This document shows, piece by piece, positions 1 to 64,000 of a stretch of 64,000 nucleotides of DNA (its first letter is position 1; each line of letters opens with the position of its first letter). The notes under the pieces are model-generated. The model had not been told where the DNA came from. It saw only the letters and a list, made by a program, of their open reading frames with translations, and ran no database searches. The stretch is taken from positions 64,001-128,000 of the forward strand of contig CAWIYV010000014.1 in assembly GCA_963840455.1 (NCBI GenBank), read 5' to 3'. The translations under genes were made by a program, and so were the position numbers. This DNA comes from Nitrospirota bacterium (GTDB lineage: Bacteria > Nitrospirota > UBA9217).

Positions 1-2517
1 ATCAGCTCTCCGGGCGTGAACACAGTGAATCCTGGCAGCAGCAAAAAATTCACGATCACGCCTACTGCCGGGTATCATGTTGCCGATCTGCTAGTTGATG
101 GAATGTCACAGGGAGCGTTGAGTTCATACACCTTTACGAATGTGACCGCGAATCGTACTATCTCGGCCATATTTGCGGAGAATGCCTGGTTCCTGATCAA
201 TGCCAGCGCAGGGCTGAACGGTACTATCTCGCCGTCGGGCATGGGATCTGTGCTGGCCGGCACCAACCAGAAATTCACCATTACGCCGGCAACAGGGTAC
301 CGTGTGGCTGATGTGAAGGTTGACGGGATATCTGTGGGTGCGCTAACCTCATACACATTCAACAGTGTCCAGACAGCCCATACGATTGGTGCGTCCTTCA
401 CGCTGAATGTCTATACCATCACAGCCGCAGCAGATGTGAACGGCAGCATCACGCCGTCGGGTACGGTAACGTTGAACCCTGGAGGCAACGGAGCCTTCAC
501 AATTGCGCCGAATCCAGGGTATCAGATTTCTGGCGTGATCGTGGATGGCGTTCAGAAGGGTGCCATAACCAGTTATTCCTTTACAAACGTCTCAGCGAAC
601 CACACCATCAACGCCTACTTCAAGGTGATGACCTTTACCATAATGGCAAGCGCTACGACCGGTGGCGGCATCAGCCCGGCGGGCATTCGTATCGTGAACT
701 ATGGGATCAACCAGACCTATATGATCACCCCGACCGTGGGATACACTACAGTCGACGTCCAGGTCGATGGGGTTTCACAAGGCGCAGTGGCTACGTACAC
801 TTTCACGAACGTAACGGCGAACCACACGATAGCGGCAACTTTTACAACAAACTCCTCGAACACCATCACAGCCAGCGCGGGGCCGAATGGCACTATATCG
901 CCAACCGGCTCGGTGTCAGTACTGAGCGGAGCGTACAAGAAGTTCACCTTCACACCGAATGCAGGCTACCGCGTGGCTGATGTGCTCGTAGACGGAGTAT
1001 CGGTGGGCGCCAGGACCTCGTACACGTTCAACAGCGTCACGTCGGATCACACGATCAGCGCGTCCTTCACGCTCGATGTCTATACCATCACTGCGACAGC
1101 GGATGTCAATGGGAGCATCACGCCGTCCGGTACAGTAACAGTGAATAAAGGTGTCAGTCAGACCTTCATGATTACCCCGAGTGCGGGATTCCAGGTGCGT
1201 AGCGTGATTGTCGATGGTGCAAACAACGGCTCCGTGACCACCTACACCTTCACGAACGTCACGGGGAACCATAAAATCGATGTGTTCTTCATGGTGACAC
1301 CATTTAACCCTCATGGCACACTTGATACCACATTCGGCACCGCTGGCAAGGTGACTACGGCAATCGGGACCAACTATGAACTTGCTGCTGCTGTGGCGAT
1401 TCAGACCGACCGCAAGATCGTGACAGTAGGAACTTACAACGGCAGCGGCAACTATGAGTTCGCTCTTGTCAGGTACAATAGCGATGGAAGCCTCGACACT
1501 TCCTTTGGTTCTTCCGGCAAGGTGACCACGTCGATCGGGGACGGTGATGACTTCGCTAATGCAGTGGCGATTCAGACTGACGGCAAGATAGTGGCTGCAG
1601 GGGTCGCTAAGAGCGGTAACCAAAATTCTTTTGCCCTTACCCGATATAACACCGACGGAAGCCTCGATACTTCCTTTGGTTCTTCCGGTAAGGTGACTAC
1701 GGCATTTGGGATCTTTGATGACCACGCTTATTCAGTGGCAATCCAGACTGACGGCAAGATCGTGGCAGCGGGGTATGCAGATATAATTGGCAGCCAAAAT
1801 TCTTTTGCTCTTGCCCGATATAACACAGACGGAAGCCTCGATACCTCCTTTGGTTCGACCGGCAAGGTGACCACGTCGATCGGGGGTGGTTTAGGTTCTG
1901 GTGCGTATGCAATGGCAATCCAGACTGATGGCAAGATCGTGACAGCGGGTTTTGCTAATGACGGCGTCAAAAATTCTTATGCTCTTATCAGATATAACAC
2001 CGACGGAAGCCTTGATACTTCCTTTGGTTCTTCCGGAAATGTGATTACAGCAATCGGGACAAGTTATGATTATGCTAATGCAGTGGCAATCCAGGCTGAC
2101 GGTAAGATCGTAGCAGCAGGGAGTGCAAATAACGGTGCAAGAAATAATTTTGCTCTTGTCCGGTACAATAGCAACGGGAGCCTCGACACTTCCTTTGGTT
2201 CTTCTGGCAAGGTGACTACGACAATCGGGAGTAGTGATGACTTAGCTTTTGCAGTAGCGATTCAGAAAGACAGTAAGATCGTGGCAGCAGGCTATGCTAT
2301 GAACGGCAGCCAAAATTCTATTGCCCTTATACGATATAATACCGACGGAAGCCTCGATACTTCCTTTGGTTCTTCTGGCAAGGTGACTACAGCAATTGGT
2401 ATCAGTAATGATGTGGTTTATGGAGTGGCAATCCAGAGTGATGGTAAGATCGTGGCAGTAGGACAGTCCGACAACGGCAGCAACTTTGATTTTGCCCTTG
2501 CGCGCTACATGCCGTGA
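1..2517 (+). CDS. Large surface protein, 5'-partial: ~6 InlB-B-like/Ig-like ~74-aa repeats plus ~7 C-terminal delta-60 repeats
   Basis: Frame is open from base 1. Repeats ITA.A..NG.I.P.G...V..G....FTITP..GY.V..V.VDG...G....YTF.NV...HTI.A.F run to ~1290, then GSLDTSFGSSGKVTT / AVAIQTDGKIVAAG / FALxRYN repeats typical of delta-60. Confidence 0.85.
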   Translation: MSSPGVNTVNPGSSKKFTITPTAGYHVADLLVDGMSQGALSSYTFTNVTANRTISAIFAENAWFLINASAGLNGTISPSGMGSVLAGTNQKFTITPATGYRVADVKVDGISVGALTSYTFNSVQTAHTIGASFTLNVYTITAAADVNGSITPSGTVTLNPGGNGAFTIAPNPGYQISGVIVDGVQKGAITSYSFTNVSANHTINAYFKVMTFTIMASATTGGGISPAGIRIVNYGINQTYMITPTVGYTTVDVQVDGVSQGAVATYTFTNVTANHTIAATFTTNSSNTITASAGPNGTISPTGSVSVLSGAYKKFTFTPNAGYRVADVLVDGVSVGARTSYTFNSVTSDHTISASFTLDVYTITATADVNGSITPSGTVTVNKGVSQTFMITPSAGFQVRSVIVDGANNGSVTTYTFTNVTGNHKIDVFFMVTPFNPHGTLDTTFGTAGKVTTAIGTNYELAAAVAIQTDRKIVTVGTYNGSGNYEFALVRYNSDGSLDTSFGSSGKVTTSIGDGDDFANAVAIQTDGKIVAAGVAKSGNQNSFALTRYNTDGSLDTSFGSSGKVTTAFGIFDDHAYSVAIQTDGKIVAAGYADIIGSQNSFALARYNTDGSLDTSFGSTGKVTTSIGGGLGSGAYAMAIQTDGKIVTAGFANDGVKNSYALIRYNTDGSLDTSFGSSGNVITAIGTSYDYANAVAIQADGKIVAAGSANNGARNNFALVRYNSNGSLDTSFGSSGKVTTTIGSSDDLAFAVAIQKDSKIVAAGYAMNGSQNSIALIRYNTDGSLDTSFGSSGKVTTAIGISNDVVYGVAIQSDGKIVAVGQSDNGSNFDFALARYMP

Positions 2518-2666
2518 TGGATGGCAGCCATTATGATGGGCAACATGCGTGTAACCAATTGTTCATGTCGTGACGATAGGAAGTTCCAAATAGTGCGATT
2601 CTTTCACAGCTTTGACCTTATCACAAGAGACTTGACGGAAGGTCTTATTTCAGGAGGTAAAGGACA

Positions 2667-5600
2667 ATGGTAAAAAGAACATTATTAATCTCCTTCTTAT
2701 GTTTTTTTGCGTATTCAAACTATGCTTATGCTGCCCCTACCTTGACTGATTCGACGAATTACCGAATCGAACTTCTTGCCACAGATATTGGGGCTGTCGA
2801 TGGCCTTACATTTAATAGTTCAGGTGATTTGTACTTTACAGATTATCAGAATTGGAGGGTTTTAAAAATAACAGCACCTTCGCAACCTGGTACTCATTCT
2901 TATGAGGTAGTGGTTGCTACAGGGATTTCCTATCCCGTAGATCTTACATTTAACCAAGAGGGGAGACTATTTGTCACTTCCGATACCAACAATGTTGTTG
3001 AGGTCCTGCCAAATGGAAGTACTCCTATTTATTCGACAGGATATTCTTACCCTAGCGGCATAACATCGTACGGTAACACCCTCTTTGTTTCAAACAGTGG
3101 TAATGGCACTATATCAAAGATAGACTCCCTAGGTAATAGCTCCCTTTTTATTTCAGGATTAAGCTCACCTTATGGCCCCTATCACGCATCAATCGACGTT
3201 TTGGGGAATCTATATTTTGTCGACCATGGTACAGGAAGGCTCTATTCTTCAGACCAGTCTGGGAATATAACATATCTTAATAATTCGGTATCTCCTTTTG
3301 GTGGGACATTCACAGCGGTTGGCCCTAATGGGGATATTTTCATAAGCGACTGCAACGCAGGAGCTGTGTATAAAATCGACAAATCAGGCAATAAGACGCT
3401 TTTTGCTTCGGGATTTATTGGTAAATCAACTCCGCCTGTTATCGGGCCAACAGGCATTGCATTTGATAGCAATGGGAACATGTATATTGCCGATGGCAGT
3501 AATATTTGGAAAATAACAGCGTCAAATTATGTGCTTCATATCGTTTCAAAAGGATCAGGATCCGGCACAATTAATTATTCGACTGACATCTCTGGAAACG
3601 AGTGTATTGGAGATTGCAGTCAGTCGTTCCCGGATGGCACAGTAATTACACTCAATGCAAATCCCACTCAGGATTCATTATTTGCTGGTTGGCTCGGCTG
3701 TGAATCTTTAACTGCCAAGCAATGCACTCTAACAATGTCTAGTGACACGCAGGTTGTGGCATATTTTTCAAAGCGTCTTAATCCAGGCGAAATTGGATTT
3801 GAGCCAACCCAAAATTTCATGACGACAGAAAGAGATCAGCATGCAACAGTCTTACTTCCTGATGGGAAAGTATTGATTACAGGAGGCCGGCACTGGTTAG
3901 GTGTTGCCGATGGAACACCAGTAAATGCTGCTGAAATTTATGATCCTGTATCTCAGACGTTTTCCCCTGCGTTAGGAAGTATGAATATTGCAAGAAGCGG
4001 TCATAGGGCGATATTATTGTCAAACGGGAAGATATTAATCGTTGGCGGAAGCACTACGTCTGAACTATATGATCCAAATACGGGTTTGTTCTCAGTCTCA
4101 GGTAGTGTTATGGCCACAATACCTTATCGTGAAGCTATAGTTCAACTGAAAAATGGGAAGGTGTTGTTAGTGGGGGGCAGTGACTATTTTGTTCCATCGA
4201 CATCAGTAGATATCTATGATCCTGTCACAGACACGATTAGTTCAGCTCCCAATTCAATGAATATAGCGAGAACTTATCCTGATGCGACATTGCTTTCAGA
4301 TGGAAGAGTTTTAATAACGGGTGGAACAGCTTTAGCAACAACTGGTAGTCGCAATAGTAATATTCTCAAAAGCGCAGAGATATATGATCCAGAGCAAGGA
4401 ACTATCACCTTGTTAAGTTCAACAATGACAGTCCCTAGATATTTTCACAGAGCGACATTGCTCAATGATGGTACTGTATTAATTACTGGAGGTTGGTCTA
4501 AAGATCAAAATGGAATCGACAACATTAATACAGATATCGCGGAGATATTTAATCCGAGCAATAATAACTTTGAGCCTATTTCGAATAAATTAACATCAGC
4601 GAGAGGAACTCATACGAGTACGAGATTGCCCGATGGTAAAGTATTGCTCGCTGGTGGAGCAGGGACGGATTATATGGTAAACAATATTGCTGGTGAAACA
4701 GCTGACATATACGATCCAAGTTCGAAAAGTTTTACTTCAGCTCAAATGAGTTTTACACGCAGTATACATACCGCTACCTTGCTGCCAAACCATACAGTTT
4801 TTATATGCGGAGGATTTTTTTACGTAGCCAACGGATACAATACCAATAGTGCTGAAATTTATTATCCTGCTTACTCGGGCTACCTCATCACGGCCACAGC
4901 AGGTAGCCATGGCAGCATCAATCCGTCAGGGATTCTGAATGCCAATGCAGGCAGCAACGCGTCATTCACGATCACCCCGAATGCAGGATACATGGTGTAC
5001 AGCGTGCTCGTCGATGGTGTCCAGAAGGGCGGCATTACCAGCTACACCTTCCAGAACGTGAAAACGGACCATACAATCGATGCTTATTTTAAGCCGATCA
5101 CCTATACCATCACGGCAACAGCAGACGCGAATGGCGCCATCAGCACCCCGGGAGTGAATACGGTGAATCCCGGGAGCAGTATGACTTTTACGATCACGCC
5201 CACTGCCGGGTATCATGTTGCCGATCTGCTAGTTGATGGAGTGTCGCAGGGAGCGTTGAGTTCATACACCTTTACGAATGTAACGGCGAATCGCACTATC
5301 TCGGCCATATTTGCGGAGAATGCATGGATTATCATCAATGCCAGCACCGGGCCGAACGGCACTATCTCGCCATCGGGCAACGGATCTGTGCTGGGCGGCA
5401 CCAACCAGAAGTTCACCATCACCCCGGCTGCTGGATACCGGGTGGCTAATGTGGTTGTTGACGGCGTATCCAAGGGAGCACTGACCTCGTACACCTTCTA
5501 TAGCGTCCAAGCCACCCATATAATCAGCGCATCCTTTGTGCTTGATGTTTACTCCATCACTGCAACTGCCGATGCTCACGGCAGCATAACGCCGTCGGGG

Positions 5601-7463
5601 ACACTGATGGTGAACAGCAGAGATAGTGCCAACTTTACGATCACTCCGGATACTGGATACCAGGTGCAGAGCGTTATCGTTGACGGTGCGAACAGGGGTA
5701 CCATGACGAGCTATACCTTCAACAACGTGATGGCAGACCACACTATCAATACCTATTTTAAGCCTATCACATACACCGTTGCGGCCACAGCAGGAAGCGG
5801 AGGCAAGATCAGCCCGCCGGGCACCAGCACGTTTAATGTTGCCGCCAGCCAGATCTACAGCATCACACCCACTGCCGGGTACCACGTAGCCGACGTGACA
5901 GTTGACGGCGCATCCCAAGGTGCGGTGACGAGCTATACGTTCACGGACATACGGGCAAACCATACTATCTCGGCCACCTTCGCGGCGAATAACGGATACA
6001 CCATCACTGCAAGTGCCAGCGGGAACGGCGCAATCTCACCGTCGGGCAGCGTACCAGTCCTCGCTGGAGCCAACCAGAAGTTCACCTTCACACCGGCAGC
6101 AGGGTGTCGGATCTCTGATGTGACTGTTGACGGAGCATCGGTGGGTGTGCGGACCTCATACACCTTCTATAGCGTCCAGGCGGTACATACGATAACGGTC
6201 ACCTTCGTGCTTGACGTATATACCATCACTGCTGCAGCGGACGTCAATGGGAGAATATCACCGGCGGGCACGATCAAGGTAAATAAGAACGGGAGCCAGA
6301 CCTTCACGATTACTCCGAATGCGGGCTATCAGGTGTCGAATGTAATCGTAAACGGATCAGCAAAGGGTGTGATAACGAGCTATACGTTCATGAACGTTAC
6401 GGCGAACTACACCATCAACGCTTACTTCAAGCCGCTTCCAATAAAGCTCATGGGTGGCTCGGTACAAGGAGTTCAACTTAGTCTTTCAAATGTTGTCACC
6501 ACATTTGCTGGGTCGGCTGGTCTAGGAGGCTCAGCAGACGGCACAGGATCTGCCGCAAGGTTCAACTATCCCTACGGATTAACCGCAGATGGAATAAACC
6601 TCTACGTTGCGGATACGGGCAGCAGTACCATCCGCAAGATTGTTATCTCCACCGGTGAGGTTACAACCCTGGCAGGTTTAGCCGGAATAGAAGGCTCAAC
6701 AGACGGTATCGGATCTTCCGCAAGGTTCGGTGAACCTTGGGGTCTTACCACGGATGGAACGAATCTCTATGTAGCGGATACGCTCAATCAGTCAATCCGC
6801 AAGGTAGTGATTTCCACAGGCGAGGTTACTACGTTGGCAGGTTCAGCAATAGGACCGGGCTGCTCCAATGGCATAGGATCCGCAGCAAGGTTCTATAATC
6901 CTGGATCACTAACCACGGATGGAACAAGCGTCTATGTAATGGATATGTGTGCCAATCTTCGCAAGATCGCAATCTCTACAGGTGAGGTTACTACTCTGGC
7001 AGGTTCATCAAGTCATGGCTATGCTGATGGCATAGGGACCGCCGCAAGTTTTAGTGGTGGTAGTGTAACCACAGATGGAACGAACATCTACGTGTCGGAA
7101 AATGAGAACAATACCATCCGCAAGGTAGTGATTTCCACAGCCGAGGTTACCACCCTGGCAGGTTCCGCTGGCGTAGCAGGCTCAACTGATGGCATAGGAT
7201 CCGCTGCAAGGTTTAATGGTCCTTGGAATATTACTACGGACGGCACGAACCTATATGTCTCGGACATGTTAAATCAGACAGTTCGCAAGATCGTGATTTC
7301 CACCGGAGCGGTTACCACCCTGGCTGGTTCTGTAGGGATCGTGGGATCAAGCGATGGCACGGGACCTACAGCACTGTTTAATTATCCTTGGTCTATTACG
7401 ACGGATGGGCACAGTCTGTATTTGACAGATGGCCACAATCATACTGTACGAAAAATTCAGTAG
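2667..7463 (+). CDS. Secreted multi-propeller surface protein: signal peptide, NHL/SMP-30-like propeller, InlB-B-like repeat, Kelch/galactose-oxidase-like propeller, 7 stalk repeats, C-terminal NHL repeats
   Basis: RBS AGGAGG at ~2652 and signal peptide ending AYA. Kelch-type motifs HxATLLxDGxVLIxGG...AEIYDP. NHL-type motifs GSxDGxGxAARF..P.G.TTDG.NLYVAD. Confidence 0.85.
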   Translation: MVKRTLLISFLCFFAYSNYAYAAPTLTDSTNYRIELLATDIGAVDGLTFNSSGDLYFTDYQNWRVLKITAPSQPGTHSYEVVVATGISYPVDLTFNQEGRLFVTSDTNNVVEVLPNGSTPIYSTGYSYPSGITSYGNTLFVSNSGNGTISKIDSLGNSSLFISGLSSPYGPYHASIDVLGNLYFVDHGTGRLYSSDQSGNITYLNNSVSPFGGTFTAVGPNGDIFISDCNAGAVYKIDKSGNKTLFASGFIGKSTPPVIGPTGIAFDSNGNMYIADGSNIWKITASNYVLHIVSKGSGSGTINYSTDISGNECIGDCSQSFPDGTVITLNANPTQDSLFAGWLGCESLTAKQCTLTMSSDTQVVAYFSKRLNPGEIGFEPTQNFMTTERDQHATVLLPDGKVLITGGRHWLGVADGTPVNAAEIYDPVSQTFSPALGSMNIARSGHRAILLSNGKILIVGGSTTSELYDPNTGLFSVSGSVMATIPYREAIVQLKNGKVLLVGGSDYFVPSTSVDIYDPVTDTISSAPNSMNIARTYPDATLLSDGRVLITGGTALATTGSRNSNILKSAEIYDPEQGTITLLSSTMTVPRYFHRATLLNDGTVLITGGWSKDQNGIDNINTDIAEIFNPSNNNFEPISNKLTSARGTHTSTRLPDGKVLLAGGAGTDYMVNNIAGETADIYDPSSKSFTSAQMSFTRSIHTATLLPNHTVFICGGFFYVANGYNTNSAEIYYPAYSGYLITATAGSHGSINPSGILNANAGSNASFTITPNAGYMVYSVLVDGVQKGGITSYTFQNVKTDHTIDAYFKPITYTITATADANGAISTPGVNTVNPGSSMTFTITPTAGYHVADLLVDGVSQGALSSYTFTNVTANRTISAIFAENAWIIINASTGPNGTISPSGNGSVLGGTNQKFTITPAAGYRVANVVVDGVSKGALTSYTFYSVQATHIISASFVLDVYSITATADAHGSITPSGTLMVNSRDSANFTITPDTGYQVQSVIVDGANRGTMTSYTFNNVMADHTINTYFKPITYTVAATAGSGGKISPPGTSTFNVAASQIYSITPTAGYHVADVTVDGASQGAVTSYTFTDIRANHTISATFAANNGYTITASASGNGAISPSGSVPVLAGANQKFTFTPAAGCRISDVTVDGASVGVRTSYTFYSVQAVHTITVTFVLDVYTITAAADVNGRISPAGTIKVNKNGSQTFTITPNAGYQVSNVIVNGSAKGVITSYTFMNVTANYTINAYFKPLPIKLMGGSVQGVQLSLSNVVTTFAGSAGLGGSADGTGSAARFNYPYGLTADGINLYVADTGSSTIRKIVISTGEVTTLAGLAGIEGSTDGIGSSARFGEPWGLTTDGTNLYVADTLNQSIRKVVISTGEVTTLAGSAIGPGCSNGIGSAARFYNPGSLTTDGTSVYVMDMCANLRKIAISTGEVTTLAGSSSHGYADGIGTAASFSGGSVTTDGTNIYVSENENNTIRKVVISTAEVTTLAGSAGVAGSTDGIGSAARFNGPWNITTDGTNLYVSDMLNQTVRKIVISTGAVTTLAGSVGIVGSSDGTGPTALFNYPWSITTDGHSLYLTDGHNHTVRKIQ

Positions 7464-7572
7464 TTGGATGATCCGAGTTTAGACAGCGACTTTATGATCT
7501 ACCCCTAGCATTGTGCCAATTGGAGAGTTGTCATTCGATTAGATTTTAAAGTAACCATGAACGGGCAGAAAT

Positions 7573-7598
7573 GACCTTATCTCATCCGAGGTAAGGTC
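7573..7598. terminator. Hairpin, probable terminator; near-copy at 8405-8438
   Basis: GACCTTAtCTC-atcc-GAGgTAAGGTC inverted repeat downstream of the CDS. Confidence 0.5.
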
Positions 7599-7842
7599 TT
7601 ACTGTTATTTGCGGGAGAGCATGAGAATCGAACAATATAGATAATATTTTGTTATAACGATGTATTAATTCGTTCGGTTTTGCTAGGTACCCCATAAAAT
7701 ACCCCCATCCTTTTGCGCCCACAGCATCACCGGCGGTGCGATCATATAGCATCTTATTAATTCGAAACACTTACAACTTATGTCATGCTTATCGCCAAAA
7801 AAACTGCCAGGGGTGCTAATCTTACAGTGAAAGGAGAAGTTT

Positions 7843-8256
7843 ATGTTAAAGAGAAGTTGGTTAAGTATTTTGGGTTTATTGCTGTTTGTGATGGCCATCG
7901 TAGCAGGTTGCGGAGGCGGCGGAGGAGGTTCCTCGTCACCACCGGCGAATATAGGTGGTACATGGAGCGGCTCATGGTCAAGTAGCATAGTTGCTCAATC
8001 TGGCAGCGTTGCTGCGACTGTTTCACAGTCTGGCACCACTTTCTCTGGCAACATATCAATAGGCAACTCTCCTTGTTTTTCAAATGGTACTATCACCGGC
8101 GGCACCGTTTCAGGTAATAGGGTCAGTTGGAGTGCCACAGGCATAGGCAATTTTAGTGGAACTGTATCTGGGACTTCACTAACCGGGACCTACTCTGTGA
8201 CCCTAGCCGGCATTTGCTTCGGTGATAATGGAAACTTTTCAGTTACTATCCATTAA
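7843..8256 (+). CDS. Putative lipoprotein, Ser/Gly/Thr-rich beta domain
   Basis: RBS AAGGAG; lipobox VAGC followed by a GGGGGGSS linker. Confidence 0.8.
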   Translation: MLKRSWLSILGLLLFVMAIVAGCGGGGGGSSSPPANIGGTWSGSWSSSIVAQSGSVAATVSQSGTTFSGNISIGNSPCFSNGTITGGTVSGNRVSWSATGIGNFSGTVSGTSLTGTYSVTLAGICFGDNGNFSVTIH

Positions 8257-8404
8257 TTTGGCTTTTTAATACAACCAGAATCCTTTGTCATCGTCAAATC
8301 TTTGGCATTGCAAAATAGTAGGTGTACTCAGCGGAGGCATTGGGCTTATCCGTACCGAAATTGTGCAGTTCGTGTGTCAGTTACATTGAAAGCGATAATT
8401 AAAG

Positions 8405-8438
8405 AAAGGGCCTTATCTCATCCGAGGTCAGGCCTTTT
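8405..8438 (+). terminator. Rho-independent terminator
   Basis: AAAGGGCCTTATCTCATCCGAGGTCAGGCCTTTT. Confidence 0.6.
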
Positions 8439-8611
8439 CATTTACTTTCTGTGCAAAGTTAATTTCCAATAGTTTCATTGTGTCCATTTTGTGTCCAAAC
8501 TGATGTAATCAGTAGAATCAATGTAATAGATGTAAGATCGTATCTGCCTGAAAATGCAAGAGAGTGGGGGAGCAGGCCTAATGTCAAACCCTTACAAAAG
8601 TGATTTATTCA

Positions 8612-8657
8612 CCCTTTCACGGCGATAACGGGGGTTCGAATCCCCCTGGGGACGCCA
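8612..8657 (+). mobile_element. tRNA-Glu(TTC) 3' fragment, att-site remnant (not a complete tRNA)
   Basis: CCCTTTCACGGCGATAACGGGGGTTCGAATCCCCCTGGGGACGCCA contains the TTC anticodon, T-arm and CCA. No D-arm or 5' acceptor strand upstream. Confidence 0.85.
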
Positions 8658-8666
8658 TTCAAATTC

Positions 8667-8700
8667 AGGAGTTAGCCAACGGCTAGCTCCTTTCTTCTTT
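8667..8700 (+). terminator. Terminator after tRNA fragment
   Basis: AGGAGTTAGCC-aac-GGCTAGCTCCT followed by a T-rich tract. Confidence 0.65.
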
Positions 8701-8719
8701 AAAAACGTAGCAGAACGTA

Positions 8720-8803
8720 GTTCCCTGGCGTCCAGAACGTTTACCGCATCCCTCAAGTTCTCCGGTGACAGATGACTATACCGCAGGGTCATACGGAAAT
8801 GCC
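8720..8803 (-). pseudogene. C-terminal remnant of a tyrosine integrase
   Basis: MTLRYSHLSPENLRDAVNVLD matches the catalytic-Tyr C-terminal motif (T.RY.H) of phage integrases and lies next to the tRNA att fragment. No upstream ORF. Confidence 0.7.
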
Positions 8804-8948
8804 AGTTAAAACTACCTCTTTGCTTACCTGCCCAGATTGCTACTGCATGTATTTTAATACTTCAACAATATAAGGCAGGAGAGATAGGACGTGATAGAAG
8901 CCTCATTTCAAGGTTCGGAATACACCTAGAAAACAAACAAATAAAGTA

Positions 8949-8977
8949 TTGACAAAATATATAGTTCAGTATACAAT
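8949..8977 (+). promoter_or_regulatory. Sigma70-type promoter
   Basis: TTGACA-17 bp-TACAAT upstream of the 9148 CDS. Confidence 0.6.
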
Positions 8978-9147
8978 TATCCACAATGGAATCACTTTCT
9001 GCATACCTGCTGCCTGGAAGGGACTAATATCAACGCATGAAATATATTGCGGAGATCAAGTCAGGTCCATTCAGTGAAGGCCTTAGTTAACTCTGACAAA
9101 CTACTAGCATTATAACTTCGTATCATGAAGAAAGGAGCAATGAAACG

Positions 9148-9603
9148 ATGAAAATCATCTCGATAATCATAATCTGTGCCATTTTTGTGTCTGGGTGTGC
9201 ATCAATGTTTCATGGTACTAAAGATACCGTCTATGTTAGAAGTAATGAGCCAGAAACTACTTTTTACGCTAACAATCGTGAAATTGGTAAAGGGACCAAT
9301 GCAGTTGTAACTATTTCGAAAAATAAACTTGATTCTACAATATTGCGAGCAGAAAAAGCAGGTTGCAATGAAAAAACAACAGCGATAGAAACCGAATTTG
9401 ATGCAACGACTCTTCTTGGTATATTGATTGATTGGGGCATTATTTCGATACTTGTTATCGATTTTGGTGTAAATGGAGCTACAAGCAGAGTCGCACAAAA
9501 CGACTATGTCCTGACCCCAGAATGTGTGAAGCCATCCCAGAAGCTAATTCAACCAGCATTGCAACCTCAGCCCCAGGTATCGCAGCAGCCTGCGCAGATG
9601 TAA
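9148..9603 (+). CDS. Putative lipoprotein (PEGA-like N-terminal region)
   Basis: Lipobox VSGC, then ASMFHGT...V.S.EP; hydrophobic C-terminal segment; RBS AAGGAG. Confidence 0.75.
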   Translation: MKIISIIIICAIFVSGCASMFHGTKDTVYVRSNEPETTFYANNREIGKGTNAVVTISKNKLDSTILRAEKAGCNEKTTAIETEFDATTLLGILIDWGIISILVIDFGVNGATSRVAQNDYVLTPECVKPSQKLIQPALQPQPQVSQQPAQM

Positions 9604-9654
9604 TTTAACAAAATCAGGGAATAAGATATATCACATAAATATAAAGAATTATTC

Positions 9655-9680
9655 GGGTCTGGGAAACCAGACCCTTTTTT
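9655..9680 (+). terminator. Rho-independent terminator
   Basis: GGGTCTGG-gaaa-CCAGACCC-TTTTTT. Confidence 0.8.
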
Positions 9681-10001
9681 ATTCCTCATCATCCTGTTTC
9701 TTTGTGGTATCAGAGGCTGATGATGCTGATTAAGCGTTGGTTTTGCTCCTTCATGAGTTATCTATTTTTTAGACCAACCATTCAGGCTGATTCATACAAG
9801 GAGAATCACCTCTTCATGTAATCGCACAGTACGATGTACTAAACAATGTTATAACGTAACAAAAACGTGACTGAAGCTAGCTTACCGTCTAGAATAACTG
9901 GAAAATACTGGACTGGATAGAAGTAGATAAATCGTTGATTATCGCTAATAAATAGAAAAACTCAGGTAAGAGGCACATTTAGTAAAATCGTTCAGTTTCA
10001 A

Positions 10002-10245
10002 CTTTCACGGCGATAACGCGGGTGTAAACGCTCAGATGAAGAGGCTTCGCGCTTCGTCGTTCAAGGTAGAAAAAAATATTAGGTATGCCGGTTGCTCCGG
10101 CATGTACGATCGAATCCAGGAGCGAGCGCATTCCCCGTTAGCTTGCTAGGGGGGTTAGCGAGCGATTAGGATAAACAATCTTCCCTGAGGATCGAAGATT
10201 CCCTGCAGCTCTCAGCAGGGAGCTTCAATCCCCCTGGGGACGCCA
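10002..10245 (+). mobile_element. Second, interrupted tRNA-Glu 3' fragment (att remnant)
   Basis: CTTTCACGGCGATAACGCGGGT at 10002-10023 and AATCCCCCTGGGGACGCCA at 10227-10245, separated by ~200 bp. Terminator AAAGAGCTGCCGA..TCGGCAGCTCTTTTT at ~10255-10285. Confidence 0.75.
10112..10228. repeat. ~115-bp two-hairpin element (PATE/MITE-like), copy 1
   Basis: GAATCCAGGAGCGAGCGCATTCCCC...GAGGATCGAAGATTCCCTGCAGC...GCAGGGAGCTTCAA. Confidence 0.8.
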
Positions 10246-10498
10246 ATCAATTTCAAAGAGCTGCCGATCTTCGGCAGCTCTTTTTCGTTTTCCTTTCCGC
10301 ATTCCCGTATTTGTCGGTTCAGGCCTGACCCACGACGGCCCGAGCTTGCAGTCATCCCGCCATGCGTCTGTATCCTGCATCGATCAAGCGAGAGTTGTTT
10401 CAACCACCGCTTCGCATCGGCGCTTCATCCAACCAAAACAACCCGGTCGTTTTCGCCGACAGTCTTGATTAACATCCAGATTAATGCTATTCTCATCT

Positions 10499-10613
10499 GA
10501 ATCCAGGAACGAGCGCATTCCCCGCAGATTGCTGCGGGGTTAGCGAGCGATTAGAATAAACATATTACCCTGAGGATCGAAGATTCCCTGCAGCTTGCTG
10601 CAGGGAGCTTCAA
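10499..10613. repeat. ~115-bp two-hairpin element, copy 2 (best preserved)
   Basis: Hairpins CCCCGCAG-attg-CTGCGGGG and CCCTGCAG-cttg-CTGCAGGG; ends TTCAA. Confidence 0.85.
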
Positions 10614-10662
10614 TTCATGGCCTTCATTCTCCGCCTGCGATCAAGAAAGGATTTCCAGCAAC

Positions 10663-11385
10663 GTGGCTCGAGATGTCAGGAACCTCCTCATCGTCGACAA
10701 CAGAGCGGCCTCGCTGTTCTACTGGGGTATGCTGCTGAAGCGGCTCGACTACAAGGTTGTGAGCAAGCGGAGCGCCGAAGAGGCCTTGAAGGCGCTCGAG
10801 GACTCGCGGCCGACGGTCGTGCTGACCGATGTCGCCCTTCCCGGCATGGACGGTGTTGCCCTGTTGAAAGCGATCAAGGAGGATCCGCGGTACCGGGACA
10901 TCCCGGTGGTCATGCTCGCCTCAACGGACGACGCGGCAACGAAGGATGCCTGCACGCGCCTGGGGTGCGCTGCCTGGTTCCCGAAGGACGTGGAGCCCGA
11001 TGACCTGTACCAGAAGCTCCAGTCACTCATCGAGACGACGCCGCGGTCGCACATCCGGCTGAACACCTCGGTGAAGGTGGTCGTAGGGGACGGTACGACG
11101 ATGGGCGGATCAGCGCGGACCGAGTTCGCGTCTGCCATCTCCGAGGGAGGCCTTTACGTGCGGACGCGGTACCCGCAGCCGCAGAACGCGCTCACACCGG
11201 TCCGGATCCTTCTTAACGGCATCGAGGTCCGGGCAAAGACCGTGGTCGTCTACAGCTATGCAAAGAACGAAGGCCCCTATAAGGAGCCGGGCATGGGCGT
11301 CAAGTTCGTCGAGATCTCCGACCAGGACCGGCGTCTCATCCGGACGTTCATCAATGAGCAGCTGACGAAAGATATCACGCACTGA
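10663..11385 (+). CDS. Response regulator receiver plus PilZ domain protein
   Basis: REC motifs LLIVDN, LTDVALPGMDG, IPVVML. PilZ motifs RSHIR, ISEGG, GMGVKF. Confidence 0.85.
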   Translation: MARDVRNLLIVDNRAASLFYWGMLLKRLDYKVVSKRSAEEALKALEDSRPTVVLTDVALPGMDGVALLKAIKEDPRYRDIPVVMLASTDDAATKDACTRLGCAAWFPKDVEPDDLYQKLQSLIETTPRSHIRLNTSVKVVVGDGTTMGGSARTEFASAISEGGLYVRTRYPQPQNALTPVRILLNGIEVRAKTVVVYSYAKNEGPYKEPGMGVKFVEISDQDRRLIRTFINEQLTKDITH

Positions 11386-11712
11386 TCCCGGCGTTGTCCG
11401 CGGCCCCCGGTCACCTGCTGCAACCGCTGCTTGCTCGTTTCCTGCGTGATATCGATAATCCTGAACACGACCTGAACCGCTGATGGGAACGCAGAAGAGG
11501 CGGATAACTGCGGATCTTTCCTCTGCAGGAAGTTGAAGCTCCCTGACGCAAGCTACAGGGAGTGCGCTCGCTCCTGGATGCATCCGGCGGGCGAATGTTT
11601 TGCTGTGGATCGTATCCGCTCTTATCACGATGGGAATCCCCTTCTGACCTGTCCGCATGCTTTTTCTCGCATAAGGACGATCGGTTGCACCATCAGCGTC
11701 AGAGGCGAAAGC

Positions 11713-12909
11713 ATGTTCCTTGCCGACATTGCAAAGAAGACCTGGATGATGGTCGTCGAGATCCTTTTCTCCTTCCGGAGGAACAACGACTTCGCGGCGG
11801 CCTCGTCGCTTGCCTTCTCGGCCATGCTCGCGATCATCCCTGCGCTCTTCCTTCTCACCGCGCTGCTTAGCCTTGCCATCGGGTCGTCGCAGGAAGCGTT
11901 CCGCAGGGTCCAGGAAATGGCCACACAGGTCATTCCGAGCTACAGCCAGGAGATCGTGAAGGAGGTCCAGTACATCACCCAGCACATCCGGACCTTCGGC
12001 GCGCTGAACATCCTGGTCTTTCTCTTCGCCGTGACTCCCCTGGTGTCCGACATGCGGAGCGCACTCGCTGCGATCTTCCGAAGCCATGCCGGCAGGCCGT
12101 ACCTGCTCGAAAAGCTCATCGACCTGGCCCTCACCGTCGTCTTCCTGCTGGGGATCACGGCCATCGCGGCGGCCGGCGTTGTATTTACGTTCGCAGAAAA
12201 ATGGCTCTACATCCCGAACCTGCCGGCCTACCTCAGCGGCGTCATGCAGTATGTGTTCATTGCGCTCGCCTTCTTCCTGCTGTACCTGGCATTCTCGCGG
12301 AAATTCCGACCGACGAACCTTGCGGTTGGGGCGCTCGCAAGCGGGGCGCTCTGGTATCTCATGGGGCCGCTGTTCTACATGTTCCTGGCCTATAACCCCG
12401 GCTACGGTCTTGCCTTCGGGTCCTTCAAGTCGCTTTTCGTGGTCATCATCTGGATCTATTATTCCTTCGTCGTTTTCCTGCTCGGGGCGGAGATCGCCAC
12501 CGTCCTGGAGCGGCGCGAGACGGTCTTCCTCAAGCACTTGATGGCGGGGAAGAAGGACCTCCCGGCAGCGGTCGCAGACCGTTTCATCACGCGGTATGCT
12601 CCAGGGGAAACGATCTTCACCGAGGGCGACGCGGGCGATGAGATGTTCTCCGTGCTGAAAGGGGCCGTCGCCATACGCAAGGGAGAGCGTGAGCTTTTCA
12701 GGATCGGCGCAGGCCAATACTTCGGCGTGGTCTCCTTCCTGCTTGCGACACCAAGGATCGCCGCAGCCGTTGCCGTGGAGGACGCGGAGCTGGTCGTGAT
12801 CACTCGGCAGAACATCACCAACCTGATGAACGAGTCGCCGGAGTTCATCCTCTCCATGCTGCGGGAGACCGCGCTGCGCCTGCGGGAGACGAACAAGCTG
12901 TTCGAGTGA
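11713..12909 (+). CDS. YihY/BrkB family membrane protein with C-terminal cNMP-binding domain
   Basis: AASSLAF..MLAIIP and GSF..L..IIWIYYS....LLGAE (YihY). IFTEGDAGDEMF.V.KG and G.G.YFG...PR (cNMP). ATG at 11713 preferred over the 11533 TTG. Confidence 0.85.
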   Translation: MFLADIAKKTWMMVVEILFSFRRNNDFAAASSLAFSAMLAIIPALFLLTALLSLAIGSSQEAFRRVQEMATQVIPSYSQEIVKEVQYITQHIRTFGALNILVFLFAVTPLVSDMRSALAAIFRSHAGRPYLLEKLIDLALTVVFLLGITAIAAAGVVFTFAEKWLYIPNLPAYLSGVMQYVFIALAFFLLYLAFSRKFRPTNLAVGALASGALWYLMGPLFYMFLAYNPGYGLAFGSFKSLFVVIIWIYYSFVVFLLGAEIATVLERRETVFLKHLMAGKKDLPAAVADRFITRYAPGETIFTEGDAGDEMFSVLKGAVAIRKGERELFRIGAGQYFGVVSFLLATPRIAAAVAVEDAELVVITRQNITNLMNESPEFILSMLRETALRLRETNKLFE

Positions 12910-13044
12910 GTCGCGTGAGTCGAGTGCGGAGAGAGAACAGAAGATAAAAGAAAGACACCTTCAAGGGGACGCGGATGTCCGCGGATAGAACAAGACCGGA
13001 CCCGGGGACCGGGAGCCACATCTCACATCATGACAGGAGAGTCT

Positions 13045-14724
13045 ATGGCCTTTGACTTCAGTGCGAAAAACTATGAGGAAGCACTGCGGAAATTCTCGAT
13101 CACGGTGCCGGAGCATTTCAACTTCGGGTTCGATGTGATCGACCGGCATGCGGAGGAGGAGAACAAGCGCGCACTGGTCTGGACCGATGCGGGCGGCGTG
13201 CAATCGAAGGAGTATACCTTCCGGGACATCAAGCTGCTTTCCAACCAGGCGGCGAACGCGCTGCGCGGCGCAGGGGTGAAGAAAGGCGACCGGGTGTTCA
13301 TCATGCTCGGCCGCGTCCCCGAGTGGTTCTTCATCCTCGTGGCCTGCCACAAGCTGGGAGTCGTGATCATGCCGGCGCCCGTCATCCTCACCGTGGGCGA
13401 CATTGAGTACCGCATCACGAAGGGCCGGGCGAACGCGGTCATCACGAACAACGCGAACCATGCCAAGGTGGACGAAGCGGTGAAAAAGATCGATGCTCCC
13501 TTCCTGCGGAACAAGTTCCTTTCTGATGGCGCTGCCCCGGGCTGGGCCGACTTCGCGAGGTTGATGGAAAAGGCCTCTCCTGATCTGCCCCCTACCGCTG
13601 TGGAGCGGACCAGGTCAAGCGATCCCTTCCTCATCTACTTCACGTCCGGCACCACCAAATACCCCAAGATGGTGCTGCATGTCTGCTCCTACCCCCTGGG
13701 CCATCTGCGCACCGCAGGACTGTGGCACGACCTGAAGGAGAAGGACCTCATCTGGGTCGTCTCGGACACGGGCTGGGCCAAGTCCGCCTGGGGCCTCTAT
13801 GGGCAGTGGACCATCGGGGCCGGGCTGTTCATCCACAACGCCGAGGGCAGGTTCAACGCTAAGCTGACGCTTGACCTCCTGACGAAGCGGGGCGTGACCG
13901 TATTCTGCGGACCGCCGACGGTCTACCGCATGCTGATCCTGGAAGACCTCACCAAGTACGATTATTCGCAGGTCAGGCACTTCACCTCGGCGGGAGAACC
14001 GCTGAACCCCGAAGTGATCAAAGTATGGCAGGAAGCAGCGGGGAAGATCATCCATGAGGGGTACGGCCAGACCGAGACCACGGTCATTGTGGGGAACTAT
14101 CCGTTCATGGCGGTGAAACCCGGCTCCATGGGAAGACCGGTGCCGGGCCTGGACATCGACATTCTGGACGAGGACCACCAGTCGGTCCATACCGGCGAGG
14201 TGGGCTTCATCTGCGTCAAAGCGGACCAGGAGAGGCCGGTCGGGATCTTCGAGGAGTACCTGGAGAATCCCGAGGAGAACGCCGCCGTGTTCCAGCACGG
14301 CTGGTACAACACCGGCGACAAGGCATACCGTGATGAAGACGGCTATTATACCTTCATCGGCCGCGGCGATGATATCATTAAGGCCTCGGGGTACCGCATC
14401 GGTCCGTTCGAGGTGGAGAGCGTGATTCAGGAACACCCGGCGGTAGCCGAGAATGCCGTGGTCGCGAGCCCGGACATCGTCCGCGGCGAGATCGTCAAGG
14501 CCTTCATCGTGCTGGCGCCGGGCTTCGTCGCGTCGGACAGGCTCATCAGCGAGATCCAGGATTTCGTGAAGGAGCGGACCGCGCCGTATAAGTACCCCCG
14601 CGAGATCGAGTTCATGGACGAACTGCCCAAGACCATCAGCGGCAAGATCAAACGCGCCGTGCTCCGGACGCGGGAACTGGAGAAGAAGATGGGGAAGGGA
14701 GGGCTGAGTGCAGGGAAAATATAA
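13045..14724 (+). CDS. Acyl-CoA synthetase (AMP-forming, medium-chain/acetyl-CoA type)
   Basis: YFTSGTTKYPK, EGYGQTE, GR.DD.IKASGYRIGPFEVES and LPKTISGKI; RBS AGGAGA. Confidence 0.92.
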   Translation: MAFDFSAKNYEEALRKFSITVPEHFNFGFDVIDRHAEEENKRALVWTDAGGVQSKEYTFRDIKLLSNQAANALRGAGVKKGDRVFIMLGRVPEWFFILVACHKLGVVIMPAPVILTVGDIEYRITKGRANAVITNNANHAKVDEAVKKIDAPFLRNKFLSDGAAPGWADFARLMEKASPDLPPTAVERTRSSDPFLIYFTSGTTKYPKMVLHVCSYPLGHLRTAGLWHDLKEKDLIWVVSDTGWAKSAWGLYGQWTIGAGLFIHNAEGRFNAKLTLDLLTKRGVTVFCGPPTVYRMLILEDLTKYDYSQVRHFTSAGEPLNPEVIKVWQEAAGKIIHEGYGQTETTVIVGNYPFMAVKPGSMGRPVPGLDIDILDEDHQSVHTGEVGFICVKADQERPVGIFEEYLENPEENAAVFQHGWYNTGDKAYRDEDGYYTFIGRGDDIIKASGYRIGPFEVESVIQEHPAVAENAVVASPDIVRGEIVKAFIVLAPGFVASDRLISEIQDFVKERTAPYKYPREIEFMDELPKTISGKIKRAVLRTRELEKKMGKGGLSAGKI

Positions 14725-14775
14725 CCGGGGCGGGACCGCGTTCCTCTCCATCGCGAACAGAGTGAAGAAAATCCC

Positions 14776-15459
14776 ATGAATACGATCCCCCTCAGTTTCG
14801 CTCCGAACAGGAACAAGCTCTATGCCCGGGCGGCTGCTCTGGCGCTGATCACCATCTTCTACAACATTGGCGAAGGGCTGGTGTCGGTCTTCTTCGGCCT
14901 GGAGGATGAGAGCTTCGCGCTTTTCGGGTTTGGGCTGGATTCCTTCGTCGAAGTCGCGTCAGGCATCGGCATCTGGCACATGATCGGTCGGATCAGGCGG
15001 AATGAGGGGGAGAACGCCGACCGTTTCGAGAAGACGGCGCTCAGGATAACCGGCGGCGGATTCACTGTCCTGACTGTCGGGCTCTCGATCACCGCTGCCA
15101 TCAACCTCTATCAGGGCCACAAACCCGAGACGACCTTCTGGGGCATCGTGATATCGCTCGTCTCCATCTGCACCATGTGGCTGCTGATCCATTACAAGGT
15201 GAAGGTTGGGAGGGAGCTTAATTCGCAGGCCATCCTGTCCGATGCTGCATGCACGAGGGCATGTCTCCAGCTGTCCATCGTCCTGCTCGTTGCGAGCGTG
15301 GGGTATACGTTTACCGGAATCGGAGGCTTTGATTCATTGGGGACGTTCGTGATCGCGGCGCTGTGTTATCGCGAGGGAAAAGAGGCCTTCGAGAAGGCAA
15401 GGGCGGGGAGCTTCGCGTGCACCTGCGGGGGCGCGTGTCACAGCGAGCAGAACCATTGA
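14776..15459 (+). CDS. Cation diffusion facilitator-like transporter (short type)
   Basis: TI.YN..EG, S.AL.GFGLDS.VE; six TM segments; Cys/His tail. Confidence 0.8.
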   Translation: MNTIPLSFAPNRNKLYARAAALALITIFYNIGEGLVSVFFGLEDESFALFGFGLDSFVEVASGIGIWHMIGRIRRNEGENADRFEKTALRITGGGFTVLTVGLSITAAINLYQGHKPETTFWGIVISLVSICTMWLLIHYKVKVGRELNSQAILSDAACTRACLQLSIVLLVASVGYTFTGIGGFDSLGTFVIAALCYREGKEAFEKARAGSFACTCGGACHSEQNH

Positions 15460-15573
15460 ACCGCTAAGGCGCGAAGGACGCGAAGGGAAACAAGTCAACG
15501 TCTTGATTCTGGTTTTAATAACAAAAAACGTCTTTGCCTTTGCCGTCCTCGCGCTCTTCGCGCCTTCGCGGTA
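15459..15573. repeat. Intergenic inverted repeat with 9-bp periodic arms
   Basis: ACCGCTAAGGCGCGAAGGACGCGAAGG ... CCTCGCGCTCTTCGCGCCTTCGCGGT. Confidence 0.7.
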
Positions 15574-15597
15574 AAAAAGTCTTGATTTAGACATTCC

Positions 15598-15999
15598 TCA
15601 AGATCGATGTGTCAAGGGAAAGTCTTTTCTGCTAATCACATGCACGTGGACCTTCTCGTCGTTGCCTCGTAATTCCTCGAACTGCCTTCCCGCAGCCTGC
15701 CGTACTTCGTCTGGCTCATCTGCCACCAGCACCAGCCTGAACCGGTTCAAGCCTTTTTCGTCCCGCTCTTTTTTCCCTGCATTCACCAAGATAGGCAAAT
15801 GCTCCGCGATACATCCCGCTGTGCCCGCTTCAGCGATATGTACGAGCAGACGATTCCCGATGATGATCGCACTGTCCAGGACGATGAAGCTGTTCAACCG
15901 CACATTCCTTTGGATGTCGATGGACTGGAAGACCACTTCCGGACAGCTGCAGCCGAGGGTATTCTGGACGAAGCGCTTGATCTGTTCAGGGGAGGGCAT
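15598..15999 (-). CDS. Hypothetical protein (LGCSCP motif)
   Basis: 133-aa ORF starting 13 bp after the PiT gene; protein-like composition. Confidence 0.7.
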   Translation of the reverse strand: MPSPEQIKRFVQNTLGCSCPEVVFQSIDIQRNVRLNSFIVLDSAIIIGNRLLVHIAEAGTAGCIAEHLPILVNAGKKERDEKGLNRFRLVLVADEPDEVRQAAGRQFEELRGNDEKVHVHVISRKDFPLTHRS

Positions 16000-16011
16000 G
16001 TTACCGATGGG

Positions 16012-16989
16012 TCACTTCTCGATCATCCTGAGGATGCCCCAGGCGGCTGCGATACAGAAGGGAAGCGTCAGGACCCAGGCCATGACGATCTTGCCGGCGA
16101 TGCCCCAGCGGACTGCTGAGAGGCGCTTAGTGGCGCCCACGCCGAGGATGGCGGTCGAGACCACATGGGTCGTGCTTACGGGAAGGCCCCAGTGGCTGGA
16201 GACGAGGATGATCGCAGCAGAGGACGTTTCCGCGGCGAAGCCGTGAATGGGTTCGAGCTTCAGCATCTTGTGCCCCAGGGTCTTGATGATCTTCCATCCG
16301 CCGAAGATGGTTCCGAAGCCCATCGCGAGCGCGCAGGTCAGAACGACCCAGGTCGGCACATCGAGCGTCTTGATCTTGCCTGCGGCGAAGAGCGCCATGG
16401 TGATGATGCCCATGGCCTTCTGCGCATCGTTGGACCCGTGGCCGAAGGCCATGAAGGACGACGACACGATCTGGAGGCGGCCGAAGTACTTGCTGATGGT
16501 TCCCGGCGCCAGGTGGCCGAAGAAGTAGAGGATGGCCTTCATGAAGCCGTAGCCGATGACGAAGCCGAGGAGGGGGGAGATGAGGAGCGACAGGAATATC
16601 TTCGTGATGCCGTTGCCGTTCAGAATGCTGATGCCGCCATGGGCCATTGCAGCACCGATGAGGCCACCGACGAGTGCGTGGGAAGAGCTGACCGGCAGAC
16701 CCATCAGGATGGTAATCAAGTTCCAGATAATGGCGGAGAGGAGGGCAGCGATGATGACCTGGTCGGTGATGCCCGCCGGGTCCACGATCCCCGTGCCGAT
16801 GGTCTTGGCCACGGCGGTGGTCAGGAAGGCCCCGAGGATGTTCATGAAGGCCGCGATGGCGACGGCCGCGCCCGGGGACAGGACCTTGGTCGAGACGACC
16901 GTGGCGATGGCGTTGGCGCAGTCGTGCCAGCCGTTGGCGATGTCGAAGAGCACCGCAAGGAAGATGATGATGATCAGGATATCAGGCAT
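16012..16989 (-). CDS. pit: Inorganic phosphate transporter, PiT family
   Basis: NGWHDCANAIATVV, GLPVSSSHAL, HGSNDAQKAMG and PVSTTH. Confidence 0.93.
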   Translation of the reverse strand: MPDILIIIIFLAVLFDIANGWHDCANAIATVVSTKVLSPGAAVAIAAFMNILGAFLTTAVAKTIGTGIVDPAGITDQVIIAALLSAIIWNLITILMGLPVSSSHALVGGLIGAAMAHGGISILNGNGITKIFLSLLISPLLGFVIGYGFMKAILYFFGHLAPGTISKYFGRLQIVSSSFMAFGHGSNDAQKAMGIITMALFAAGKIKTLDVPTWVVLTCALAMGFGTIFGGWKIIKTLGHKMLKLEPIHGFAAETSSAAIILVSSHWGLPVSTTHVVSTAILGVGATKRLSAVRWGIAGKIVMAWVLTLPFCIAAAWGILRMIEK

Positions 16990-17599
16990 TTTTCAGGACG
17001 ATCCCTTCGAGCACGTTGGCGATGTCCTCGGCGCGGTCCGAGGCATCCTCGAAGAGCTGGTAGATGTCCTTCCACTTGATGATGGTGATGGGGTCGCTGT
17101 TGCCGTTCAGGAGGCTGCCGAGGGCGTCGCGGTACTTCCGGTCGATGCGGTTCTCGAGCCGGTTGATCTCGATGCAGTGCTCCTGCACGAGGTCGTATTG
17201 CTTCGCCCGAAGCTCGCGCAGGGCCTTCTTCAGGATGTCCGCCGTCATCTGCAGGTCCTCGGCGATGGAGATGACCTCCCGCGTCGGCTTCTCGATCTTG
17301 TACACGACCATCCTGTCCACGGCGGCCCAGATCAGGTCGAGAACGTCGTCGATCCGCGCGGCGAGTGCATGGATGTCCTCGCGGTCGATGGGGGTGAGGA
17401 AGGTCAGGTTCAGCTCCTTCATGATGTCATGGGTGAGCATGTCTCCGTCCTGCTCGAACTCATAGATGGCCTTTGCCTTCTTCTCGAAGGTCTCAAAGTT
17501 ATTGAGCATGTCAACGAGGACGTTGGTGGTCTTGGAGAGGTTGTCGAGGGCTCGGTCGAAGATCTCAAAGAAATCGATCTTTTTAGGGAAGAGGGCCAT
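16982..17599 (-). CDS. DUF47 / PhoU-like phosphate transport regulator
   Basis: E..GD...H, TFLTPIDREDI..L...IDD.LD, LE...D and WKDIY..E...D; overlaps the pit start. Confidence 0.9.
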   Translation of the reverse strand: MALFPKKIDFFEIFDRALDNLSKTTNVLVDMLNNFETFEKKAKAIYEFEQDGDMLTHDIMKELNLTFLTPIDREDIHALAARIDDVLDLIWAAVDRMVVYKIEKPTREVISIAEDLQMTADILKKALRELRAKQYDLVQEHCIEINRLENRIDRKYRDALGSLLNGNSDPITIIKWKDIYQLFEDASDRAEDIANVLEGIVLKNA

Positions 17600-17971
17600 G
17601 GTGACGTACCAAATCTCCTTCGGCGTGAATTTGCGGAATGTCTCGGGGACCGGACATAAAAGTAGCATACCCAGGGGGGAAATTGCAAATGAAAATTCCT
17701 CATGAGAAGATAGGAAACGGAGCAGGGGACCAACATCCGTTTCATTGGGTGGCCCGGGGTATGGGTAAGGCAAGAGCAGAGGCGAATGACGTTGGTTCAC
17801 GCAGTTCCAAAAGCCCCTGCGGTCCGTGAGCACTACGGTGCACAGGCATGCGTCACGGAAGCATGGCAGATCACCGTGTCGTTTCCAGCACGTGCGCCAG
17901 CGGAAGTGCTGAGGATAGGACAGAGCGGACGAAGGATACCACGGACAAACTGCATGCCTGCAGCGCAGTGC

Positions 17972-18084
17972 GAATCCAGGAGCGAGCGCATTCCCGGCTG
18001 TTCCTTGTGGGAATAGCGAGCGATTAGAATAGCTTAATGCCTTGAGGATCGAAGCTCCAAAGCAGTTTCAATTGGGAGCTTCAA
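17972..18084. repeat. ~115-bp two-hairpin element, copy 3 (degenerate hairpins)
   Basis: GAATCCAGGAGCGAGCGCATTCCC...AGCGAGCGATTAGAATA...TGAGGATCGAAG...GGGAGCTTCAA. Confidence 0.75.
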
Positions 18085-18222
18085 CCGGACCGCAGAAAAA
18101 AAACGATTCTCCTTTTGGGCAGCTCGAGGGCTGGGAAAGGCTTGCACAGGAAAATAAATAATACAAAAAAAGGCGATGAACAGTTAAGTTCATCGCCTCG
18201 GTCGTGATGCGGATAGGGCCTG

Positions 18223-18396
18223 TTACACGATCTTCGATTCTTTCCAGCACTTGTCGCAGAGCCACATCATACCGCGTACCTTGCCGGTGGTGGTCATCAT
18301 CTTGGCGGCCTGCATCGGCTTGCCGCAGCACTGGGGGTTGTTGCTCACGACGGCCTTCTTGGTGGCCGCTTTCGCTGTTTTGCTTAATTCTGCCAT
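18223..18396 (-). CDS. Small 57-aa putative zinc-ribbon protein (not in ORF track)
   Basis: MAELSKTAKAATKKAVVSNNPQCCGKPMQAAKMMTTTGKVRGMMWLCDKCWKESKIV*. RBS GGAGG, upstream TTGACT-16-TAAAAT (18478-18451), terminator at 18165-18198. Confidence 0.75.
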   Translation of the reverse strand: MAELSKTAKAATKKAVVSNNPQCCGKPMQAAKMMTTTGKVRGMMWLCDKCWKESKIV

Positions 18397-18767
18397 GTTC
18401 CTTTCCCTCCAACCAGTATCATGAATAAGTTCGGTTTCCCGAAGACCTGCATTTTAACCATATGGGGAGAAAAGTCAAGAGGATTTTAGTAACCTGAGTT
18501 GAATGATAAACAATATTGTTATAGAGACACAAAGGCCACAGAGGGAACCACGCTATCCCGGGAGTGAACTCTCTGACCAGAAATTTCTGATATATCGCAA
18601 TGGGTTCGACCGCATGTCCTGTGCCGTTCTCTGTGTCTCTGTGCCTCTGTGGTGCCTATTTTTTCTCTAACATATTGAAAAACGGGCAGATTACCCTTGA
18701 CTTTCCAAGGGACAGGGTGATATTATCTCCTTCCTGTTTTGACTACGCACATACGGGGAGCCTCTCA

Positions 18768-20540
<1,773 letters not shown>

Positions 20541-20544
20541 TATT

Positions 20545-20666
20545 TTCACCGCAGAGGACGCAGAGGGCGCAGAGAAAAACAACGAGCAACTGCAGTTCGC
20601 TTTCAGGAACTTGAAACGGCTGGTGTCCCCTGACCCCTCAGCGGTCTCCGCGATCTCTGCGGTAAA
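20545..20666. repeat. Intergenic inverted repeat with 9-bp periodic arms
   Basis: ACCGCAGAGGACGCAGAGGGCGCAGAG ... CTCAGCGGTCTCCGCGATCTCTGCGGT. Confidence 0.75.
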
Positions 20667-20691
20667 CTTCTTAAGTTGATTGAAGGTATTC

Positions 20692-20859
20692 ATGAAGTGC
20701 AAGGCATGCGGCAAGGACGTGGTGCTCAAGATCGGCTGAAAGGTCGTGACCATGCGCTGCACGTGGTGCGGCAAGGAGTTCCCGATCAAGGAGTACCTGG
20801 ACGAGCTGGACGAGGAAACATGGGAAAAGATCGCCCGGCGGCCCTCCAACAGGGCGTAA
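20692..20859 (+). CDS. Dual CxxC motif small selenoprotein, 55 aa, Sec at codon 16
   Basis: MKCKACGKDVVLKIG-U(TGA 20737-39)-KVVTMRCTWCGKEFPIKEYLDELDEETWEKIARRPSNRA*. A hairpin follows the TGA; architecture matches the CxxC-(Se)Cys-CxxC small protein family. Confidence 0.85.
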
Positions 20860-21178
20860 GCGCGAACATCCCGTTCCGGGCATATGCGGCCGGAACGTTC
20901 CGGCGGGAAGCAGGCGTCCCTGCATGGTGGAACGAGCAGCATTGATCAGGTTCGGAACGCCATCCTCCATACACAGGCGTCAGTCTCCGGGACGCGTTCA
21001 CGCTGCTTATCCCGCAACTTGCCGCAGAGAGCTTCAAACAGGTTGAAAAAACTCCTCTTCATTACCCGCCTTCTTATTCCCCGTTCTTATGAGGCCCATT
21101 CCTTGACACCTGTGCGTCCGTCTGCTACCTTTTAAGGGACACGAGCAGTTGTCGTGAACAATCAAGGAGGGATCGAAC

Positions 21179-21586
21179 ATGAAGAGCTTCAGGAAATTTG
21201 CAGTTTTGGCAGTGGTCGTCGCGTCGTTCCTGGCTGGAGGCATCGCCTTGGCTGACCATCACGCGGTCAAGGTAGCGAAGAAGGACGGGGTTGGGAGCTA
21301 TCTCACCGACATCAAGGGCATGACGCTCTATAATTTCAAGAAGGACACGCCGGGCAAGAGCGCCTGTGATGGGGGTTGTTTGGCGAACTGGCCCCTTTAC
21401 TTCGTAGAGTCGGTGGCGGCCAAGGACGGGCTGGATGCAAAGAACTTCGGCACCATCACCCGCGCGGACGGCAAGAAGCAGACGACCTACAAGGGGATGC
21501 CGCTGTACTTCTTCATCGGCGACAAGGCGCCCGGCGATACGAACGGACAGGGAGTGAAGGACATGTGGTCCGTCGTGAACCCGTAA
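21179..21586 (+). CDS. Secreted repeat protein (COG4315 / Lipoprotein_15-like)
   Basis: G.TLY.F.KD..G.S.C...C...WP and R.DG.KQ.TYKG.PLY.F..D..PGD.NG.G; signal peptide. Confidence 0.88.
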   Translation: MKSFRKFAVLAVVVASFLAGGIALADHHAVKVAKKDGVGSYLTDIKGMTLYNFKKDTPGKSACDGGCLANWPLYFVESVAAKDGLDAKNFGTITRADGKKQTTYKGMPLYFFIGDKAPGDTNGQGVKDMWSVVNP

Positions 21587-21611
21587 GGGACAAGGATCAG
21601 CGGAACTGTTC

Positions 21612-21643
21612 GGGGCCCCGTTCTCTGACGGGGCCTCTTTTTT
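21612..21643 (+). terminator. Rho-independent terminator
   Basis: GGGGCCCCGT..ACGGGGCCTC-TTTTTT. Confidence 0.75.
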
Positions 21644-21700
21644 GCGCAGTCGGGGACCATCCGCTGGATAACGATGCCGGACTCATCGATGACACGAACA

Positions 21701-22135
21701 ATGGAAGACCGCGATCGTAACCAGGAAATACTGAACGACCTGAATCTCGGCATCAGCGAGCTTGATGATCAGCACCAGGCGTTCTTCCTGCACATGGTCG
21801 GCCTCCGCAGGGCCCTGGTCGACGGTGCCGGCGGAAGGGAAAAGCTCATGAAGACGCTCCGGTTCCTCGACTCCTTCATGGAAGACCATTTCGGCGCCGA
21901 AGAGAAATACATGCGGCGCCATAACTATCCCGGCATCCTGGTCCATAAGGCGGAGCATGACGCGTTTGCGAAGATCATCGCCGAATTCAAAAAAAAGACC
22001 TCGGACCTCGATGCCCAGGGAGAGGCCACGTCCTTCCTGGCAGTCGAGGTCACGCGCCGTCTAGAGAAGTGGCTCGAGGAACACATTCGGACGATCGACC
22101 GGAAAATGGCCGACTACCTGCACGAGCGGATGTGA
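21701..22135 (+). CDS. Bacteriohemerythrin
   Basis: G...LD.QH, HF..EE..M....YP....HK.EH and WL..HI...D. Confidence 0.9.
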   Translation: MEDRDRNQEILNDLNLGISELDDQHQAFFLHMVGLRRALVDGAGGREKLMKTLRFLDSFMEDHFGAEEKYMRRHNYPGILVHKAEHDAFAKIIAEFKKKTSDLDAQGEATSFLAVEVTRRLEKWLEEHIRTIDRKMADYLHERM

Positions 22136-22433
22136 TCGATCGGCGGTCCGGCGATAGAACGGATAGAGAATTCATATAGTAAATGCAGAGAGCCGGAAGG
22201 ATGTTTCTTCCGGCTCTTGCTGTTTTCATTGTCTCAAAGATAGGGGATGGGGAAAAAGCTTCACCTTAAGTCGGTTGTAAATTGCACAACGATGAGCCAT
22301 AGCAGGAACAATCACATTCCAAAATGTCCAGCTCTCCTACGGCTACATTAATCATGGCATGCCGCTTATGAAAGAGAGAGGGCCGATTACCAAGCCGGCC
22401 CTCTCTGAATAAAACTGCATTTGACTCTTTCAC

Positions 22434-25400
22434 CTATTTAAACTTAAAGGCAGCTTCATGGATGTTTCCGTCTCCCAAGGTGAGAACCATCGTTCTACAC
22501 TGACCAGCATAGGTCTTGGATGTCTTCCAGTTGAACTGCCAGTAACCATCACCTAAGTACTGCAACCCGGAAGAGCCCGCTGCATACTCTTCAATGGCGG
22601 TTGCTGCGTCTCCTGAAAGGCTGTTACAGTTGATCAGGTACGATGCTAAGTCCCTGAAACTGGCCGGATCAGAGATCGGCGCTCCGTTTGCGTCAGTGAT
22701 CCGCCATTTGACGGGGATGGCCTGGCCGGCCTTTGCACTATTCACGACCTGGGGATTGTCGACCGGACTGAAGAACCCATAAAAGATATTATTGGGTTCT
22801 GCGACCACAAAGGGAGAAAGGCTTGAAGTCACACCGCAAATGGCATGCGAGATCGTATTGACCGATGTGGTGATGTCTTGCCATGCGGAACCGTTGTAAT
22901 GGAAGAGCTTCAGGTTCTGCTCGTTGGCCGGATTGGACATCGTAGCCGGATCGTAGACGATGCAGACGGTGACCGGGCCCGAGAAGGACGCCGTCGTGGT
23001 GATATCATAGGACGCGCCGTTCAGCATCCTGAAATTCGAAGGCAAAGGTGACGCAAGCGTCGTTATTGCCGTTGCCGTCACCGTGCCTTCCGCGGACGTG
23101 ACGCTCGTGAAACTGAGGTTTACATCGGCCGTTGGCGCCGCCGTGACGTTGTCCCCGTACGGGACCGCGGTCGTTCCTGAATTGCCCGATTCCGCACCGC
23201 CGCTGCCCGCGAGGCTAATCGTGAGCATGGGGACGTCAGGATCATTGGACGGAATCGCGACACTCCCTGTTTTCGTGCCCTCGGATACGGGCATGAAGGC
23301 AACCTGGAATGTGCAGATTTTCGTCGGGGCGAGCGTAACGCCGGAGCAGCGATCATTGAGAATTGAGAAATCATCGCCGGTTTTGGAAAGCGCGCCGAGA
23401 GTGAGATCGGCAGTGCCGCTGTTGGACAGCATGAACGATCTGATCGATGACATGTCCACGACCACAACCCCGAAGTCTTTCATGAACGCGACAAGATTGA
23501 TGACGGCCCGATCTGAGGGAACAATGGCCGGCCCGGTCGCTTCGAGGATACCGTCGATGTTCGACACATCGGCATCGGCCGGTACTGTGACGACGGATGC
23601 GTTGTCCAGGTCTGCGCTCCCGCCGTAGAAACGCCTTGCATAGAGCTGCGTCACGTCAATCGTGCCGCCCGTGATGACGGGGGGAGAAGGCCTAAATAGC
23701 ACTTTGTAGCTCCCTGGTGGGATACCCATTGCTGTATAGGCTCCCGTCGTGTTTGTTGGGGCCGATGCAATGCTGATTCCGTTCGGGCCAAGCACAATCG
23801 CGTAAGCAACGACAGGAAGCCCGTCCCTGTTGCTGATTCTTCCGGAAATGATCCTTCCGGGGATCATGGTGGCGTTTATTCCTGCTGTGGTGTCAGGAGC
23901 GGTCACCGTCGCGTAGGCAACCTGGGTCACCAGATTCTGAGCAGGCAGTGACCCTATCACGCTGCTTGCTATGAAACGGAGCTTGTACGTGCCACTCGGG
24001 ACATGCTGGACCGTATAGTTGCCCGCGGCATCGGTCCACCCGGCATCTACTCCTTGCTCATCAAGATCAGCAACTCTTACAGCTACATTCGCCATCCCCG
24101 TACCGTTCGTGTCAATAACCCCGCCGGACACCTGTCCAAACGGCGGATATACTGCGTCAAGCCCAATCGTTGAACCTTCATTTACGGCTATCAGATCGGC
24201 GCTTGCCATGCTGTGTTTTTGGTTATACCACTGATTCGATGTAATAACAGAGCCACCACTTGTACCGAGTGGCACCGGCTGATTGTAGAACTGCTCGATA
24301 TACGTTCCGGGGACGATATTGCTGAACAGATAATTGCCAGAGCTGCTTGTAACTCCATATATGCACGAAGGCCAGGAACATGACGGGCTCTCGTATTCGC
24401 GCATCACGCGTACAAACGCATTGGCAACGCCTGCACCGAATGAATCGGTGATTGTTCCGTAGATTGTTCCGGTCCCCAGGGTTAGTCTGGAAAAATTCAC
24501 CGTGACCGCGCGGGCGCTGGTTATGGACACAGTACAGGCGGCACCGATCGCGGAATCGCACCCTGTCCATCCGCTGAACGTGCTGTCGGAAGCAGCTACC
24601 GCATTGAGCGTGACCATCATACCAATGCTAAATTCCTGCCTGCACGTGCCGGAACAGTTGTAGCCGGGAGTGAACGTTACCGTTCCTGATCCTCCAGATC
24701 CGCTGCCGCTCATGGTCAAGCTCAGATCGTAAGAATTGCTTGGCTCAAGATAAGCAAATGCCTGTCCCACGGCGTCGGCTGGCAGCGGGTTAAGCTGGAC
24801 CTGCTTAGAGATGTAGCCGGGGGCTGAAACAGTGAGAAGCACCGCATCATTGGGCGCAACATTGATGACCGTGTACAAGCATGTTCCGGTACCGCTGCTG
24901 CAAGGCGGGGTGTACGTGACAGGGTAAGAGCTGCCCGGATTCAGCGTGCTCGCCGCGTACACTATCGGGTTTTTGATATTTTGAGTAGTTCCGGCATCGA
25001 GCGCTTGTCCACGAAGGGCGACATATCCCGGATTGACGCCCCATCCCGATACATCCGCATCAGTATAGATAATACGGTTGCCAAGTACGATTGAGGACGG
25101 CGGGTTAATGTCCTGCGAGTACCAGGTCCGGAATCCGGTCTTACTGATCGAGTACGCGAAGGTGACGCTCTGGGGGACTGAGAGGACAAAGGTCCCGGTC
25201 GCATCGGTAACAGCCTGGTACGACGGACTTCCCACGACTATCACCTGTGCGCCGACAACGGGGTTCCTCGCTGTATCAATGACGGTCTGGGTAAGGGTGA
25301 CTGTAATGCTCGCCGGCCCGAAGGAGGCGCTGATCGTATGGTCCATCCGCACATCGGTGAAGAGATAGCTCGTTTGCGCTCCCTTTGATACGCCGTCAAC

Positions 25401-25640
25401 AAGAACATCCGTTACGGTGTAGCCCGGGTCCATGGTGATGGTGTAACCCTGGACTCCACCGGGGGCTACCGTGACTGTGCCAGTGGGAGAGATGCTGCCG
25501 CCCGAGTTGGTTACGGATGCCGATATAGTAAAGGCGCTCGCCGAAGAGGCAGAGAAGACTGCCGCGGATAAAAACAACACGGTAACAGCAAGTAATCCAA
25601 TTTTTGAGAATCTCATATGTCGTACTGTTTTGCCTCTCAT
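22434..25640 (-). CDS. Large secreted protein: InlB-B-like repeats, carboxypeptidase-regulatory-like domains, choice-of-anchor-D-like Ig domain, C-terminal PxKF domain
   Basis: Signal peptide and RBS AAGGAGG; GFFSPVDN...N.AKAG.AIPVKW...YQFNWKT-type C-terminus. Confidence 0.82.
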   Translation of the reverse strand: MRGKTVRHMRFSKIGLLAVTVLFLSAAVFSASSASAFTISASVTNSGGSISPTGTVTVAPGGVQGYTITMDPGYTVTDVLVDGVSKGAQTSYLFTDVRMDHTISASFGPASITVTLTQTVIDTARNPVVGAQVIVVGSPSYQAVTDATGTFVLSVPQSVTFAYSISKTGFRTWYSQDINPPSSIVLGNRIIYTDADVSGWGVNPGYVALRGQALDAGTTQNIKNPIVYAASTLNPGSSYPVTYTPPCSSGTGTCLYTVINVAPNDAVLLTVSAPGYISKQVQLNPLPADAVGQAFAYLEPSNSYDLSLTMSGSGSGGSGTVTFTPGYNCSGTCRQEFSIGMMVTLNAVAASDSTFSGWTGCDSAIGAACTVSITSARAVTVNFSRLTLGTGTIYGTITDSFGAGVANAFVRVMREYESPSCSWPSCIYGVTSSSGNYLFSNIVPGTYIEQFYNQPVPLGTSGGSVITSNQWYNQKHSMASADLIAVNEGSTIGLDAVYPPFGQVSGGVIDTNGTGMANVAVRVADLDEQGVDAGWTDAAGNYTVQHVPSGTYKLRFIASSVIGSLPAQNLVTQVAYATVTAPDTTAGINATMIPGRIISGRISNRDGLPVVAYAIVLGPNGISIASAPTNTTGAYTAMGIPPGSYKVLFRPSPPVITGGTIDVTQLYARRFYGGSADLDNASVVTVPADADVSNIDGILEATGPAIVPSDRAVINLVAFMKDFGVVVVDMSSIRSFMLSNSGTADLTLGALSKTGDDFSILNDRCSGVTLAPTKICTFQVAFMPVSEGTKTGSVAIPSNDPDVPMLTISLAGSGGAESGNSGTTAVPYGDNVTAAPTADVNLSFTSVTSAEGTVTATAITTLASPLPSNFRMLNGASYDITTTASFSGPVTVCIVYDPATMSNPANEQNLKLFHYNGSAWQDITTSVNTISHAICGVTSSLSPFVVAEPNNIFYGFFSPVDNPQVVNSAKAGQAIPVKWRITDANGAPISDPASFRDLASYLINCNSLSGDAATAIEEYAAGSSGLQYLGDGYWQFNWKTSKTYAGQCRTMVLTLGDGNIHEAAFKFK

Positions 25641-25872
25641 AGTGATCCTCCTTGATTCCTGGACTTTCAGCTGCTGAAAAGATTAAAGAGAATTTCTCTC
25701 GAACGTGCTGTCCGGCTTCATGAGCAGGGGGAGCCTTCCGGCTCTCCCTTGCCTGGACAGTATGTGGGCACCTTACTTCACATCACCTCCTTGTAAGTTA
25801 AAATATGCCTCCCTGTCTAGTCTCCTTTAAACTTAACAAAATAAATAGGCCGAGCACACCAAAGGCGTCAAC

Positions 25873-25953
25873 CTTCGGCAGCTCGGCCGTCTTGGTCTTT
25901 TAAGACCCGTCGCTTTCCGTCCCCCTCTCGCGAAGGGTTAGGCTTTATCGAGA
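25873..25953 (-). ncRNA. Cyclic di-GMP-I (GEMM-I) riboswitch
   Basis: Minus strand reads CGATAAAGCCTAACCCTTC-GCGA-GAGGGGGACGGAAAGCGACGGGTCT...AGACGGCCGAGCTGCCGAA, with a GNRA tetraloop and GACGGAAAGC core. Terminator GGCCGAGC...GCTCGGCC-TATTT overlaps the 3' end. Confidence 0.88.
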
Positions 25954-26131
25954 ATCAGGTATATTCAATCACAGGCTATAGACGTTGTCAATTTCCAAAA
26001 TTTGCAATTGTTCACTTTATTGCATTTATGTAAAGTGAAAATGAGAATGGAAAATTTACCTCGAATGCGAAAAACCTATACCAGACTTTGTGGAGCGAAA
26101 GTCTTTACGCTCGGAGCTGGTGTCTAGATCG

Positions 26132-26509
26132 TTACCGACCGTAGATATGGACGACCTCCATGGACCACAGCCCAAATAGAGCGCTCCATTGCTCCAGGTC
26201 GGCATAATAAATGTTTGTCATTCCGTGCTCTTTGGCCACCTGGCCCAGCCCATTATTGCCCACGCGGACACTCAGGACGCTCGTGAGAGGATAGTTGACC
26301 TGGGTGATCCGGCCCTTTCCTTCCATCACGCTGTTCTTTATGTCAGTAATTTCCCGGTTCACGGTAAGCGGTTGCACGGTATGGGAATAAAGGCCTCCCC
26401 GAAGAGTAAAGGTTGGCGAGTTAGCCGGTGTGCCGGGAGCCCGGAGCAGTGAGCAGCCGGTCAGGAACAGTATCATCACTGATAGCAGTACGATAAGCCT
26501 GATAAGCAT
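26132..26509 (-). CDS. TRL-like lipoprotein
   Basis: Lipobox LTGC, G.LYSHTV.PL, G...AK.HG...IYYAD and C-terminal YG. Confidence 0.7.
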   Translation of the reverse strand: MLIRLIVLLSVMILFLTGCSLLRAPGTPANSPTFTLRGGLYSHTVQPLTVNREITDIKNSVMEGKGRITQVNYPLTSVLSVRVGNNGLGQVAKEHGMTNIYYADLEQWSALFGLWSMEVVHIYGR

Positions 26510-26520
26510 GTCTTCCTCCG

Positions 26521-26817
26521 TCAGTCACCGTATACGATCGTCGTGACCCGGCTATAGAGACCGAACAGGATCACCTGCATTTCCCTGTCCATGTGCGTGA
26601 TTACCGTCACATCGCCGCTCCGGGCAGCGCGCGCTTGTCCCGCGTCTCCCCACGCAAAGAGCCACAGGATCGAGTACATGGATGACTCTCCCTGCTTATG
26701 TCCCAAATCGTTCTTGTTCAATTCCGTGCTCAAGGGCATCGTAACGTTAGTATAGATGCACCCGTTCGCAGCGAGCATAGTTGTCACGAGGACAATGATC
26801 GAGAAGAAGTGTTTCAT
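26521..26817 (-). CDS. TRL-like family lipoprotein
   Basis: NGCIYTNVT.P, K.GES...SILWLFAWGDAG...AA..G and T.VYGD. Confidence 0.8.
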   Translation of the reverse strand: MKHFFSIIVLVTTMLAANGCIYTNVTMPLSTELNKNDLGHKQGESSMYSILWLFAWGDAGQARAARSGDVTVITHMDREMQVILFGLYSRVTTIVYGD

Positions 26818-26988
26818 GTCTGCTCCTTTCCCACTACGCATCCGCTAATGCGCGCTGCATTTTCTGACAATCTCATGCGGCACATAAAATCACGAGTGAA
26901 TGCGATAATCAGGTTGATAACCACAGATCGCTTCGACCAGGGTAGTTGCATGCTTCAGGAAAAAGTCTATACAGCCGCTTATCGTGTG

Positions 26989-29900
26989 TCAATGCAGTTT
27001 TTCGATCAACTCTTTCACCGTCACGAACAGGTCTCCCACTATGGGGTGAACTCTCGGCGCAGGGCGTGTCTGGTTCAGCTTCATGAGCGGCGCCTCGGGG
27101 TCCTTATTGAAGCAGAGAACCTCGGCGCGCGTCCCGAGATAGTCTATGTGCTGCGGTGCGCCGGAGATCCCGAGGCAGATGATGAGCTTCGGGTTGACGC
27201 GCACGCCGGTCTGGCCGATCTGCGCATCCAGCGGGAGCAGCTTCAGGTCCTGCGTCACTTTCCGCGTTGCTCCGAACATCGGGGCAAGCCCCATCCCTTC
27301 CAGCATCTTTTTCAAATCATTCGCCAGCGCGATCCCTGACCCATCCTTGACGCCGTAGCCCAGGTCGATGATCACCTCTGCGCTCGACAGGGTCGGCGGG
27401 GCAGGCGGCGGGAGCGGTGTGGTCCAGTCCGGCCCTGCCTCGCTGTCGATCTCCACGACCGTGAACTTGTCCCGGGGTGCCTGTGCGGGTAGGTCTGCAT
27501 CGCTGCTCATGGTCAGTAACGCGCTCCCGTCCCGTACCCGTTCCTGCCTCACCAGCCTGCCGGCGTAAACGGGCACGTCGATGTTGAGTGATCCGTCGGC
27601 GTTCCGATCAACATGGCTGATGTTGGTCACGATGCGGATCCTGCTGCCTGCCTCCTGCCCGCCTGCTGTAGTCGCGATTGCATCGTTCCAGCTTGCCCCC
27701 GCGATGATCATAGGTTCGCCTGATCGGGTCATGATGAGCTTGAGGACCTGTTGCATGCCGAAGCGGGAGAGAGCCCCATCCCTGGTGTCAATACAGAAAG
27801 CTCTCTCAGCGCCGTTCGCTTGGGCGAGGCCGAGCAGGGAAGGCCAGCTCTCACGGGGCGCGGACACCAGGCAACAGGAGGTCTTGCCGAGGAGGTCGGC
27901 TGCGATGCGGCCGGCCCTGAGCGCGGCCAGGCCTCCTTTCCTATCAAGGGGATCAAGGATCGACCATACAACAGGTCCAGGTGCCAACTGCCCTTTTCCG
28001 ATGGTTCCTGCGTAGGTTTCTGTCCTTGCAGCACTCGCTAGGGCAGCATACTCTTTGAGAAATGTCGCAGCGTCCTTGACCGAAGTGATGGTCCTGGTCC
28101 CGGCTGTTTTGCGCGCAGGCCGGGCGAAACGAGGCAGGGGGGAAGGCACGCCCGAAGAGCTCATCACCGAGATGTTCCGGGAAAGTCCGGCCACGAGGTC
28201 GCTGATGCTTTGCCCCAGCGGCATTGATCCGGTGGAGATGCCAATGATCGACGGGGTAGAAACGCCGTCAATGCCCGATGGGTCGGACTTCGCCCTCATG
28301 CGGGGGACAGGCAGGTAGTGCCGCTTCAGGCCTCCCGCGAGGAACGGTGCAAGGCCATGGTCGCCGTTAAGAGATTCTGCGCCAAGGACAATGAGGTCAT
28401 AGTTCCCGTCGAGCTCCAGATCCTTCACGGCACCAACAAAGGCAGTGAACTCCGCGGGGTCCCGGTCAAGCCGGACAAGCCGGTCCGCTGTCGGGGCCGC
28501 GGACCTGAGCAGCTGCTCCCGTTCAGCTCCAGCCGGCATGAGCACATGGACGGTCACGTTCGTGCCGCTTGCGGCCTTGAGCGCCAGCGCCTGGTCCAGC
28601 CCCGACCGATCAAGAGGGTCGATCTCCCAGACAAGCTCGCTGATTGCCCCGTTGTCGAGCCGCGGAAGGGGCGAGAGAACGGGGACCGGCCGGATGATGG
28701 AGAGGATGCGGAGCGGTGCACTGACCGCGCCGACCGTTTCCTGTTCGGCCCGGTCTTTCTTCGCAGCACGGTCCAGGACAGCGTCTGCTGCCCGCACTTC
28801 AGGAGCATCGAGGTCCCGGGAGAGCTGCTGCCATGCAGGAGCGAAAGCCTGGTCGAGATGTCCCAATTTCGCCAGCGCGCGTTCAGCAGCGCGCTGACCG
28901 GCCTGCAGCAGGGGATCGACATAGGCCGGCCCGAGGAGGTCCCTGCGTTCCGCAAGCCATTCACAGCGGTAGAAGACGCATTCGAGCCGCAGGACCTCTC
29001 CGGCCATCTCGGCAAGGGGGAAGAGCGCGGGCTGCAGCATGGCATCGGACCACGCGGCATCGCCAAGCTGTTCCCGGGCGGCCAGAACGTGCTTTCGCAG
29101 CAGGTTCTTCCATGCGCTGAGCGTCATGGCAGCGGTGTCCTGCGGCCGTTCAAGGATGCGGTCCGGCAGCTCGGGCCAGTCCGCTGCCTGGCTGATCAGG
29201 TCCTTCAGGATGAGGAAGCGCTGGACCTCGTTGGTCCCTTCGTAGATGTTCAGGATGCGGGCGTCGCGCCGGGCCTTTTCGAGCAGATACTGCTCGGTCT
29301 GCCCCACGGGTCCGTAGGCCCGTTCGATGAGCGAGATGATCTCGTGAACGTCCTCAGAACAGACGTACTTGGCGATGGCCGACTCCATGCGGACCGATTC
29401 ATGGGGGCGGTCGAAGAGCCCGATCAAGTAATAGGCCAGGGACTCGCTTCCGAACTGGATGGCAGCGGCCTCGCCAAGAAGCCTGTCCCGGACCTCCGAT
29501 TGCGGCAGGGCCTGCGATGCCTCTGCCATGAGCTTCCGCGCCAGGGCGCCGGCAACGACCGCGAGGCCGCAGCGGCCCACGTTCAGGGTCTCGAGGGCGT
29601 TCACCTGTCCGTGGCCTTCGTAGCCGATGATCGCCTCGCGCGGCACGCGCACATTGTCCAGCGAGATCTCGTTGGTCGGAGAGCCGCGCTGGCCCATCTT
29701 GCGCTCGTCGGCGCCCACCTTCAGGCCTTCAGCATGGCGGTCCACCATGAAGCCTGTGACGCCTTCGGGCGTCTGAGCAAAGAGGCAGAACTGCGTTGCC
29801 AGGCTGCCGTTGGTGATCCACATCTTGGAGCCCGTGAGGCTGTAGTACGCGTAGTGGGGTCCGGTGCCCGTGGTCCGGACCTGGCCGATGTCATGGAACT

Positions 29901-32900
29901 CGCAGACCGTCCCCTGGTATTCGTAGGCGCGAACGCCTTCGTCCGTGCCGTAGTCGTAGCGGTCGTATCGGACCGGGACAAGTTTGTCGTCGGGCGTGCG
30001 ATAGGCCATGCCGTTGTCGGTGAAGGCGATGCGGTCTGCGTCGATGAGATAGCGTTTGCACTTGTCGAGCTCTCCAGTCGGCGAGAACGCGTACCGTCCA
30101 TCGGGCAGGGGCGAGAGCATGGCGATCCTGAGCACGGCCATGGTCTTGACGCCGCCGGAGTCAGAGCCTGCGGTCGGCTCGGTCAGGGCAAAGGCGCTGA
30201 CGCCGCCGTGGCCGAGGTTCCGCAGAAAGAGCTTGTGTGCCCGCTCCCGCCGAGGAAGTTCGTCGAGGCCGTCGCGGACATCAGGCATGATGCGCTCGAA
30301 GAGCTCTGCGGCATGGACAAGGTTCGTCATGAACCCGCCGAAGTCGCCGCGTTGACCTGCGATGCCAGCTCCGTAGAAGGAGCGCAGGAAACCGGCCGAG
30401 AGATACTTGACGACGCGCGTGCGGCGGATGCGGTCGTCGACAAGCCTCATGATCGCGCTGTACTCCTTCCGCACCCATCGGGGGTTCGGGTTCCTGAACG
30501 ACGACACTAGGCGCCTGATGCGCGAACCGATCTCGCCAAGCCGCTTCGGGTCATGGACGAGCGGGGTGAGCTCTTCCCGCACACGGGGGAGCTCATCCTC
30601 CAGCCCCAGCAGCACCGGCGTGGTGCCGATGCTCGTGCTGGCCATGATCAGCAGGCAGACAGCGGCGTCGCCGAAGCTGCCCGAGGCTGAGTTCAGGACA
30701 TAGTACCCGGCCTTGCGCCAGCCCAGGCCGTCCTCGGCCTTGGGAACGTAGGTGGCGAGCCACCTGTTCTGCTTCACTGCAGCGATGACCTCGTCCGGCA
30801 GGTTATGGATCTGCTCCACGTACCGTTCGAAGTGCATTCCTTCGAAGCTCCTGCCGCCTGCATTCGCCTTGAACCAGTCCACGAGGCCGCGCCATTGCTG
30901 CCGGAGCTTCGGGTCATGGAGCTGCATCTCCGGCACATAGCGCGGCGAGCGGTCGAAGATCGAAACGAGAAAGGTCCCTGAACGGTGAGGCCTGCCCGGC
31001 CGGTTGCAGAAGTGTTCGTAGTCCTGGCCCAGATCGACGGCAGCGATGTCCGGGGCAGGGGGGGAGACCGCGGCAGGCGATACGCGTCCGCTGCCTGCTG
31101 ACAGCGCGGCTTTCCTGACAGCCTTTTCGGCAAGTCCGAGCAGGACCTCGACTGAAGCAGCCTCCTGCTCCATGCTCCTGCCAGCGTTAAGACCCGCTTC
31201 GACAACGACAAGCAGACCGCGTATGTCGAGCAGCAGCGCGGCTGCATCACCGGACGCGTGAGCATCAGCCCCCGCCGGCATGCTGTCATAGCCGGACTGC
31301 ACCGCGTTCCACTGTTTCACGAGAGACGCAAGAGGCGCTCCGCTGATCTTGGAAAAGCTGCCGAGCTCGGCCGAAAGAGTCTTCGTGAGATCAGCTCCTG
31401 CCAGGCCGGCATGAAGGGCGGACGACGCACCATATCCTGGTGCAAGGAACCGGAAAAGTGCGCTGTCGCGGTAGAAGCGCGCGAGGAGGTCGTCCTCGGA
31501 GAAGGCGAAGCCTCCGAAGACCTGGCCTGCGTCGTAGGCCATGCATCCGGGCTCAGGACCGAAGGCCATGGCAGCCGTTGCCGCGCATAAAGCATCGAAC
31601 TCGGGAGATGTTGCACCGTGCGAACGCCGGGCAACGCGGTACAGTGTTTCGAGCAGCAGCGTCCACGCCTCAATGCGGCTGACGAGCGCCTTGACCGCGC
31701 CGAGCTTGGCGATGCCGTCGCGGCCCTGGGTGTCGAGCATCTGGCCGGGGAACTGGACCCTGCCTGCGGCATGCTCCCTGGCGCGGCGCGAGAGGTAGTC
31801 GCCTGCGCCGAGAGCAATGGCGAGATAGGAGGCGGCGTCAAGCTCCTCGGTGTCCCGGATCGGGAAGCGGTCCTGCTTGCTCAGCGTGCAATTGAGCTCG
31901 ATCCGTGAGAGGCCTGCTGCCCGGAATCCAATGGCCGGCGCTGGCGTGATCTTGACCCCGGCTGCTGTGAAGGGCAGGATATACGCCGTGCCCCCGGCGA
32001 CCAGCAGAAGGGCCGTTGACGCGGCTGCAGGCACGAGCTCGATCGAGCCAATGATCGTGACGCCTCCGCTGCTCTCCCTGAGGACCATGTGTTCGCCGCT
32101 CACAAGACAGGCGCCGGGAATTCCGTCCCGTCCTGCCTGCTGAAGGGCCTTTGTTGCGGCCATCTGTTGGGCCGCGATCAGGCCGAGGGCAGGGCTGACC
32201 GATGCCAGCGCCCTGATGGCGGGGCGGGCGGGATGAAGATGCTCCGCGATGAACTGCCTGAGCTTCGTTGCCCACTCATCCGGCATGGGCCCGTCCTCCC
32301 ATTGCTTCACCACGCGGTCAGGGAAGATCGCCGCGACCTCTTGGGCGAAAATGATCGGATCGCTGGTCTCAGCCTTCTTGCTCGGCGTTATCGCTGTCCA
32401 GGAACGGAGCTCCTGCTCAAGCCGCGAGACAGCGTAGAGCGCATGGAACATCCTGCCTTCAGCAAGCCTTGTGCCGATGTCGGCCTTCTCGTCCCTGATC
32501 TCTTGGGCCAGGTCCGGCCGTTCATCCACACCGAGAGCCGTCTCCAGCAATGTCATCTTCTCGATCAGCCGTTCGCCGAGCTGCCGGGGCCAGGACATCC
32601 TTCCGGCGCTGACCGATGCGGGAAGGTCCGCGACGCCGGCGCAAAACGCGGCAATGGCGTTCAGGACCGACGCGATAGCGGCAGTGATGTCCTCGTTCAG
32701 GTACCATCGTTTTCGGTCGATCACCTGCGGCTGTTCGATCGCAGGTTCCTTTGCCGCGTTCCGCTTCAGCGATCCGAGAAGTCCGTCGATCGCCCCGCTT
32801 TCGGGCCGGTAGATGAGGCGGTGGTCCGTAAACCTCCCCCAGAGCACCCCGGCCGGCTCGGCGCGCCAGCAGGACTCGCACTTGATGCAGTTCTCCCAGT

Positions 32901-34869
32901 TGATCGTCACGTTCCCGCGGCCGGCAAGAGGGGCGTCGTAGGCATAGACGCGGGCAGGGCAGACCCACCACAGGGCGGAGCGGGCCATGTCAGGGTGCGA
33001 GGCAACGGGGATCGGCCAAAGCGTCCTGATGTGGGAGACGCTCCCCACATGGTAGGTGTTCGTGGCAAGTTTCGTTTCGAGGCCTGCGACCGGTCTCACC
33101 GCATCGAGGTCCCGCGCCTTTCGCAAAGCTTCCTGGTAGGCCATGACCGGTTCGGCAAGCATCTTCTCCACCGGCGTCTTCAATATATAATAGCGGAAGG
33201 CGTCCCAGACAGCAGTGCCTGCGGCAATGGCGGCAAGAGTAAGCCCGTAAAGCGGAAGAACGACAAGGTCGATCACGCTGATGGACCGGACCAGGATGCG
33301 CACTGCATCGGCAAGCTTTGCTTCTACCGGCTCTGCATTGTTGGCATAGACCGCAGAGATCGCCTGGGCCAAAGCAGGCGACAGCCTCGATACCAGGCTC
33401 CCCACGGGCCAGGGGAGCGATGCGGGATCGAGCCTCCTGCCGCTCACGTTCATGATGATGTCAAGCCGCGCGTCCCCACGGCTCTTCCCCTTCAGCGCGT
33501 TCCGGAGCCAACTGCCGATCGTCGCGGGATGAATGAGCTGTGCGAGGAGATGCTTCCCGAGCCTGAGGCTGGCGATCGATGAGAAGGTGTCGGAGACCAG
33601 CTCCTTCAGGGCCCGCGGAGAGAACAGATGTCCGCGGAGGTACCGGCTGGTGTCCACAAGGCTGCCGGCTGCGAGGAACCGGGCAGTGCCGCAGAGGATA
33701 TCGGGGGTCCTGCCGAAGAGCACGCGCGACCTGCCGAAATAGGCCGGCCATTGCGCAAGGTGACGAGCGTTCGTGCCGTACACGCTGTCCCTGAGGGGGG
33801 CGACGTACGACTCGCTCAGGTGCTTCGCGTTCAAGGGTTTGCCCTCTCGCAGGAGCGACTTCACGGCGCGGGCAAAGTACAGGCCAGTTGCCGAGGCAGG
33901 GCCGGTGAAGTTAGGGAAAGGGAGATCGATGCCGAGCCCCGCGGACGCGCCGCCCACGGCGAGCCCGTCCTCGACGAGCTTCGGCCGCTCGCGCCATCCG
34001 CCGCTCCGGATGATCCTGGTGCCGTAGGCGGACAGCGACCCGTCCCGGCACAGGTCAGCGATTGCCGGCATAGTACGAAGCCTTTCGAAGATCCGGTCAT
34101 GGTCGCCGCGGTAGTGCTTTTTCAGATTTTCCAGCGGGACCACGTAGCCGAGCGAGAGGCTGTCGCGGTTCGTGTAGAGGAATGCGCCGATGTTCAGCCC
34201 CGCGGTCCTGCCGGCTATGGCCGGGTTCCGTACCAGGACCTCGTACGCCGCGCCCTCGCTCCGGCCCAGGCGGAACCGTTCGTCAATGTCCCGCGCAGGG
34301 AGCGAGAGAACGGCCTTGACGCCCTGGAGGTAATGGGGATCGGGGACCCGCTCGAGGCGTTCGGAGCGCACAAGATGGGACGCGTCGCCCTCGGCGATGA
34401 ACACGACCCCGGCATGGAGCGATCCGCGGCCGGTCTGGACGCCGATGACCTGTCCGTTCTTCCTGATGAGGGACAGGACCGTGGTCCGCGTTATGAGCGC
34501 GGCGCCTTTTAAGCGGGCGAGGTCGGCGAAGTAGGGATCATAGACCGGGCGGAGGACCGTGTAGCAGTTCTCGAAGGCACGCGGATCGGACAGTGCCACG
34601 CCCACCTCGTCGATGCCGTTGTGCGCCAGGGTCCCGCGGCGGACCACGCGTCGCTCGAAGGGCGCGGCCTCCACGGCTGCATGGCCGAAGCACTCCTCCG
34701 AGGCGAGGCTGTCGGCGAAGTACACGCAGCCGGACCAGTTCTCAGCGCCGGCGTACACCGCTGTCTCGAGCAGCGCAACGGAGATGCCGCTCCCGGCCAA
34801 AGCGCCGGCCGCGGTCACCCCAGCGGGCCCTGCGCCGACGATGACGACGTCATACTGGTAGGTCTTCAT
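26989..34869 (-). CDS. 2626-aa fusion: FixC/ETF-QO-like flavoprotein, FixX-like ferredoxin, degenerate ACAD, intact ACAD, ETF-beta, ETF-alpha
   Basis: In order: DVVIVGAGPAG; VCPARVY..WENCIKCESC; GRVQF..AGQVFGG; FALTEP.AGSD, GSKMWITNG, KMGQRGSPT, IYEGTNEVQR; ETF-beta-like IDPLD; QIGQTG..V.P.L....GISGAPQH..NKDPEAP. Confidence 0.9.
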   Translation of the reverse strand: MKTYQYDVVIVGAGPAGVTAAGALAGSGISVALLETAVYAGAENWSGCVYFADSLASEECFGHAAVEAAPFERRVVRRGTLAHNGIDEVGVALSDPRAFENCYTVLRPVYDPYFADLARLKGAALITRTTVLSLIRKNGQVIGVQTGRGSLHAGVVFIAEGDASHLVRSERLERVPDPHYLQGVKAVLSLPARDIDERFRLGRSEGAAYEVLVRNPAIAGRTAGLNIGAFLYTNRDSLSLGYVVPLENLKKHYRGDHDRIFERLRTMPAIADLCRDGSLSAYGTRIIRSGGWRERPKLVEDGLAVGGASAGLGIDLPFPNFTGPASATGLYFARAVKSLLREGKPLNAKHLSESYVAPLRDSVYGTNARHLAQWPAYFGRSRVLFGRTPDILCGTARFLAAGSLVDTSRYLRGHLFSPRALKELVSDTFSSIASLRLGKHLLAQLIHPATIGSWLRNALKGKSRGDARLDIIMNVSGRRLDPASLPWPVGSLVSRLSPALAQAISAVYANNAEPVEAKLADAVRILVRSISVIDLVVLPLYGLTLAAIAAGTAVWDAFRYYILKTPVEKMLAEPVMAYQEALRKARDLDAVRPVAGLETKLATNTYHVGSVSHIRTLWPIPVASHPDMARSALWWVCPARVYAYDAPLAGRGNVTINWENCIKCESCWRAEPAGVLWGRFTDHRLIYRPESGAIDGLLGSLKRNAAKEPAIEQPQVIDRKRWYLNEDITAAIASVLNAIAAFCAGVADLPASVSAGRMSWPRQLGERLIEKMTLLETALGVDERPDLAQEIRDEKADIGTRLAEGRMFHALYAVSRLEQELRSWTAITPSKKAETSDPIIFAQEVAAIFPDRVVKQWEDGPMPDEWATKLRQFIAEHLHPARPAIRALASVSPALGLIAAQQMAATKALQQAGRDGIPGACLVSGEHMVLRESSGGVTIIGSIELVPAAASTALLLVAGGTAYILPFTAAGVKITPAPAIGFRAAGLSRIELNCTLSKQDRFPIRDTEELDAASYLAIALGAGDYLSRRAREHAAGRVQFPGQMLDTQGRDGIAKLGAVKALVSRIEAWTLLLETLYRVARRSHGATSPEFDALCAATAAMAFGPEPGCMAYDAGQVFGGFAFSEDDLLARFYRDSALFRFLAPGYGASSALHAGLAGADLTKTLSAELGSFSKISGAPLASLVKQWNAVQSGYDSMPAGADAHASGDAAALLLDIRGLLVVVEAGLNAGRSMEQEAASVEVLLGLAEKAVRKAALSAGSGRVSPAAVSPPAPDIAAVDLGQDYEHFCNRPGRPHRSGTFLVSIFDRSPRYVPEMQLHDPKLRQQWRGLVDWFKANAGGRSFEGMHFERYVEQIHNLPDEVIAAVKQNRWLATYVPKAEDGLGWRKAGYYVLNSASGSFGDAAVCLLIMASTSIGTTPVLLGLEDELPRVREELTPLVHDPKRLGEIGSRIRRLVSSFRNPNPRWVRKEYSAIMRLVDDRIRRTRVVKYLSAGFLRSFYGAGIAGQRGDFGGFMTNLVHAAELFERIMPDVRDGLDELPRRERAHKLFLRNLGHGGVSAFALTEPTAGSDSGGVKTMAVLRIAMLSPLPDGRYAFSPTGELDKCKRYLIDADRIAFTDNGMAYRTPDDKLVPVRYDRYDYGTDEGVRAYEYQGTVCEFHDIGQVRTTGTGPHYAYYSLTGSKMWITNGSLATQFCLFAQTPEGVTGFMVDRHAEGLKVGADERKMGQRGSPTNEISLDNVRVPREAIIGYEGHGQVNALETLNVGRCGLAVVAGALARKLMAEASQALPQSEVRDRLLGEAAAIQFGSESLAYYLIGLFDRPHESVRMESAIAKYVCSEDVHEIISLIERAYGPVGQTEQYLLEKARRDARILNIYEGTNEVQRFLILKDLISQAADWPELPDRILERPQDTAAMTLSAWKNLLRKHVLAAREQLGDAAWSDAMLQPALFPLAEMAGEVLRLECVFYRCEWLAERRDLLGPAYVDPLLQAGQRAAERALAKLGHLDQAFAPAWQQLSRDLDAPEVRAADAVLDRAAKKDRAEQETVGAVSAPLRILSIIRPVPVLSPLPRLDNGAISELVWEIDPLDRSGLDQALALKAASGTNVTVHVLMPAGAEREQLLRSAAPTADRLVRLDRDPAEFTAFVGAVKDLELDGNYDLIVLGAESLNGDHGLAPFLAGGLKRHYLPVPRMRAKSDPSGIDGVSTPSIIGISTGSMPLGQSISDLVAGLSRNISVMSSSGVPSPLPRFARPARKTAGTRTITSVKDAATFLKEYAALASAARTETYAGTIGKGQLAPGPVVWSILDPLDRKGGLAALRAGRIAADLLGKTSCCLVSAPRESWPSLLGLAQANGAERAFCIDTRDGALSRFGMQQVLKLIMTRSGEPMIIAGASWNDAIATTAGGQEAGSRIRIVTNISHVDRNADGSLNIDVPVYAGRLVRQERVRDGSALLTMSSDADLPAQAPRDKFTVVEIDSEAGPDWTTPLPPPAPPTLSSAEVIIDLGYGVKDGSGIALANDLKKMLEGMGLAPMFGATRKVTQDLKLLPLDAQIGQTGVRVNPKLIICLGISGAPQHIDYLGTRAEVLCFNKDPEAPLMKLNQTRPAPRVHPIVGDLFVTVKELIEKLH

Positions 34870-35041
34870 GGGATGTTCCCCTGTGATGCCACGGTCGATG
34901 ATAGATGAAGCGTAAGGAAGGCGATGCTACGTGTTCGCAGTGCAATTATATCAGAATGGCCAGGGACAAACCAGACGGCACCGGCTTTCCTGTCGTATTG
35001 GGAAATCTGATACAATATGCGCAGGAAGGAGGATCTGTGAT

Positions 35042-35620
35042 ATGAAAGAGGCACGGAAGTTCGACCCCCGGAGCCTGGATGTCCTGAACAGCCCCGAACG
35101 GTTCGACCGGGAGAACCCCGATATCATCTGGAAGGAACTGGACCTGAAGGAACCCCGGGTCCTCGTCGATATCGGGGCAGGCACGGGGTTCTTTGCGATC
35201 CCCTTCGCACGCAAGAGCCCTCACATCACGGTCCATGCCTGCGACCTCCAGGACGAGATGCTGCACTGGCTTCGGGAGCATCTGCCCGAAGACCTGCGAA
35301 TGCGGATCATCCCCGTGAAGATGGAAGAACGCAGGGTGCCGCTTCCCGACGGCATCGCCGACCTCGTGTACATGATCAACCTGCACCATGAACTTGAGGA
35401 CCGGGACGCGATCATGAAAGAATGCTTCCGGCTCTTGAGACCTGGCGGCACAGTGATGGTAGCGGACTGGAAGAAGGGGGAGACGCCAGTGGGGCCGCCG
35501 CAGGAGATCAGGGTGACGGAGCAGGAGATCGTTGCGGACCTCCGGCGGGCGGGATACCGGGACATCACGGACCACCCGGTGCTGCCGTACCATAATTTCG
35601 TCACGGGGAAGAAACCGTAG
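35042..35620 (+). CDS. Class I SAM-dependent methyltransferase
   Basis: VDIGAGTG, D.V.MINL.HE and R.LRPGG...ADWKK..GPP. Confidence 0.9.
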   Translation: MKEARKFDPRSLDVLNSPERFDRENPDIIWKELDLKEPRVLVDIGAGTGFFAIPFARKSPHITVHACDLQDEMLHWLREHLPEDLRMRIIPVKMEERRVPLPDGIADLVYMINLHHELEDRDAIMKECFRLLRPGGTVMVADWKKGETPVGPPQEIRVTEQEIVADLRRAGYRDITDHPVLPYHNFVTGKKP

Positions 35621-36239
35621 CCACGGAGGCACAGAGGTGCGGAGAGGGACCGGCGGGACTATTCGTTATTCCCCGTCGGAAGTGCGGGATGCCTGTGCCA
35701 TTCCAGTGAAGGGATCCACCCCTTGTGGCAGAACCAACTCTGCAACCTGGGAAAGCTCAAGTCATGCCGTTGCCATGCTGACACACAAAGAGCCGTACGC
35801 GGCGTCATTGGTGAATTGTGCATAGTTGACTGAAATCTGCAGCCGGACCAATAGATTCAATTGAATAGTATTGTTCATTACAGGCCAGAATTACCGCTGG
35901 AAGACCCTACATAAGGATTACGACGTCAAAAAGACTATTCCATATTTGTAATATTAATTTCTCTTCGTGGATATTCCGAAAAATAAATATTAGTCGATTG
36001 GTGATACGTAATAGATACGGCAAGTTAGCCTAATTCACCTTGACCATGTTGCGTTAGCTGTGATACGGTAATCCGTACCGATAATGACATGTCCAAATGA
36101 GGACTCATAACCGATGACGCGCGAGTGGGCCTTGGAAAATGATAAGTTTATTTGCGAATGTGGACAAAGTTTTACAATCAATAAAGAGAAAAAATCACAG
36201 CAGAGTTTTTCAAATAACGCGAGTATCCTCCCTGAAGAA

Positions 36240-36631
36240 GATATGTATATCGAAAAAGACTGAAGCAAGATTGAAATGGAATTCCCATCATCGATCTGAA
36301 GATAATGTGCGGGATACATGGCAAAAATGATGTGATTTTCGAAATTGAAACCGACGAAGACAATTGGCAGTTATTTCCCTTCTTTGATGAAAGTGATAAG
36401 AAAAGACTGAGCCGCACTTCTAATGACATCGTTCGTGAAACACAATCGGCAAGAAAATGGCCTAATTTCCCGGATGACTGTGTTGCTATTGCTTCGAACG
36501 GATCCGGTGATTTATTGGTCTTTAAACGTTTAGCTAATCACGACAAAAAATTAGACGATGCCATTTACCTTTGGTCACATGAAACAGGCGACTTACAGAT
36601 GGTAGCCTCCTCATTTTCAGAGCTTATTTAG
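36240..36631 (+). pseudogene. SMI1/KNR4-family protein with frameshifted 5' end
   Basis: C-terminal VAIASNGSGDLL...IYLWSHETG. The N-terminal IEK/TEARLK/EFP segments are scattered over different frames. AT-rich context. Confidence 0.6.
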
Positions 36632-36637
36632 ATGCGA

Positions 36638-36688
36638 TACTAACCAAAGCGTTCGAGCCGCCTTCAGCGGCTCAACTTGTTGTTATAC
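36638..36688 (+). mobile_element. attC-like site (short)
   Basis: CTAAC...GTTCGAGCCGC-cttca-GCGGCTCAAC...GTTATAC shows the R''/L''/L'/R' layout with an unpaired extra base, just after the stop codon. Confidence 0.5.
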
Positions 36689-36808
36689 GATTGAATACGA
36701 TGCCCATATCGAACGAGTACGATAAGGTAGCTTTAAAATTAACGCCGCTGCTGGAAGTATTATCGGGCCACTCAAGAATGGAGCGTTACTGTGAGCAGGG
36801 CTACGAGA

Positions 36809-37972
36809 TCATCGTCGCGTGAGCGCGCGGTTGGAAAGCTCCTCTTCCAGAAGCCCCATGCGGAAGCGCAGCAGCAGGTCGCTGAAGGGCCTCTTCAAGA
36901 AGGGGTCTTCCGCCAAGCCGACCAGGTGGGCCTGGCAGCCGCAATCTGAACTGCCGAACCCCGGAACGTGCCATTCCGCGATGCCTGACAGCGCCCCCGC
37001 GATCTCGCATTCAATATCAGCACTCGTCCTGATGGGAATGCCGGCGATGTATTCCGCATGCTCCCGCAGGTAATCGATGTGCCAGTGATGGTTCTTGATG
37101 AGCCGCTGGTGCCGGGCCAGCCGCTGCGTCAGGTTCTTCATGGCTGAGCCCACGTAGAGATAGTATCCCCTCCGGAACTTCAATTCTCCCAGTCCGCCTA
37201 CCGTAATCCTCCGGTCCCGCGGCAGCTGCAGCACCACGATGTAGCTCCCCCGGTCATGGGATTCCCGCTCCACCAAGTCCCAGGGTATCGTCAGCTCCCG
37301 TGTCACAGTACCCAGCGACAGGTCCTGCTTCCATTCCACGGAAACCGCCTTGACCATGACCCGGTCCTTGACCTGCAGGAGTGCGCGACAGAACTCGAGG
37401 TCCGTATGGTGCTCGGGCATGAACCATGTGGCAGCCGGCGAATGAACGATGAAGAGCACGGCTGCGCCGCAGCCCGTTCGGGAGAGCTCTTCCAGCTCGA
37501 TCAGATGCTTCGTGGCGCGCGCAGAGACGGCGTCAGGGAACATGGCGAGTGTCCGGTTGAAGAGCGTGCAGGATTTCACTTCGAGCACCATCTCGCGTCC
37601 GTCCTTCTGCAGGAGAAAGTCGAACCGGCTTTTGCCCACCTGGTGTTCTGCCTTGATGATCTCCGCGCCTTCGAGGCCGGGGATACGGCCCTCCTCGATC
37701 AGGTTACGGGCGACCAGGTTGTTGGCATGCGTATGGAGCATGACGGGACAGCCGTCGCGCTCCACGGCAATGATGAGGTGATCCAGCTTCCGCTGTGGTG
37801 AACGGGGCAGTCTCTGGAGAAAGAGCTTCACGCCGGGGAAGAACAGCTCCCAGAGCCTGCCGGGGTTCGGGAGATAGGCGCGGACCTTCCGGCCGTTGAC
37901 AAGGCACTGGACAACGAAGCGGTTGGGCCGGGAGAGGAATGTCGCGGGGAGAATATTATCGAAGAGCTTCAC
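36809..37972 (-). CDS. sfsA: SfsA nuclease fused to DUF123/GIY-YIG-like domain
   Basis: RPNRF, LPNPGRL.EL, SRFDFLL, EVKSCTL, FPDA.S.R..KHL; then GSY...GYYLYVGSA..RL.RH..HWHIDYL..GFGSSDC.C..HL. Confidence 0.88.
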   Translation of the reverse strand: MKLFDNILPATFLSRPNRFVVQCLVNGRKVRAYLPNPGRLWELFFPGVKLFLQRLPRSPQRKLDHLIIAVERDGCPVMLHTHANNLVARNLIEEGRIPGLEGAEIIKAEHQVGKSRFDFLLQKDGREMVLEVKSCTLFNRTLAMFPDAVSARATKHLIELEELSRTGCGAAVLFIVHSPAATWFMPEHHTDLEFCRALLQVKDRVMVKAVSVEWKQDLSLGTVTRELTIPWDLVERESHDRGSYIVVLQLPRDRRITVGGLGELKFRRGYYLYVGSAMKNLTQRLARHQRLIKNHHWHIDYLREHAEYIAGIPIRTSADIECEIAGALSGIAEWHVPGFGSSDCGCQAHLVGLAEDPFLKRPFSDLLLRFRMGLLEEELSNRALTRR

Positions 37973-38066
37973 CTTGCCATAGTAACCGAACAGGGCAGCT
38001 TTGTCATCAAGTCTGCCACGGAGACGGGGAGGATAGGGAAGGATGCCCTTTTGCATCGCACTTCAG

Positions 38067-39275
38067 CTATTTTGCGTTCCTCACCGTGACCCTGCCGCCG
38101 TCCCTAATGTTGTCGTCCGGGTTCGTGACCACGACCACGCCTTCGGACAGGCCTTTCACGATCTCGGCGGCGATGCCGTTCCTCCTGCCCACCTCGACGG
38201 GGGTGAGCTTTGCGCGACGGTCAGCGACGATGAAGAGCGCCCAGCCATCGCCTTTTCGGAAGAGGGCGCTTTCAGGCACCTGCAGCACGTCCTTGCTCTC
38301 CCAGAGGATGAAGGTGGTGTCGAGGCGGTAGCCGTCGCCAAGCTGCTTCCAGAGCTCGGGAGGGGACGTAAGGTCCACGATCACGTTCACGCGCTGCTCT
38401 TCCACGCCGAGGCTCGATATCTTCGTGAAGCCCGAGGGCTCCACGACGCGCACTCTTCCCTGGAGCGGCTTGTCGCCGCCCCAGCGTTCGAAGAGCACAG
38501 CGGAGCCCGGATGGAGCTTCACGGCATCGGCGGACAGGACCTCGACCTTCACTTCCAGGCTTCCGGGGTTGCCGATGTCGATGAGCGGCTCCGCGGCGGC
38601 AACCACGCCTTCGCTCTCGCGGTGGAGCTTCAGCACCCTGCCGCTAGCCGGAGCGCACACGACCACGGTCTTGCCCGACGGGCCGGAGCGCTCGGCAGCG
38701 GAATAGCCGAGCACGCTCTCCGCCTGTTCCAGGTCGGCCTTTGCAGCAAGCACGGCGGCGTCCGCCGAGAGCCGCATCGCTTCGGCTTTGCGCGACGCCG
38801 TGACCGCCTGGTCGAGGTCGCTCTGCGCGATGTAGCCCGAGGTGGAGAGCTGCCTCATCCTTGCCTCGTGATCGCGGGCATAGTCCGCGTCGGCAACTGC
38901 CGCTCGCGCCTTTTCCTTTGCCGCTTCAAGGGTCGCCCTGGCGGCCGCGACGGCTGCTTCAGCCCCTGCCTTGCTCCGGGGATCGAGGACCGTGGACCGG
39001 AGCGGTTCGAGCAGGGCAACCTGCGCGCCTTTCTTCACCATGTCGCCCGCCTGCAATTCGATGCGCCTGAGATAGCCTGCTACCGGGGCGGACAGGACAA
39101 AGCGGTCCCTGACCCGTGTTCTGCCTTCCTCCTCCACGGTCACCCTGAGCGGGCCCCGTGAGGCCTTTGCCACGTCAACGGCAACGGGCTTGGGCAGGAA
39201 ACCGTAGGCAAGGGCTGCGACGACGACCGCGCCGACGGAGATGACGAATACTCTTCTGCGTGTTTGTGCCTTCAT
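38067..39275 (-). CDS. Efflux periplasmic adaptor (HlyD/MFP)
   Basis: N-terminal anchor, EEGRTRVRD...SAPVAG, coiled coil, APASGRVL and TKISSLGVEEQRV. Confidence 0.9.
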   Translation of the reverse strand: MKAQTRRRVFVISVGAVVVAALAYGFLPKPVAVDVAKASRGPLRVTVEEEGRTRVRDRFVLSAPVAGYLRRIELQAGDMVKKGAQVALLEPLRSTVLDPRSKAGAEAAVAAARATLEAAKEKARAAVADADYARDHEARMRQLSTSGYIAQSDLDQAVTASRKAEAMRLSADAAVLAAKADLEQAESVLGYSAAERSGPSGKTVVVCAPASGRVLKLHRESEGVVAAAEPLIDIGNPGSLEVKVEVLSADAVKLHPGSAVLFERWGGDKPLQGRVRVVEPSGFTKISSLGVEEQRVNVIVDLTSPPELWKQLGDGYRLDTTFILWESKDVLQVPESALFRKGDGWALFIVADRRAKLTPVEVGRRNGIAAEIVKGLSEGVVVVTNPDDNIRDGGRVTVRNAK

Positions 39276-39322
39276 GAGTATCTCCATTGGACGTAGACGT
39301 GAGATGCAAGTAAACCAATTCT

Positions 39323-39479
39323 ACCACGGACACACAGAGGCGCAGGGAAAGACAGTCATATCGGTTACTCTGTGCAGACCGTTCCTGTGTGGTTACAGCC
39401 GCCTTTTCTGGACTTTGTCGTTCGGGCAGAGAAAAAGAACATGTTGGTTACCTCTGTGTCCTCTGTGCCTCTGTGGTTA
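39323..39479. repeat. Intergenic inverted repeat with 9-bp periodic arms
   Basis: ACCACGGACACACAGAGG ... CTCTGTGTCCTCTGTGCCTCTGTGGT. Confidence 0.65.
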
Positions 39480-39504
39480 CAACGCCTTTCATTCCGCACT
39501 CGTT

Positions 39505-41871
39505 TCATTCCCTCGTCTTCAGCACCTCCACGAGGTCCAGATGGTCCAGCCGGTGGCGGACGATGAGGCCCGAGACCGCAGCCGATACCAGGACCACGGC
39601 CGCTGCCAGTGCATAGGTCGCACGCTCGGTCACGAGCGGGATGCGGAACAGGTCCGACGACAGCGCGTGTGACACGTAAGCGCAGAGCCACCGTCCCAAC
39701 AGGAACCCCAGGGGGATCGCCAGGAGGGTCAGGAGGCCCAGCTCGCCGAGGAGAATGTAGGATATCTCTCCGCGCGTGTAGCCGAGGACGCGCAGGCTTG
39801 CGAGCTCCCGTCCGCGCTCCGCCAGGCTGATCCGCGCGCTGTTGTACACCACGCCGAAGGCGATGACGCCGGCCAGGACCGTTGCCACGAAGGTGAAGAA
39901 GAGCATGGCCTCCGCCTGGGTCTCGTAGAAGTTCCGGATCTCGTCCTTCCGCACTACCGCGCCGGCAACGCGCGGCATCTCGACCAGGGTGCGGTAGACG
40001 GCGGGCTGTTCCTTCTCATCGATGACCAGCGCCGCGCCGGATATGGCGTTCCCCTCCCGCATCATCCGGTTCAAGGCCGACAGGTCCATGTAGCCCATGA
40101 GGCCGATGTACTCCTTGATGAGCCCTGCCACGCGGACCTGGCGCACAGGTCTGCTCCCTTCGAGCGTCTCGACGGTGACCATGCTTCCGGGAACCACGCC
40201 GAGGATGCCGCCGAGGTAATCGGTCAGCACCACGCCCGACGCGGGCAGGGCCACGGGCCGGAGCTTCTCGTCGAGCAGCCGGTAGAGAAGACTGGTCTCC
40301 GCCACGCCCCGGATCTGGGTCCGGTAGGTGTGGTGTCCCGAGCGGAAGAGCACCGGCACGACGCGGAAGGGCTCGGCGTATTCGACGCCGGTAAGGCCTC
40401 TGAGCTCGTGGAGCGATTTCCTGGACGTGGGTTCGACGAAAGTGACGGTCATGTCCTCGCGGTGGCACAAGCGGAACTGGATGTCCACCATGTAGTTCAC
40501 CGTGTCCTGGAAGAAGCCTCCTGCGATCATGATAGCACAGGCCATGGCGATGCCGGTGACCGAAAGGAGGGCCTTCACGGGGCGGCGTTCGAGGTTCCGC
40601 AGGATCATGCGGGTCGGCTGGGAGAGGATGCGCGCCGGGATGACGCGTTCGGCGAAGGTCTTCCGGTACCGGGCCGGCTCCTCGGGCCGCATGGCCTGTG
40701 CAGGCGAGATGCGGACGGCCTTCCAGACCGAATGGACCGTCCCGACGACGGCCGCAGCAGCAGTGATGCCCGCTGCCAGGGCAACGACGGAAGGCCGCAG
40801 AACGTAGAGGAAGTAGGGGAAGCGGTAAAACTCCATGTAGATATTCCCGAGGCCCTTGCCGAGCTTGATGCCGAGGAGCGTCCCGCCGATCGTCCCGATG
40901 GCAACGATCAGGAGCACGAGCTTCACAAAGTGGACCGCCACGTCGCTCGTGGTATAGCCGAAGGCCTTGAGCGCCGCGATCTGATCGCGCTGGGTGCTGA
41001 CGGTGCGGGTGATCACCACGTTCAGGAGGAACGCGGCCACGCTGATGAAGATCATGGGATAGAGGCTGGCGCTCTGTTCGAGCTGGCGGAACTCCTCGGA
41101 CAGGAACCGGTGGGACATCTGGTCCTTGCGCGCCACGGCGCCGAATCCCCCATAGCGGTCGAGCACCGCGTCGAGCCGCGAGATCACGTCTTCGGCCTGG
41201 CTTCCCGGAGAACGGGTCAGGACAACGTCGTTGAACGCTCCCTCCATATCATAGGCGGTGCCGAGGGCCTTCCGTCCCATCCAGAGGATGCCGTAGCGCT
41301 TGAAGTCCGGGCTGATGGCGCCGGGCCTGACCTGGAGGATGAACTCCGGCGAGAGCGCTATGCCGGTGACGGTGAGGGTCTTCCACCTGCCGTTGATCAC
41401 CGCGCCGAAGCTGCTGCCGGGCCGGAAGCGGTGCGCCTGGGCAAAGGCCTCGCTCACCACTGCCTCGTTGTCCCGCCACGGCTCGGGCAGGCGGCCCTGA
41501 CGGAGATAGAGCGTATTGAGGAGCGCTTTGCCGTCGTCGGGTAGCGAGACCAGGTGCGCGCTCACCGGCTCGTTGAACCCCGGGACGTCGAGCTTCACGT
41601 CCGCGGCCACGCGGGTCTCGACGACGCTTACGCCGGGAATCTCGCGGATGCGCTGCTTCAAGGCCTCCGGCGCGCGCTTCAGCTGCGCGAAGATGTCGGC
41701 GAAGCGGTGCTCGTCGTAGAAGCGGTCGCGCGTCAGGTTCAGCGAGTCCATGACCGAGAGGAACATGACGAAGGTGGACACGCCGCTCACGATGACGAGG
41801 ATGATGGCGAAGGCCTGGCCTTTCATATGCCAGAGGTCGCGGAGGAGCTTTTTGTCGAGAGACTTCATCAT
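39505..41871 (-). CDS. ABC transporter permease, double FtsX/MacB type
   Basis: KLLRDL, Q..QIA.LKAFGY, ERGRELASLRVLG and C-terminal LK.RE. Confidence 0.9.
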   Translation of the reverse strand: MMKSLDKKLLRDLWHMKGQAFAIILVIVSGVSTFVMFLSVMDSLNLTRDRFYDEHRFADIFAQLKRAPEALKQRIREIPGVSVVETRVAADVKLDVPGFNEPVSAHLVSLPDDGKALLNTLYLRQGRLPEPWRDNEAVVSEAFAQAHRFRPGSSFGAVINGRWKTLTVTGIALSPEFILQVRPGAISPDFKRYGILWMGRKALGTAYDMEGAFNDVVLTRSPGSQAEDVISRLDAVLDRYGGFGAVARKDQMSHRFLSEEFRQLEQSASLYPMIFISVAAFLLNVVITRTVSTQRDQIAALKAFGYTTSDVAVHFVKLVLLIVAIGTIGGTLLGIKLGKGLGNIYMEFYRFPYFLYVLRPSVVALAAGITAAAAVVGTVHSVWKAVRISPAQAMRPEEPARYRKTFAERVIPARILSQPTRMILRNLERRPVKALLSVTGIAMACAIMIAGGFFQDTVNYMVDIQFRLCHREDMTVTFVEPTSRKSLHELRGLTGVEYAEPFRVVPVLFRSGHHTYRTQIRGVAETSLLYRLLDEKLRPVALPASGVVLTDYLGGILGVVPGSMVTVETLEGSRPVRQVRVAGLIKEYIGLMGYMDLSALNRMMREGNAISGAALVIDEKEQPAVYRTLVEMPRVAGAVVRKDEIRNFYETQAEAMLFFTFVATVLAGVIAFGVVYNSARISLAERGRELASLRVLGYTRGEISYILLGELGLLTLLAIPLGFLLGRWLCAYVSHALSSDLFRIPLVTERATYALAAAVVLVSAAVSGLIVRHRLDHLDLVEVLKTRE

Positions 41872-41883
41872 GAAATCCAAGGA

Positions 41884-41975
41884 ACCAGGAGCCAGAATAC
41901 AGGAGTCGGAAAAATGGCAAGGATTAGGTGTTGTGCTCTTTTCCTGGATTCTGGCTCCTGTCTTCTGACTCCTGC
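41884..41975. repeat. Intergenic inverted repeat with 7-bp periodic arms
   Basis: CAGGAGCCAGAATACAGGAGTC ... CTGGATTCTGGCTCCTGTCTTCTGACTCCTG. Confidence 0.7.
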
Positions 41976-41976
41976 T

Positions 41977-42684
<708 letters not shown>

Positions 42685-42835
42685 GGCTGCCTTTCCCGGT
42701 CCTTTGTCCTGTGCAGGGGTAACCATGGTCTTGTTCAAGTATAGCTGAACACGCCGGCGAAGGGCGCGGGAACTGGGCAGAGGAATGGTCCGCGAGGTGT
42801 TTCCCGCATGTCGGCGGGACAGGAACGTCGGATCG

Positions 42836-43300
42836 TCACAGTATGCCCAAGAGATGCTGCAGCTCCTCGAGCAGCGCCGCTTGCGCCGGGATGATCTTCC
42901 GTTTTGCCTCCGCGATCGTGAACCAGTCCGCCCGGTCCGCTTCCGGGAACCGCTGCATCCATCCCGAACGGGGCGGCCATTCGAGCTCGAAGGTGTTGCT
43001 CGTGATCCTGTCCGCGTCGCAGTTGCCTTCTCCGGCCCAGGCAACAACCGTCTTGCCGCCCTTCTGGTGTACCGGCGAGAGGGGATGGAGTTCGCCGCGG
43101 TGCGAGCAGCCGGTCTCCTCCCTGAACTCCCGCAGTGCAGCGGTGAGCGGCTCCTCGCCCGGGTCGGGCAGTCCCTTGGGGATGGACCAGACGCCCTCGT
43201 CCTTCCGGGCAAAGAAAGGACCGCCCGGGTGGACCAGGAAGACCTGGAGCACACCACGTACCTTCTTATAGAGCAGTATTCCCGCGCTGGTTTTGTTCAT
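42836..43300 (-). CDS. NUDIX hydrolase
   Basis: HPGGPF..W.IPKG....EE...AA.REF.EETG and FPE.DR. Confidence 0.9.
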
Positions 43301-43406
43301 GGTAACGGCTATTCAATATTCAAATTTGATCAGTGTCAAATGCCGTTCTTAGGATACTAAGATGAAGGTCCCCGTGTCCCCGCGTCGGTTCTTCTTTGTC
43401 GGTCTC

Positions 43407-43958
43407 CTACTGGTCCTTCTCCAGGTCCTTGTTCCCGTCGATGTACTTCAGATTGAACTTGAACCCGTCGATCCACCACACGCCGTCGTTCTTGACGAGA
43501 TGGAAGTCGTAGCTGCCGACGAAAGTCCGGACGTTCCTGCCACTCCTCGTCGGGAGGTAATGGGTGGCGATGCCGTAGCAGAAAGCGTCGGCACGGTTCC
43601 CGGCCACGGTCACGATGTAGTTCCCTGCCTGGTGATGGATGGCCTTGAGGGGCTTCAGGCCTTTGTCCTATCCGTCCACGATCTGCCGGGGCGTCAGCAC
43701 CTGCGGACTGCCGCCGGCGAGTGACGTCGTGTCGAAGCGCACCTCTGGCGCGAATACGTTCTTGACCTCGCTCCAGTCGCGCTGGTCCGTGCCGATGAAC
43801 AGATGGTTGATGGTCTCGATGATCATGTCCTTGTCAGCAAGCTCCTGATACCGCTCCCGGACCTGCTGTTCGCTCGGGTCCTTCGCCGGGCCGGCAGCCG
43901 GGATTCCGCCGGCGGCCATCATGGTGAGCACGATAGCCGTTATCATTGTTCGTAGCAT
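43407..43958 (-). pseudogene. SnoaL/NTF2-like secreted protein interrupted by an in-frame TAG (43668-43670)
   Basis: The two ORF pieces are in the same frame: ...D.RDW....F...V..D....IVDG*DKGLKPLKAIHHQAGN...GSYDF.L. Confidence 0.75.
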
Positions 43959-44129
43959 ATGATCTCCTTTCCCGGTCCTCAGCCGGAGGCCCGGCTTCGG
44001 CGTGCATCCTATATTTATTATATAGTATACTGCCGGCGCGGCGCGCTCCGGCAGGGCATCTCAAACCTTTACTTCGTCGCGGCGGCTGTCTATAATGTAA
44101 TCATTCCACGGACAGGACAGGAGAGGACT

Positions 44130-45209
44130 ATGATCAGAAGACTGGGCATCCTCGTCCTCGCGTGCACGGCATTCCTCGTATTTGGCTGCAGCCATCAGAG
44201 GCCCTCGGCGACGCAGGCCGGCGGAGGTTCCGACGGCCGCCACCTGCGGAACGTCACCCAGCTTACCTTCGACGGGGACAACGGCGAGGCCTATTTCTCC
44301 GCCGACGGGAAGAAGCTCATCTTCCAGACCAGCCGGGGCGGGTACGCATGCGACAAGATCTGGACCATGAACTTCGACGGGACGGACCTGCGCATGGTCA
44401 GCCCGGACCACGGTGCGCACACCTGTTCGTTCTTCTTTCCCGACGGGAAGCGCATCGTTTTTGCCTCCACGAGCCATCTTCCCGGAGCCTGTCCTCCCAA
44501 GCCGCAGTCGCCGCCCGGCGCGCGGTACGTTTGGCCGCTCTATCCCTACGATATCTACTCGGCGGACCCCGACGGCACGGACCTCGTCCGGCTCACCACC
44601 AATCCCGCATACGACGCCGAACCGGTGGTCTCGTCCGACGGGAAGCGGATCGTTTTCGGCTCCCAGCGTGACGGGAACTTCGACGTCTATGTCATGAACA
44701 GCGACGGATCGAACGTGCGGCGGCTCACGGAGCGGATGGGCTACAACGGCGGGCCGTGGTTCTCTCCTGACGGGACCAAGATCGTCTGGCGGGCATGGTA
44801 CCCTGAGAGTTCGGCGGAAAAGGCCCAGTGGAAGGACTGCATGGAGAAGAACTATATCCTCGCTTTTCCCCTGGACCTCTGGGTGATGGACAGCGACGGC
44901 TCGAACAAGCGGCTGCTTCTCCGGAACGGCGCGACCAACTTCGCGCCGTCATGGCACCCCGACGGCAGGCGCATCATCTTCGCGAGCAACAAGGATGACT
45001 GGCGGGAAGACATCAGGCAGTACGGCCACAACTTCGAGCTCTACCTCATCAACATCGACGGCACTGGCCTGGAGCGCATCACCTACAACACGACCTTCGA
45101 TTCCTTCCCCATGTTCTCGCCTGACGGAAGGAAGCTGGTCTGGGCCTCGAACCGGAACCCCGACAAGCCGCGGCAGACGGATATCTACATCGCTGACTGG
45201 GTGGAGTAA
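44130..45209 (+). CDS. TolB-like PD40-repeat lipoprotein
   Basis: Lipobox VFGC; QLTF.GDN.EAYFS.DG, YDAE...S.DG and FDSFPMFSPDG. Confidence 0.88.
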   Translation: MIRRLGILVLACTAFLVFGCSHQRPSATQAGGGSDGRHLRNVTQLTFDGDNGEAYFSADGKKLIFQTSRGGYACDKIWTMNFDGTDLRMVSPDHGAHTCSFFFPDGKRIVFASTSHLPGACPPKPQSPPGARYVWPLYPYDIYSADPDGTDLVRLTTNPAYDAEPVVSSDGKRIVFGSQRDGNFDVYVMNSDGSNVRRLTERMGYNGGPWFSPDGTKIVWRAWYPESSAEKAQWKDCMEKNYILAFPLDLWVMDSDGSNKRLLLRNGATNFAPSWHPDGRRIIFASNKDDWREDIRQYGHNFELYLINIDGTGLERITYNTTFDSFPMFSPDGRKLVWASNRNPDKPRQTDIYIADWVE

Positions 45210-45250
45210 CGACCGACAGGGGACTTGGTGACGGGGTGACAGGAGCGAAC

Positions 45251-48200
45251 ATGAAGGGAAAGGGCAAGACCTCGCCAAAGAAAAGCGCAAAGTCCGCCGG
45301 TGCTCGAAACGCGTGCAAGCGGACAGAGGAGGCATTGCGCGATTCGGACAGCAGGACACGAAGCATCGTCGAATCACTCCCGATCGGCATGCACCTGTAC
45401 CGGCTGGAGGCTGACGGCCGTCTCGTGTTCACCGGTGCCAATCCCGCGGCCGATCAGATCCTGGGTGTGGACAACAGCATCTTCGTCGGCAAGACGATCG
45501 AAGAGGCGTTCCCAGCGCTGAAAGAGACGGAGGTGCCGCAGCGGTATCGTGAGGTGGCTGCGACGGGAAAGGCCTGGCAAACGGAAAGCATCGAGTATAA
45601 GGACAATGACATCATCGGTGCGTTCGAGGTGCATGCATTCCAGACCGCACCGAATACGATGGTTGCCGTGTTCGAGGACGTTACTGCACGGAAGCAGTCT
45701 GAATTGGCCCTTCAGCAGAGCGAGGCGAAGTACCGGCGCCTCTACGACGAAACGCCGGTCCTGCTCCATTCCATAGACTGGAATGGGATCGTTGTCGAGG
45801 TGAATAATTATTGGCTCAAGACGCTCGGGTATGAGCGAGATGAGGTGATCGGCAGAAAGGTGACCGATTTTTTTACGGATGCATCGCGAAAATACGCACA
45901 AGAGGTCGTTCAGCCTGCGTTCTTTCGCGACGGCGTCATAAAGGATATATCGTACCAGTTCGTCAAGAAGAACGGCGAGGTAGTGGATGTGTTGCTCTCG
46001 GCAATGGGCGAGCGGGATGCTGCCGGTAATGTTGTCCGCTCACTGGCGGTGATCCAGGATATAACCGAGCGAAAGCGGGTCGAGGAAGCTCTTCAGGCAA
46101 GCGAGAGCCGCTATCGGGCGATCGTGGACAGCCAGACGGAGTTCGTTGTTCGCTATTTGCCGGGCGGCATTCTCACGTTCGTCAACGATACCCTCTGCCG
46201 GTATATCGGCATGAGGCGGGAAGACCTTCTGGGAAAGTCGTACTATCCTTTCATGCATCCCGATGACCGGGAGGAGTTCATCCAGAAGATTGAAGCGCTC
46301 GACCGCGATAATCCCGTCATGGTCGCCGAGGCCAGAGTTGTCCTCCCGGACGGACGGGTGACATGGCATCAGTGGACTCATCATGCGATCTTCGGGGAGC
46401 GGGGAGAGGCCGTCGAATACCAGTCCACCGGTAGGGACGTAACGGAGCTCAAGAAGGCCGCGGAACGGCTGCGGGAGAGCGAGGAAAAATTCTCGAAGAT
46501 CTACAGGAAGGCTCCGCTCCTGATCACCCTGAGCGATATTGAGACCGGCCGGTTCCTCGACGTGAACGATAGGTTCCTCGAAATATCTGGCTTCACGCGG
46601 GAAGAGGTGGTGGGCAGGACCGCCATCGAGATCGGCTGGATATCTGAGGAACAGCGGGCCCGGATGCAACAGATCCTTCGAGAACGAGGACGCGTATCCG
46701 GGATGGAACTTTCCCTGCGGCGCAGGGACGGCGGGGAAGTGGTCTGCTTGTACAACGGCGAGATAATCACGGTGGGCGGAACGCAGCGTCTACTCTCGAT
46801 CGCCCAGGACATCAGCGAGCGAAAAAAGGCCGAAAGCGACCTGGAGCTGTTCAAGAACCTCATCAACAGGTCCAGCGAGGCGATATTCGTCAACGATCCG
46901 CAGACCGGCCGGTTCGTTGATATGAACGACCGGGCATGCTCAAGTCTGGGCTATAGCCGCGATGAGCTGTTGAAGATGGGGGTCCGGGACATTGAAGGCA
47001 TTTTTTCCGACGCTCGCGCCTGGCAGGAGCACGTGGCGGACGTAAGACGCCGGGGTTCTCTCCTGCTGGAAGGCATGCATAAGAAAAAAGACGGGACCGC
47101 GTTCCCGGTGGAAATAAGCGTCGACTATGTCGAACTGGGCGCGGCGGAATATATGATCGCGGTCGTCCGCGACGTTTCGGAACGGAAACAGGCCGATGAG
47201 GCGCTGCGCGAGCGGGAACGGCAGCTCGCCGAATCCCAGCGCATCGCACATGTCGGGAGCTGGCAACATAATATGAAGACGAGTCGTGTGGTCTGGTCCG
47301 ATGAACTGTTCCGCCTTCTCGGCCTCGATCCTCGCAAGGACCCGGCGGACTTCAAGATGTTCTTCGAGATGCTACATCCCGAGGACCAGCTCATCCTGAA
47401 GAATGCGATCGATACGACGCTCAGGGAAAAGAAACCGTTCAGCATCGAGTACCGATTCGTCCTCAGGGACGGAACTACGCGGACCATCCTTGCCCAGGCC
47501 GAGCTCATTCCCGATGATGCGGGCGAACTGGTCATCTTGAGCGGGACCGCCCAGGACATCACCGATCGGAAGCGCGCGGAAGAAGAGAACGACCGTCTTG
47601 CCAGAGCGGTCTCTATTGTTACGGAAGGCATCGCCGTGACGGATGAACAGGACCGATTCATCTATCTCAACGATGCCCATGCGAAGACTTATGGATATGT
47701 CCAGAGCGAACTCATGGGGAAGACCTGGCGCGATCTCACTCCACGCGAGTTCGTCCCATTGATAGAGCCAGAGCTCGCGCGAACGCTGCACAGCAGGGAG
47801 AGCGGCATTTGGAGCGGCGAATCCCCCGGATTGTGCAAGGACGGGACCAGGATCGCCACCGAGATCACTGCCACGGCCCGGTGGAATGAGAAGGGGGAAT
47901 ACGCGGGCCACATATGCGTGGTGCGAGACGTCACGGAGCGGAAACGGGTGGAGGAGGAACTGCGGGAAAAGGAGAGCAAGTACCGGACACTCTTCGAGGC
48001 CGCGAATGACGGGATCTTCATTCAGGACAGTACCGGCTTCAGGGACTGCAACCAGCGGGGCGCCGAGATGTATGGGCTTCGGAAGGAGGAGATCATCGGC
48101 CGCTCGCCGGGCGATTTTGCACCCGAGCGGCAGCCCAATGGCCGGCTTTCGGCCGAAGTGGCCGGCGAGAAGGTCCGGGCCGCGCTGAACGGCGTTCCCC

Positions 48201-49465
48201 AGGTGTTCGAATGGCAGCCGCTGCGCGCTGACGGCAGCGCCTTCGATGTGGAGATCACGCTGAGCCGGCTCGAACTGGGCGGCAAGGTGTGCCTGCAGGC
48301 GATCGTCCGTGATATCAGCGAACGGAAGCGGCTGGATCAGGAACGTCTCAAGTCCGAGAAGCTCCAATCCATAGGGACGCTTGCCGGCGGCATCGCCCAC
48401 GACTTTAACAACCTCCTGCAGGGCGTGTTCGGCTACATCTCCATGGCGAAGCTGACCCATGACCAGAAGGAGAAGTCACTGTCCATGCTCGAACAGGCCG
48501 AAAAGGCGCTCCACCAGTCCGTGAGCCTCACCTCCCAGCTCCTGACCTTCTCGAAGGGCGGGAAGCCGTTGAAGAAGGTGATCGATCTCAAGCCGTTGAT
48601 CGAGAATGCAGTGAAGTTCGCTCTCAGCGGGTCCCGTGTCGACTATGCGCTATCCATCGACGACGACCTTCGTCCTGTCGAGGCGGATGAAGGCCAGCTC
48701 GGCCAGGTGGTCCAGAACATCGTATTGAACGCGGAACAGGCCATGCCGCTGGGCGGGAGGATCGAGATCGCGGCACGGAACGTCCTGGCGCCGTCCCTCG
48801 CCGGAGTGCCGGAAGCCTCCTCGGGCGATCTTGTGGAGATCACGGTCAGGGACCAGGGCATAGGCATCCCCCCGGAGCACCTGCCGAAGATCTTCGACCC
48901 CTATTTCACGACGAAGGAAAAGGGGAGCGGGCTGGGGCTCGCCACGACCTATTCCATCATCAAGAACCATGATGGCGATATCAATGTATCATCCGTGCTT
49001 GGCAAAGGAACGACGTTCACGGCCTATTTTCCCGCGGCAGGACAGGAGGCGGAAGGAGCGGCGAGCCCGGCGGATCCCCGGACCGTGCGGAAGGGCCGGG
49101 TCCTGGTGATGGACGACGAGGAACTGGTCAGGAAGGTCGCGTACGAACTGCTGACCGGCCTGGATCACGAAGCGGAGCTTGCGGTGCACGGCGGCGAGGC
49201 CGTCGAGAAATACCAGCAGGCGAAGGCGGCGGGACGGCCGTTCGATGTCGTGATCCTTGACCTCACCATCCGCGGCGGCATGGGCGGCGAAGAGACCATG
49301 CGGAAACTGCTGGAGATCGATCCCGGTGTGAAGGCGATCGTGTCGAGCGGCTACTCGAATGACAGCGTCGTGGCGAACTACCGCGACCACGGCTTTGCCG
49401 CATTCCTGAAGAAACCCTACGATCTTACGGACCTGCAAGCGACGCTGAACGCTCTCCTGAGGTGA
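45251..49465 (+). CDS. Cytoplasmic hybrid sensor histidine kinase (~8 PAS domains, HisKA, HATPase, REC)
   Basis: Repeated DITERK-type PAC ends, LAGGIAHDFNNLL, D.G.GI..FDPYFTTK..GSGLGL, and REC motifs VMDDE...DLTI. Confidence 0.93.
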   Translation: MKGKGKTSPKKSAKSAGARNACKRTEEALRDSDSRTRSIVESLPIGMHLYRLEADGRLVFTGANPAADQILGVDNSIFVGKTIEEAFPALKETEVPQRYREVAATGKAWQTESIEYKDNDIIGAFEVHAFQTAPNTMVAVFEDVTARKQSELALQQSEAKYRRLYDETPVLLHSIDWNGIVVEVNNYWLKTLGYERDEVIGRKVTDFFTDASRKYAQEVVQPAFFRDGVIKDISYQFVKKNGEVVDVLLSAMGERDAAGNVVRSLAVIQDITERKRVEEALQASESRYRAIVDSQTEFVVRYLPGGILTFVNDTLCRYIGMRREDLLGKSYYPFMHPDDREEFIQKIEALDRDNPVMVAEARVVLPDGRVTWHQWTHHAIFGERGEAVEYQSTGRDVTELKKAAERLRESEEKFSKIYRKAPLLITLSDIETGRFLDVNDRFLEISGFTREEVVGRTAIEIGWISEEQRARMQQILRERGRVSGMELSLRRRDGGEVVCLYNGEIITVGGTQRLLSIAQDISERKKAESDLELFKNLINRSSEAIFVNDPQTGRFVDMNDRACSSLGYSRDELLKMGVRDIEGIFSDARAWQEHVADVRRRGSLLLEGMHKKKDGTAFPVEISVDYVELGAAEYMIAVVRDVSERKQADEALRERERQLAESQRIAHVGSWQHNMKTSRVVWSDELFRLLGLDPRKDPADFKMFFEMLHPEDQLILKNAIDTTLREKKPFSIEYRFVLRDGTTRTILAQAELIPDDAGELVILSGTAQDITDRKRAEEENDRLARAVSIVTEGIAVTDEQDRFIYLNDAHAKTYGYVQSELMGKTWRDLTPREFVPLIEPELARTLHSRESGIWSGESPGLCKDGTRIATEITATARWNEKGEYAGHICVVRDVTERKRVEEELREKESKYRTLFEAANDGIFIQDSTGFRDCNQRGAEMYGLRKEEIIGRSPGDFAPERQPNGRLSAEVAGEKVRAALNGVPQVFEWQPLRADGSAFDVEITLSRLELGGKVCLQAIVRDISERKRLDQERLKSEKLQSIGTLAGGIAHDFNNLLQGVFGYISMAKLTHDQKEKSLSMLEQAEKALHQSVSLTSQLLTFSKGGKPLKKVIDLKPLIENAVKFALSGSRVDYALSIDDDLRPVEADEGQLGQVVQNIVLNAEQAMPLGGRIEIAARNVLAPSLAGVPEASSGDLVEITVRDQGIGIPPEHLPKIFDPYFTTKEKGSGLGLATTYSIIKNHDGDINVSSVLGKGTTFTAYFPAAGQEAEGAASPADPRTVRKGRVLVMDDEELVRKVAYELLTGLDHEAELAVHGGEAVEKYQQAKAAGRPFDVVILDLTIRGGMGGEETMRKLLEIDPGVKAIVSSGYSNDSVVANYRDHGFAAFLKKPYDLTDLQATLNALLR

Positions 49466-49599
49466 GTGAGGGCCCCATCCCGCAATGTCTCCCGGACCCG
49501 TTCATGAGCGGCGCCGGCGTGCGTGAGTGCGGAGTCGGGGGGAATCAGTGGCAACAAGAACGAAGAATGCGAGGTCAATCGCGAAGGAGAACGCGTGAC

Positions 49600-50835
49600 A
49601 TGAAGCGATCCAGGAACGCCTTGTTGATCATGATCATGCTGGCCATGTGTGTGGGTCCGGCCGGTGCACAGGTAGCGATCGAGCCCGAGGGCATGATGGC
49701 GACGGTGATGTACCTTGCGGACGAGAAATTTCGCGGGCGCGGCATCGGTAGTCCCGAGCTGGACCAGGTCGCCACGTTCATCGCGACAAAGTTCGAGTCG
49801 GTCGGCCTTCTGCCGGGCGGGGAATCGGGCGGCAGCTGGTACCAGGAATGGGTAGACCCAGACACGAAGATGAGGATGCGGAACGTGGTAGGCGTCCTTC
49901 CGGGCAGGAACCCGGAGCTTGCGCGTGAAAGCGTGGTCATCGGCGCGCACTACGACCATCTCGAAAGGAAAAGCGCATCAAAGGAGAACGATGGAAAGGT
50001 GCACCCCGGAGCAGACGACAACGCCAGCGGCGTCGCGGTGCTGCTCGAAATGGCGTCACGGCTTACGCTGGTAGCAAACATGGAGCGGCCCATCGTGTTC
50101 GTCGCCTTCACCGCCGAGGAAACCGGCAGGAAAGGGTCCCGGTATTTCGTCCAGAACGAGAAGCGATACCCCGTGTCCAGGGCCACGGGTATGATCAACC
50201 TTGATACGGTCGGGCGGCTCGGAAAAGGCAAGCTGATCATCCTTGGCGCAGCGTCTGCGAAGGAGTGGGGAACGCTCTTCCAGGAGGCCGCCAAGCCCCT
50301 GAAGCTCGAGATCGCAGAATCGGCGCAGGACCTGGATTCGAGCGACCAGAAGAGCTTCCACGAGGCAGGCGTCCCGGCGGTGCAGCTTTTCACGGGTCCC
50401 CATCTTGACTATCACCGGCCCACTGACACTGCGGACAGGATCGACGGCAAGGGGCTCGCGAAGATCGCGATGGTGACCCGGACCGTTGCCTTCACCCTGG
50501 CGAACCTCTCTGCTCCGCTCACGCGGACCATCATGGCGGCGCCGGGTGCTGTCCCCGGGCCGCGCATTGAGAGGAAAGTGACCATCGGTGCCATCCCGGA
50601 TTTCACCTACAACGAACAGGGGGTACGGCTCAGCGGGACCCAGCCGGGCGGTCCGGCCGAGGCGGCAGGGATGAAGCAGGGGGACATCATCATCCAGGCG
50701 GGAACAGCTCCCATCTCGGTGCTGAAGGACCTTTCCGATGTGTTGAAGACGAAGCAGCCGGGGGACAGGCTCCCGGTCAGGTTCCTGCGGAACGGGAGAG
50801 AGATGAAGACCGAGCTTGAGGTGAAGGAGCGGTAA
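49600..50835 (+). CDS. M28 family peptidase with C-terminal PDZ domain
   Basis: IGAHYDH, GADDNASG, FTAEE.G..GS, NLD.VG, SDQ.SF and YHRPTD; PDZ G.IPD..G..A..AG...GD. Confidence 0.9.
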   Translation: MKRSRNALLIMIMLAMCVGPAGAQVAIEPEGMMATVMYLADEKFRGRGIGSPELDQVATFIATKFESVGLLPGGESGGSWYQEWVDPDTKMRMRNVVGVLPGRNPELARESVVIGAHYDHLERKSASKENDGKVHPGADDNASGVAVLLEMASRLTLVANMERPIVFVAFTAEETGRKGSRYFVQNEKRYPVSRATGMINLDTVGRLGKGKLIILGAASAKEWGTLFQEAAKPLKLEIAESAQDLDSSDQKSFHEAGVPAVQLFTGPHLDYHRPTDTADRIDGKGLAKIAMVTRTVAFTLANLSAPLTRTIMAAPGAVPGPRIERKVTIGAIPDFTYNEQGVRLSGTQPGGPAEAAGMKQGDIIIQAGTAPISVLKDLSDVLKTKQPGDRLPVRFLRNGREMKTELEVKER

Positions 50836-51456
50836 CAGTATCTTGTCAGTGAATATCATCGAGCTGCGACGAAGTAACACATCGCCTTCTCTTGCATCGT
50901 GAACGAATCAGAGGTGGTCCCTCTGTCGTTGCGAGCCACCGTAGGGGAGCACGCACAGTCGCTGCAAAAGGAGTGATAGCCCCGTCGCTCTGCTCCCTGC
51001 AAGGATACAACGGCGGTGCTTCTTTATAATTACGGCGGCGATGAACACGTTATTATTCCTACCCTTCAATCCTTTCCATCACCTTCCCTAATTTGTTCCA
51101 GTCCTATTCCCGCAGGTTCACGGGGAAACATGTTCTTCCATTGATAACCTGAACATAAAGCGCAAAGCCGGCCAGGAACTGATTCATGCCAGGATTGCCG
51201 GAAAGAATATGCTTGATTTGGAAACTATTTAATTTGGTAAAATATAAAAAAAATGGTTGACAAAGAGGGATTCGAGTGGTAATGTGGTTGTCATAAATAT
51301 GAGGCTTCGTAAGCCTAAGCAATATAATGGATTTAGAGAAAAGGAATTGAGTTGACGAGTACCTCAAGGGAAATTGACGAGACCGGAGTGTACGAACAAG
51401 AGCAGGAAAATAGAACGTATTCGTGAAGTAATTCCATTATAGGGAGGAGTATTATC

Positions 51457-51918
51457 ATGAAAAAGCTGGTTATGTTCGGGATGGTTGTGATGGTGTTGCT
51501 CGGTTTCGCAGGCAAGGGCTTCACAGCGGGTAAACACGGGACAGCAGCCGAGGCGGAGGCAATGGTGAAGAAGGCGATAGCGATGGCAAAGGCCAAGGGG
51601 AATGAGGCCACGTTCGCCGAGATCAACAACCCGAAGGGGCAGTTCACCGACCGGGACCTGTACGTGTTCGTCTATGACATGAATGGCAAGTGCGTTGCCC
51701 ACGGACAGAACCTCAAGATGATCGGCAAGGAACTGATTGAAATGAAGGATGCCGATGGCAAGGAATTCGTCAAGGAACGGGTCGAGATCGCAAAGACCAA
51801 AGGCAGCGGATGGCAGGATTACAAGTTCACTGATCCGCTCACCAAGAAGATCGAACCGAAACGGGCGTATATCGAGCGGCATGGTGATCTCATCTTTGGA
51901 AGCGGCATCTATAAATAG
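51457..51918 (+). CDS. Stand-alone single Cache domain protein
   Basis: Signal peptide, LYVFVYD..G..VAH, GK......DADGK and GW.DY....P....E.K..Y....GSG.Y. Confidence 0.88.
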   Translation: MKKLVMFGMVVMVLLGFAGKGFTAGKHGTAAEAEAMVKKAIAMAKAKGNEATFAEINNPKGQFTDRDLYVFVYDMNGKCVAHGQNLKMIGKELIEMKDADGKEFVKERVEIAKTKGSGWQDYKFTDPLTKKIEPKRAYIERHGDLIFGSGIYK

Positions 51919-51999
51919 GTGAAGACGACGGCGGCAGAGCTATTGCGAAAGGCCTGCCGCCGTTCGATCAAGGCATGTGAAACACGAGGAGGATGCTCC

Positions 52000-53748
52000 A
52001 TGGATATCAAGACCCGCATCAATAATCTGAGCATGATGGCGAAAATACTGGTGGCGCCGGTGCTCGTTATTGTCCTTCTGGTCATGTTCGGCATTGCGTC
52101 CTATCTGGGCTTGAACACCCAGAAAAGCGCCTTGAACGACATTTTCAACAATCGGTTCAAGAGCTATAAGGTAAGCGCGAAGCTCGCGAATGACCTGACC
52201 GATGTTCACATGAGCACCTACCGGATCCTGAGTTGGGAGACGGCCCGGTATGATCGTGCCAAGATCAACGCACTGGGCAAGAAGCAGCTCGAGACCCTGA
52301 AACGTGCCGTCGAAACGGTACAGTCGGGCGTTGATTCGAAATCGGCAACGGCCGAGGAAAAGAAGATATATGAATCAATGATGAAGGAAATGATCGATTA
52401 TCAAAAGGCGATCATCTCGGCGATCGACCTGGCTGATTCAGATCTGAACTTTGCTACCATGTTCATGGCAAAGGCGGACGCGGATTTCGAGCAGGTCGAT
52501 AAGGTCATGCACGAGCTTATGGAAATGGAAGAGAAAGTGAGCGCGGAAACGTACGCGGGCGCCATGAAGACCTTCAGCAGGGTCATCGCGATCATGGCCG
52601 TGGTCCTGCTTGGCGCGGTTGCGCTGTCATTTGCCGTGAGCGTCATTATTGCCCGGAGCGTAACGAAGGTCCTGGGTGCAGAACCTCATGCTATCGCGTC
52701 GATCGCGAAAAGTATCGCAGGCGGCGATCTGACTCTGCGCTTCAGTTCGACCGGGGCAGCGGAGAGTGTATATGCCGACATGCGAAAAATGGCGGAGAAA
52801 TTGAAGGAAGTGGTGGCTGATGTTAAATCGTCTGCCGACAACGTTGCGTCCGGCAGCCAACAGATGTCATCGGGGGCGGAGCAGTTGTCGCAGGGCACGA
52901 CGGAGCAGGCGGCAAATGCGGAGGAAGCATCGTCGTCGGTGGAAGAGATGAACGCCACGATCCGGCAGAATGCGGACAACGCGATGCAGACCGAAAAAAT
53001 AGCGCGCAAGAGTGCCAACGATGCCCTGGAAAGCGGCAAGGCAGTGACCGAAGCGGTCAATGCTATGAAGGACATCGCCGAAAAGATCTCCATTATCGAG
53101 GAGATCGCCCGGCAGACCAACCTGCTTGCCCTGAATGCGGCGATCGAGGCTGCCCGGGCCGGAGAGCATGGGAAGGGGTTCGCGGTCGTGGCGGCAGAGG
53201 TCAGAAAGCTTGCCGAACGGAGCCAGATAGCCGCTGCTGAGATCAGCCAGTTGTCGGGTACCAGTGTTGGCGTTGCCGAGCAGGCCGGGGCCATGCTGGC
53301 CAAGCTTGTGCCGGACATCCAAAAGACCTCGGAACTGGTCCAGGAGATCACGGCAGCCTCAAAGGAGCAGTCCGGCGGCGCGGACCAGATCAACAGCTCG
53401 ATTCAGCAATTGAACCAGGTGGTGCAGCAGAATGCCGGAGCTGCCGAAGAGATGTCATCGACGGCAGAGGAGCTCTCCTCCCAGGCAAGCCAGCTCATGG
53501 AGACCATTGCCTTCTTCAAGGTCGACGGTGATCTGCGTACGGCGATCCCGGAAAAGGATGCGCCCCAGATCGCGCATCATGCGCCTGGGTCCAGGATACA
53601 CGCGAACCGGAAACAGAAGATGAAGAGAACCGCAGCAACTGCCGCTGCCGAACGGAGGGGCGTATCGCTGGTCCTTGCGCCCGGTGGGAATGGGATGAAC
53701 AACGTGAGCGAGGGCGACGCCCGGGACGCGGAGTTCGAAAAATTCTAA
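52000..53748 (+). CDS. Methyl-accepting chemotaxis protein
   Basis: Two TMs with a helical periplasmic domain; [40 protein letters not shown]. Confidence 0.95.
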
Positions 53749-53754
53749 CAGACG

Positions 53755-53832
53755 GGAGTCAGAATACAGAAGCCAGAAGTCAGGAGGACTGCAATTCTCC
53801 GAGCGCCTGGATACTGGCTGCTGACTGCTGAT
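53755..53832. repeat. Intergenic inverted repeat with 7-bp periodic arms
   Basis: GAGTCAGAATACAGAAGCCAGAAGTCAGGAG ... CTGGATACTGGCTGCTGACTGCTG. Confidence 0.65.
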
Positions 53833-53849
53833 CGTGACAGGAGGCTGTC

Positions 53850-54362
53850 ATGGCAATAGCTGCTGAATCAATAACAACGCAGTATTTGACTTTCAAGCTT
53901 GGCGAAGAGATGTTCGCCCTGGATATCGCAAAAGTGAGGGAAGTGCTGGACTTTACGACGGTGACGAAGGTCCCCCGGATGCCGGATTTCATGCGCGGGG
54001 TGATCAACCTGCGCGGCAGCGTGATCCCGGTCGTGGACCTGCGGGTCAAGTTCGGCATGGCCGGATCGGAGACGACCGTGAACACCTGTATTATCATCTC
54101 GGAAGTGGCCGTGGACGGCGACACTACGGTGCTGGGCGCCCTGGCAGATTCGGTGCAGGAGGTGCTGGACCTTGAGCGGGGAAATATCGCCCCTGCGCCA
54201 CGTATCGGGACCAAGCTCAGGACCGACTTCATCAAGGGCATCGGCAAGCAGAACGACCGATTCGTCATCCTTCTTGATATTGACCGCGTCTTCTCATCGG
54301 ACGAGCTTGCTTTTACCCATGCCGGTCAACCCGAGGTTGCCGGCGGCGCAGCAGCGCGTTGA
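53850..54362 (+). CDS. cheW: Chemotaxis protein CheW
   Basis: QYLTF.L..E.FA.....V.EV, GVINLRG.VIPVVDLR and G..AD.V.EV. Confidence 0.95.
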   Translation: MAIAAESITTQYLTFKLGEEMFALDIAKVREVLDFTTVTKVPRMPDFMRGVINLRGSVIPVVDLRVKFGMAGSETTVNTCIIISEVAVDGDTTVLGALADSVQEVLDLERGNIAPAPRIGTKLRTDFIKGIGKQNDRFVILLDIDRVFSSDELAFTHAGQPEVAGGAAAR

Positions 54363-54378
54363 CCTGCGGTGAGCAAGG

Positions 54379-54510
54379 ATGGCAATGATGGCCAAAACGA
54401 TCCTTCTCGTGGATGATGACTTCATGGTGCTCAATATTATCTGCGATCTCCTGCGGCGATGCGGATACATGGTCATGGCCGAACGCGAGGCGTCTGTGGT
54501 CTGCGCATGA
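54379..54510 (+). pseudogene. Truncated response-regulator receiver (43 aa)
   Basis: KTILLVDDDFMVLNIICDLLRRCGY.V stops before the phospho-acceptor Asp. Confidence 0.6.
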
Positions 54511-54719
54511 TGATCGGACAGCCACGGGTTCGGTAAAATAATTCAGGAGGAATAAAAAAGCAACAGGAAAGAAACACTACGATTTATTTCGGCAAGCGCT
54601 TGAGAAGTTAAAGAAGTCCAGCGTCTGGGAAAAACTAACGCCCTTACAATAAAGAGACGCTGATTACGCAATATTTTCAGAGGCATTTTGATCGAATGAT
54701 CAGTAGTCATGGGAGAGGA

Positions 54720-55367
54720 TCAATCCTTTCCCGGATCAATCCCCTCCATTCCTTTCACCAGCTTTTTCCAGTCATATTCCAGCAGGTTCATGATCTGGCC
54801 GCGGACGAGTTTTATGGCCTTTGCGACGTCCTTATCCTTGTCCAGATGATAGAACGCCAGCACTGCTGCGAAAGCTCGGTCCGTATATTCTGATAGGGGC
54901 ACGAGGACGTCATGCCGCCGGGTATAATAGGGGTCCTCGCCCGGCGCGCAGGGGGTCGTGAACACATTGAACTGCCTGCACCCGATGGGCCGGAGGGGAT
55001 GGATGGAACAGGACCCCTCGACCAGAAAAGGGCAGGGGGGGCCAATGGCATGAACGGAGAGCAGGTTTTTCAGCGTATCCCGCTGGGGCGGCGTCATTTT
55101 TTCAGATACATACCAGTAGATGCCGACCAGCTCATGGGGGTACACGGGGATGTCCGTCTGGTGCACGCAGCAATTGCCGCACCCTTTGCCGCAGGCCAGC
55201 TTTCTCTTCCCTTGTTTCTCCGCATCCCGGATAGCGATGGCGACGCCGGTATCCGCAACAGCATAAGCGTCGAGGAGGCGGGAGAGCCAGGGGATGCGTT
55301 TCTCATCGTCGGGGAAGTACAATCGGCGGGAAAGGCCAACTGATGACTTCTGCTGGTTTTTTTTCAT
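54720..55367 (-). CDS. YkgJ family cysteine-cluster protein
   Basis: ACGKGCGNCC and CPFL....CSIH..RP.GCR.F. Confidence 0.88.
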   Translation of the reverse strand: MKKNQQKSSVGLSRRLYFPDDEKRIPWLSRLLDAYAVADTGVAIAIRDAEKQGKRKLACGKGCGNCCVHQTDIPVYPHELVGIYWYVSEKMTPPQRDTLKNLLSVHAIGPPCPFLVEGSCSIHPLRPIGCRQFNVFTTPCAPGEDPYYTRRHDVLVPLSEYTDRAFAAVLAFYHLDKDKDVAKAIKLVRGQIMNLLEYDWKKLVKGMEGIDPGKD

Positions 55368-55594
55368 TGATGGCAGGTCCTGAGGTATGGATCAATGAAT
55401 GGCTGAATGTGTTCTGAACAATAACACAGCCATTTGGAAAAAACAACATAATGAGATCGTGGTTGCACAAAGTATTGCTCTTTCCCTTACGCACGACTTT
55501 ACCGGCAATAATCCTCTGCTCTGTGATGCCGATCTGCATGCTCGGATCAGCAGAAATGCATGTGTGCTATACTAGAAGTACAAGGAGGCGGTAT

Positions 55595-56005
55595 ATGCTC
55601 GAGATCATCCTGGGAATCGGCGTTGCCACATTTATTGTGTATACCATATTCAATGTGAATTATATCCTGAGCATGAGACGGACGAGCGAAAGCATGGCGT
55701 CGTTCTTCAGGAACACCGAGGGGAGCCTGAACGCCGCCTTAGGGGAGCTGAAAGAGACGCTTGAAAGCCTGAAGAAGATCACCAATGACGTGGGCGCTGT
55801 GACCGGGGACGTGAAACAGATCTCCAAATCCGTAGCAAGCGTGGAAAGAAGCATACGGGGCGTTTATGATTATATGAAGGAGGGCCTCGGATCTGCCGCC
55901 GGGGCGAACATAGCCGGATTGAGAGCCGGCATAACAACCGGGGTGGTTACCCTGGTGAAAAAAATGCGTGAAGGAAGGAGTGATGATCATGAAAGAGGAA
56001 GTTGA
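55595..56005 (+). CDS. DUF948-like membrane-anchored coiled-coil protein
   Basis: RBS AAGGAGG, N-terminal TM and heptad region; paired with YtxH. Confidence 0.7.
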   Translation: MLEIILGIGVATFIVYTIFNVNYILSMRRTSESMASFFRNTEGSLNAALGELKETLESLKKITNDVGAVTGDVKQISKSVASVERSIRGVYDYMKEGLGSAAGANIAGLRAGITTGVVTLVKKMREGRSDDHERGS

Positions 56006-56273
56006 GGTCACAAACGTACGGTCCATCCTGGTCCCCTTCGTGATAGGAGGCCTTGTCGGGGCGGGAGTAGCGCTCCTGCTGGCCCCGAAGGCGGGAAAGG
56101 AACTGAGGAAGGATATCAAGGATATTGCTTTGGACACGCGCGGGAAGATCGCCACGACCGTCGAAAAGGGCAAGGAGCTCTATGTCGACAGCACCGCGGC
56201 GGTCAAGAACGCATTCGAGGCAGGCAAAATGGCGTATATCCAGGAGATGGAAAAACACCGGAAGACCGCATGA
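55989..56273 (+). CDS. YtxH domain protein
   Basis: F..GG.VGA..ALLLAPK.GKELR..I. Confidence 0.88.
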   Translation: MKEEVEVTNVRSILVPFVIGGLVGAGVALLLAPKAGKELRKDIKDIALDTRGKIATTVEKGKELYVDSTAAVKNAFEAGKMAYIQEMEKHRKTA

Positions 56274-56459
56274 CAAGCACATCGTGAAGCGCGCTCATCG
56301 GCAGGGAGCGCGCTCGTTTTTTGTCCCGCCTGTATATGACCCCTCCCGGAACACCGTTATCTCGGACCGCATGGTGGCATCCGATGGCACGAATGAAAAA
56401 ACAGCGATCACGACCGCTGGCGAGGTCCATTATGCTCGCGGGCCGCGAACTCACGCCGT

Positions 56460-57929
56460 TCAGACCTTCAGCAGTTCCGGATTCGTATGGGGGATGAAGA
56501 CGGCTCCCATGAACTCCTTCATGAACTCGGGGTCGTCATGCATGTGTTTGTACGTGATCTTGTCCACGAGCAGGTCCGCGGTACCGGCGATTCCCGCATC
56601 CCGGAGCAGCATGCGGCAGCCTTCGAGAGATGTGTTGCCCATGGGCTTCACGATCCCGGCCTGCCAGCCCGGCACCATACCGATGCCCGCGGCCTTCTTC
56701 ACGTCGATGCCCGTGCCGAGCGCTCCGGACACGAAGACTCTCTTGATGTCTCTGAACGCGACGCCCACGGAGCGGGTCAGGACGAGCAGCAGTGTGAACA
56801 TAGCGGCCTTGGACCGCATGAAGTTCTGGATCTCGCCCTGAGTGATGAAGAGCGCCTCCGCGCAGTCGCAGTTGACGGAAAAGGCCTTCTCGCCGTCGAT
56901 CTCGATGATGTGTCGTTTGCCGGTGAGCGCGCCGGTCTGGTCGATGATGCCGGCAGTGTACAGTTCGTACAGCAGGCTGACCATGCCGGAGCCGCAGATG
57001 CCTTCGGGCCTTCCCTGGTCGAAGGTCTTGCAGGAGACGCAGTCGCCGCTGATCTCAATGTCGTAAACGATGCCCTTTTTCGCCCGCTTCCCGATGGCTG
57101 AGATTCCCTCTTCAAGCGCCGGCCCTGCGGCACCCGCCCCCACGATCATCCACTCCCGGTTCCCGATCACGACCTCGGCGTTCGTGCCCACGTCCACCAG
57201 GATGGACGGCCTGTCAGAGGTATGCATCCCCGTCGCGATGATGCCGGCGGTGATGTCTCCGCCCACATAGCTGCCGGCGTTCGGGAACACGTACGCCAGG
57301 GCCTCCGGGTTGAGGTCGAGGCCGAGCTCCGCGGCGCTGAAGAATCCCGGCGTCCGGACCACCGGGACCCAGGGGGCTACAGGGATGGTGCTGATATCGA
57401 GCCCCAGCAGGAAGTGGGTCATTACTGTGTTCCCCGCCGCGGCCAGGCCGTGGAGGTCCCGGCCATTGACGCCGGCCTCGCGGCAGAGCGATGCGATAAG
57501 CGTGTTGATGCCGTTCCTGAGGACCCGGTAGATATCCTCGCCGTTGCCGGTCATGGCATGATGCATGCGGGTAAGGATGTCGCTCCCGTACTCGACCTGG
57601 GGGTTTTCGAGAGATCGGGTCACGATGTCCTTCTGCCCGATATTGTCATAGAGCACGGCAACGAGGTTCGTGGTGCCGAGGTCCAGGGCGACGGAGTAGG
57701 AGCGCCGCCGGTCGATGTCGATGAGCCGGTATGTATCGCCTGCCCTGCCGATGATGCATGACAGCTCGCGCTTCCTATTGATGATCGCAGCCGTTGAGCG
57801 GAGGAGCGACAGGGGAATGTGGAGCGGCCCCAGGCCGAGGGTGTCCCGGAGCCGCTGGTCGTGGGCCCGCCGGTCGTCGTCAGAGGGCAACGGGAGCGTT
57901 ATGGTCTTTTGAAAGATGAGCGGTTCCAT
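56460..57929 (-). CDS. ASKHA/DUF4445 (RACo-like) ATP-dependent reductive activator
   Basis: DLGTT, NPQ..YG.DI..R, AGNT.M.H, YVGGD, D.GTN.E, AGPALE, GICGSG and GN.SL.G. Confidence 0.9.
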   Translation of the reverse strand: MEPLIFQKTITLPLPSDDDRRAHDQRLRDTLGLGPLHIPLSLLRSTAAIINRKRELSCIIGRAGDTYRLIDIDRRRSYSVALDLGTTNLVAVLYDNIGQKDIVTRSLENPQVEYGSDILTRMHHAMTGNGEDIYRVLRNGINTLIASLCREAGVNGRDLHGLAAAGNTVMTHFLLGLDISTIPVAPWVPVVRTPGFFSAAELGLDLNPEALAYVFPNAGSYVGGDITAGIIATGMHTSDRPSILVDVGTNAEVVIGNREWMIVGAGAAGPALEEGISAIGKRAKKGIVYDIEISGDCVSCKTFDQGRPEGICGSGMVSLLYELYTAGIIDQTGALTGKRHIIEIDGEKAFSVNCDCAEALFITQGEIQNFMRSKAAMFTLLLVLTRSVGVAFRDIKRVFVSGALGTGIDVKKAAGIGMVPGWQAGIVKPMGNTSLEGCRMLLRDAGIAGTADLLVDKITYKHMHDDPEFMKEFMGAVFIPHTNPELLKV

Positions 57930-58041
57930 GGGGAATGAACTGCAGAGCGTGTGGAGAACAATACCATAGAACATGGGGGAAAGACAAGATAGGAGTCAGG
58001 AGAACACTTACAGCGGATCTCGTCTGAATGCTGGATTCTGG

Positions 58042-59637
58042 CTACTGGCTACTGGCTTCTGAGATAAAGCAGAAGGGGTCCTTGTCCTCGAAGATGTTCA
58101 ACCCACTGCTCAGAGTGCTGGCGAGGCATCCGCCGCAGGCAGGCCGGACCTCGCAGTCGCGGCAGTCCGACGGGCCTAGCCGGTATCGGCGCGCCTCCTC
58201 GCAGTCGTAGATCGTAGCAAGGCTTTGACAGTGGAGATTGCCGATGGGAGAGGGGAGCTTCCGGCAGGCATGGACCTCGCCGTCGGCCAGAAGGGAGACG
58301 AAGTTGAACGCTGCGCCGCATCCGTAGCCCGCGCATCCGCCGAAGAGGTCGACGCCCTTCTCGCGCCGCAGGATGTTGATGAGGTTGTCCTTGATGCCCA
58401 TGACCGGGTTCGTCTCTGCTGCCGCGAGGTAGTCCTCAAGGAACTTCCGGTAGCGCGTCCGGTCAGGGAGCTTGAGGTTCGCGCCTTCACCGAAGAGCGC
58501 GAGGCGGTTGAAGTGGAACACGTCGGCCTTTCCCCGGAGCAGCTCGGCCAGCGGGATGACCTCGTCCATGTTGTCGCGCGTCAGCGTGAGCATCACCATG
58601 GAGTAGATGCCCAGTTCGCGCAGAACGTCCAGGAACGCCATGATGCGGTCGAAATGGCCTGCGCCGCGGATATTGTCGTTATGCTCGCGCAGGCCCTCGA
58701 GGCTCACTTGGAAAAAAACGGGCTGCTGAATCGCCATGATCTCCTCGATGCGGCCGCGGGGAGCGGGATTGCCCAGGATCGCGGTGACGAACCCGCGGTC
58801 CGCGGCTGCGCGGTAGATCTCGTTGAACTGCGGATGGAGCAGAGGATTGCCGCCGGTGAAGGAGACCGCGCCCCGGACCCTCCGGTCCCTGCAAAAGGCG
58901 CGCAGGTCGTCGAGGACACGCACCGCCTGTTCGAGGGTGAGGGGCGAGCGGTCGCTCCGATCGTAGCAGTGCTTGCAGTGCAGGTCGCAGACCTGCGTGA
59001 TGTGCCACTGGAGCGTGAAAGAGTCGGAGGATAGGAACTCCTCGTCGCTAGATCTAACGGCCCTGAAGACCGACGGATCGCGCCGGAGCAGGGAGGGTGG
59101 TGCAAGGAGCAGGCCCTGCCGGACAGCACGATCGATCAACGCGTCCATGGCGCTTACAGTCACCTTGCCCGTGGCAGCCACTGATTCGGTAGAGATGCTT
59201 TCAGCGGCCATCTTGAGCGCAAGGAGATCGTCGTTCGAGGCCGGCTTGATACGGGCCTTCTTTTCCCGCTGGTCGAACCAGAGCAGGATGCGCTCCGGGC
59301 CTTCGACCGGTTCGACCGCCGGCCCCGGGACAGGCTCGAACAGGCCGCACAGTCCGCGCCAATGGACCTCGTGCACCGCCACCGTGGGATTCACGGCCAA
59401 CGCATCGACGGATGAGGGAATGGATGAGGCCCTGCCCCCGACGAGCCAGAGCTCATGCTCGATTCGCAGGAGGTCGTGCAGGTACCCAGGGAGGGCGACG
59501 CCTGCAGCGTGCAGTATGCTGAACAGGGCATCGGGGGCCGGGACCGCATCTGCCGATTTGACGTTCCTGTCCCAGAGGTCCGTGCCAACAACGGACCGGG
59601 AAACCAGATAGAATGCATTTTTCTTGTCGATGGTCAT
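58042..59637 (-). CDS. sbtM: Radical SAM/SPASM RiPP maturase, SbtM (thio/seleno-oxazole) type
   Basis: QWHITQ.CDLHCKHCY, FTGGNP and SPASM GC.G.GC..A...C...C..C.....CGGC...DPFC; long N-terminal extension; adjacent SbtA-like precursors. Confidence 0.88.
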   Translation of the reverse strand: MTIDKKNAFYLVSRSVVGTDLWDRNVKSADAVPAPDALFSILHAAGVALPGYLHDLLRIEHELWLVGGRASSIPSSVDALAVNPTVAVHEVHWRGLCGLFEPVPGPAVEPVEGPERILLWFDQREKKARIKPASNDDLLALKMAAESISTESVAATGKVTVSAMDALIDRAVRQGLLLAPPSLLRRDPSVFRAVRSSDEEFLSSDSFTLQWHITQVCDLHCKHCYDRSDRSPLTLEQAVRVLDDLRAFCRDRRVRGAVSFTGGNPLLHPQFNEIYRAAADRGFVTAILGNPAPRGRIEEIMAIQQPVFFQVSLEGLREHNDNIRGAGHFDRIMAFLDVLRELGIYSMVMLTLTRDNMDEVIPLAELLRGKADVFHFNRLALFGEGANLKLPDRTRYRKFLEDYLAAAETNPVMGIKDNLINILRREKGVDLFGGCAGYGCGAAFNFVSLLADGEVHACRKLPSPIGNLHCQSLATIYDCEEARRYRLGPSDCRDCEVRPACGGCLASTLSSGLNIFEDKDPFCFISEASSQ

Positions 59638-59759
59638 GGCAGGATGAGCCCGAAAAAATTATATCCCGTGCATGGAGCAAAGTCCATACCCGGGATAAAA
59701 AAGGATGCTGATAGTTGGGGCCATGGCCCCGCGCAGGTGGTCCGGTACTTCGTCTTTTT

Positions 59760-59776
59760 CTCGTGCGACCGCACGA
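59760..59776 (-). promoter_or_regulatory. SECIS-like hairpin of precursor 1
   Basis: UCGUGC-GGUC-GCACGA starts 15 nt after the last UGA, immediately after the UAA stop. Confidence 0.75.
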
Positions 59777-60004
59777 TTATTTGGAACCGCTTCAGCTGCT
59801 CTTCGGCGTTTCCTTCTTAGTGCCGCTTCAACTACTTTTTGCCGGCGCCGTCTTCGTCGGTTCCGACTTCAGCGCGCTACCGGTGGGGGCGGACTTGAGC
59901 GTACCCTCCGCTTTCGGGCTTTCCGCAGCAATGAGGCTGGTGCCGGTCAGGAGCCCGGCAATGCCGAGCCCTGCTAAGTACTTTTTGAGATCCTTTGGGT
60001 CCAT
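59777..60004 (-). CDS. sbtA: SbtA-family RiPP precursor 1, 75 aa, two Sec (codons 59 and 71)
   Basis: MDPKDLKKYLAGLGIAGLLTGTSLIAAESPKAEGTLKSAPTGSALKSEPTKTAPAKSS-U-SGTKKETPKSS-U-SGSK*; RBS AAGGAGGTG. Confidence 0.88.
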
Positions 60005-60326
60005 TGGTCATTCACCTCCTTTCCTGGTTCAAGTCTGCATTCTATTCCATTGGTAAATTCGATAGAAAAGGAAAATTACTATCGGCAATACTAACAGTGT
60101 ACCTGTCCGCTGTCAAGGAGATGTGGTGGATGCCGGGATGGCGGAGGCGGTATATGGTATTGATGGGAGCGGCCATTGATGAGGCAATATTGCCGGCTGC
60201 GGTTTGAAAAAAGATAGCCCGGACAGGAACTGCGTCCCTGGCTGGGCGGCATGGTGATATTCTTTTCCGGGCCGTTGTCCGGTCCGTTGCGCATCGTTGT
60301 GCGCCGGTGTAGCCATGTTCCGTGGG

Positions 60327-60344
60327 ATAGTGCGACCGCACTAT
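60327..60344 (-). promoter_or_regulatory. SECIS-like hairpin of precursor 2
   Basis: AUAGUGC-GGUC-GCACUAU at the same spacing, with a compensatory pair change relative to the precursor-1 hairpin. Confidence 0.75.
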
Positions 60345-60556
60345 TACTTGGTGCCGCTTCAGCTGCTCTTGGCAGGGATCTGCGAAGCGTCGCTTTTAGC
60401 GCCACTTCAGCTGCTCTTTGCCGGAGCCTGCTGGGCGTCACCCTTCTTGCCGCCTCAGCCGGTAGAGGCGCAGCCGCCAGCCATCAAGCTGGTGCCCGCC
60501 AGAAGCCCGGCGATGCCGATCCCTGCCAGGAACTTCTTGAGTTCCTGTGCGTCCAT
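60344..60556 (-). CDS. sbtA: SbtA-family RiPP precursor 2, 70 aa, three Sec (codons 34, 50 and 66)
   Basis: MDAQELKKFLAGIGIAGLLAGTSLMAGGCASTG-U-GGKKGDAQQAPAKSS-U-SGAKSDASQIPAKSS-U-SGTK*; RBS AAGGAGGTG. Confidence 0.88.
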
Positions 60557-60749
60557 GGTACACCTCCTTTTCCTATAGGGTATGTGCTCCCGAGGATCAC
60601 AATAGGTACCAGCGATCGAAAGTGCATGGCCCAATATAAAAAATAATATCAGTGACACAGGCGTCCTGTCAAGCGCCGACGCCCGATGTTCAGGAGGCCG
60701 CAGTCCTTTCTCTCTACAAAACCAACGGGCAAAGAGTTATAATAACTTC

Positions 60750-61385
60750 ATGAAAAAGTTTATTATCACGTTGATCGCAATGCTGGTCCTGGGAGGGGTG
60801 AATATGGCGCAGGCGGGCGAAGCCGGGAAGGGGTCAGCCGTCACTCCGAAGAATCTGGAGAAGGCAACTTTCGCGGGCGGCTGCTTCTGGTGCATGGAGC
60901 CACCCTTCGAGAAGCTCAAAGGGGTTGATGCCGTCATATCGGGGTACACCGGCGGCAGGACCGAGAACCCGACGTATGAAGAAGTCTCTTCAGGCAGGAC
61001 CGGGCATGCCGAGGCTGTGGAAGTGCATTATGACCCCACTCAGATAACCTACGCCGAACTCCTGGACGTGTTCTGGCACAATATCGACCCGACGACGCGC
61101 GACCGGCAGTTCGTGGACACGGGAAGCCAATACCGGACGGTTATCTTCTATCACAACGAAGAGCAGAAGCGGCTGGCCGAGGAATCGAAGAAGAAATATG
61201 ATGCATCCGGGCGGTTCGGAAAGCCCATTGTGACCGAGATCGTGCCGGTGGGGAAGTTCTACCCGGCAGAGGAATATCACCAGGACTACTACAAAAAGAG
61301 TGCGGTGCGCTACAAGTTCTACCGCTTCAATTCGGGACGTGACCAGTATCTGGAGAAGATCTGGGGCAAGGAGAAGGACCAATAG
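60750..61385 (+). CDS. msrA: Peptide-methionine (S)-S-oxide reductase, exported
   Basis: ATFAGGCFWCME, SGYTGG...NPTYE.V....TGH.E and FYPAEEYHQDYY; signal peptide. Confidence 0.95.
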   Translation: MKKFIITLIAMLVLGGVNMAQAGEAGKGSAVTPKNLEKATFAGGCFWCMEPPFEKLKGVDAVISGYTGGRTENPTYEEVSSGRTGHAEAVEVHYDPTQITYAELLDVFWHNIDPTTRDRQFVDTGSQYRTVIFYHNEEQKRLAEESKKKYDASGRFGKPIVTEIVPVGKFYPAEEYHQDYYKKSAVRYKFYRFNSGRDQYLEKIWGKEKDQ

Positions 61386-61471
61386 AAACTGACCTGGAGG
61401 AGGCTGGCATAAGCAGGACAGGGTAAAGGCAGGAGGGTCGGTTTAACGGCCAGGGAGGAGCGACGGACACC

Positions 61472-61681
61472 ATGAACACTATCTTGATCATTGTTGCAGC
61501 ACTCATCATCCTTTATGGATGGGGTGCGGTTTCCTATTACTTCGGTTTCTATAAGAAATCTCCCCTCTGAGGGACAAAAATATCGCCGGGGGTCCTGGCG
61601 AAGTGGGAGGAGAAGCTAAGATCCGAAGGCAAAGCCGTACCAAAGTGGGTAGTCGACAGAGAGGGGAAGAACTCGTGCTGA
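61472..61681 (+). CDS. Small membrane-anchored protein: 32 aa if TGA 61568 is a stop, 69 aa if read as Sec
   Basis: RBS GGAGGAG; MNTILIIVAALIILYGWGAVSYYFGFYKKSPL-U-GTKISPGVLAKWEEKLRSEGKAVPKWVVDREGKNSC*; GGU-loop hairpin 12 nt after the TGA. Confidence 0.55.
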
Positions 61682-62079
61682 TACGCCGCATGTCGGGTCA
61701 ACAATAACGATCATGCATGGAAGTCGATACTACACGGACATGTAGCCCGAGCTGAGTCCGGCAATGGTGTTCTGAAACCGGGGTCCAACTCAGGGTGGCC
61801 AGAAACAAACAAAATGGTTTTAATAACTCATTGTTTTAATAAACATTAATCTGCTTGTCAAGAGGTTGAGGTACAAAAAGCGTCACGTATTCAAGACGGC
61901 TTTTTTCCTAAATGTAGGAAGTTGCGCATTATTAAGAAAGAGTTAGCGCTTTTCTTATCTATAAGGTGTATAATATGACTTCTTCCGATGAACCAGACCG
62001 TTCTATCATGAGCAGGAGCACAGTGGCATAATCAGGAACATCCCTTATAATACGAGAAGCTGAACCAGAAGGAGGAATC

Positions 62080-62481
62080 ATGCTGGAGAAATATTTAGCC
62101 GGAGAGAATGTGGTATCCTACTGCACAAAGTGCAAGCTGAACCTTGACCACGTGATCGTGGCCATAGAGGGCGAGGCCATCGCGAAGGTCAAATGCAAGA
62201 CCTGCAATGGCACCCATAAGTTCCGCGATCCCTCGGTCGTGAAGAAGGCCCGGACGCCGCGGAAGAAGGCGGGTTCTCAGGACACCGTGGCGGTCCTGTG
62301 GCAGACTTGCATCTCCCAGTCGAAGGGCAAGGAACTGAACTACAACATGGCCGGACGATACCGGGTGGGGGACATCCTGCTCCATGACAAGTTCGGCAAG
62401 GGTGTGGTCCGCAAGCTCGCCATGAACAAGTGCCATGTCCTGTTCGAGGACAAGGAGCGTCTCATGGCATCGGCCAACTAG
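62080..62481 (+). CDS. Hypothetical protein with zinc ribbon (CTKC...CKTC...H) and SH3-like C-terminus
   Basis: RBS AAGGAGG; Y..GD...H.KFG.G.V motif. Confidence 0.85.
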   Translation: MLEKYLAGENVVSYCTKCKLNLDHVIVAIEGEAIAKVKCKTCNGTHKFRDPSVVKKARTPRKKAGSQDTVAVLWQTCISQSKGKELNYNMAGRYRVGDILLHDKFGKGVVRKLAMNKCHVLFEDKERLMASAN

Positions 62482-62501
62482 TTTCTTTCCAGTCAGATGC
62501 C

Positions 62502-62538
62502 AGCGCCCGGCGTTCTTGCCGGGCGCTTTTTATTTTTC
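62502..62538 (+). terminator. Rho-independent terminator
   Basis: AGCGCCCGGC..GCCGGGCGCT-TTTTATTTTT. Confidence 0.8.
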
Positions 62539-62801
62539 GCGCAACAGTTTTGCCCTCCTCTTTTTAGATTTTCCTGCCGATGTACTATAATCACCGCTCC
62601 TCATGCTCCTGTCTGCCTTCACCATATTCCTGAGCGCGTTCCTGCTCTTTCATATCCAGCCCATGATCGCCAAAATGATCCTGCCCTGATTCGGCAGTTC
62701 GGCCCAGTCTGGATAACCGCCATGCTTTTCTTTCAGACGGTGTTCCTCGAAGGCTAGCGCAGACCACCGGGAAGGACACCGGGGTTAGGAGACGTTCATG
62801 G

Positions 62802-63602
62802 TCATGTTTTATGGAGGATCCGTGCCAGGAAGGTCCGCGTGCGGTCGTTCTGCGGGGATGAGAACAGCTGCTCCGGGGGGGCAGTCTCGATGATGTCGCC
62901 GTTGTCGAAGACCACGATCCGGTCGGCGACCTCCCGGGCAAAACCCATCTCGTGCGTCGAGATGAGTGTGGTCATGCCTTCCTGTTGGACCAGATCCCTG
63001 ATCACTGACAATACCTCGCCGACGGTCTCCGGGTCGAGCGACGCTGTGGGCTCATCAAAGAGCATGGCCCGGGGCTTCATGGCCAGTGCGCGTGCAATGG
63101 CCGCGCGCTGCTGCTCACCGCCTGACAGGGTGCCCGGCCTGCTGTGCGCCTTTTTCTCCAGGTTGATCCTCCGCAGGAACGCAAGGGCCTCTTCCTCTGC
63201 CTTTCCCCGTTCGGTGCCGAGCACATGGACCGGAGCCTCGATGATATTCTCAAGCACCGTCATATGGGGGAAAAGATTGAACTGCTGGAAGACCATACCG
63301 ACCTTGAGCCGCACCTGACGGATGGCCTCGAGGTCATCGCGCGACGGCCGCTCTTGGTTGAGGGAGTGCAGGGCGATCCCGTCCAAGTCGATCTCGCCCT
63401 CTTCGAAGACCTCCAGGCCGTTGATGCACCTGAGGAGCGTGCTCTTGCCGCTGCCCGACGGCCCGATGAGCACGACGACCTCGCCCTGTGCCACGTCAAG
63501 GTCGATGCCCTTGAACAGGCGGTTGTCGCCGAAGGACTTATGGAGATTCCTGACGCTGATCATATCTGTATGAGCCACGGGCTTCACCTCATCCATGTTC
63601 AT
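62802..63602 (-). CDS. Polar amino acid ABC transporter ATP-binding protein
   Basis: [46 protein letters not shown] and THEMGFAREVADR. Confidence 0.93.
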   Translation of the reverse strand: MNMDEVKPVAHTDMISVRNLHKSFGDNRLFKGIDLDVAQGEVVVLIGPSGSGKSTLLRCINGLEVFEEGEIDLDGIALHSLNQERPSRDDLEAIRQVRLKVGMVFQQFNLFPHMTVLENIIEAPVHVLGTERGKAEEEALAFLRRINLEKKAHSRPGTLSGGEQQRAAIARALAMKPRAMLFDEPTASLDPETVGEVLSVIRDLVQQEGMTTLISTHEMGFAREVADRIVVFDNGDIIETAPPEQLFSSPQNDRTRTFLARILHKT

Positions 63603-63608
63603 CCATGC

Positions 63609-64000
63609 CTACCCAACTCCTTGTAACCGCTTTTCCAGTCTTTTTGCCAGTATCGACAGCGGATAGCTCATGCAGAAATACAGGATGGCCGCGACGAGCC
63701 CCAGCTCGAAGTACCGGAGCGTTGTCGCGGCGAGGATGCCGTAGGTCTTGGTGAGCTCCACCATGGCAATGACCGATACGATGGATGAATCCTTCAGGAG
63801 AGAGATGAAGTCGTTCGTGACCGACGGCAGGCTGATCCTGAACGCCTGGGGAAAGATGATCCGCCGGAAGGCCAGTGAACGGTGCATACCGAGGGACAAG
63901 GCCGCCTCCATCTGACCGCGGGGAACGGCCTCGATGCCTCCCCGATAAACCTCCGCCTCATAGGCGGCGTAGTTCATGCCAAGGCCGATGATGGCGGCGG
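63609..64000 (-). CDS. Amino acid ABC transporter permease (5'-partial)
   Basis: NYAAYEAE..RGGI.AV..GQ.EAA.SLG...I.PQA...N.FI.LLKDSS. Confidence 0.92.
   Translation of the reverse strand, partial: AAIIGLGMNYAAYEAEVYRGGIEAVPRGQMEAALSLGMHRSLAFRRIIFPQAFRISLPSVTNDFISLLKDSSIVSVIAMVELTKTYGILAATTLRYFELGLVAAILYFCMSYPLSILAKRLEKRLQGVG

Follow-up and report, generated by a model that had tools for sequence, protein, structure and literature searches.

One reading frame with six modules

The window, a 64,000-nucleotide stretch of contig CAWIYV010000014.1 from a Nitrospirota bacterium (GenBank assembly GCA_963840455.1), carries an ATG-started open reading frame for a protein of 2626 amino acids (table 1). 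The translated frame is free of internal stops, and together with the ORF listing of the window it bears out the single uninterrupted ORF claimed in the initial annotation. From N to C terminus the protein comprises six modules: a FixC/ETF-QO-like flavoprotein, a one-cluster FixX-like ferredoxin, a dead ACAD, an intact ACAD with a helical tail, an EtfB-like module, and EtfA. Their list and order had been read correctly from the outset, with positions close to those given here; family scans, profile searches, structure prediction, and conservation agree on them, and also support the idea that came with them of a covalently wired chain from acyl-CoA through ETF and FeS/FAD to quinone. A literature search of the main full texts of openly available articles turned up no paper on a six-module fusion, in line with the earlier remark that no characterized version was known.

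Table 1. Features of the fusion gene (window coordinates; aa, residues of the protein)
Feature	Position	Strand	Residues and motifs	Basis
Whole gene	26989..34869	-	2626 codons + stop (stop codon 26989-26991)	Full-length relatives
FixC/ETF-QO-like FAD (putatively quinone-reducing) module	33520..34869	-	aa 1-~450; GxGxxG aa 12-17	NCBIfam, 7koe_C, Foldseek
Helical insert specific to the family, between FixC-like and ferredoxin modules	32998..33519	-	aa ~451-624	AF2; beyond the 445-column FixC match
Conserved hydrophobic helix, candidate monotopic membrane anchor	33202..33270	-	aa 534-556	Hydropathy, AF2, conservation
FixX/ETF-QO-type ferredoxin, predicted one [4Fe-4S]	32800..32997	-	aa ~625-690; C637/C661/C664/C667	Invariant Cys, PF05187
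Pseudo-ACAD	31090..32712	-	aa ~720-1260; RxQF (1037-1040) and QxFGG (1116-1120) kept	Profiles, AF2, conservation, predicted interface
Intact ACAD	29185..30852	-	aa ~1340-1895; TEPTAGSD 1563-1570, WITN 1684-1687, Glu1877 (29239-29241)	Pfam, NCBIfam, PDB, conservation
Helical extension after ACAD	28720..29184	-	aa ~1896-2050	VLCAD alignments reach aa 1956; conserved positions
EtfB-like module, weakly conserved	28000..28716	-	aa ~2052-2290; degenerate nucleotide motif	PF01012, profiles
EtfA-like module	26992..27981	-	aa ~2297-2626; domain II (ET-FAD) aa ~2490-2626 = 26992-27402	CarE, PF00766

The homologs of this protein are not confined to separate genes: full-length single genes occur, and at least 97% of the fusion protein is covered in 88 of the 120 database relatives listed. 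Single open frames of 2615–2721 aa were found in 11 genomes of a scan of relatives, and 34 of the 150 representatives listed at 50% identity are 2219–2894 aa long, each having the domain in a similar place. The pattern used to scan genome contigs is common to ordinary ACADs, and most of the 80 loci it returned are irrelevant, only two of them (L001 and L002) being full length. Mean column identity is 60% in an alignment of 32 sequences of the fusion protein, in which the catalytic and cofactor residues of every module are invariant. This conservation, together with the full-length frames in relatives, rules out chance or a chimera as the origin of the gene. In one relative (G016) two TGA breaks divide the gene into three pieces, another (G010) has kept only its two ends, and contigs from four runs of four studies cover 26 to 30 of 30 bins in pieces of at most about 1.2 kb, none spanning the gene; against the same 2.6-kaa frame in independent assemblies of many sources, these broken copies and short contigs leave practically no room for an assembly chimera, read-through of adjacent genes, or a decaying pseudogene in place of a real single protein.

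A frameshift, recoding, or an alternative genetic code was rejected because the frame is open under table 11, and a secreted or periplasmic location because the N-terminus of the protein is an FAD Rossmann fold. A scan for promoter and terminator signals at the gene found nothing above shuffles. No neighbor of the gene is conserved among the nine loci compared, so its context provides no direct pathway link.

FixC-like and ferredoxin modules, ACAD pair, and ETF part

Both the GxGxxG Rossmann motif, whose G12, G14, P15, A16, and G17 are invariant in all 32 aligned sequences, and the overall FixC/ETF-QO fold are present in the N-terminal module. Two NCBIfam FixC-type models match residues 3–399 (4.7e-46 and 3.5e-41) with scores far below their equivalog cut-offs, and we therefore regard the module as a divergent member. 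Its sequence matches PDB 7koe_C at 1.9e-32, and the same structure was the top Foldseek match of the AF2 model (E 3.7e-27, TM 0.79, 445 columns), followed by the ETF-QO 2gmh (4.6e-18). For the quinone-binding site, the Pfam model ETFQO_UQ-bd (PF21162) scored below cut-off on this module (E 0.087, 13.8 bits).

The insert that follows is modeled by AF2 as helices with pLDDT >90 up to about residue 600. Profile comparison (hhalign) of residues 420–625 gave no match, and an Atlas search with residues 440–625 no usable one. The stretch 534–556 has the highest hydropathy both in the protein itself and in the family mean (2.21 over 19 aa), is covered by a modeled helix (534–562), and includes D534 and D556, both invariant in the 32-sequence alignment. 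Hydropathy, model, and conservation mark it as a candidate monotopic membrane anchor; a true transmembrane topology was rejected because it would split the FixC FAD from the FeS cluster.

All four cysteines of the ferredoxin module, which had been described as FixX-like with a C + CxxCxxC motif, are invariant (each 32/32). They are the only invariant cysteines in residues 625–690, half of the eight of the two-cluster EtfX type, and on this count the module is predicted to bind one [4Fe-4S] cluster. The Pfam model Fer4_ETF_QO (PF05187) is weak here (E 0.026, below cut-off) and passes its cut-off (33.9 bits) at the same place in a remote full-length relative (P0112). The AF2 model of this module is poor (pLDDT ~30).

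The second ACAD module is intact, its TEPxAGSD, WITN, and YEGTNE motifs being invariant (32/32). It passes the Pfam cut-offs for PF00441 (66.2 bits) and PF02770 (58.2 bits), and its N-domain match is below cut-off (14.5 bits). The N-terminal helical domain is enlarged, and the beta domain has an insert of ~80 aa between TEPTAGSD and GSKMWITNG (1680–1688). The best ACAD matches are of VLCAD, ACAD9, and FadE type. Profile comparison (hhalign) of the helical tail (residues 1900–2060) found no match.

Evidence that the upstream module also has an ACAD fold is weak but consistent. The top four matches in a profile search of the PDB were all ACADs (E 7.5e-4 to 1e-2), PF00441 matches at E<=1 in 12 of 14 family members (best 1.3e-5), and the AF2 model (pLDDT ~80–90) has the helix-strand-helix order, which is seen twice over both ACADs. 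Foldseek with a 1200-aa model of the middle of the protein returned ACADs only, in output that gives no query ranges and cannot alone assign the first half; an internal hhalign comparison of residues 700–1300 with 1300–1900 was nonsignificant (E 0.44). The column equivalent to the catalytic Glu (1143) is Glu in 1 of 32 sequences, and residues 900–1010 show nothing resembling TEPxAGSD or WITN. Lacking the catalytic Glu and FAD motifs of its own, the module is a pseudo-enzyme, consistent with the degenerate ACAD originally placed here. It has nevertheless kept R1037, Q1039, F1040, Q1116, F1118, G1119, and G1120 in 32/32 sequences, whereas the intact ACAD has no matching RxQFG, with variable residues and a gap at that place in the VLCAD alignment and columns that vary across the 32 sequences. 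Judged from these alignments, the decay of the two modules is complementary.

Complex prediction of residues 1340–1899 plus FAD with residues 912–1259 scored 0.86, against 0.00 for the best of three controls; in the calibration, which unlike our prediction used neither a custom 14-row alignment nor a ligand, 58 of 80 solved complexes reached the mark, as did 2 of 110 mismatched pairs. The score may reflect the prediction model's memory of solved ACAD dimers. Runs share at least 96% of contacts, and the partner has a pLDDT of at least 84. On the ACAD side, the predicted interface includes W1684, the TAGSD loop, and the YEGT helix; on the pseudo-ACAD side, it includes VQFP, Q1116, and G1119–G1120. 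In the model, the motifs kept by the dead ACAD are thus exactly those meeting the FAD loop of the live one, a predicted correspondence that is new here, and the dead ACAD would complete the FAD site of the live ACAD in cis.

The EtfB-like module matches profiles of 4kpu_B (9.4e-16), 5ol2_B, and 7koe_A, and passes the cut-off of PF01012 (29.1 bits). The EtfA module matches CarE (6.4e-25) and human ETF-alpha (2.8e-23), and passes that of PF00766 (60.7 bits). According to the conservation profile, no part of the protein is less conserved than the base modules of the ETF. Domain II of EtfA, which binds the electron-transfer FAD, is strongly conserved, and all 32 aligned sequences share the R2536, GQTG, and SGAPQH of this ET-FAD head.

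Genome context and proposed function

The genome is 100% complete and contains only two PF00441 matches, one in the fusion gene and the other in a plsX-fabH-acd-etfB-etfA-fabD-fabG cluster. Its sole Fer4_ETF_QO match lies within the fusion gene. A fadD-fadA-fadB operon (acyl-CoA synthetase, thiolase, and FadB) is present without an ACAD, and two MqnA/D-type (futalosine-type) genes suggest that the quinone is menaquinone. The pseudo-ACAD domain was found in 25 of 151 genomes in one sample of the phylum. A FadB-like match extending beyond the dehydrogenase half is present in 25 of these 25 genomes versus 3 of the 126 others, a count that amounts to two families and a few within-family losses among kin that are not independent. 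Eight near-complete genomes of the same family have neither the pseudo-ACAD nor the FadB-like match. In the genomes that carry it, the fusion probably provides the first oxidation of fatty-acid breakdown, for which they would otherwise have no enzyme.

The reading we favor, and consider reasonably likely, is that the fusion is a single-chain acyl-CoA:quinone oxidoreductase for beta-oxidation, combining the FadE, ETF, and ETF-QO steps, with menaquinone as the likely acceptor. What we observe is the domain content; the substrate, the acceptor, and each step of the electron path are inferred. Acyl-CoA would be oxidized at the intact ACAD with Glu1877 as the base, the FAD site being completed in cis by the dead upstream ACAD in the manner of the beta subunit of alpha2beta2 ACADs. 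Single electrons would move on to the FAD in the EtfA head domain at the C terminus, which would rest on the degenerate EtfB/EtfA base as a scaffold with no second, bifurcating FAD. The head would then swing over to the FixX-like module with its one [4Fe-4S] cluster, from which electrons would reach the FAD of the FixC-like module and finally quinone at the membrane, where the conserved hydrophobic helix may hold the protein. In this way the fusion would provide the dehydrogenase step absent from the fadD-fadA-fadB operon. Acyl-CoA oxidation with menaquinone is thermodynamically tight.

A more specific version seems to us evenly poised between right and wrong. The fusion would be a membrane-anchored acyl-CoA:menaquinone oxidoreductase that works without a diffusible ETF and forms a complete respiratory input module, serving as the only FadE/ETF-QO that Nitrospirota lineages of the aerobic, chemolithoautotroph type possess, its tethered ET-FAD head shuttling between the ACAD/pseudo-ACAD pair and a FixCX-type quinone reductase.

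It is possible, if unlikely, that the same chain serves another ACAD substrate, such as a branched, cyclic, or carrier-protein-bound acyl group rather than a straight-chain acyl-CoA. The enlarged N-domain and the ~80-aa insert make this an unusual ACAD, its NCBIfam equivalog scores are all far below cut-offs, and cyclohexanecarboxyl-CoA and prolyl-carrier dehydrogenases are among its matches. The best matches, however, are VLCAD, ACAD9, and the FadE type, the gene co-occurs with FadB, and the genome yielded no further ACAD that could belong to the fadDAB operon.

We give a still smaller chance to the same wiring run in reverse, as a (mena)quinol-dependent enoyl-CoA reductase serving as an electron sink or in the synthesis of lipids or storage compounds. 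The electron carriers are all reversible in principle, menaquinone is a strong enough reductant for the enoyl-CoA/acyl-CoA couple, futalosine-type menaquinone genes are at hand, and Bcd- and Car-type ACADs, which act as reductases, are among the matches. Yet the gene tracks the FadB-like match, and with it the FadB/thiolase/acyl-CoA synthetase set, rather than the fab cluster, which has an ACAD-EtfBA of its own.

The initial annotation had left room for bifurcation, and a bifurcating or confurcating machine of FixABCX type with an added acyl-CoA site would suit both the closest solved FixC, which comes from the bifurcating EtfABCX of T. maritima, and the best EtfA and EtfB profile matches, which are the bifurcating ETFs CarE and 4kpu_B. 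In T. maritima EtfABCX the Arg of RPxFGG was shown to be essential for bifurcation, its change having abolished ferredoxin reduction (PMC10734219). At this site in the fusion (column 2432, in a register taken from the CarE alignment) the residues are Leu (12), Val (4), Met (4), Thr (3), Lys (3), Ile (2), Ser (2), and Gln (2), with Arg in 0/32, so that bifurcation is unlikely. An ungapped extension of the 7koe_A alignment places the RxGV site on L/I-x-E-L, the HMM alignments beginning just after that place, and the GxxSPTxV region of the EtfB-like module is aligned without confidence. The EtfB nucleotide motif is variable in base modules that are themselves the least conserved, and the cysteine count gives one FeS cluster versus two. 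Bifurcation is accordingly disfavored, and a machine of this kind highly improbable.

The transfer of electrons by ETF from many dehydrogenases to ETF-QO or FixCX relies on transient complexes and a swinging head domain, which are difficult to capture. With its stoichiometry fixed at 1:1:1, a natural fusion would allow the full path, from ACAD-FAD through ET-FAD and [4Fe-4S] to the quinone-reducing FAD, to be studied in one particle; if the proposal is true, the route from ACAD to quinone, including the swing of the head domain, could be imaged there. The Nitrospirota lineages that carry the gene are usually regarded as lithoautotrophs, and the fusion points to a capacity for fatty-acid oxidation in them. 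Within the phylum the gene goes together with fadB, and whether a genome has it could serve as a simple marker of that capacity.

Comparison with known electron-transfer systems

The predicted electron path and cofactor set are those of the mitochondrial and proteobacterial ACAD, ETF, and ETF-QO (2GMH, 1EFV, 1T9G), namely an ACAD-FAD, one ET-FAD, one [4Fe-4S], and a quinone-reducing FAD. The head domain of the fusion matches human ETF-alpha strongly, and ETF-QO is the second-best fold match of the FixC-like module. That pathway uses three freely diffusing proteins made from four gene products, whereas in the fusion all parts are tethered, the ETF base is apparently degenerate, and the FixC part resembles FixC more closely than it does ETF-QO. 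Among ACADs, the best sequence matches, VLCAD and ACAD9, align for ~65 residues beyond the core into extra C-terminal helices. VLCAD forms a homodimer in which both sites are active, and it relies on a separate ETF; the fusion, by contrast, has one live ACAD and a built-in ETF.

The predicted division of labor between the two ACADs resembles that in the alpha2beta2 enzymes ChsE4-ChsE5 and ChsE1-ChsE2 of steroid degraders, in which one partner is catalytic, with the isoalloxazine site, the Glu, and the substrate pocket, and the other only aids in binding the ADP-ribose of that FAD; in ChsE4-ChsE5, isoalloxazine and Glu both belong to the alpha subunit, and it is the beta subunit that touches the ADP-ribose (PMC11153573). 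On the side of the fusion the likeness is drawn from the conservation pattern and the predicted interface. The ChsE pairs are encoded by two separate genes, whereas the fusion carries both ACADs in cis inside a larger chain, where the pairing of one live and one dead ACAD would arise as an internal, duplication-like arrangement.

The order EtfB then EtfA in a single chain is shared with SaETF of Sulfolobus acidocaldarius (PMC12042025). SaETF is a stand-alone, bifurcating ETF with two FADs; the ETF of the fusion is instead the C-terminal part of six modules and lacks the bifurcating-FAD Arg.

The EtfABCX (FixABCX) complex of T. maritima (7KOE), like the fusion, has a FixC-type FAD/quinone component, a FixX-type ferredoxin, EtfB, and EtfA, and its FixC is the best solved match to the FixC-like module by both sequence and fold. 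The complex is membrane associated and uses menaquinone, and its EtfX has two [4Fe-4S] clusters (PMC10734219). It comprises four separate subunits with two [4Fe-4S] clusters and an NADH-oxidizing bifurcating FAD, and it has no ACAD. The fusion, in contrast, is one chain with only four ferredoxin cysteines and no bifurcating-FAD Arg in any of the 32 sequences, and it has two ACAD modules between its ferredoxin and ETF parts.

Frame, conservation and distribution of the giant gene

The giant gene occupies a single ORF of 2626 aa at 26989..34869 (-) of the window, beginning with ATG, and its translation is free of internal stop codons, in agreement with the initial annotation. Its G+C content is 63–65%, as against about 50–55% in the flanks on either side. 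The module order proposed there (FixC, FixX, ACAD, ACAD, EtfB, EtfA) is borne out by the order of Pfam and NCBIfam matches (see table), by profile matches and by AF2 models. All NCBIfam matches fall far under the equivalog cut-offs, and each module is therefore a divergent member of its family. By sequence, the best solved-structure match is FixC of Thermotoga maritima EtfABCX (7koe_C, 1.9e-32), others being VLCAD/ACAD9 (about 1e-30) and ETF-alpha (about 1e-13).

A length-matched search with 8000 candidates scored returned 203 proteins at E<=1e-3. Full-length single-gene homologs exist, with at least 97% query coverage in 88 of the 120 relatives listed (identity 33–91%). Named sources are Nitrospirota, Nitrospiria, Leptospirillia and one 'Betaproteobacteria' MAG, with Acidobacteriota for remote forms; their database labels say little about function ('acyl-CoA dehydrogenase family protein', 'ETF-quinone oxidoreductase'). 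The same module order is kept in remote relatives of 2478–3026 aa, and mean column identity is 60% in a 32-sequence alignment. The whole protein lies in a single open frame (2615–2721 aa) in 11 of 41 related genomes, contig ends truncating the gene in others of this set. Using the pseudo-ACAD segment, the first and apparently dead ACAD copy, as a specific probe against 1.84 billion cluster representatives, we obtained 151 matches at E<=1e-3, of which 72 have E<=1e-30; 34 of the 150 listed are 2219–2894 aa long and contain the segment at a similar place in the chain. Within an even sample of the phylum (151 genomes, 22 families) the segment is present in 25 genomes and confined to two families, comprising 17/27 genomes of the window's family (f1) plus the window's own genome and 7/7 of a second (f5), and is absent from all the others. 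The giant gene is thus real and conserved.

None of the neighboring genes is conserved among the nine loci compared, and the giant gene therefore appears to stand alone. A divergently oriented class I methyltransferase adjoins it in two of the nine, and the TRL-like ORFs and 1068-aa protein directly downstream are not kept beside it in other genomes. One homolog (G016) is broken into three fragments (1643, 305 and 720 aa), TGA codons falling at two places within the matches, and may represent a pseudogene, sequencing error or recoding. Another genome (G010) keeps aa 1–495 and 2414–2625 only, in adjoining frames of 518 and 219 aa; this could be a minimal version made of FixC and the ETF head, or else the result of a large internal deletion. 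Neighboring separate ORFs of 256, 324, 459, 100, 392 and 402 aa occur in a Balneolaceae MAG (L034; also L012). Those of L034 jointly match aa 1–2625 at ~28% identity and, judged by ORF sizes and tblastn span, look like an unfused etfB-etfA-fixC-fixX-acd-acd operon, its order differing from the fusion.

Features of the giant protein (aa), the window and other loci
Feature	Location	Strand	Source or remark
FAD Rossmann region	aa 5-170		Pfam
FixC-type models	aa 3-399		NCBIfam, 4.7e-46 and 3.5e-41
ETF-QO iron-sulfur domain	aa 636-668		Pfam, weak match
ACAD N-domain	aa 1350-1420		Pfam, weak match
ACAD middle domain	aa 1672-1740		Pfam
ACAD C-terminal domain	aa 1753-1890		Pfam
ETF domain	aa 2080-2182		Pfam
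EtfA FAD domain	aa 2494-2575		Pfam
Two TRL-like (lipoprotein-type) ORFs, 106 and 125 aa; 1068-aa protein with CarboxypepD_reg and Ig-like repeats	window 22434-26841	-	directly downstream
Class I methyltransferase	window 34931-35620	+	weak UbiE/COQ5-type match
415-aa ORF	window 36809-38056	-	SfsA (OB plus nuclease-like domains) + DUF123 domain
385-aa ACAD, EtfB, EtfA	L097 (G000:C14:548000-560000), ORFs 4937-6127, 6153-6944, 7032-8189	-	inside fab cluster
Acyl-CoA synthetase (592 aa), thiolase (427 aa), FadB-type hydratase/dehydrogenase (743 aa) operon	L098 (G000:C14:213000-228000), 6748-12292	-	
Split homolog	L095 (G016:C14:168094-186073)		
Shortened homolog	L096 (G010:C2:128903-141191)		
Separate ORFs, Balneolaceae MAG	L034 8817-16037	+	

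Electron-transfer modules

The AF2 model of aa 1–700 (14-row alignment, pLDDT 79, pTM 0.82) is confident up to about aa 600 and has FixC 7koe_C as its top fold match (E 3.7e-27, TM 0.79 on target, 445 columns), followed by ETF-QO 2gmh. C-terminal to the FixC-like part lies a family-specific helical region containing the hydrophobicity peak of both the giant protein and the family average (aa 534–556), a candidate monotopic membrane anchor. We rejected a true transmembrane pass at this site because the membrane would then separate the FixC FAD from the iron-sulfur cluster. Model confidence is low in the ferredoxin part (pLDDT ~30), whose cysteines C637, C661, C664 and C667 are each invariant (32/32 sequences) and would be enough for one [4Fe-4S] cluster. 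One such cluster is also present in ETF-QO, whereas T. maritima EtfX has two (PMC10734219).

A profile of aa 1900–2626 matches EtfA chains over aa ~2297–2626 (CarE 6.4e-25, human ETF-alpha 2.8e-23, FixB 4.8e-19) and EtfB chains over aa ~2052–2280, the EtfB segment alone matching 4kpu_B at 9.4e-16. The head, the C-terminal EtfA domain with the electron-transfer (ET) FAD (aa 2490–2626), is among the best-conserved parts of the giant protein and retains R2536, GQTG and SGAPQH, while the two base domains beneath it are among the worst. The initial annotation had left room for a bifurcating chain. In T. maritima EtfABCX, ferredoxin reduction is abolished by change of the RPxFGG Arg (PMC10734219). 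A conserved Arg is described elsewhere as the sole charged residue near each flavin (PMC8958531). An Arg at the RPxFGG position, in the register of the CarE alignment, is found in none of the 32 sequences, and the nucleotide motif of EtfB is variable and only half retained. Based on the missing Arg, the degraded motif and the poor conservation of the base, we conclude that the base is probably a scaffold without a bifurcating FAD, and electron bifurcation is the least likely of the alternatives considered for this protein. EtfB–EtfA and ferredoxin–EtfA fusions have already been published (PMC12042025); we found no description of the six-module fusion in full-text searches of the main text of openly accessible papers.

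Genome context and proposed role

The window's genome (4.03 Mb, 14 contigs) is rated 100% complete and contains only two PF00441 matches, the giant gene and a 385-aa ACAD. The latter sits between fabH and etfB, with plsX upstream and etfB, a ferredoxin-fused etfA, fabD, fabG and fabF downstream. This EtfA has an N-terminal 2x[4Fe-4S] ferredoxin domain, and the ACAD-EtfB-EtfA set looks like a candidate ETF-linked enoyl reductase within the fab operon. ACAD and EtfA matches lie about 2 kb apart in many relatives. The sole ETF-QO iron-sulfur match is within the giant gene, and the acyl-CoA synthetase/thiolase/FadB operon has no ACAD gene; across the phylum sample this operon occurs together with the giant gene. 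Two MqnA/D-type genes point to menaquinone as the likely quinone.

We consider it reasonably probable that the giant protein oxidizes acyl-CoA and delivers electrons to the quinone pool, combining FadE, ETF and ETF-QO in one chain. Electrons would pass from acyl-CoA to the protein's own ET-FAD head, one iron-sulfur cluster, the FixC-type FAD and the quinone pool, filling these three roles for a beta-oxidation set otherwise without them. Alternatively, the same chain could operate in reverse, or the acyl substrate could differ from that assumed. In the phylum sample a FadB-like match extending past the dehydrogenase half is present in 25/25 carriers and 3/126 non-carriers (G009, G100, G110), eight further non-carriers matching the dehydrogenase half alone; eight f1 genomes (96–100% complete) have neither gene. 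Because kin are not independent, we read this co-occurrence as a lead that reflects a small number of gains or losses, rather than as a statistic.

Live and dead ACAD copies

The AF2 model of aa 700–1899 (pLDDT 71, pTM 0.54) has the helix-bundle/beta/helix-bundle order twice, with ACADs throughout its top Foldseek matches. The first copy (aa ~720–1260) is weakly recognizable as an ACAD by sequence: its best four PDB profile matches are ACADs (7.5e-4 to 1e-2) that line up with it at two motifs, one RxQFG-like and one GG...YRD, and 12 of 14 family members match PF00441 there at E<=1 (best 1.3e-5). Internal hhalign between the two copies was not significant. The first copy has no TEPxAGSD or WITN motif and a Glu at the catalytic-equivalent position in only 1/32 sequences; yet it shows no variation at R1037, Q1039, F1040, Q1116, F1118, G1119 or G1120. 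In the second copy TEPTAGSD, WITN and YEGTNE with base Glu1877 are all retained (32/32), but the RxQFG counterpart has been lost, alignment to VLCAD giving a gap and variable residues there. The N-domain of this copy is enlarged, and its stretch from TEPTAGSD (aa 1563–1570) to GSKMWITNG (aa 1680–1688) is longer than usual by about 80 residues.

In ordinary ACAD dimers the RxQFG-type and GG motifs touch the partner's FAD. Pairing aa 1340–1899 plus FAD with aa 912–1259, on an author-built alignment, gave a predicted complex scoring 0.86 in three runs (contact agreement at least 96%, partner pLDDT at least 84), while none of three controls scored above 0.00; the pass mark is reached by 58/80 solved complexes and 2/110 mismatched pairs. 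The predicted interface comprises aa 1566–1570, W1684 and aa 1876–1881 on the live side and aa 1038–1041, Q1116 and aa 1119–1120 on the dead side. This pass may reflect likeness to solved ACAD dimers, and the author-built alignment and the accompanying FAD ligand limit it further. In alpha2beta2 ACADs the isoalloxazine, Glu and substrate are on the alpha subunit and the ADP-ribose of FAD is contacted by beta (PMC11153573), a pattern matched by the complementary motif loss of the two copies.

Follow-up and report, generated by a model that had tools for sequence, protein, structure and literature searches.

Two SbtA Precursors with Five In-Frame UGA Codons

How several UGA codons can be read as selenocysteine (Sec) in a gene that holds a single SECIS hairpin is the question raised by two short genes of a Nitrospirota bacterium (genome G000), which lie in a 64,000-nt stretch of DNA hereafter called the window. 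Gene A (sbtA-A, 60344..60556, minus strand) encodes a lipoprotein-type precursor of 70 residues with in-frame TGA at codons 34, 50, and 66, and gene B (sbtA-B, 59777..60004, minus strand) a soluble-type precursor of 75 residues with TGA at codons 59 and 71. An earlier reading of these letters, made without database searches (the sequence-only reading), had described two short ORFs with strong ribosome sites and TAA stops, truncated under the standard code and located upstream of a radical SAM/SPASM gene, all of which was confirmed. The ribosome site AGGAGGTG stands in front of both genes (60561..60568 for gene A and 60013..60020 for gene B, minus strand), and downstream of the two precursors sbtM (58042..59637, minus strand) encodes a radical SAM/SPASM maturase of 531 residues, with CxxxCxxC at 217–224 and a Pfam SPASM match at 440–496. 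The UGA contexts were also as described, KSS-U-SG four times and STG-U-GG once across both genes; the count of five TGAs is right as a total but not per gene, gene A having three and gene B two. Assignment to the SbtA/SbtM (“selenobacteriocin”) family held as well, as both precursor leaders cleared the TIGR04081 cut-off of 30.5 bits (41.8 for gene A and 47.5 for gene B) and SbtM scored 717.5 bits against a TIGR04082 cut-off of 350. The locus shares with this family the placement of a precursor beside sbtM, several UGAs, and the Sec machinery, and differs in its Nitrospirota host, the hosts named in the review excerpt being Geobacter and Desulfobacteria (PMC9204691).

Sigma-70-like promoter matches were located before gene A (60643..60672), gene B (60088..60116), and sbtM (59658..59686), all on the minus strand, with four matches found versus 0.9 expected. 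A TTGAC box lies upstream of most homologues in the host's family, and a by-eye comparison of homologues for a shared upstream operator gave promoter-like boxes only. A RACo/ASKHA gene and msrA were considered as cassette parts; they are present in 12 of 122 loci (flanks of 1.5–4 kb), exclusively in close relatives, and were therefore left out. A search of sequencing runs for expression gave small word shares (0.05–0.10), and RNA-library contigs of relatives span both precursor genes, as contigs from which level and strand are not readable.

Among 107 distinct SbtA precursors, 95 contain at least two UGAs, and 27 loci have two precursors; excerpts of published reviews also give at least two Sec for SbtA (PMC9204691, PMC13188914). 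The multi-Sec, duplicated form, which the sequence-only reading took to be the unusual part, is therefore not what distinguishes this locus; the unusual part is its recoding architecture. Core-like sites over the 107 precursors comprise 245 U and 50 C, in line with the expectation that homologues would align Cys to the TGA sites, and those within the host's family comprise U 109, E 8, C 4, L 1, and G 1, with no Trp. The pattern is not due to chance: in homologues the reading frame continues beyond the UGAs, and U and C replace each other at the same sites. Across some 70 genes of the family the downstream frames are maintained, their indels being in-frame. The earlier proposal of read-through, with conservation past the first TGA, is supported by these exchanges and by the Sec machinery of G000, for which profile and tRNA searches detected selA, selB, selD (itself carrying one TGA), and tRNA-Sec (selC). 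A special SelB was considered and rejected: in a comparison of 15 family and 13 other sequences, plus that of G000 and excluding 2 partial loci, the family SelB (631–642 residues) formed a distinct sequence group with the same architecture as the others and no extra domain. The sequence-only reading left three features unremarked, namely the arrangement of one SECIS and a candidate docking helix, the division into lipoprotein and soluble precursors, and a second tRNA with a UCA anticodon, which may place Cys instead of Sec at some UGAs.

One SECIS per Precursor Gene

By the standard rule, bacterial SECIS elements lie directly 3′ of the UGA that they serve, unlike those of archaea and eukaryotes. 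The bSECIS model, as excerpted from PMC13188914, requires a G in a loop located 16–37 nt after the UGA. A SECIS-like hairpin with a 7-bp stem and a GGUC loop overlaps the stop codon of gene A (60327..60344, minus strand), and one with a 6-bp stem and a GGUC loop straddles the stop region of gene B (59761..59776, minus strand), one stem pair being altered on both sides between the two. The loop lies 21 nt after the last UGA in both genes, so that UGA66 and UGA71 fit the canonical spacing. Each window precursor has this single SECIS and no other of the family type, and the other three of the five UGAs fail the rule, with the loop at 117 nt (UGA34), 69 nt (UGA50), and 57 nt (UGA59), well beyond the model.

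This loss is a property of the lineage. Within the host's Nitrospirota family, 1 of 44 internal UGAs has its own SECIS (7 of 44 including a bulged form), versus 116 of 124 outside it (39 of 44 for the rest of Nitrospirota, 77 of 80 for other phyla), and all 22 terminal UGAs of the host's family have one; the background of the rule is 164 passes at 1417 random coding positions. G000 otherwise uses local SECIS elements: of 21 further selenoprotein UGAs picked by hand, 19 pass the same rule and two show a GGUC loop whose stem is imperfect. No conserved non-canonical SECIS was seen after the internal UGAs of the host's family; 31 nt downstream of UGA34 there is a generic hairpin, without the family loop and unconserved among homologues. 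Genome-wide recoding of SECIS-less UGAs in G000 was also considered. The first pass of the screen was dominated by antisense frames; after filtering it gave 46 candidates, among which those that we take by eye to be selenoproteins (SelD alone being checked by HMM) had local hairpins, and the idea was discarded. Of the 29 family precursors located through SbtM, 4 have lost the terminal UGA and keep the upstream UGAs and the 3′ SECIS. A perfect 3′ SECIS is also retained in an all-Cys precursor (L122), so SECIS retention can be a relic.

A Candidate Docking Helix

We assign a probability of about 65% to the reading that long-range pairing brings the one SECIS to the upstream UGAs one after another, which would place it where a local SECIS normally acts. 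The proposed helix has as its 3′ strand an anchor formed by the 9 nt after the last UGA, which are Ser-Gly-Thr codons in gene A (60350..60358, minus strand) and Ser-Gly-Ser codons in gene B (59783..59791, minus strand). In gene A, the putative docking strand after UGA34 (60434..60442, minus strand; +13..+21; Gly-Asp-Ala codons) forms 7 of 9 pairs with the anchor, with 6.9 expected pairs and a fold z of −3.6. The strand after UGA50 (60386..60394, minus strand; +13..+21) is weaker, with 6 of 9 pairs, 3.5 expected pairs, and a fold z of −0.42 that is no better than shuffles; it is uncompensated in the window, and in a sister gene (L247) the anchor carries the corresponding change. In gene B, the strand after UGA59 (59805..59813, minus strand; +15..+23) forms 7 of 9 pairs, with 6.3 expected pairs and a fold z of −1.9. 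The strands start at +13 in gene A and at +15 in gene B, which are different reading-frame registers.

The same complementarity was observed throughout the host's family. Compared with synonymous recoding, the strand–anchor duplex reached p < 0.1 at 21 of 44 family UGAs versus 1 of 86 elsewhere, and the signal was missing (p 0.81–0.99) at the 7 family UGAs whose local hairpin is bulged. Over 60 GGUC-type genes with 92 internal UGAs, the mean was 7.1 of 9 pairs against a null of 5.4, where the register was picked for maximum pairing and the null treated likewise, and 77 of the 92 had at least 7 pairs. Ensemble folding gave 6.2 expected docking pairs versus 1.6 for the null, the observed value being higher at 88 of 92 UGAs. 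In an alignment of 44 distinct rows, 92.2% of cells pair and 36 cells are changed on both sides; none of 500 shuffles matched either the paired share or the both-sided count, and slid registers gave 23–47% paired. By two other measures, based on counts of pairs or of types, the alignment did not exceed its shuffles (85/500 and 70/500). Because the rows are related, there are fewer events than these cell counts imply; judged by eye, the both-sided changes map to some five separate branches of a tree built from leaders only. The anchor takes 11 distinct 9-mer sequences in the 60 genes, versus 47 in 92 for the same position after internal UGAs. Poor pairing (6 pairs or fewer) was found at 15 of 92 UGAs, and 12 of the 44 alignment rows lack the first pair. 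The helix is present as well in genes lacking the last UGA, although for 9 of the 10 such genes in the pairing set the SECIS was the scan query, so that its retention there holds by construction. A precursor of another family (L024) folds likewise onto the next SECIS. Given the same alignment, RNAalifold failed to recover the docking helix and predicted a competing local hairpin around the UGA instead; that hairpin has no both-sided change and was rejected. It should also be considered that Ser/Gly/Ala repeats are self-complementary by nature.

These features suggest the following mechanism. The precursor mRNAs of the lineage would have dropped the hairpin of each internal UGA and kept one SECIS at the stop codon. 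When the ribosome stands on an internal UGA, the RNA just beyond its entry channel (from +13 or +15 on) would pair with the anchor and loop out the spacer, bringing the SelB-bound SECIS near the position of a local one. The ribosome would then melt this helix and the next docking strand would take the anchor, until the last UGA is read by its ordinary local SECIS. That one SECIS is in this way passed from UGA to UGA by strand exchange, with a single anchor and docking strands written in the peptide sequence, is a version that we also favor, a little more guardedly.

Alternative Explanations

On ORFs of only 213–228 nt, the 3′ SECIS may simply tether SelB to a short mRNA, the complementarity being a by-product of Ser/Gly/Ala codons or a stabilizer of the mRNA. 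This explanation, which we consider unlikely, agrees with the sharing of one SECIS by close UGAs up to about 35–44 nt elsewhere in the family, with the helix missed by RNAalifold, and with the weak pairing at 15 of 92 sites. It is opposed by pairing that exceeds synonymous recoding, a signal found at 1 of 86 UGAs in other families with the same repeats, and that covaries, spans two frames, and begins where a local SECIS would begin.

The second tRNA of G000 (C9:389439-389533, outside the window) leads to another explanation, in which an opal tRNA of the selC*/tRNA-ReC type, with or without SECIS, reads the internal UGAs as Cys, Ser, or Ser converted to Sec and gives mixed Cys/Sec peptides. This tRNA has a UCA anticodon, U73, a 12-bp acceptor branch, and a tRNA-Sec-like fold, adjoins genes for a selenium-metabolism LysR and YedF, and by eye is near the Smithella-type UCA entries in the PMC5389517 supplement. 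A UCA tRNA was detected in 9 of 21 family genomes versus 0 of 19 others (40 genomes), the second tRNA-Sec-like gene carries a GCA anticodon in all seven cases retrieved from other families, and some homologues have Cys in place of U at these sites. The selC* tRNAs are described in excerpts as Cys-inserting (PMC5389517, PMC13582414). We nevertheless regard this explanation as quite improbable. The tRNA was not found in 12 of the 21 SbtM-positive family genomes, a count that includes any tRNAs missed by assemblies, and the 12 include three 100% complete genomes (G005, G024, and G091, with 10, 140, and 2 contigs) that have SECIS-less UGAs in their precursors; it is therefore not the general decoder of such codons. 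UGA is the commonest stop in G000 (1327 of 3263 genes), and a search of this genome for a dedicated SelB*/CysRS* of the Desulfobacterales kind detected none, with one selB and one cysS above the cut-off. Decoding by selC* is moreover described, in the text excerpted, as requiring SECIS (PMC13582414). Reading by an opal tRNA would therefore still require docking.

Stem-loops 3′ of UGA stimulate read-through in viruses, and the helix could act similarly without SECIS, a near-cognate tRNA putting in Trp or Cys at low efficiency. A stable stem starting 12–14 nt after the UGA would suit such a role, to which we give very little credence: the family core sites have no Trp, the helix always ends 3–8 nt from the SECIS, and the SECIS is kept where the terminal UGA is not. 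That the internal UGAs are stops, giving truncated leader peptides with decaying repeats downstream, fits the lack of local SECIS and the Sec-site losses or frameshifts of some members (L115, L116, and L035), and is hardly credible given the downstream frames conserved over about 70 genes with in-frame indels and U/C swaps, and a last-UGA SECIS that is useless unless ribosomes get past the earlier UGAs.

Comparison with Known Recoding Systems

The docking reading has a precedent in an E. coli construct of Su, Li, and Gladyshev (2005), in which a 3′-UTR SECIS reportedly worked when its flank base-paired just downstream of the UGA. That construct is said to have been artificial, with a single UGA and low efficiency, whereas the arrangement here is natural, conserved, and within the coding sequence, and would serve up to three UGAs. 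One SECIS has also been proposed for the UxxU motifs of group 4 hydrogenases in an excerpt of PMC13582414; the sharing of one element is common to both, but there the two codons lie only 9 nt from each other, with both in range of the element. The 3′-UTR SECIS of archaea and eukaryotes likewise serves more than one UGA, with different SECIS and factor architectures, whereas here a bacterial-type SECIS and SelB would be combined with a gap bridged by RNA pairing. No natural bacterial long-range SECIS docking was found in the literature searched, in which subscription papers are thinly covered, so that an earlier description of the helix or of the lipoprotein signal is possible.

Conserved natural SECIS action over 51–120 nt, beside sister lineages with one SECIS per UGA, would show how a local SECIS can evolve into a distant one. 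If the docking reading is true, eukaryote-like recoding with many Sec per element would be obtained from an ordinary bacterial SelB and RNA pairing alone. A local SECIS dictates the residues after the UGA, and selenoprotein engineering is therefore limited; docking would offer a ready-made template for the expression of proteins with several Sec. Gene finders that rely on SECIS would overlook UGAs of the docked type. The reading is open to test on a gene of ~230 nt with a few synonymous changes.

Lipoprotein and Soluble Precursors and Their Probable Products

By pattern, the leader of gene A comprises a basic N-region, a hydrophobic stretch, and a lipobox with an invariant Cys, whereas that of gene B is signal-like without the lipobox Cys. 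The predicted lipidation site of gene A is Cys29 (60470..60472, minus strand), encoded by TGC or TGT in all homologues and occupied by C in 38 of 38 and by U in none. A PROSITE-type lipoprotein pattern fits in 59 of 65 cases, and a lipoprotein-type is paired with a soluble-type in 26 of 27 fetched two-precursor loci. The cassette is, as predicted from its leaders, one membrane-anchored and one soluble precursor, both presumably exported. This pairing, like the one SECIS per gene instead of per UGA, is a difference from the SbtA/SbtM family as described; it points to the cell envelope as the destination of SbtA products, and a function in metal binding or redox chemistry suits that location better than the “bacteriocin” label does.

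SbtM probably oxidizes Sec and Cys to seleno- and thio-oxazoles in the cytoplasm, ahead of export. The poly-selenooxazoles and metal binding that the sequence-only reading had put forward are inferences. The products would be multivalent peptides of the envelope, with the binding of soft metals such as copper or the buffering of redox stress as their most likely role. Bufferins/oxazolins are described, in an excerpt, as MNIO-made thiooxazole peptides that bind copper (PMC11626156). They and the DAG-RiPPs, as excerpted, resemble SbtA in a signal-peptide leader, Cys-derived heterocycles, repeated cores, and in some cases a lipoprotein route (PMC11626156, PMC13056109), but are made by an MNIO enzyme, in place of the radical SAM enzyme and selenium of SbtA/SbtM; the main text of the DAG-RiPP paper makes no mention of SbtA/SbtM (PMC13056109). 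The substrate motif of the characterized SbtM, as excerpted, is Gly-Cys/Sec (PMC9204691), whereas the window precursors have Ser-Sec at four of five sites and Gly-Sec at one. Interchange of SSU and SGU was also observed among close SbtA homologues.

The Cassette and Its Distribution

The two short ORFs of the sequence-only reading were recovered as A (60556–60344, −; 70 aa with UGA codons 34, 50, and 66) and B (60004–59777, −; 75 aa with UGA codons 59 and 71), the five UGAs being the sum over both. Each is preceded by a strong ribosome site and a promoter-like box (4 boxes found vs. 0.9 expected). Both peptides scored over the cut-off of the SbtA leader-peptide model and the 531-aa downstream protein over that of the radical SAM/SPASM maturase SbtM, confirming the proposed identity, and selA, selB, selD, and tRNA-Sec were all present in the source genome (100% complete), whose nearest named relatives are labeled Nitrospirae/Nitrospirota. 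At the protein level, the cassette is a real, ordinary SbtA/SbtM member. A gene downstream of sbtM (56460–57929, −) encodes a RACo/ASKHA-domain protein in which no N-terminal ferredoxin was matched, and a divergent gene upstream of the cassette (60750–61385, +) encodes an MsrA with a signal peptide; these two genes are common to only 12 of 122 sbtM loci.

Among 401 genomes of the phylum, SbtM was detected in 50. Precursors were recovered in 106 of the 122 sbtM loci, giving 107 distinct peptides with no UGA in 4, one in 8, two in 50, three in 38, four in 6, and five in 1; two precursors stood in tandem at 27 loci, of which 4 duplicate another locus. The Bandarian review already states at least two Sec for SbtA (PMC9204691), and the SbtA entry of a 2026 inventory gives two (PMC13188914). 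The multi-Sec, duplicated form, earlier taken as the unusual part, is thus common and already in reviews, and is not the novelty. Cys-rich SbtA precursors (3–11 Cys, 0 or 1 UGA) were seen at loci L045, L103, and L104, in the second gene of L080, and in the first gene of L122; the hairpin after the stop is absent in L045, L103, and the L080 gene and present in the L122 gene.

Internal UGAs without a Local SECIS

The family SECIS is a 5–8-bp stem with a G(G/U) loop located 17–22 nt after UGA, which reads as GAVST, GAGST, or GAGGT within the reading frame. One fixed hairpin rule was applied to every UGA class and to random coding positions, 164 of 1417 of which met it as background. Internal UGAs had their own hairpin in 39/44 cases in other Nitrospirota, 77/80 in other phyla, and 1/44 in the family (7/44 once a bulged form was counted), while terminal UGAs passed in 22/22 cases in the family and 56/61 elsewhere. 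The organism still uses local SECIS elements, since 19 of 21 other, eye-picked selenoprotein UGAs of the source genome obey the rule. The only SECIS loop lies 117 nt from UGA34 and 69 nt from UGA50 in A, and 57 nt from UGA59 in B, whereas the bacterial model presented in the inventory places the SECIS loop 16–37 nt after UGA (PMC13188914). The recoding architecture of the window precursors departs from this rule. In-frame TGAs with a downstream hairpin were also observed in the source genome, in genes that we take to encode a multiheme-cytochrome-like protein (C14:433101, +; HGPNN-U-GPS), a 60-aa zinc-ribbon-like protein (C14:84737, +; LKIG-U-KVV), an EHGG-U-GNG protein (C8:80736, +), a NiFe-hydrogenase-like large subunit with an N-terminal CxxU (C1:129642, −), and an ExtKL-like cytochrome (C4:3202, +).

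A Proposed Docking Helix beside the 3′ SECIS

The 9 nt that follow the last UGA, directly 5′ of the stop and SECIS, are the candidate anchor, to which a 9-nt strand downstream of an internal UGA (at +13 in A-type and +15 in B-type genes) is complementary. Compared with synonymous recoding of the same peptides, this duplex reached p < 0.1 at 21/44 family UGAs and 1/86 elsewhere; no duplex pairing was seen at those 7 family UGAs whose local hairpin is bulged. In metagenomes scanned with the SECIS, 49 loci were detected and 42 complete precursors newly recovered; 13 partial or unrelated matches were set aside. For 92 internal UGAs in 60 GGUC-loop genes, the mean was 7.1 of 9 pairs vs. 5.4 for the null, with at least 7 pairs at 77 UGAs and weak pairing (at most 6) at 15. 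Folding from +13 on gave 6.2 expected docking pairs vs. 1.6, with 88/92 above the null and the SECIS intact. In the window, the expected docking pairs and fold z-score were 6.9 and −3.6 for UGA34, 6.3 and −1.9 for UGA59, and 3.5 and −0.4 for UGA50. At codon 37 of L024, a locus of another family (genome G256), a SECIS-less internal UGA is folded against the RNA that follows the next UGA, adjacent to the SECIS of the latter, and is a possible independent origin of docking.

Covariation was examined on 48 of 64 last-interval stretches, other spacer lengths and a second subtype being left out; each stretch was begun at its docking strand, so that the register was set by us. In the 44 distinct rows, which are related to one another, 92.2% of cells were paired and 36 were changed on both sides, neither value being reached in 500 shuffles; slid registers paired 23–47% of cells. 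The number of pairs with changes and that of pair types with changes did not exceed the shuffles. By eye, both-sided changes fall on about five branches of a leader-only tree, namely GGUG/CACC to GGAA/UUCC, to GGAU/AUCC, and to GGAG/CUCC, the anchor of L247, and a GCUG/CAGC subtype. Uncompensated states occur in L230, L262, L243/L245, and the UGA50 strand of the window; in L247, the sister of the window gene, the anchor has the compensating change. RNAalifold did not return the docking helix on the same alignment and chose instead a local hairpin around the UGA, which exhibited no both-sided change.

The terminal UGA was lost while upstream UGAs and the 3′ SECIS were kept in 4 of 29 SbtM-found family precursors (L023, L033, L035, and L116); nine further such genes, taken from the SECIS-based scan, are a biased sample. 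SECIS retention alone is not proof, since the all-Cys gene L122 keeps its 3′ hairpin too. In 8 A-type genes (L023, L224, L229, L237, L242, L251, L261, and L264), Glu (GAA) replaces the terminal Sec codon with anchor and SECIS kept, and these genes form no single supported clade on the leader tree.

Proposed Mechanism and Precedents

The proposed docking helix begins where the local SECIS stem of relatives begins, just outside the mRNA stretch covered by the decoding ribosome, and ends 3–8 nt from the SECIS stem. It would shorten the UGA-to-loop path to a roughly normal range. Since all internal UGAs, each with a separate strand, share one anchor, the helix would have to be re-formed as translation proceeds. 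In the A-type strand, the GGUG with which the ancestral local stem began is preserved, and the end of the anchor resembles the partner arm of that GGUG, which suggests that an arm of the local SECIS switched partners. In 2005, Su, Li and Gladyshev reportedly engineered a version of such an arrangement in E. coli. A 2026 paper proposes that two UGAs spaced by 9 nt share a single SECIS (PMC13582414); no natural long-range SECIS docking was found in the searched literature, whose coverage excludes most subscription journals.

A second tRNA-Sec-like gene of the source genome (C9:389439–389533, equal to L112:8440–8534) has a UCA anticodon, U73, a 6-bp D-stem, and a 12-bp acceptor branch (8/4, in some relatives 9/3). 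Located between a selenium-metabolism LysR gene and a DsrE-like/YedF pair, with no selB*/cysS*, it resembles the Smithella-type entries among the selC* tRNAs, described as inserting Cys, of Mukai et al. (PMC5389517), and in this genome may decode UGAs as Cys. A model derived from 13 copies detected it in 9/21 SbtM-positive family genomes vs. 0/19 others, and BLAST in about 22/64 family genomes, the three weakest matches being partial. It does not account for the family pattern, being undetected in several complete genomes with precursors that carry SECIS-less UGAs; UGA also remains the most frequent stop codon in the source genome. No special domain was seen in the family SelB. The selB and tRNA-Sec of the family (L002, L188–L206, and L159–L166) are set apart as a group from their counterparts in other Nitrospirota families, and one genome, G167, has a GCA-type selC*, as in other families.

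Lipoprotein-Type and Soluble-Type Precursors

The characterized SbtM reaction, as outlined in the review, converts Gly-Cys/Sec to thio/seleno-oxazole (PMC9204691). By analogy with bufferins, the likeliest role of the products would be to bind soft metals or to act as a redox buffer in the envelope. Lipidated RiPPs of MNIO systems were described in 2026, in an article whose main text does not mention SbtA (PMC13056109). At 26/27 two-precursor loci, a Cys at position 25–32, preceded by a hydrophobic stretch, is found in only one of the two peptides. This Cys is encoded by TGC/TGT in 38/38 cases, and at core-like sites U occurs 245 times and C 50 times. A PROSITE-type lipoprotein pattern was matched by 59/65. 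The SbtA leader may hence double as a signal peptide, with A predicted to be lipid-anchored and B soluble. On the leader-only tree, B-type genes form a single clade (98/91) among A-type genes.

Follow-up and report, generated by a model that had tools for sequence, protein, structure and literature searches.

The window, a 64,000-nt stretch of a Nitrospirota genome, carries on its minus strand two tandem sbtA genes followed downstream by sbtM, which encodes a thio(seleno)oxazole radical SAM/SPASM maturase of 531 amino acids (58042..59637). Gene 1 (60004..59777, minus strand; 75 codons and a TAA stop) scores 47.5 bits and gene 2 (60556..60344, minus strand; 70 codons and TAA) 41.8 bits against TIGR04081, for which the curated cut-off is 30.5 bits, while SbtM reaches 717.5 bits against TIGR04082, for which it is 350 bits. 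In the whole genome, only these two sbtA genes exceed the TIGR04081 cut-off. The leader score, an sbtM gene directly downstream on the same strand, Sec or Cys in a Gly/Ser-rich C-terminal motif and the exchange of Sec and Cys among homologues identify the two genes as tandem precursors of the SbtA/SbtM thio(seleno)oxazole peptide system (“selenobacteriocin”). The C-terminal core holds two copies of the motif S-[SG]-U-[SG]-G in gene 1 and three in gene 2, where the C-terminal repeats take the form K-S-S-U-S-G-x-K; SbtA as portrayed in the available text of PMC9204691 likewise has Sec in an S/G-U-S/G-G motif.

Five in-frame UGAs interrupt the two reading frames, and two recognisable SECIS hairpins accompany them. 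Gene 1 has UGAs at 59830-59828 (codon 59) and 59794-59792 (codon 71), 36 nt apart on the minus strand; gene 2 has them at 60457-60455, 60409-60407 and 60361-60359 (codons 34, 50 and 66), the first and second lying 96 and 48 nt ahead of the last. These intervals are those given in a preliminary description of the locus. A 2026 review lists the SbtA family with the motif SGUG and two Sec, and the available portion of PMC9204691 speaks of “at least two SeCys” together with a single SECIS that follows the stop-like codon; the window genes have two and three UGAs, with one SECIS each. Our literature search, whose reach did not extend to the primary family papers (Haft and Basu 2011; Lewis et al. 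2021), returned no account of the number or placement of SECIS elements in sbtA. Sites resembling σ70 promoters, recognised by consensus match only, precede gene 2 (60643..60672, minus strand; 11 of 12 matches, with TG) and gene 1 (60088..60116, minus strand; 10 of 12, with TG). Four RNA libraries from three studies contain short contigs, 90-99% alike, that span just the two sbtA genes, flanks absent, and include all UGAs and hairpins; they are a weak hint of expression and cannot prove transcription or transcript ends.

Each gene is followed by a hairpin on the coding strand. That of gene 1 (59776-59761, minus strand; −7.9 kcal/mol) stands directly after TAA and consists of a 6-bp stem with a GGUC loop at 59770-59767. 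That of gene 2 (60344-60327, minus strand; −7.6 kcal/mol) has a 6-7-bp stem and a GGUC loop at 60337-60334; its first base is the last base of the TAA stop and the remainder lies in the 3' UTR. In both genes the hairpin begins 15 nt, and the loop 21 nt, past the last UGA. The single GGUC hairpin per gene had been pointed out in the preliminary description, whose coordinates and spacings were reproduced on the minus strand, as was the compensatory C-G to A-U change between the two stems.

The consensus model of the bacterial SECIS, as set out in the available text of PMC13188914, comprises an apical loop of 3-9 nt on an upper stem of 4-16 bp, a G in the first two loop positions followed by G or U, a distance of 16-37 nt from UGA to apical loop and an energy of −7.5 kcal/mol or below. 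Both 3' hairpins agree with all four published criteria (4-nt loop on stems of 6 and 7 bp, GGUC, 21 nt and, by a narrow margin, the energy limit), and they share the 4-nt GG-U loop and 6-7-bp stem of the canonical E. coli fdhF type. A covariance model of terminal hairpins scored gene 2 at 23.1 bits (E 2.6e-5) and gene 1 at 20.3 bits (E 1.5e-4). The folding and covariation check across sbtA homologs that had been proposed for this element revealed compensatory changes at 5 of its 6 consensus pairs (50 sequences), with the loop G invariant in 50 relatives, and a hairpin of at least 5 bp was present in 75 of 75 distinct terminal-UGA contexts collected by searches without selection on the hairpin. 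The 12-nt hairpin core occurs twice in the 4.03-Mb genome, both times in the sbtA genes, while its reversed control does not occur. The genome contains one SelB and an ordinary tRNA-Sec, and three of its six other selenoprotein genes have GGUCU loops 18 nt after UGA, which the sbtA GGUC loop resembles. Together, these data identify the 3' hairpin of each gene as a predicted SelB-type SECIS. Placing a SECIS past the stop codon to serve a C-terminal UGA is a practice of recombinant work.

A role of the 3' hairpin as an intrinsic terminator was considered and rejected: on the coding strand it is not followed by a run of U, and the sole terminator-like prediction nearby is on the opposite strand. 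In some relatives the terminal UGA has become GAA or GGA and the 3' hairpin is kept. We dropped this “natural experiment” as an argument because the metagenome loci had been chosen by that same hairpin, and because an all-Cys paralogue without any UGA has retained its internal hairpin as well as the 3' one.

The three upstream UGAs are far from these elements, with distances to the GGUC loop of 57 nt for gene 1 UGA 1, 69 nt for gene 2 UGA 2 and 117 nt for gene 2 UGA 1. Since the model allows 16-37 nt, they fail it on spacing, and in this respect three of the five window UGAs depart from the canonical bacterial arrangement. Beyond the two 3' hairpins, no site on the coding strand of these genes scored more than 7 bits with the covariance model, and for gene 1 UGA 1 and gene 2 UGA 2 even a permissive SECIS model yielded no compliant hairpin. 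A marginal candidate exists for gene 2 UGA 1 (60433-60408, minus strand; two 4-bp stems, 7-nt loop, −9.4 kcal/mol); its loop begins 31 nt after the UGA and it formally complies with the permissive model, as do 20% of dinucleotide shuffles of the site. The candidate recurs in 11 distinct type-2 genes and counts against a reading in which the distal SECIS serves this UGA. Among 105 upstream UGAs, just 22 satisfy the permissive model, compared with a shuffle rate of 12%, and 4 of the 22 form a distinct group with canonical hairpins.

The upstream UGAs are, accordingly, without a canonical SECIS of their own. The published model and the covariance model concur on one canonical SECIS per gene, after the stop, for two to three UGAs, as had been proposed; the outcome named beforehand as refuting that proposal, a canonical SECIS at each UGA, was looked for and does not hold for the three upstream UGAs. 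The earlier statement that these UGAs have no such hairpin stands under the covariance model and has to be qualified for gene 2 UGA 1 under the permissive one. The 4-bp stems with GAC triloops that had been noticed in gene 2 and suggested as “minimal SECIS” elements do exist, but they do not bear out that suggestion: the first is worth only −3.2 kcal/mol, the outer pair is missing in 38 of 57 units, and 102 of 500 column shuffles reach the observed percentage paired.

Comparison with relatives places the pattern in a clade. A hairpin at SECIS distance follows 1 of the 27 upstream UGAs in the window clade, represented by 12 related Nitrospirota genomes. Across the whole family, of which all 64 genomes were included, such hairpins accompany 17 of 53 upstream and 26 of 26 terminal UGAs; in other families of the phylum the counts are 46 of 49 and 26 of 28. 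The sbtA genes of those other clades belong to the same family and have the same repeated motif and terminal hairpin as the window genes, yet there 46 of 49 upstream UGAs are followed at 8-27 nt by a hairpin of their own, with tandem UGAs 3-5 codons apart sharing one. Applied to five genes of other clades, whose internal hairpins were outside its training set, the covariance model recovered per-UGA hairpins in 4/4, 4/4, 4/4, 3/3 and 3/3 cases, whereas the 17 genes at 12 related loci gave 17 terminal hairpins and none that was internal. With two to four conserved UGAs and one SECIS-type hairpin per gene of 70-80 codons, a single hairpin for several UGAs is the clade-wide pattern.

The upstream UGAs nevertheless clearly appear to be sense codons, judging from the conservation of frame, motif and Cys replacements. 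The first UGA is retained in 26 of 26 type-1 genes, and its distance to the hairpin is a multiple of 3 in 45 of 45 type-2 genes. The motif recurs after each UGA, and homologous positions carry Cys codons in relatives, including the all-Cys paralogue. By these comparisons the downstream repeats evolve as coding sequence, and we infer that the upstream UGAs are read as Sec.

How efficiently they might be read is a separate matter. If the upstream UGAs were poorly read and mostly terminated translation, the genes would give products of graded length set by selenium supply, the full-length multi-Sec peptide being a minor or conditional product. The want of a canonical SECIS in range of the upstream UGAs is in keeping with this, as is the low read-through of E. 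coli UGAs without a properly placed SECIS that the available part of a review describes, and low efficiency would be compatible with any other mechanism of decoding. However, a stop at the first UGA of gene 2 would leave a 33-residue leader with no core motif, and the conservation across the clade of downstream repeats, frame and UGAs argues for regular translation. A further point is that this clade lost internal hairpins which sister clades keep; if the upstream residues are needed, such a loss is difficult to explain unless they are supplied by another route. We regard predominant termination as quite unlikely.

Secondary structure around the upstream UGAs is conserved. In gene 2, each upstream UGA sits in the lower stem of a local hairpin, here termed the unit hairpin. 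That of UGA 1 (60430..60459, minus strand; −12.1 kcal/mol, z −1.9), in which the A of UGA is bulged, is equalled in fold by 7 of 200 shuffles, and that of UGA 2 (60382..60411, minus strand; −12.8 kcal/mol, z −2.4) by 3 of 200. The upper stem of the latter differs from most homologous units by two compensatory pairs. Across the family, 80.1% of cells in the unit hairpin are paired, compared with 21-41% when the structure is slid, and the covariation score of 0.198 (0.144 in shuffles) is reached by none of 500 shuffles. These compensatory changes support the local hairpins and lend none to the long-range stem described below. The gene 2 upstream UGAs lie inside conserved, covarying local hairpins that are not SECIS elements; for the unit hairpin of UGA 1 this follows from an apical loop that begins 9 nt after the UGA.

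Two larger helices were predicted in addition. In gene 2, a long-range stem (60350..60442, minus strand; arms about 60442-60414 and 60374-60350) starts 12 nt past UGA 1, closes over unit 2 and stops 5 nt short of the SECIS. It belongs to the single-sequence minimum-energy fold (z −2.06 and −1.76 against dinucleotide shuffles) and, with 22 pairs of which almost none vary, to the RNAalifold consensus of 14 genes; two pairs of the 43-pair consensus fold covary, neither within the 22-bp stem. In gene 1, RNAalifold on 26 genes predicted a stem, H1 (59783..59813, minus strand), whose loop contains UGA 2; it starts 14 nt past UGA 1 and stops 6 nt short of the SECIS. Of its cells 96.1% are paired, against 18-52% when slid, and one of its seven pairs covaries. 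For the fold energy of gene 1, dinucleotide shuffles give z −0.12 and −1.21. Both H1 and the long-range stem hardly vary, and covariation is therefore nearly absent from them. With a ribosome placed at gene 2 UGA 2, the relay pairing is not predicted in the single-sequence fold. The UGA-holding covarying hairpins and a long-range stem able to fold the repeats away, together with the selC*-type tRNA(UCA) described below, go beyond the preliminary description.

The conserved hairpins raise the alternative that each upstream UGA is served by a local, non-canonical element, either the UGA-holding hairpin or the candidate at 60433-60408, and that the 3' hairpin is not needed; such an element might represent a second SECIS class or act by stimulating read-through. 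Besides the conservation, covariation and stability of the unit hairpins and the recurrence of the permissive-model candidate, this alternative can draw on the middle UGAs of a sister subclade (loci L008, L053 and L013), which are followed 4-6 nt downstream by a hairpin of different sequence with an A-rich loop, and on the deviation of some bacterial SECIS elements from the consensus model that is noted in the available text of PMC13188914. However, 7-9 nt separate the UGA from the loop of the unit hairpin, in which the G-[G/U] is missing, and, if the E. coli spacing of ~11 nt given in the available part of a review is a guide, a UGA in the A site would unwind most of the hairpin. Gene 1 UGA 1 has no comparable local hairpin, the permissive model fits few upstream UGAs beyond the shuffle rate, and the same SelB would have to read the GGUCU-loop SECIS in FdhA as well. 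Local elements of this kind are, in our judgement, unlikely to account for the upstream UGAs.

A different route was suggested by a second tRNA. The window genome has two matches to RF01852, the second of which scores 52.9 bits (gathering score 47) and has the anticodon UCA, an 8-bp acceptor stem, a 4-bp T stem and a U following the acceptor stem. It thus combines the defining features of selC* tRNAs, namely a tRNA-Sec-like fold, U73 and a GCA or UCA anticodon, and like selC* tRNA(Cys) it has the 8/4 branch. According to the available text of Mukai et al. (Nucleic Acids Res 2016/2017, PMC5389517), selC* tRNA(Cys) with these features was reported from Nitrospirae and proposed to act as an opal suppressor, delivered perhaps by SelB or SelB*. 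Unlike selC*, this second tRNA lies elsewhere in the genome, away from any selB* or cysS*, and its distribution does not follow that of SECIS-less sbtA UGAs.

Such a tRNA could in principle read the SECIS-less UGAs as Cys and confine Sec to the last UGA, a possibility favored, apart from the features of the tRNA itself, by the modification of Cys and Sec peptides alike by SbtM, as stated in the available part of PMC9204691. A dedicated search of five genomes of 85-100% completeness (G111, G005, G024, G131 and G182), however, found only one tRNA-Sec-like gene in each, and their sbtA UGAs are equally SECIS-less. Because the selC*-like tRNA is absent from these 5 of the 12 clade genomes and occurs in at least 14 genomes of the family that have no sbtA, it is not required for SECIS-less UGAs, and we rejected it as a requirement on co-occurrence. 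Delivery by SelB or SelB*, as the same portion of PMC5389517 has it, would moreover call for a SECIS again, and no second selB was found in the window genome. Nor is it apparent, on this account, why UGA has been retained when the Cys codons UGY are one mutation away. Reading of the upstream UGAs as Cys is very unlikely.

Our best explanation is that SelB and Sec-tRNA(Sec), recruited by the single distal SECIS, decode all UGAs with the help of the conserved helices; we put it forward as a real possibility that still falls short of being probable. Each sbtA gene would apparently have a promoter of its own and give a short mRNA bearing exactly one SelB-type SECIS, which would serve the last UGA at the ordinary 21-nt spacing to its loop. 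The upstream UGAs would be sense codons at the Sec/Cys positions of the repeated motif, and SelB with Sec-tRNA(Sec), brought by the distal hairpin, would read them too. The repeats in between would be folded out of the way by H1 in gene 1 and by the unit hairpins and the long-range stem of 22 bp in gene 2, leaving at each upstream UGA a folded path of about 12-14 nt, one helix and 5-6 nt in place of a linear 51-111 nt. The distal hairpin would then be responsible for the upstream UGAs, and the helices would act as spacers. To our knowledge, action of a bacterial SelB at 57-117 nt would be unprecedented, which counts against this explanation. In E. coli, according to the available part of a review, a working hairpin must be 11 nt from the UGA.

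The spacer idea was approached through an effective-distance test, in which minimum-energy folds were computed for the 105 upstream UGAs with the 10 nt after each UGA left unpaired. The path to the SECIS measured 10-12 units for most of them, at linear distances of 45-126 nt. The median path length was 11, compared with 15 when the intervening sequence was shuffled, and 36% of shuffles did equally well. The test therefore does not discriminate and is not counted as support; its shuffles preserved mononucleotide content alone, and the accompanying energy z of −3.6 is hence inflated.

If the distal SECIS does serve the upstream UGAs, the nearest functional analogue, in function and not in membership, would be the distal 3'-UTR SECIS of eukaryotic SELENOP and of archaea. 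With one 3' element, several upstream UGAs and extra helices near the UGAs, the window genes would have SELENOP-like traits; SELENOP is characterised, in the part of its literature available, by many UGAs and multiple RNA structures. The core features of eukaryotic and archaeal distal SECIS elements given in the available text of PMC13188914, a kink-turn/GA-quartet or GAA_A-bulge core, are absent from the window 3' elements, which are plain 6-7-bp hairpins with a tetraloop. A wider proposal is that a 3'-UTR SECIS of SelB type directs Sec to UGAs 57-117 nt upstream, that helices loop out the repeat units and that the clade gave up its per-UGA hairpins, making these genes a bacterial counterpart of SELENOP; this we offer as tentative and open to doubt. 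Bacterial SelB binds its SECIS directly, and we know of no SBP2-like adaptor in bacteria. The eukaryotic Sec redefinition elements adjoin the UGA and may be compared with the local helices of the window.

By the usual teaching, bacteria decode Sec strictly locally, each UGA being followed at once by its own SECIS, and this rule limits the engineering of recombinant selenoproteins. The window clade and its sister clades offer a natural comparison for three questions: can SelB work from afar, can RNA folding replace proximity, and is the gap closed in some other way, for instance by a selC*-type tRNA? Whichever way these are answered, the outcome matters for the chemical make-up of the SbtA product, in its number of selenooxazoles relative to thiooxazoles. 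Automated selenoprotein annotation that filters for a nearby SECIS would truncate these genes.

Two tandem sbtA genes (TIGR04081) lie on the minus strand of the window, immediately before the gene for the SbtM maturase (59637 to 58042, minus strand; TIGR04082, 717.5 bits against a cut-off of 350), whose closest relatives, at up to 87% identity, are records of Nitrospirae/Nitrospirota genomes from metagenomes. When TGA is read as U, the gene 2 product (60556 to 60344, minus) is 70 residues long, codons 34, 50, and 66 specifying U, and the gene 1 product (60004 to 59777, minus) is 75 residues long, codons 59 and 71 specifying U. Their leaders score 41.8 bits (gene 2) and 47.5 bits (gene 1) against TIGR04081 (cut-off 30.5), and no other SbtA gene of the 4.03-Mb genome exceeds this cut-off. 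A sigma-70-like site precedes each sbtA gene and sbtM, and these consensus matches suggest separate short transcripts for the sbtA genes and sbtM. Short contigs of four RNA libraries span gene 1 and gene 2 alone, at most a hint of expression.

The preliminary description placed a GGUC-loop hairpin 15 nt after the last in-frame (terminal) UGA of each gene, with the earlier, upstream UGAs preceding that last one by 36 nt (gene 1) or by 48 and 96 nt (gene 2). All of these distances proved right, as did the single C-G to A-U exchange between the two stems. The 3' hairpin has a 6-bp stem in gene 1 (59776 to 59761, minus; −7.9 kcal/mol) and a 7-bp stem in gene 2 (60344 to 60327, minus; −7.6 kcal/mol). 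The bacterial SECIS consensus model, as given in the accessible text of a 2026 review (PMC13188914), has a stem of 4–16 bp, a loop of 3–9 nt with a G within its first two positions followed mostly by G or U, a UGA-to-loop spacing of 16–37 nt, and a free energy of −7.5 kcal/mol or below; both hairpins agree with the model in all four respects, with a spacing of 21 nt in each. Genome-wide, their 12-nt core was found at two sites, both at the sbtA genes (reversed control, 0). The covariation analysis proposed earlier revealed compensatory double changes in five of six consensus pairs and an invariant loop G in a 50-sequence alignment. The 50 sequences belong to a larger set of distinct terminal contexts, drawn from a phylum scan (401 genomes, SbtA in 47) and from 72 SbtM-anchored loci, neither source being selected on the hairpin; in this set, 75/75 contexts have a hairpin with a stem of 5 bp or more, mostly 18–22 nt after the UGA. 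The genome encodes one SelB and an ordinary tRNA-Sec. Judged from these sequence features, the terminal UGA of each gene has an ordinary bacterial SECIS in its 3' hairpin.

A single in-frame TGA is also present in each of six further genes of this genome: two FdhA genes, three for related molybdopterin oxidoreductases, and SelD (contig coordinates C10:288503-290509, C9:237513-239510, C8:21854-22297, C8:29058-29501, C13:14877-15695, and C14:252661-253584). In all six, the UGA is followed by a strong hairpin with its loop beginning 18–23 nt away, and in three of them this is a GGUCU loop at 18 nt, so the sbtA GGUC loop fits what the organism's SelB evidently reads.

The upstream UGAs lie 57, 69, and 117 nt from the GGUC loop. 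A simple hairpin scan detected no hairpin at UGA 1 of gene 1 and, as the preliminary description had it, merely 4-bp stems at the upstream UGAs of gene 2. A covariance model trained on 50 terminal hairpins and run with filters off on a 1.1-kb region scored the two 3' hairpins at 23.1 and 20.3 bits and returned nothing above 7 bits elsewhere on the coding strand. The model is adequately sensitive, since it recovered internal hairpins of other clades that were outside the training set (13–23 bits), at 4/4 UGAs in three genes and 3/3 in two more. In the window's own clade (12 loci), it found terminal hairpins in 17/17 genes and no internal hairpins. When the published model was relaxed to permit one internal loop, UGA 1 of gene 2 acquired a compliant candidate (60433 to 60408, −9.4 kcal/mol, loop 31 nt past the UGA), although 20% of dinucleotide shuffles of the site also contain one. 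Clade-wide, 22/105 upstream UGAs comply with this permissive model against a shuffle rate of 12%, compared with 56/64 terminal UGAs against 5.5%. The claim that upstream UGAs lack a SECIS of their own stands for three of the window's five UGAs, with the caveat that one of the three has this marginal candidate.

This arrangement, one SECIS in a gene with several UGAs, is confirmed and holds across a clade. In the unselected phylum scan (67 gene copies, 156 in-frame UGAs), counting hairpins of −5 kcal/mol or below that start 8–27 nt downstream, terminal UGAs have a hairpin in 26/26 cases in the window's family (64 genomes) and in 26/28 in the other families of the phylum; for upstream UGAs the counts are 17/53 and 46/49, respectively, and 1/27 in the window's subclade of 12 genomes. 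By the strict published model, 30/79 UGAs comply in the family, 57/77 elsewhere in the phylum, and 80/96 in the SbtM-anchored loci. Outside the window's clade, UGAs 3–5 codons apart have one hairpin in common.

Searching metagenome contigs for the hairpin pattern yielded 45 more stretches, bringing the distinct homologues to 26 of gene-1 type and 45 of gene-2 type; being hairpin-selected, the metagenome genes were used solely for questions on upstream parts. Both TGAs are invariant in 26/26 gene-1-type sequences, in which adjacent third codon positions vary, and the distance from UGA 1 to the hairpin is divisible by three in 45/45 gene-2-type genes despite nine different lengths. The motif S-[SG]-U-[SG]-G-x-K is repeated after each UGA, and some relatives, including an all-Cys paralogue, have Cys codons at homologous positions. 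On this comparative evidence the upstream UGAs are nevertheless read. Graded termination at these UGAs, by which products of different length would arise, ranks third among the explanations considered and is doubtful.

In one gene-2-type sublineage the last UGA is replaced by GAA (Glu), two nucleotide changes away, and other gene-2-type relatives have GGA, UUA, or UGU at Sec positions (substituted loci L015:970, L154, L160, L168, L173, L179, L188, and L190); the repeat Sec positions are thus exchangeable for non-Cys residues. Relatives without a terminal UGA still have the 3' hairpin, as do three genes whose sole UGA lies 17–20 codons before the stop, and the all-Cys paralogue, with no UGA, keeps both internal and 3' SECIS-type hairpins (relatives with hairpins lacking their UGA: L012:1500-1790, plus strand, L008, L053, and L037). 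Retention of the 3' hairpin was dropped as support for service to upstream UGAs, because its persistence in a UGA-less paralogue makes it uninformative; either SECIS-type hairpins persist once the UGA is lost or they also function in another way, for example in transcript stability.

In the repeat units of gene-2-type genes, the UGA lies within the lower stem of a hairpin of about 30 nt. Among 57 distinct units, 80.1% of cells are paired, compared with 21–41% when the partner is slid, and the covariation score of 0.198 (0.144 in shuffles) was reached by 0/500 shuffles, with most compensatory change in two pairs (AU 20, GC 17, GU 10; AU 38, GU 7, GC 6, UG 2), though part of this signal may come from the shared ancestry of paralogous units, given the systematic differences between first and second units. 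For the two unit hairpins in the window, the folding energies are −12.1 kcal/mol (z −1.9) and −12.8 kcal/mol (z −2.4). Local non-canonical elements of this kind could act at the upstream UGAs, an explanation that we rank second and regard as unlikely; the loops start merely 7–9 nt past the UGA and lack G-[G/U], so the unit hairpins are not SECIS by the published model.

For 14 three-unit genes, RNAalifold predicted a 22-bp stem that begins 12 nt past UGA 1, surrounds unit 2, and stops 5 nt short of the SECIS; it is also present in the minimum-energy fold of the window's gene 2. For 26 gene-1-type genes the predicted stem begins 14 nt past UGA 1, has UGA 2 within its loop, and stops 6 nt short of the SECIS, with 96.1% of cells paired (18–52% slid) and one covarying pair. 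These whole-gene stems scarcely vary, so covariation is unable to confirm them, and the shortened UGA-to-SECIS path, 11 units observed against 15 shuffled, was equalled by 36% of shuffles. The explanation ranked first, and held tentatively, is that a single SECIS 3' of the last UGA would serve UGAs 57–117 nt from its loop, assisted by the predicted conserved helices, which would fold away the repeats between an upstream UGA and the SECIS.

An improbable alternative, ranked fourth, is that Cys is inserted at SECIS-less UGAs by a selC*-type tRNA. A second tRNA-Sec-like gene, which scores 52.9 bits against RF01852, lies outside the window (C9:389439-389529, also L195:1040-1130). Its anticodon is UCA and its discriminator base is U, and its acceptor, T, and D stems measure 8, 4, and 6 bp, respectively. 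These features agree with the selC* tRNA(Cys) class as described in the accessible part of PMC5389517, where such tRNAs from Nitrospirae and other anaerobes are proposed opal suppressors, and Cys at these UGAs is conceivable because SbtM modifies Cys and Sec peptides alike, according to the portion of PMC9204691 available. However, a dedicated search found no second tRNA in five genomes with SECIS-less sbtA UGAs, and the family has genes of this kind in about 25 of its 64 genomes, with or without sbtA, many having the tRNA but no sbtA; a selC*-type tRNA is therefore no general answer. The SbtA family and the bacterial SECIS are already known, and as far as we searched the several-UGAs-per-SECIS arrangement is the new part: no description of conserved several UGAs per SECIS at 57–117 nt was found in the literature covered, which did not include two primary family papers.

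Several features surround the cassette. By sequence, both SbtA leaders resemble export signals: each contains a hydrophobic stretch, which ends in lipobox-like A-G-G-C in gene 2 (60470-60556, minus) and in I-A-A-E in gene 1 (59920-60004, minus). Between gene 1 and sbtM lie a perfect 14-nt GC-rich palindrome (59717-59730, minus), with a six-U run about 14 nt later, and, beyond it, an imperfect, roughly 34-nt inverted repeat (59664-59697, minus) that overlaps the sbtM promoter-like site; these could be a candidate attenuator and operator. An AcsV/RACo-like corrinoid-activase homologue (56460-57974, minus; 343 bits, below the cut-off of 800) lies just 3' of sbtM, and a divergent gene for MsrA with an N-terminal hydrophobic stretch (60750-61385, plus) lies upstream of the sbtA genes. 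These two genes are found on either side of the cassette in 5/72 SbtM-anchored loci, all from the closest relatives, so their presence is local synteny and they are not components of the system.
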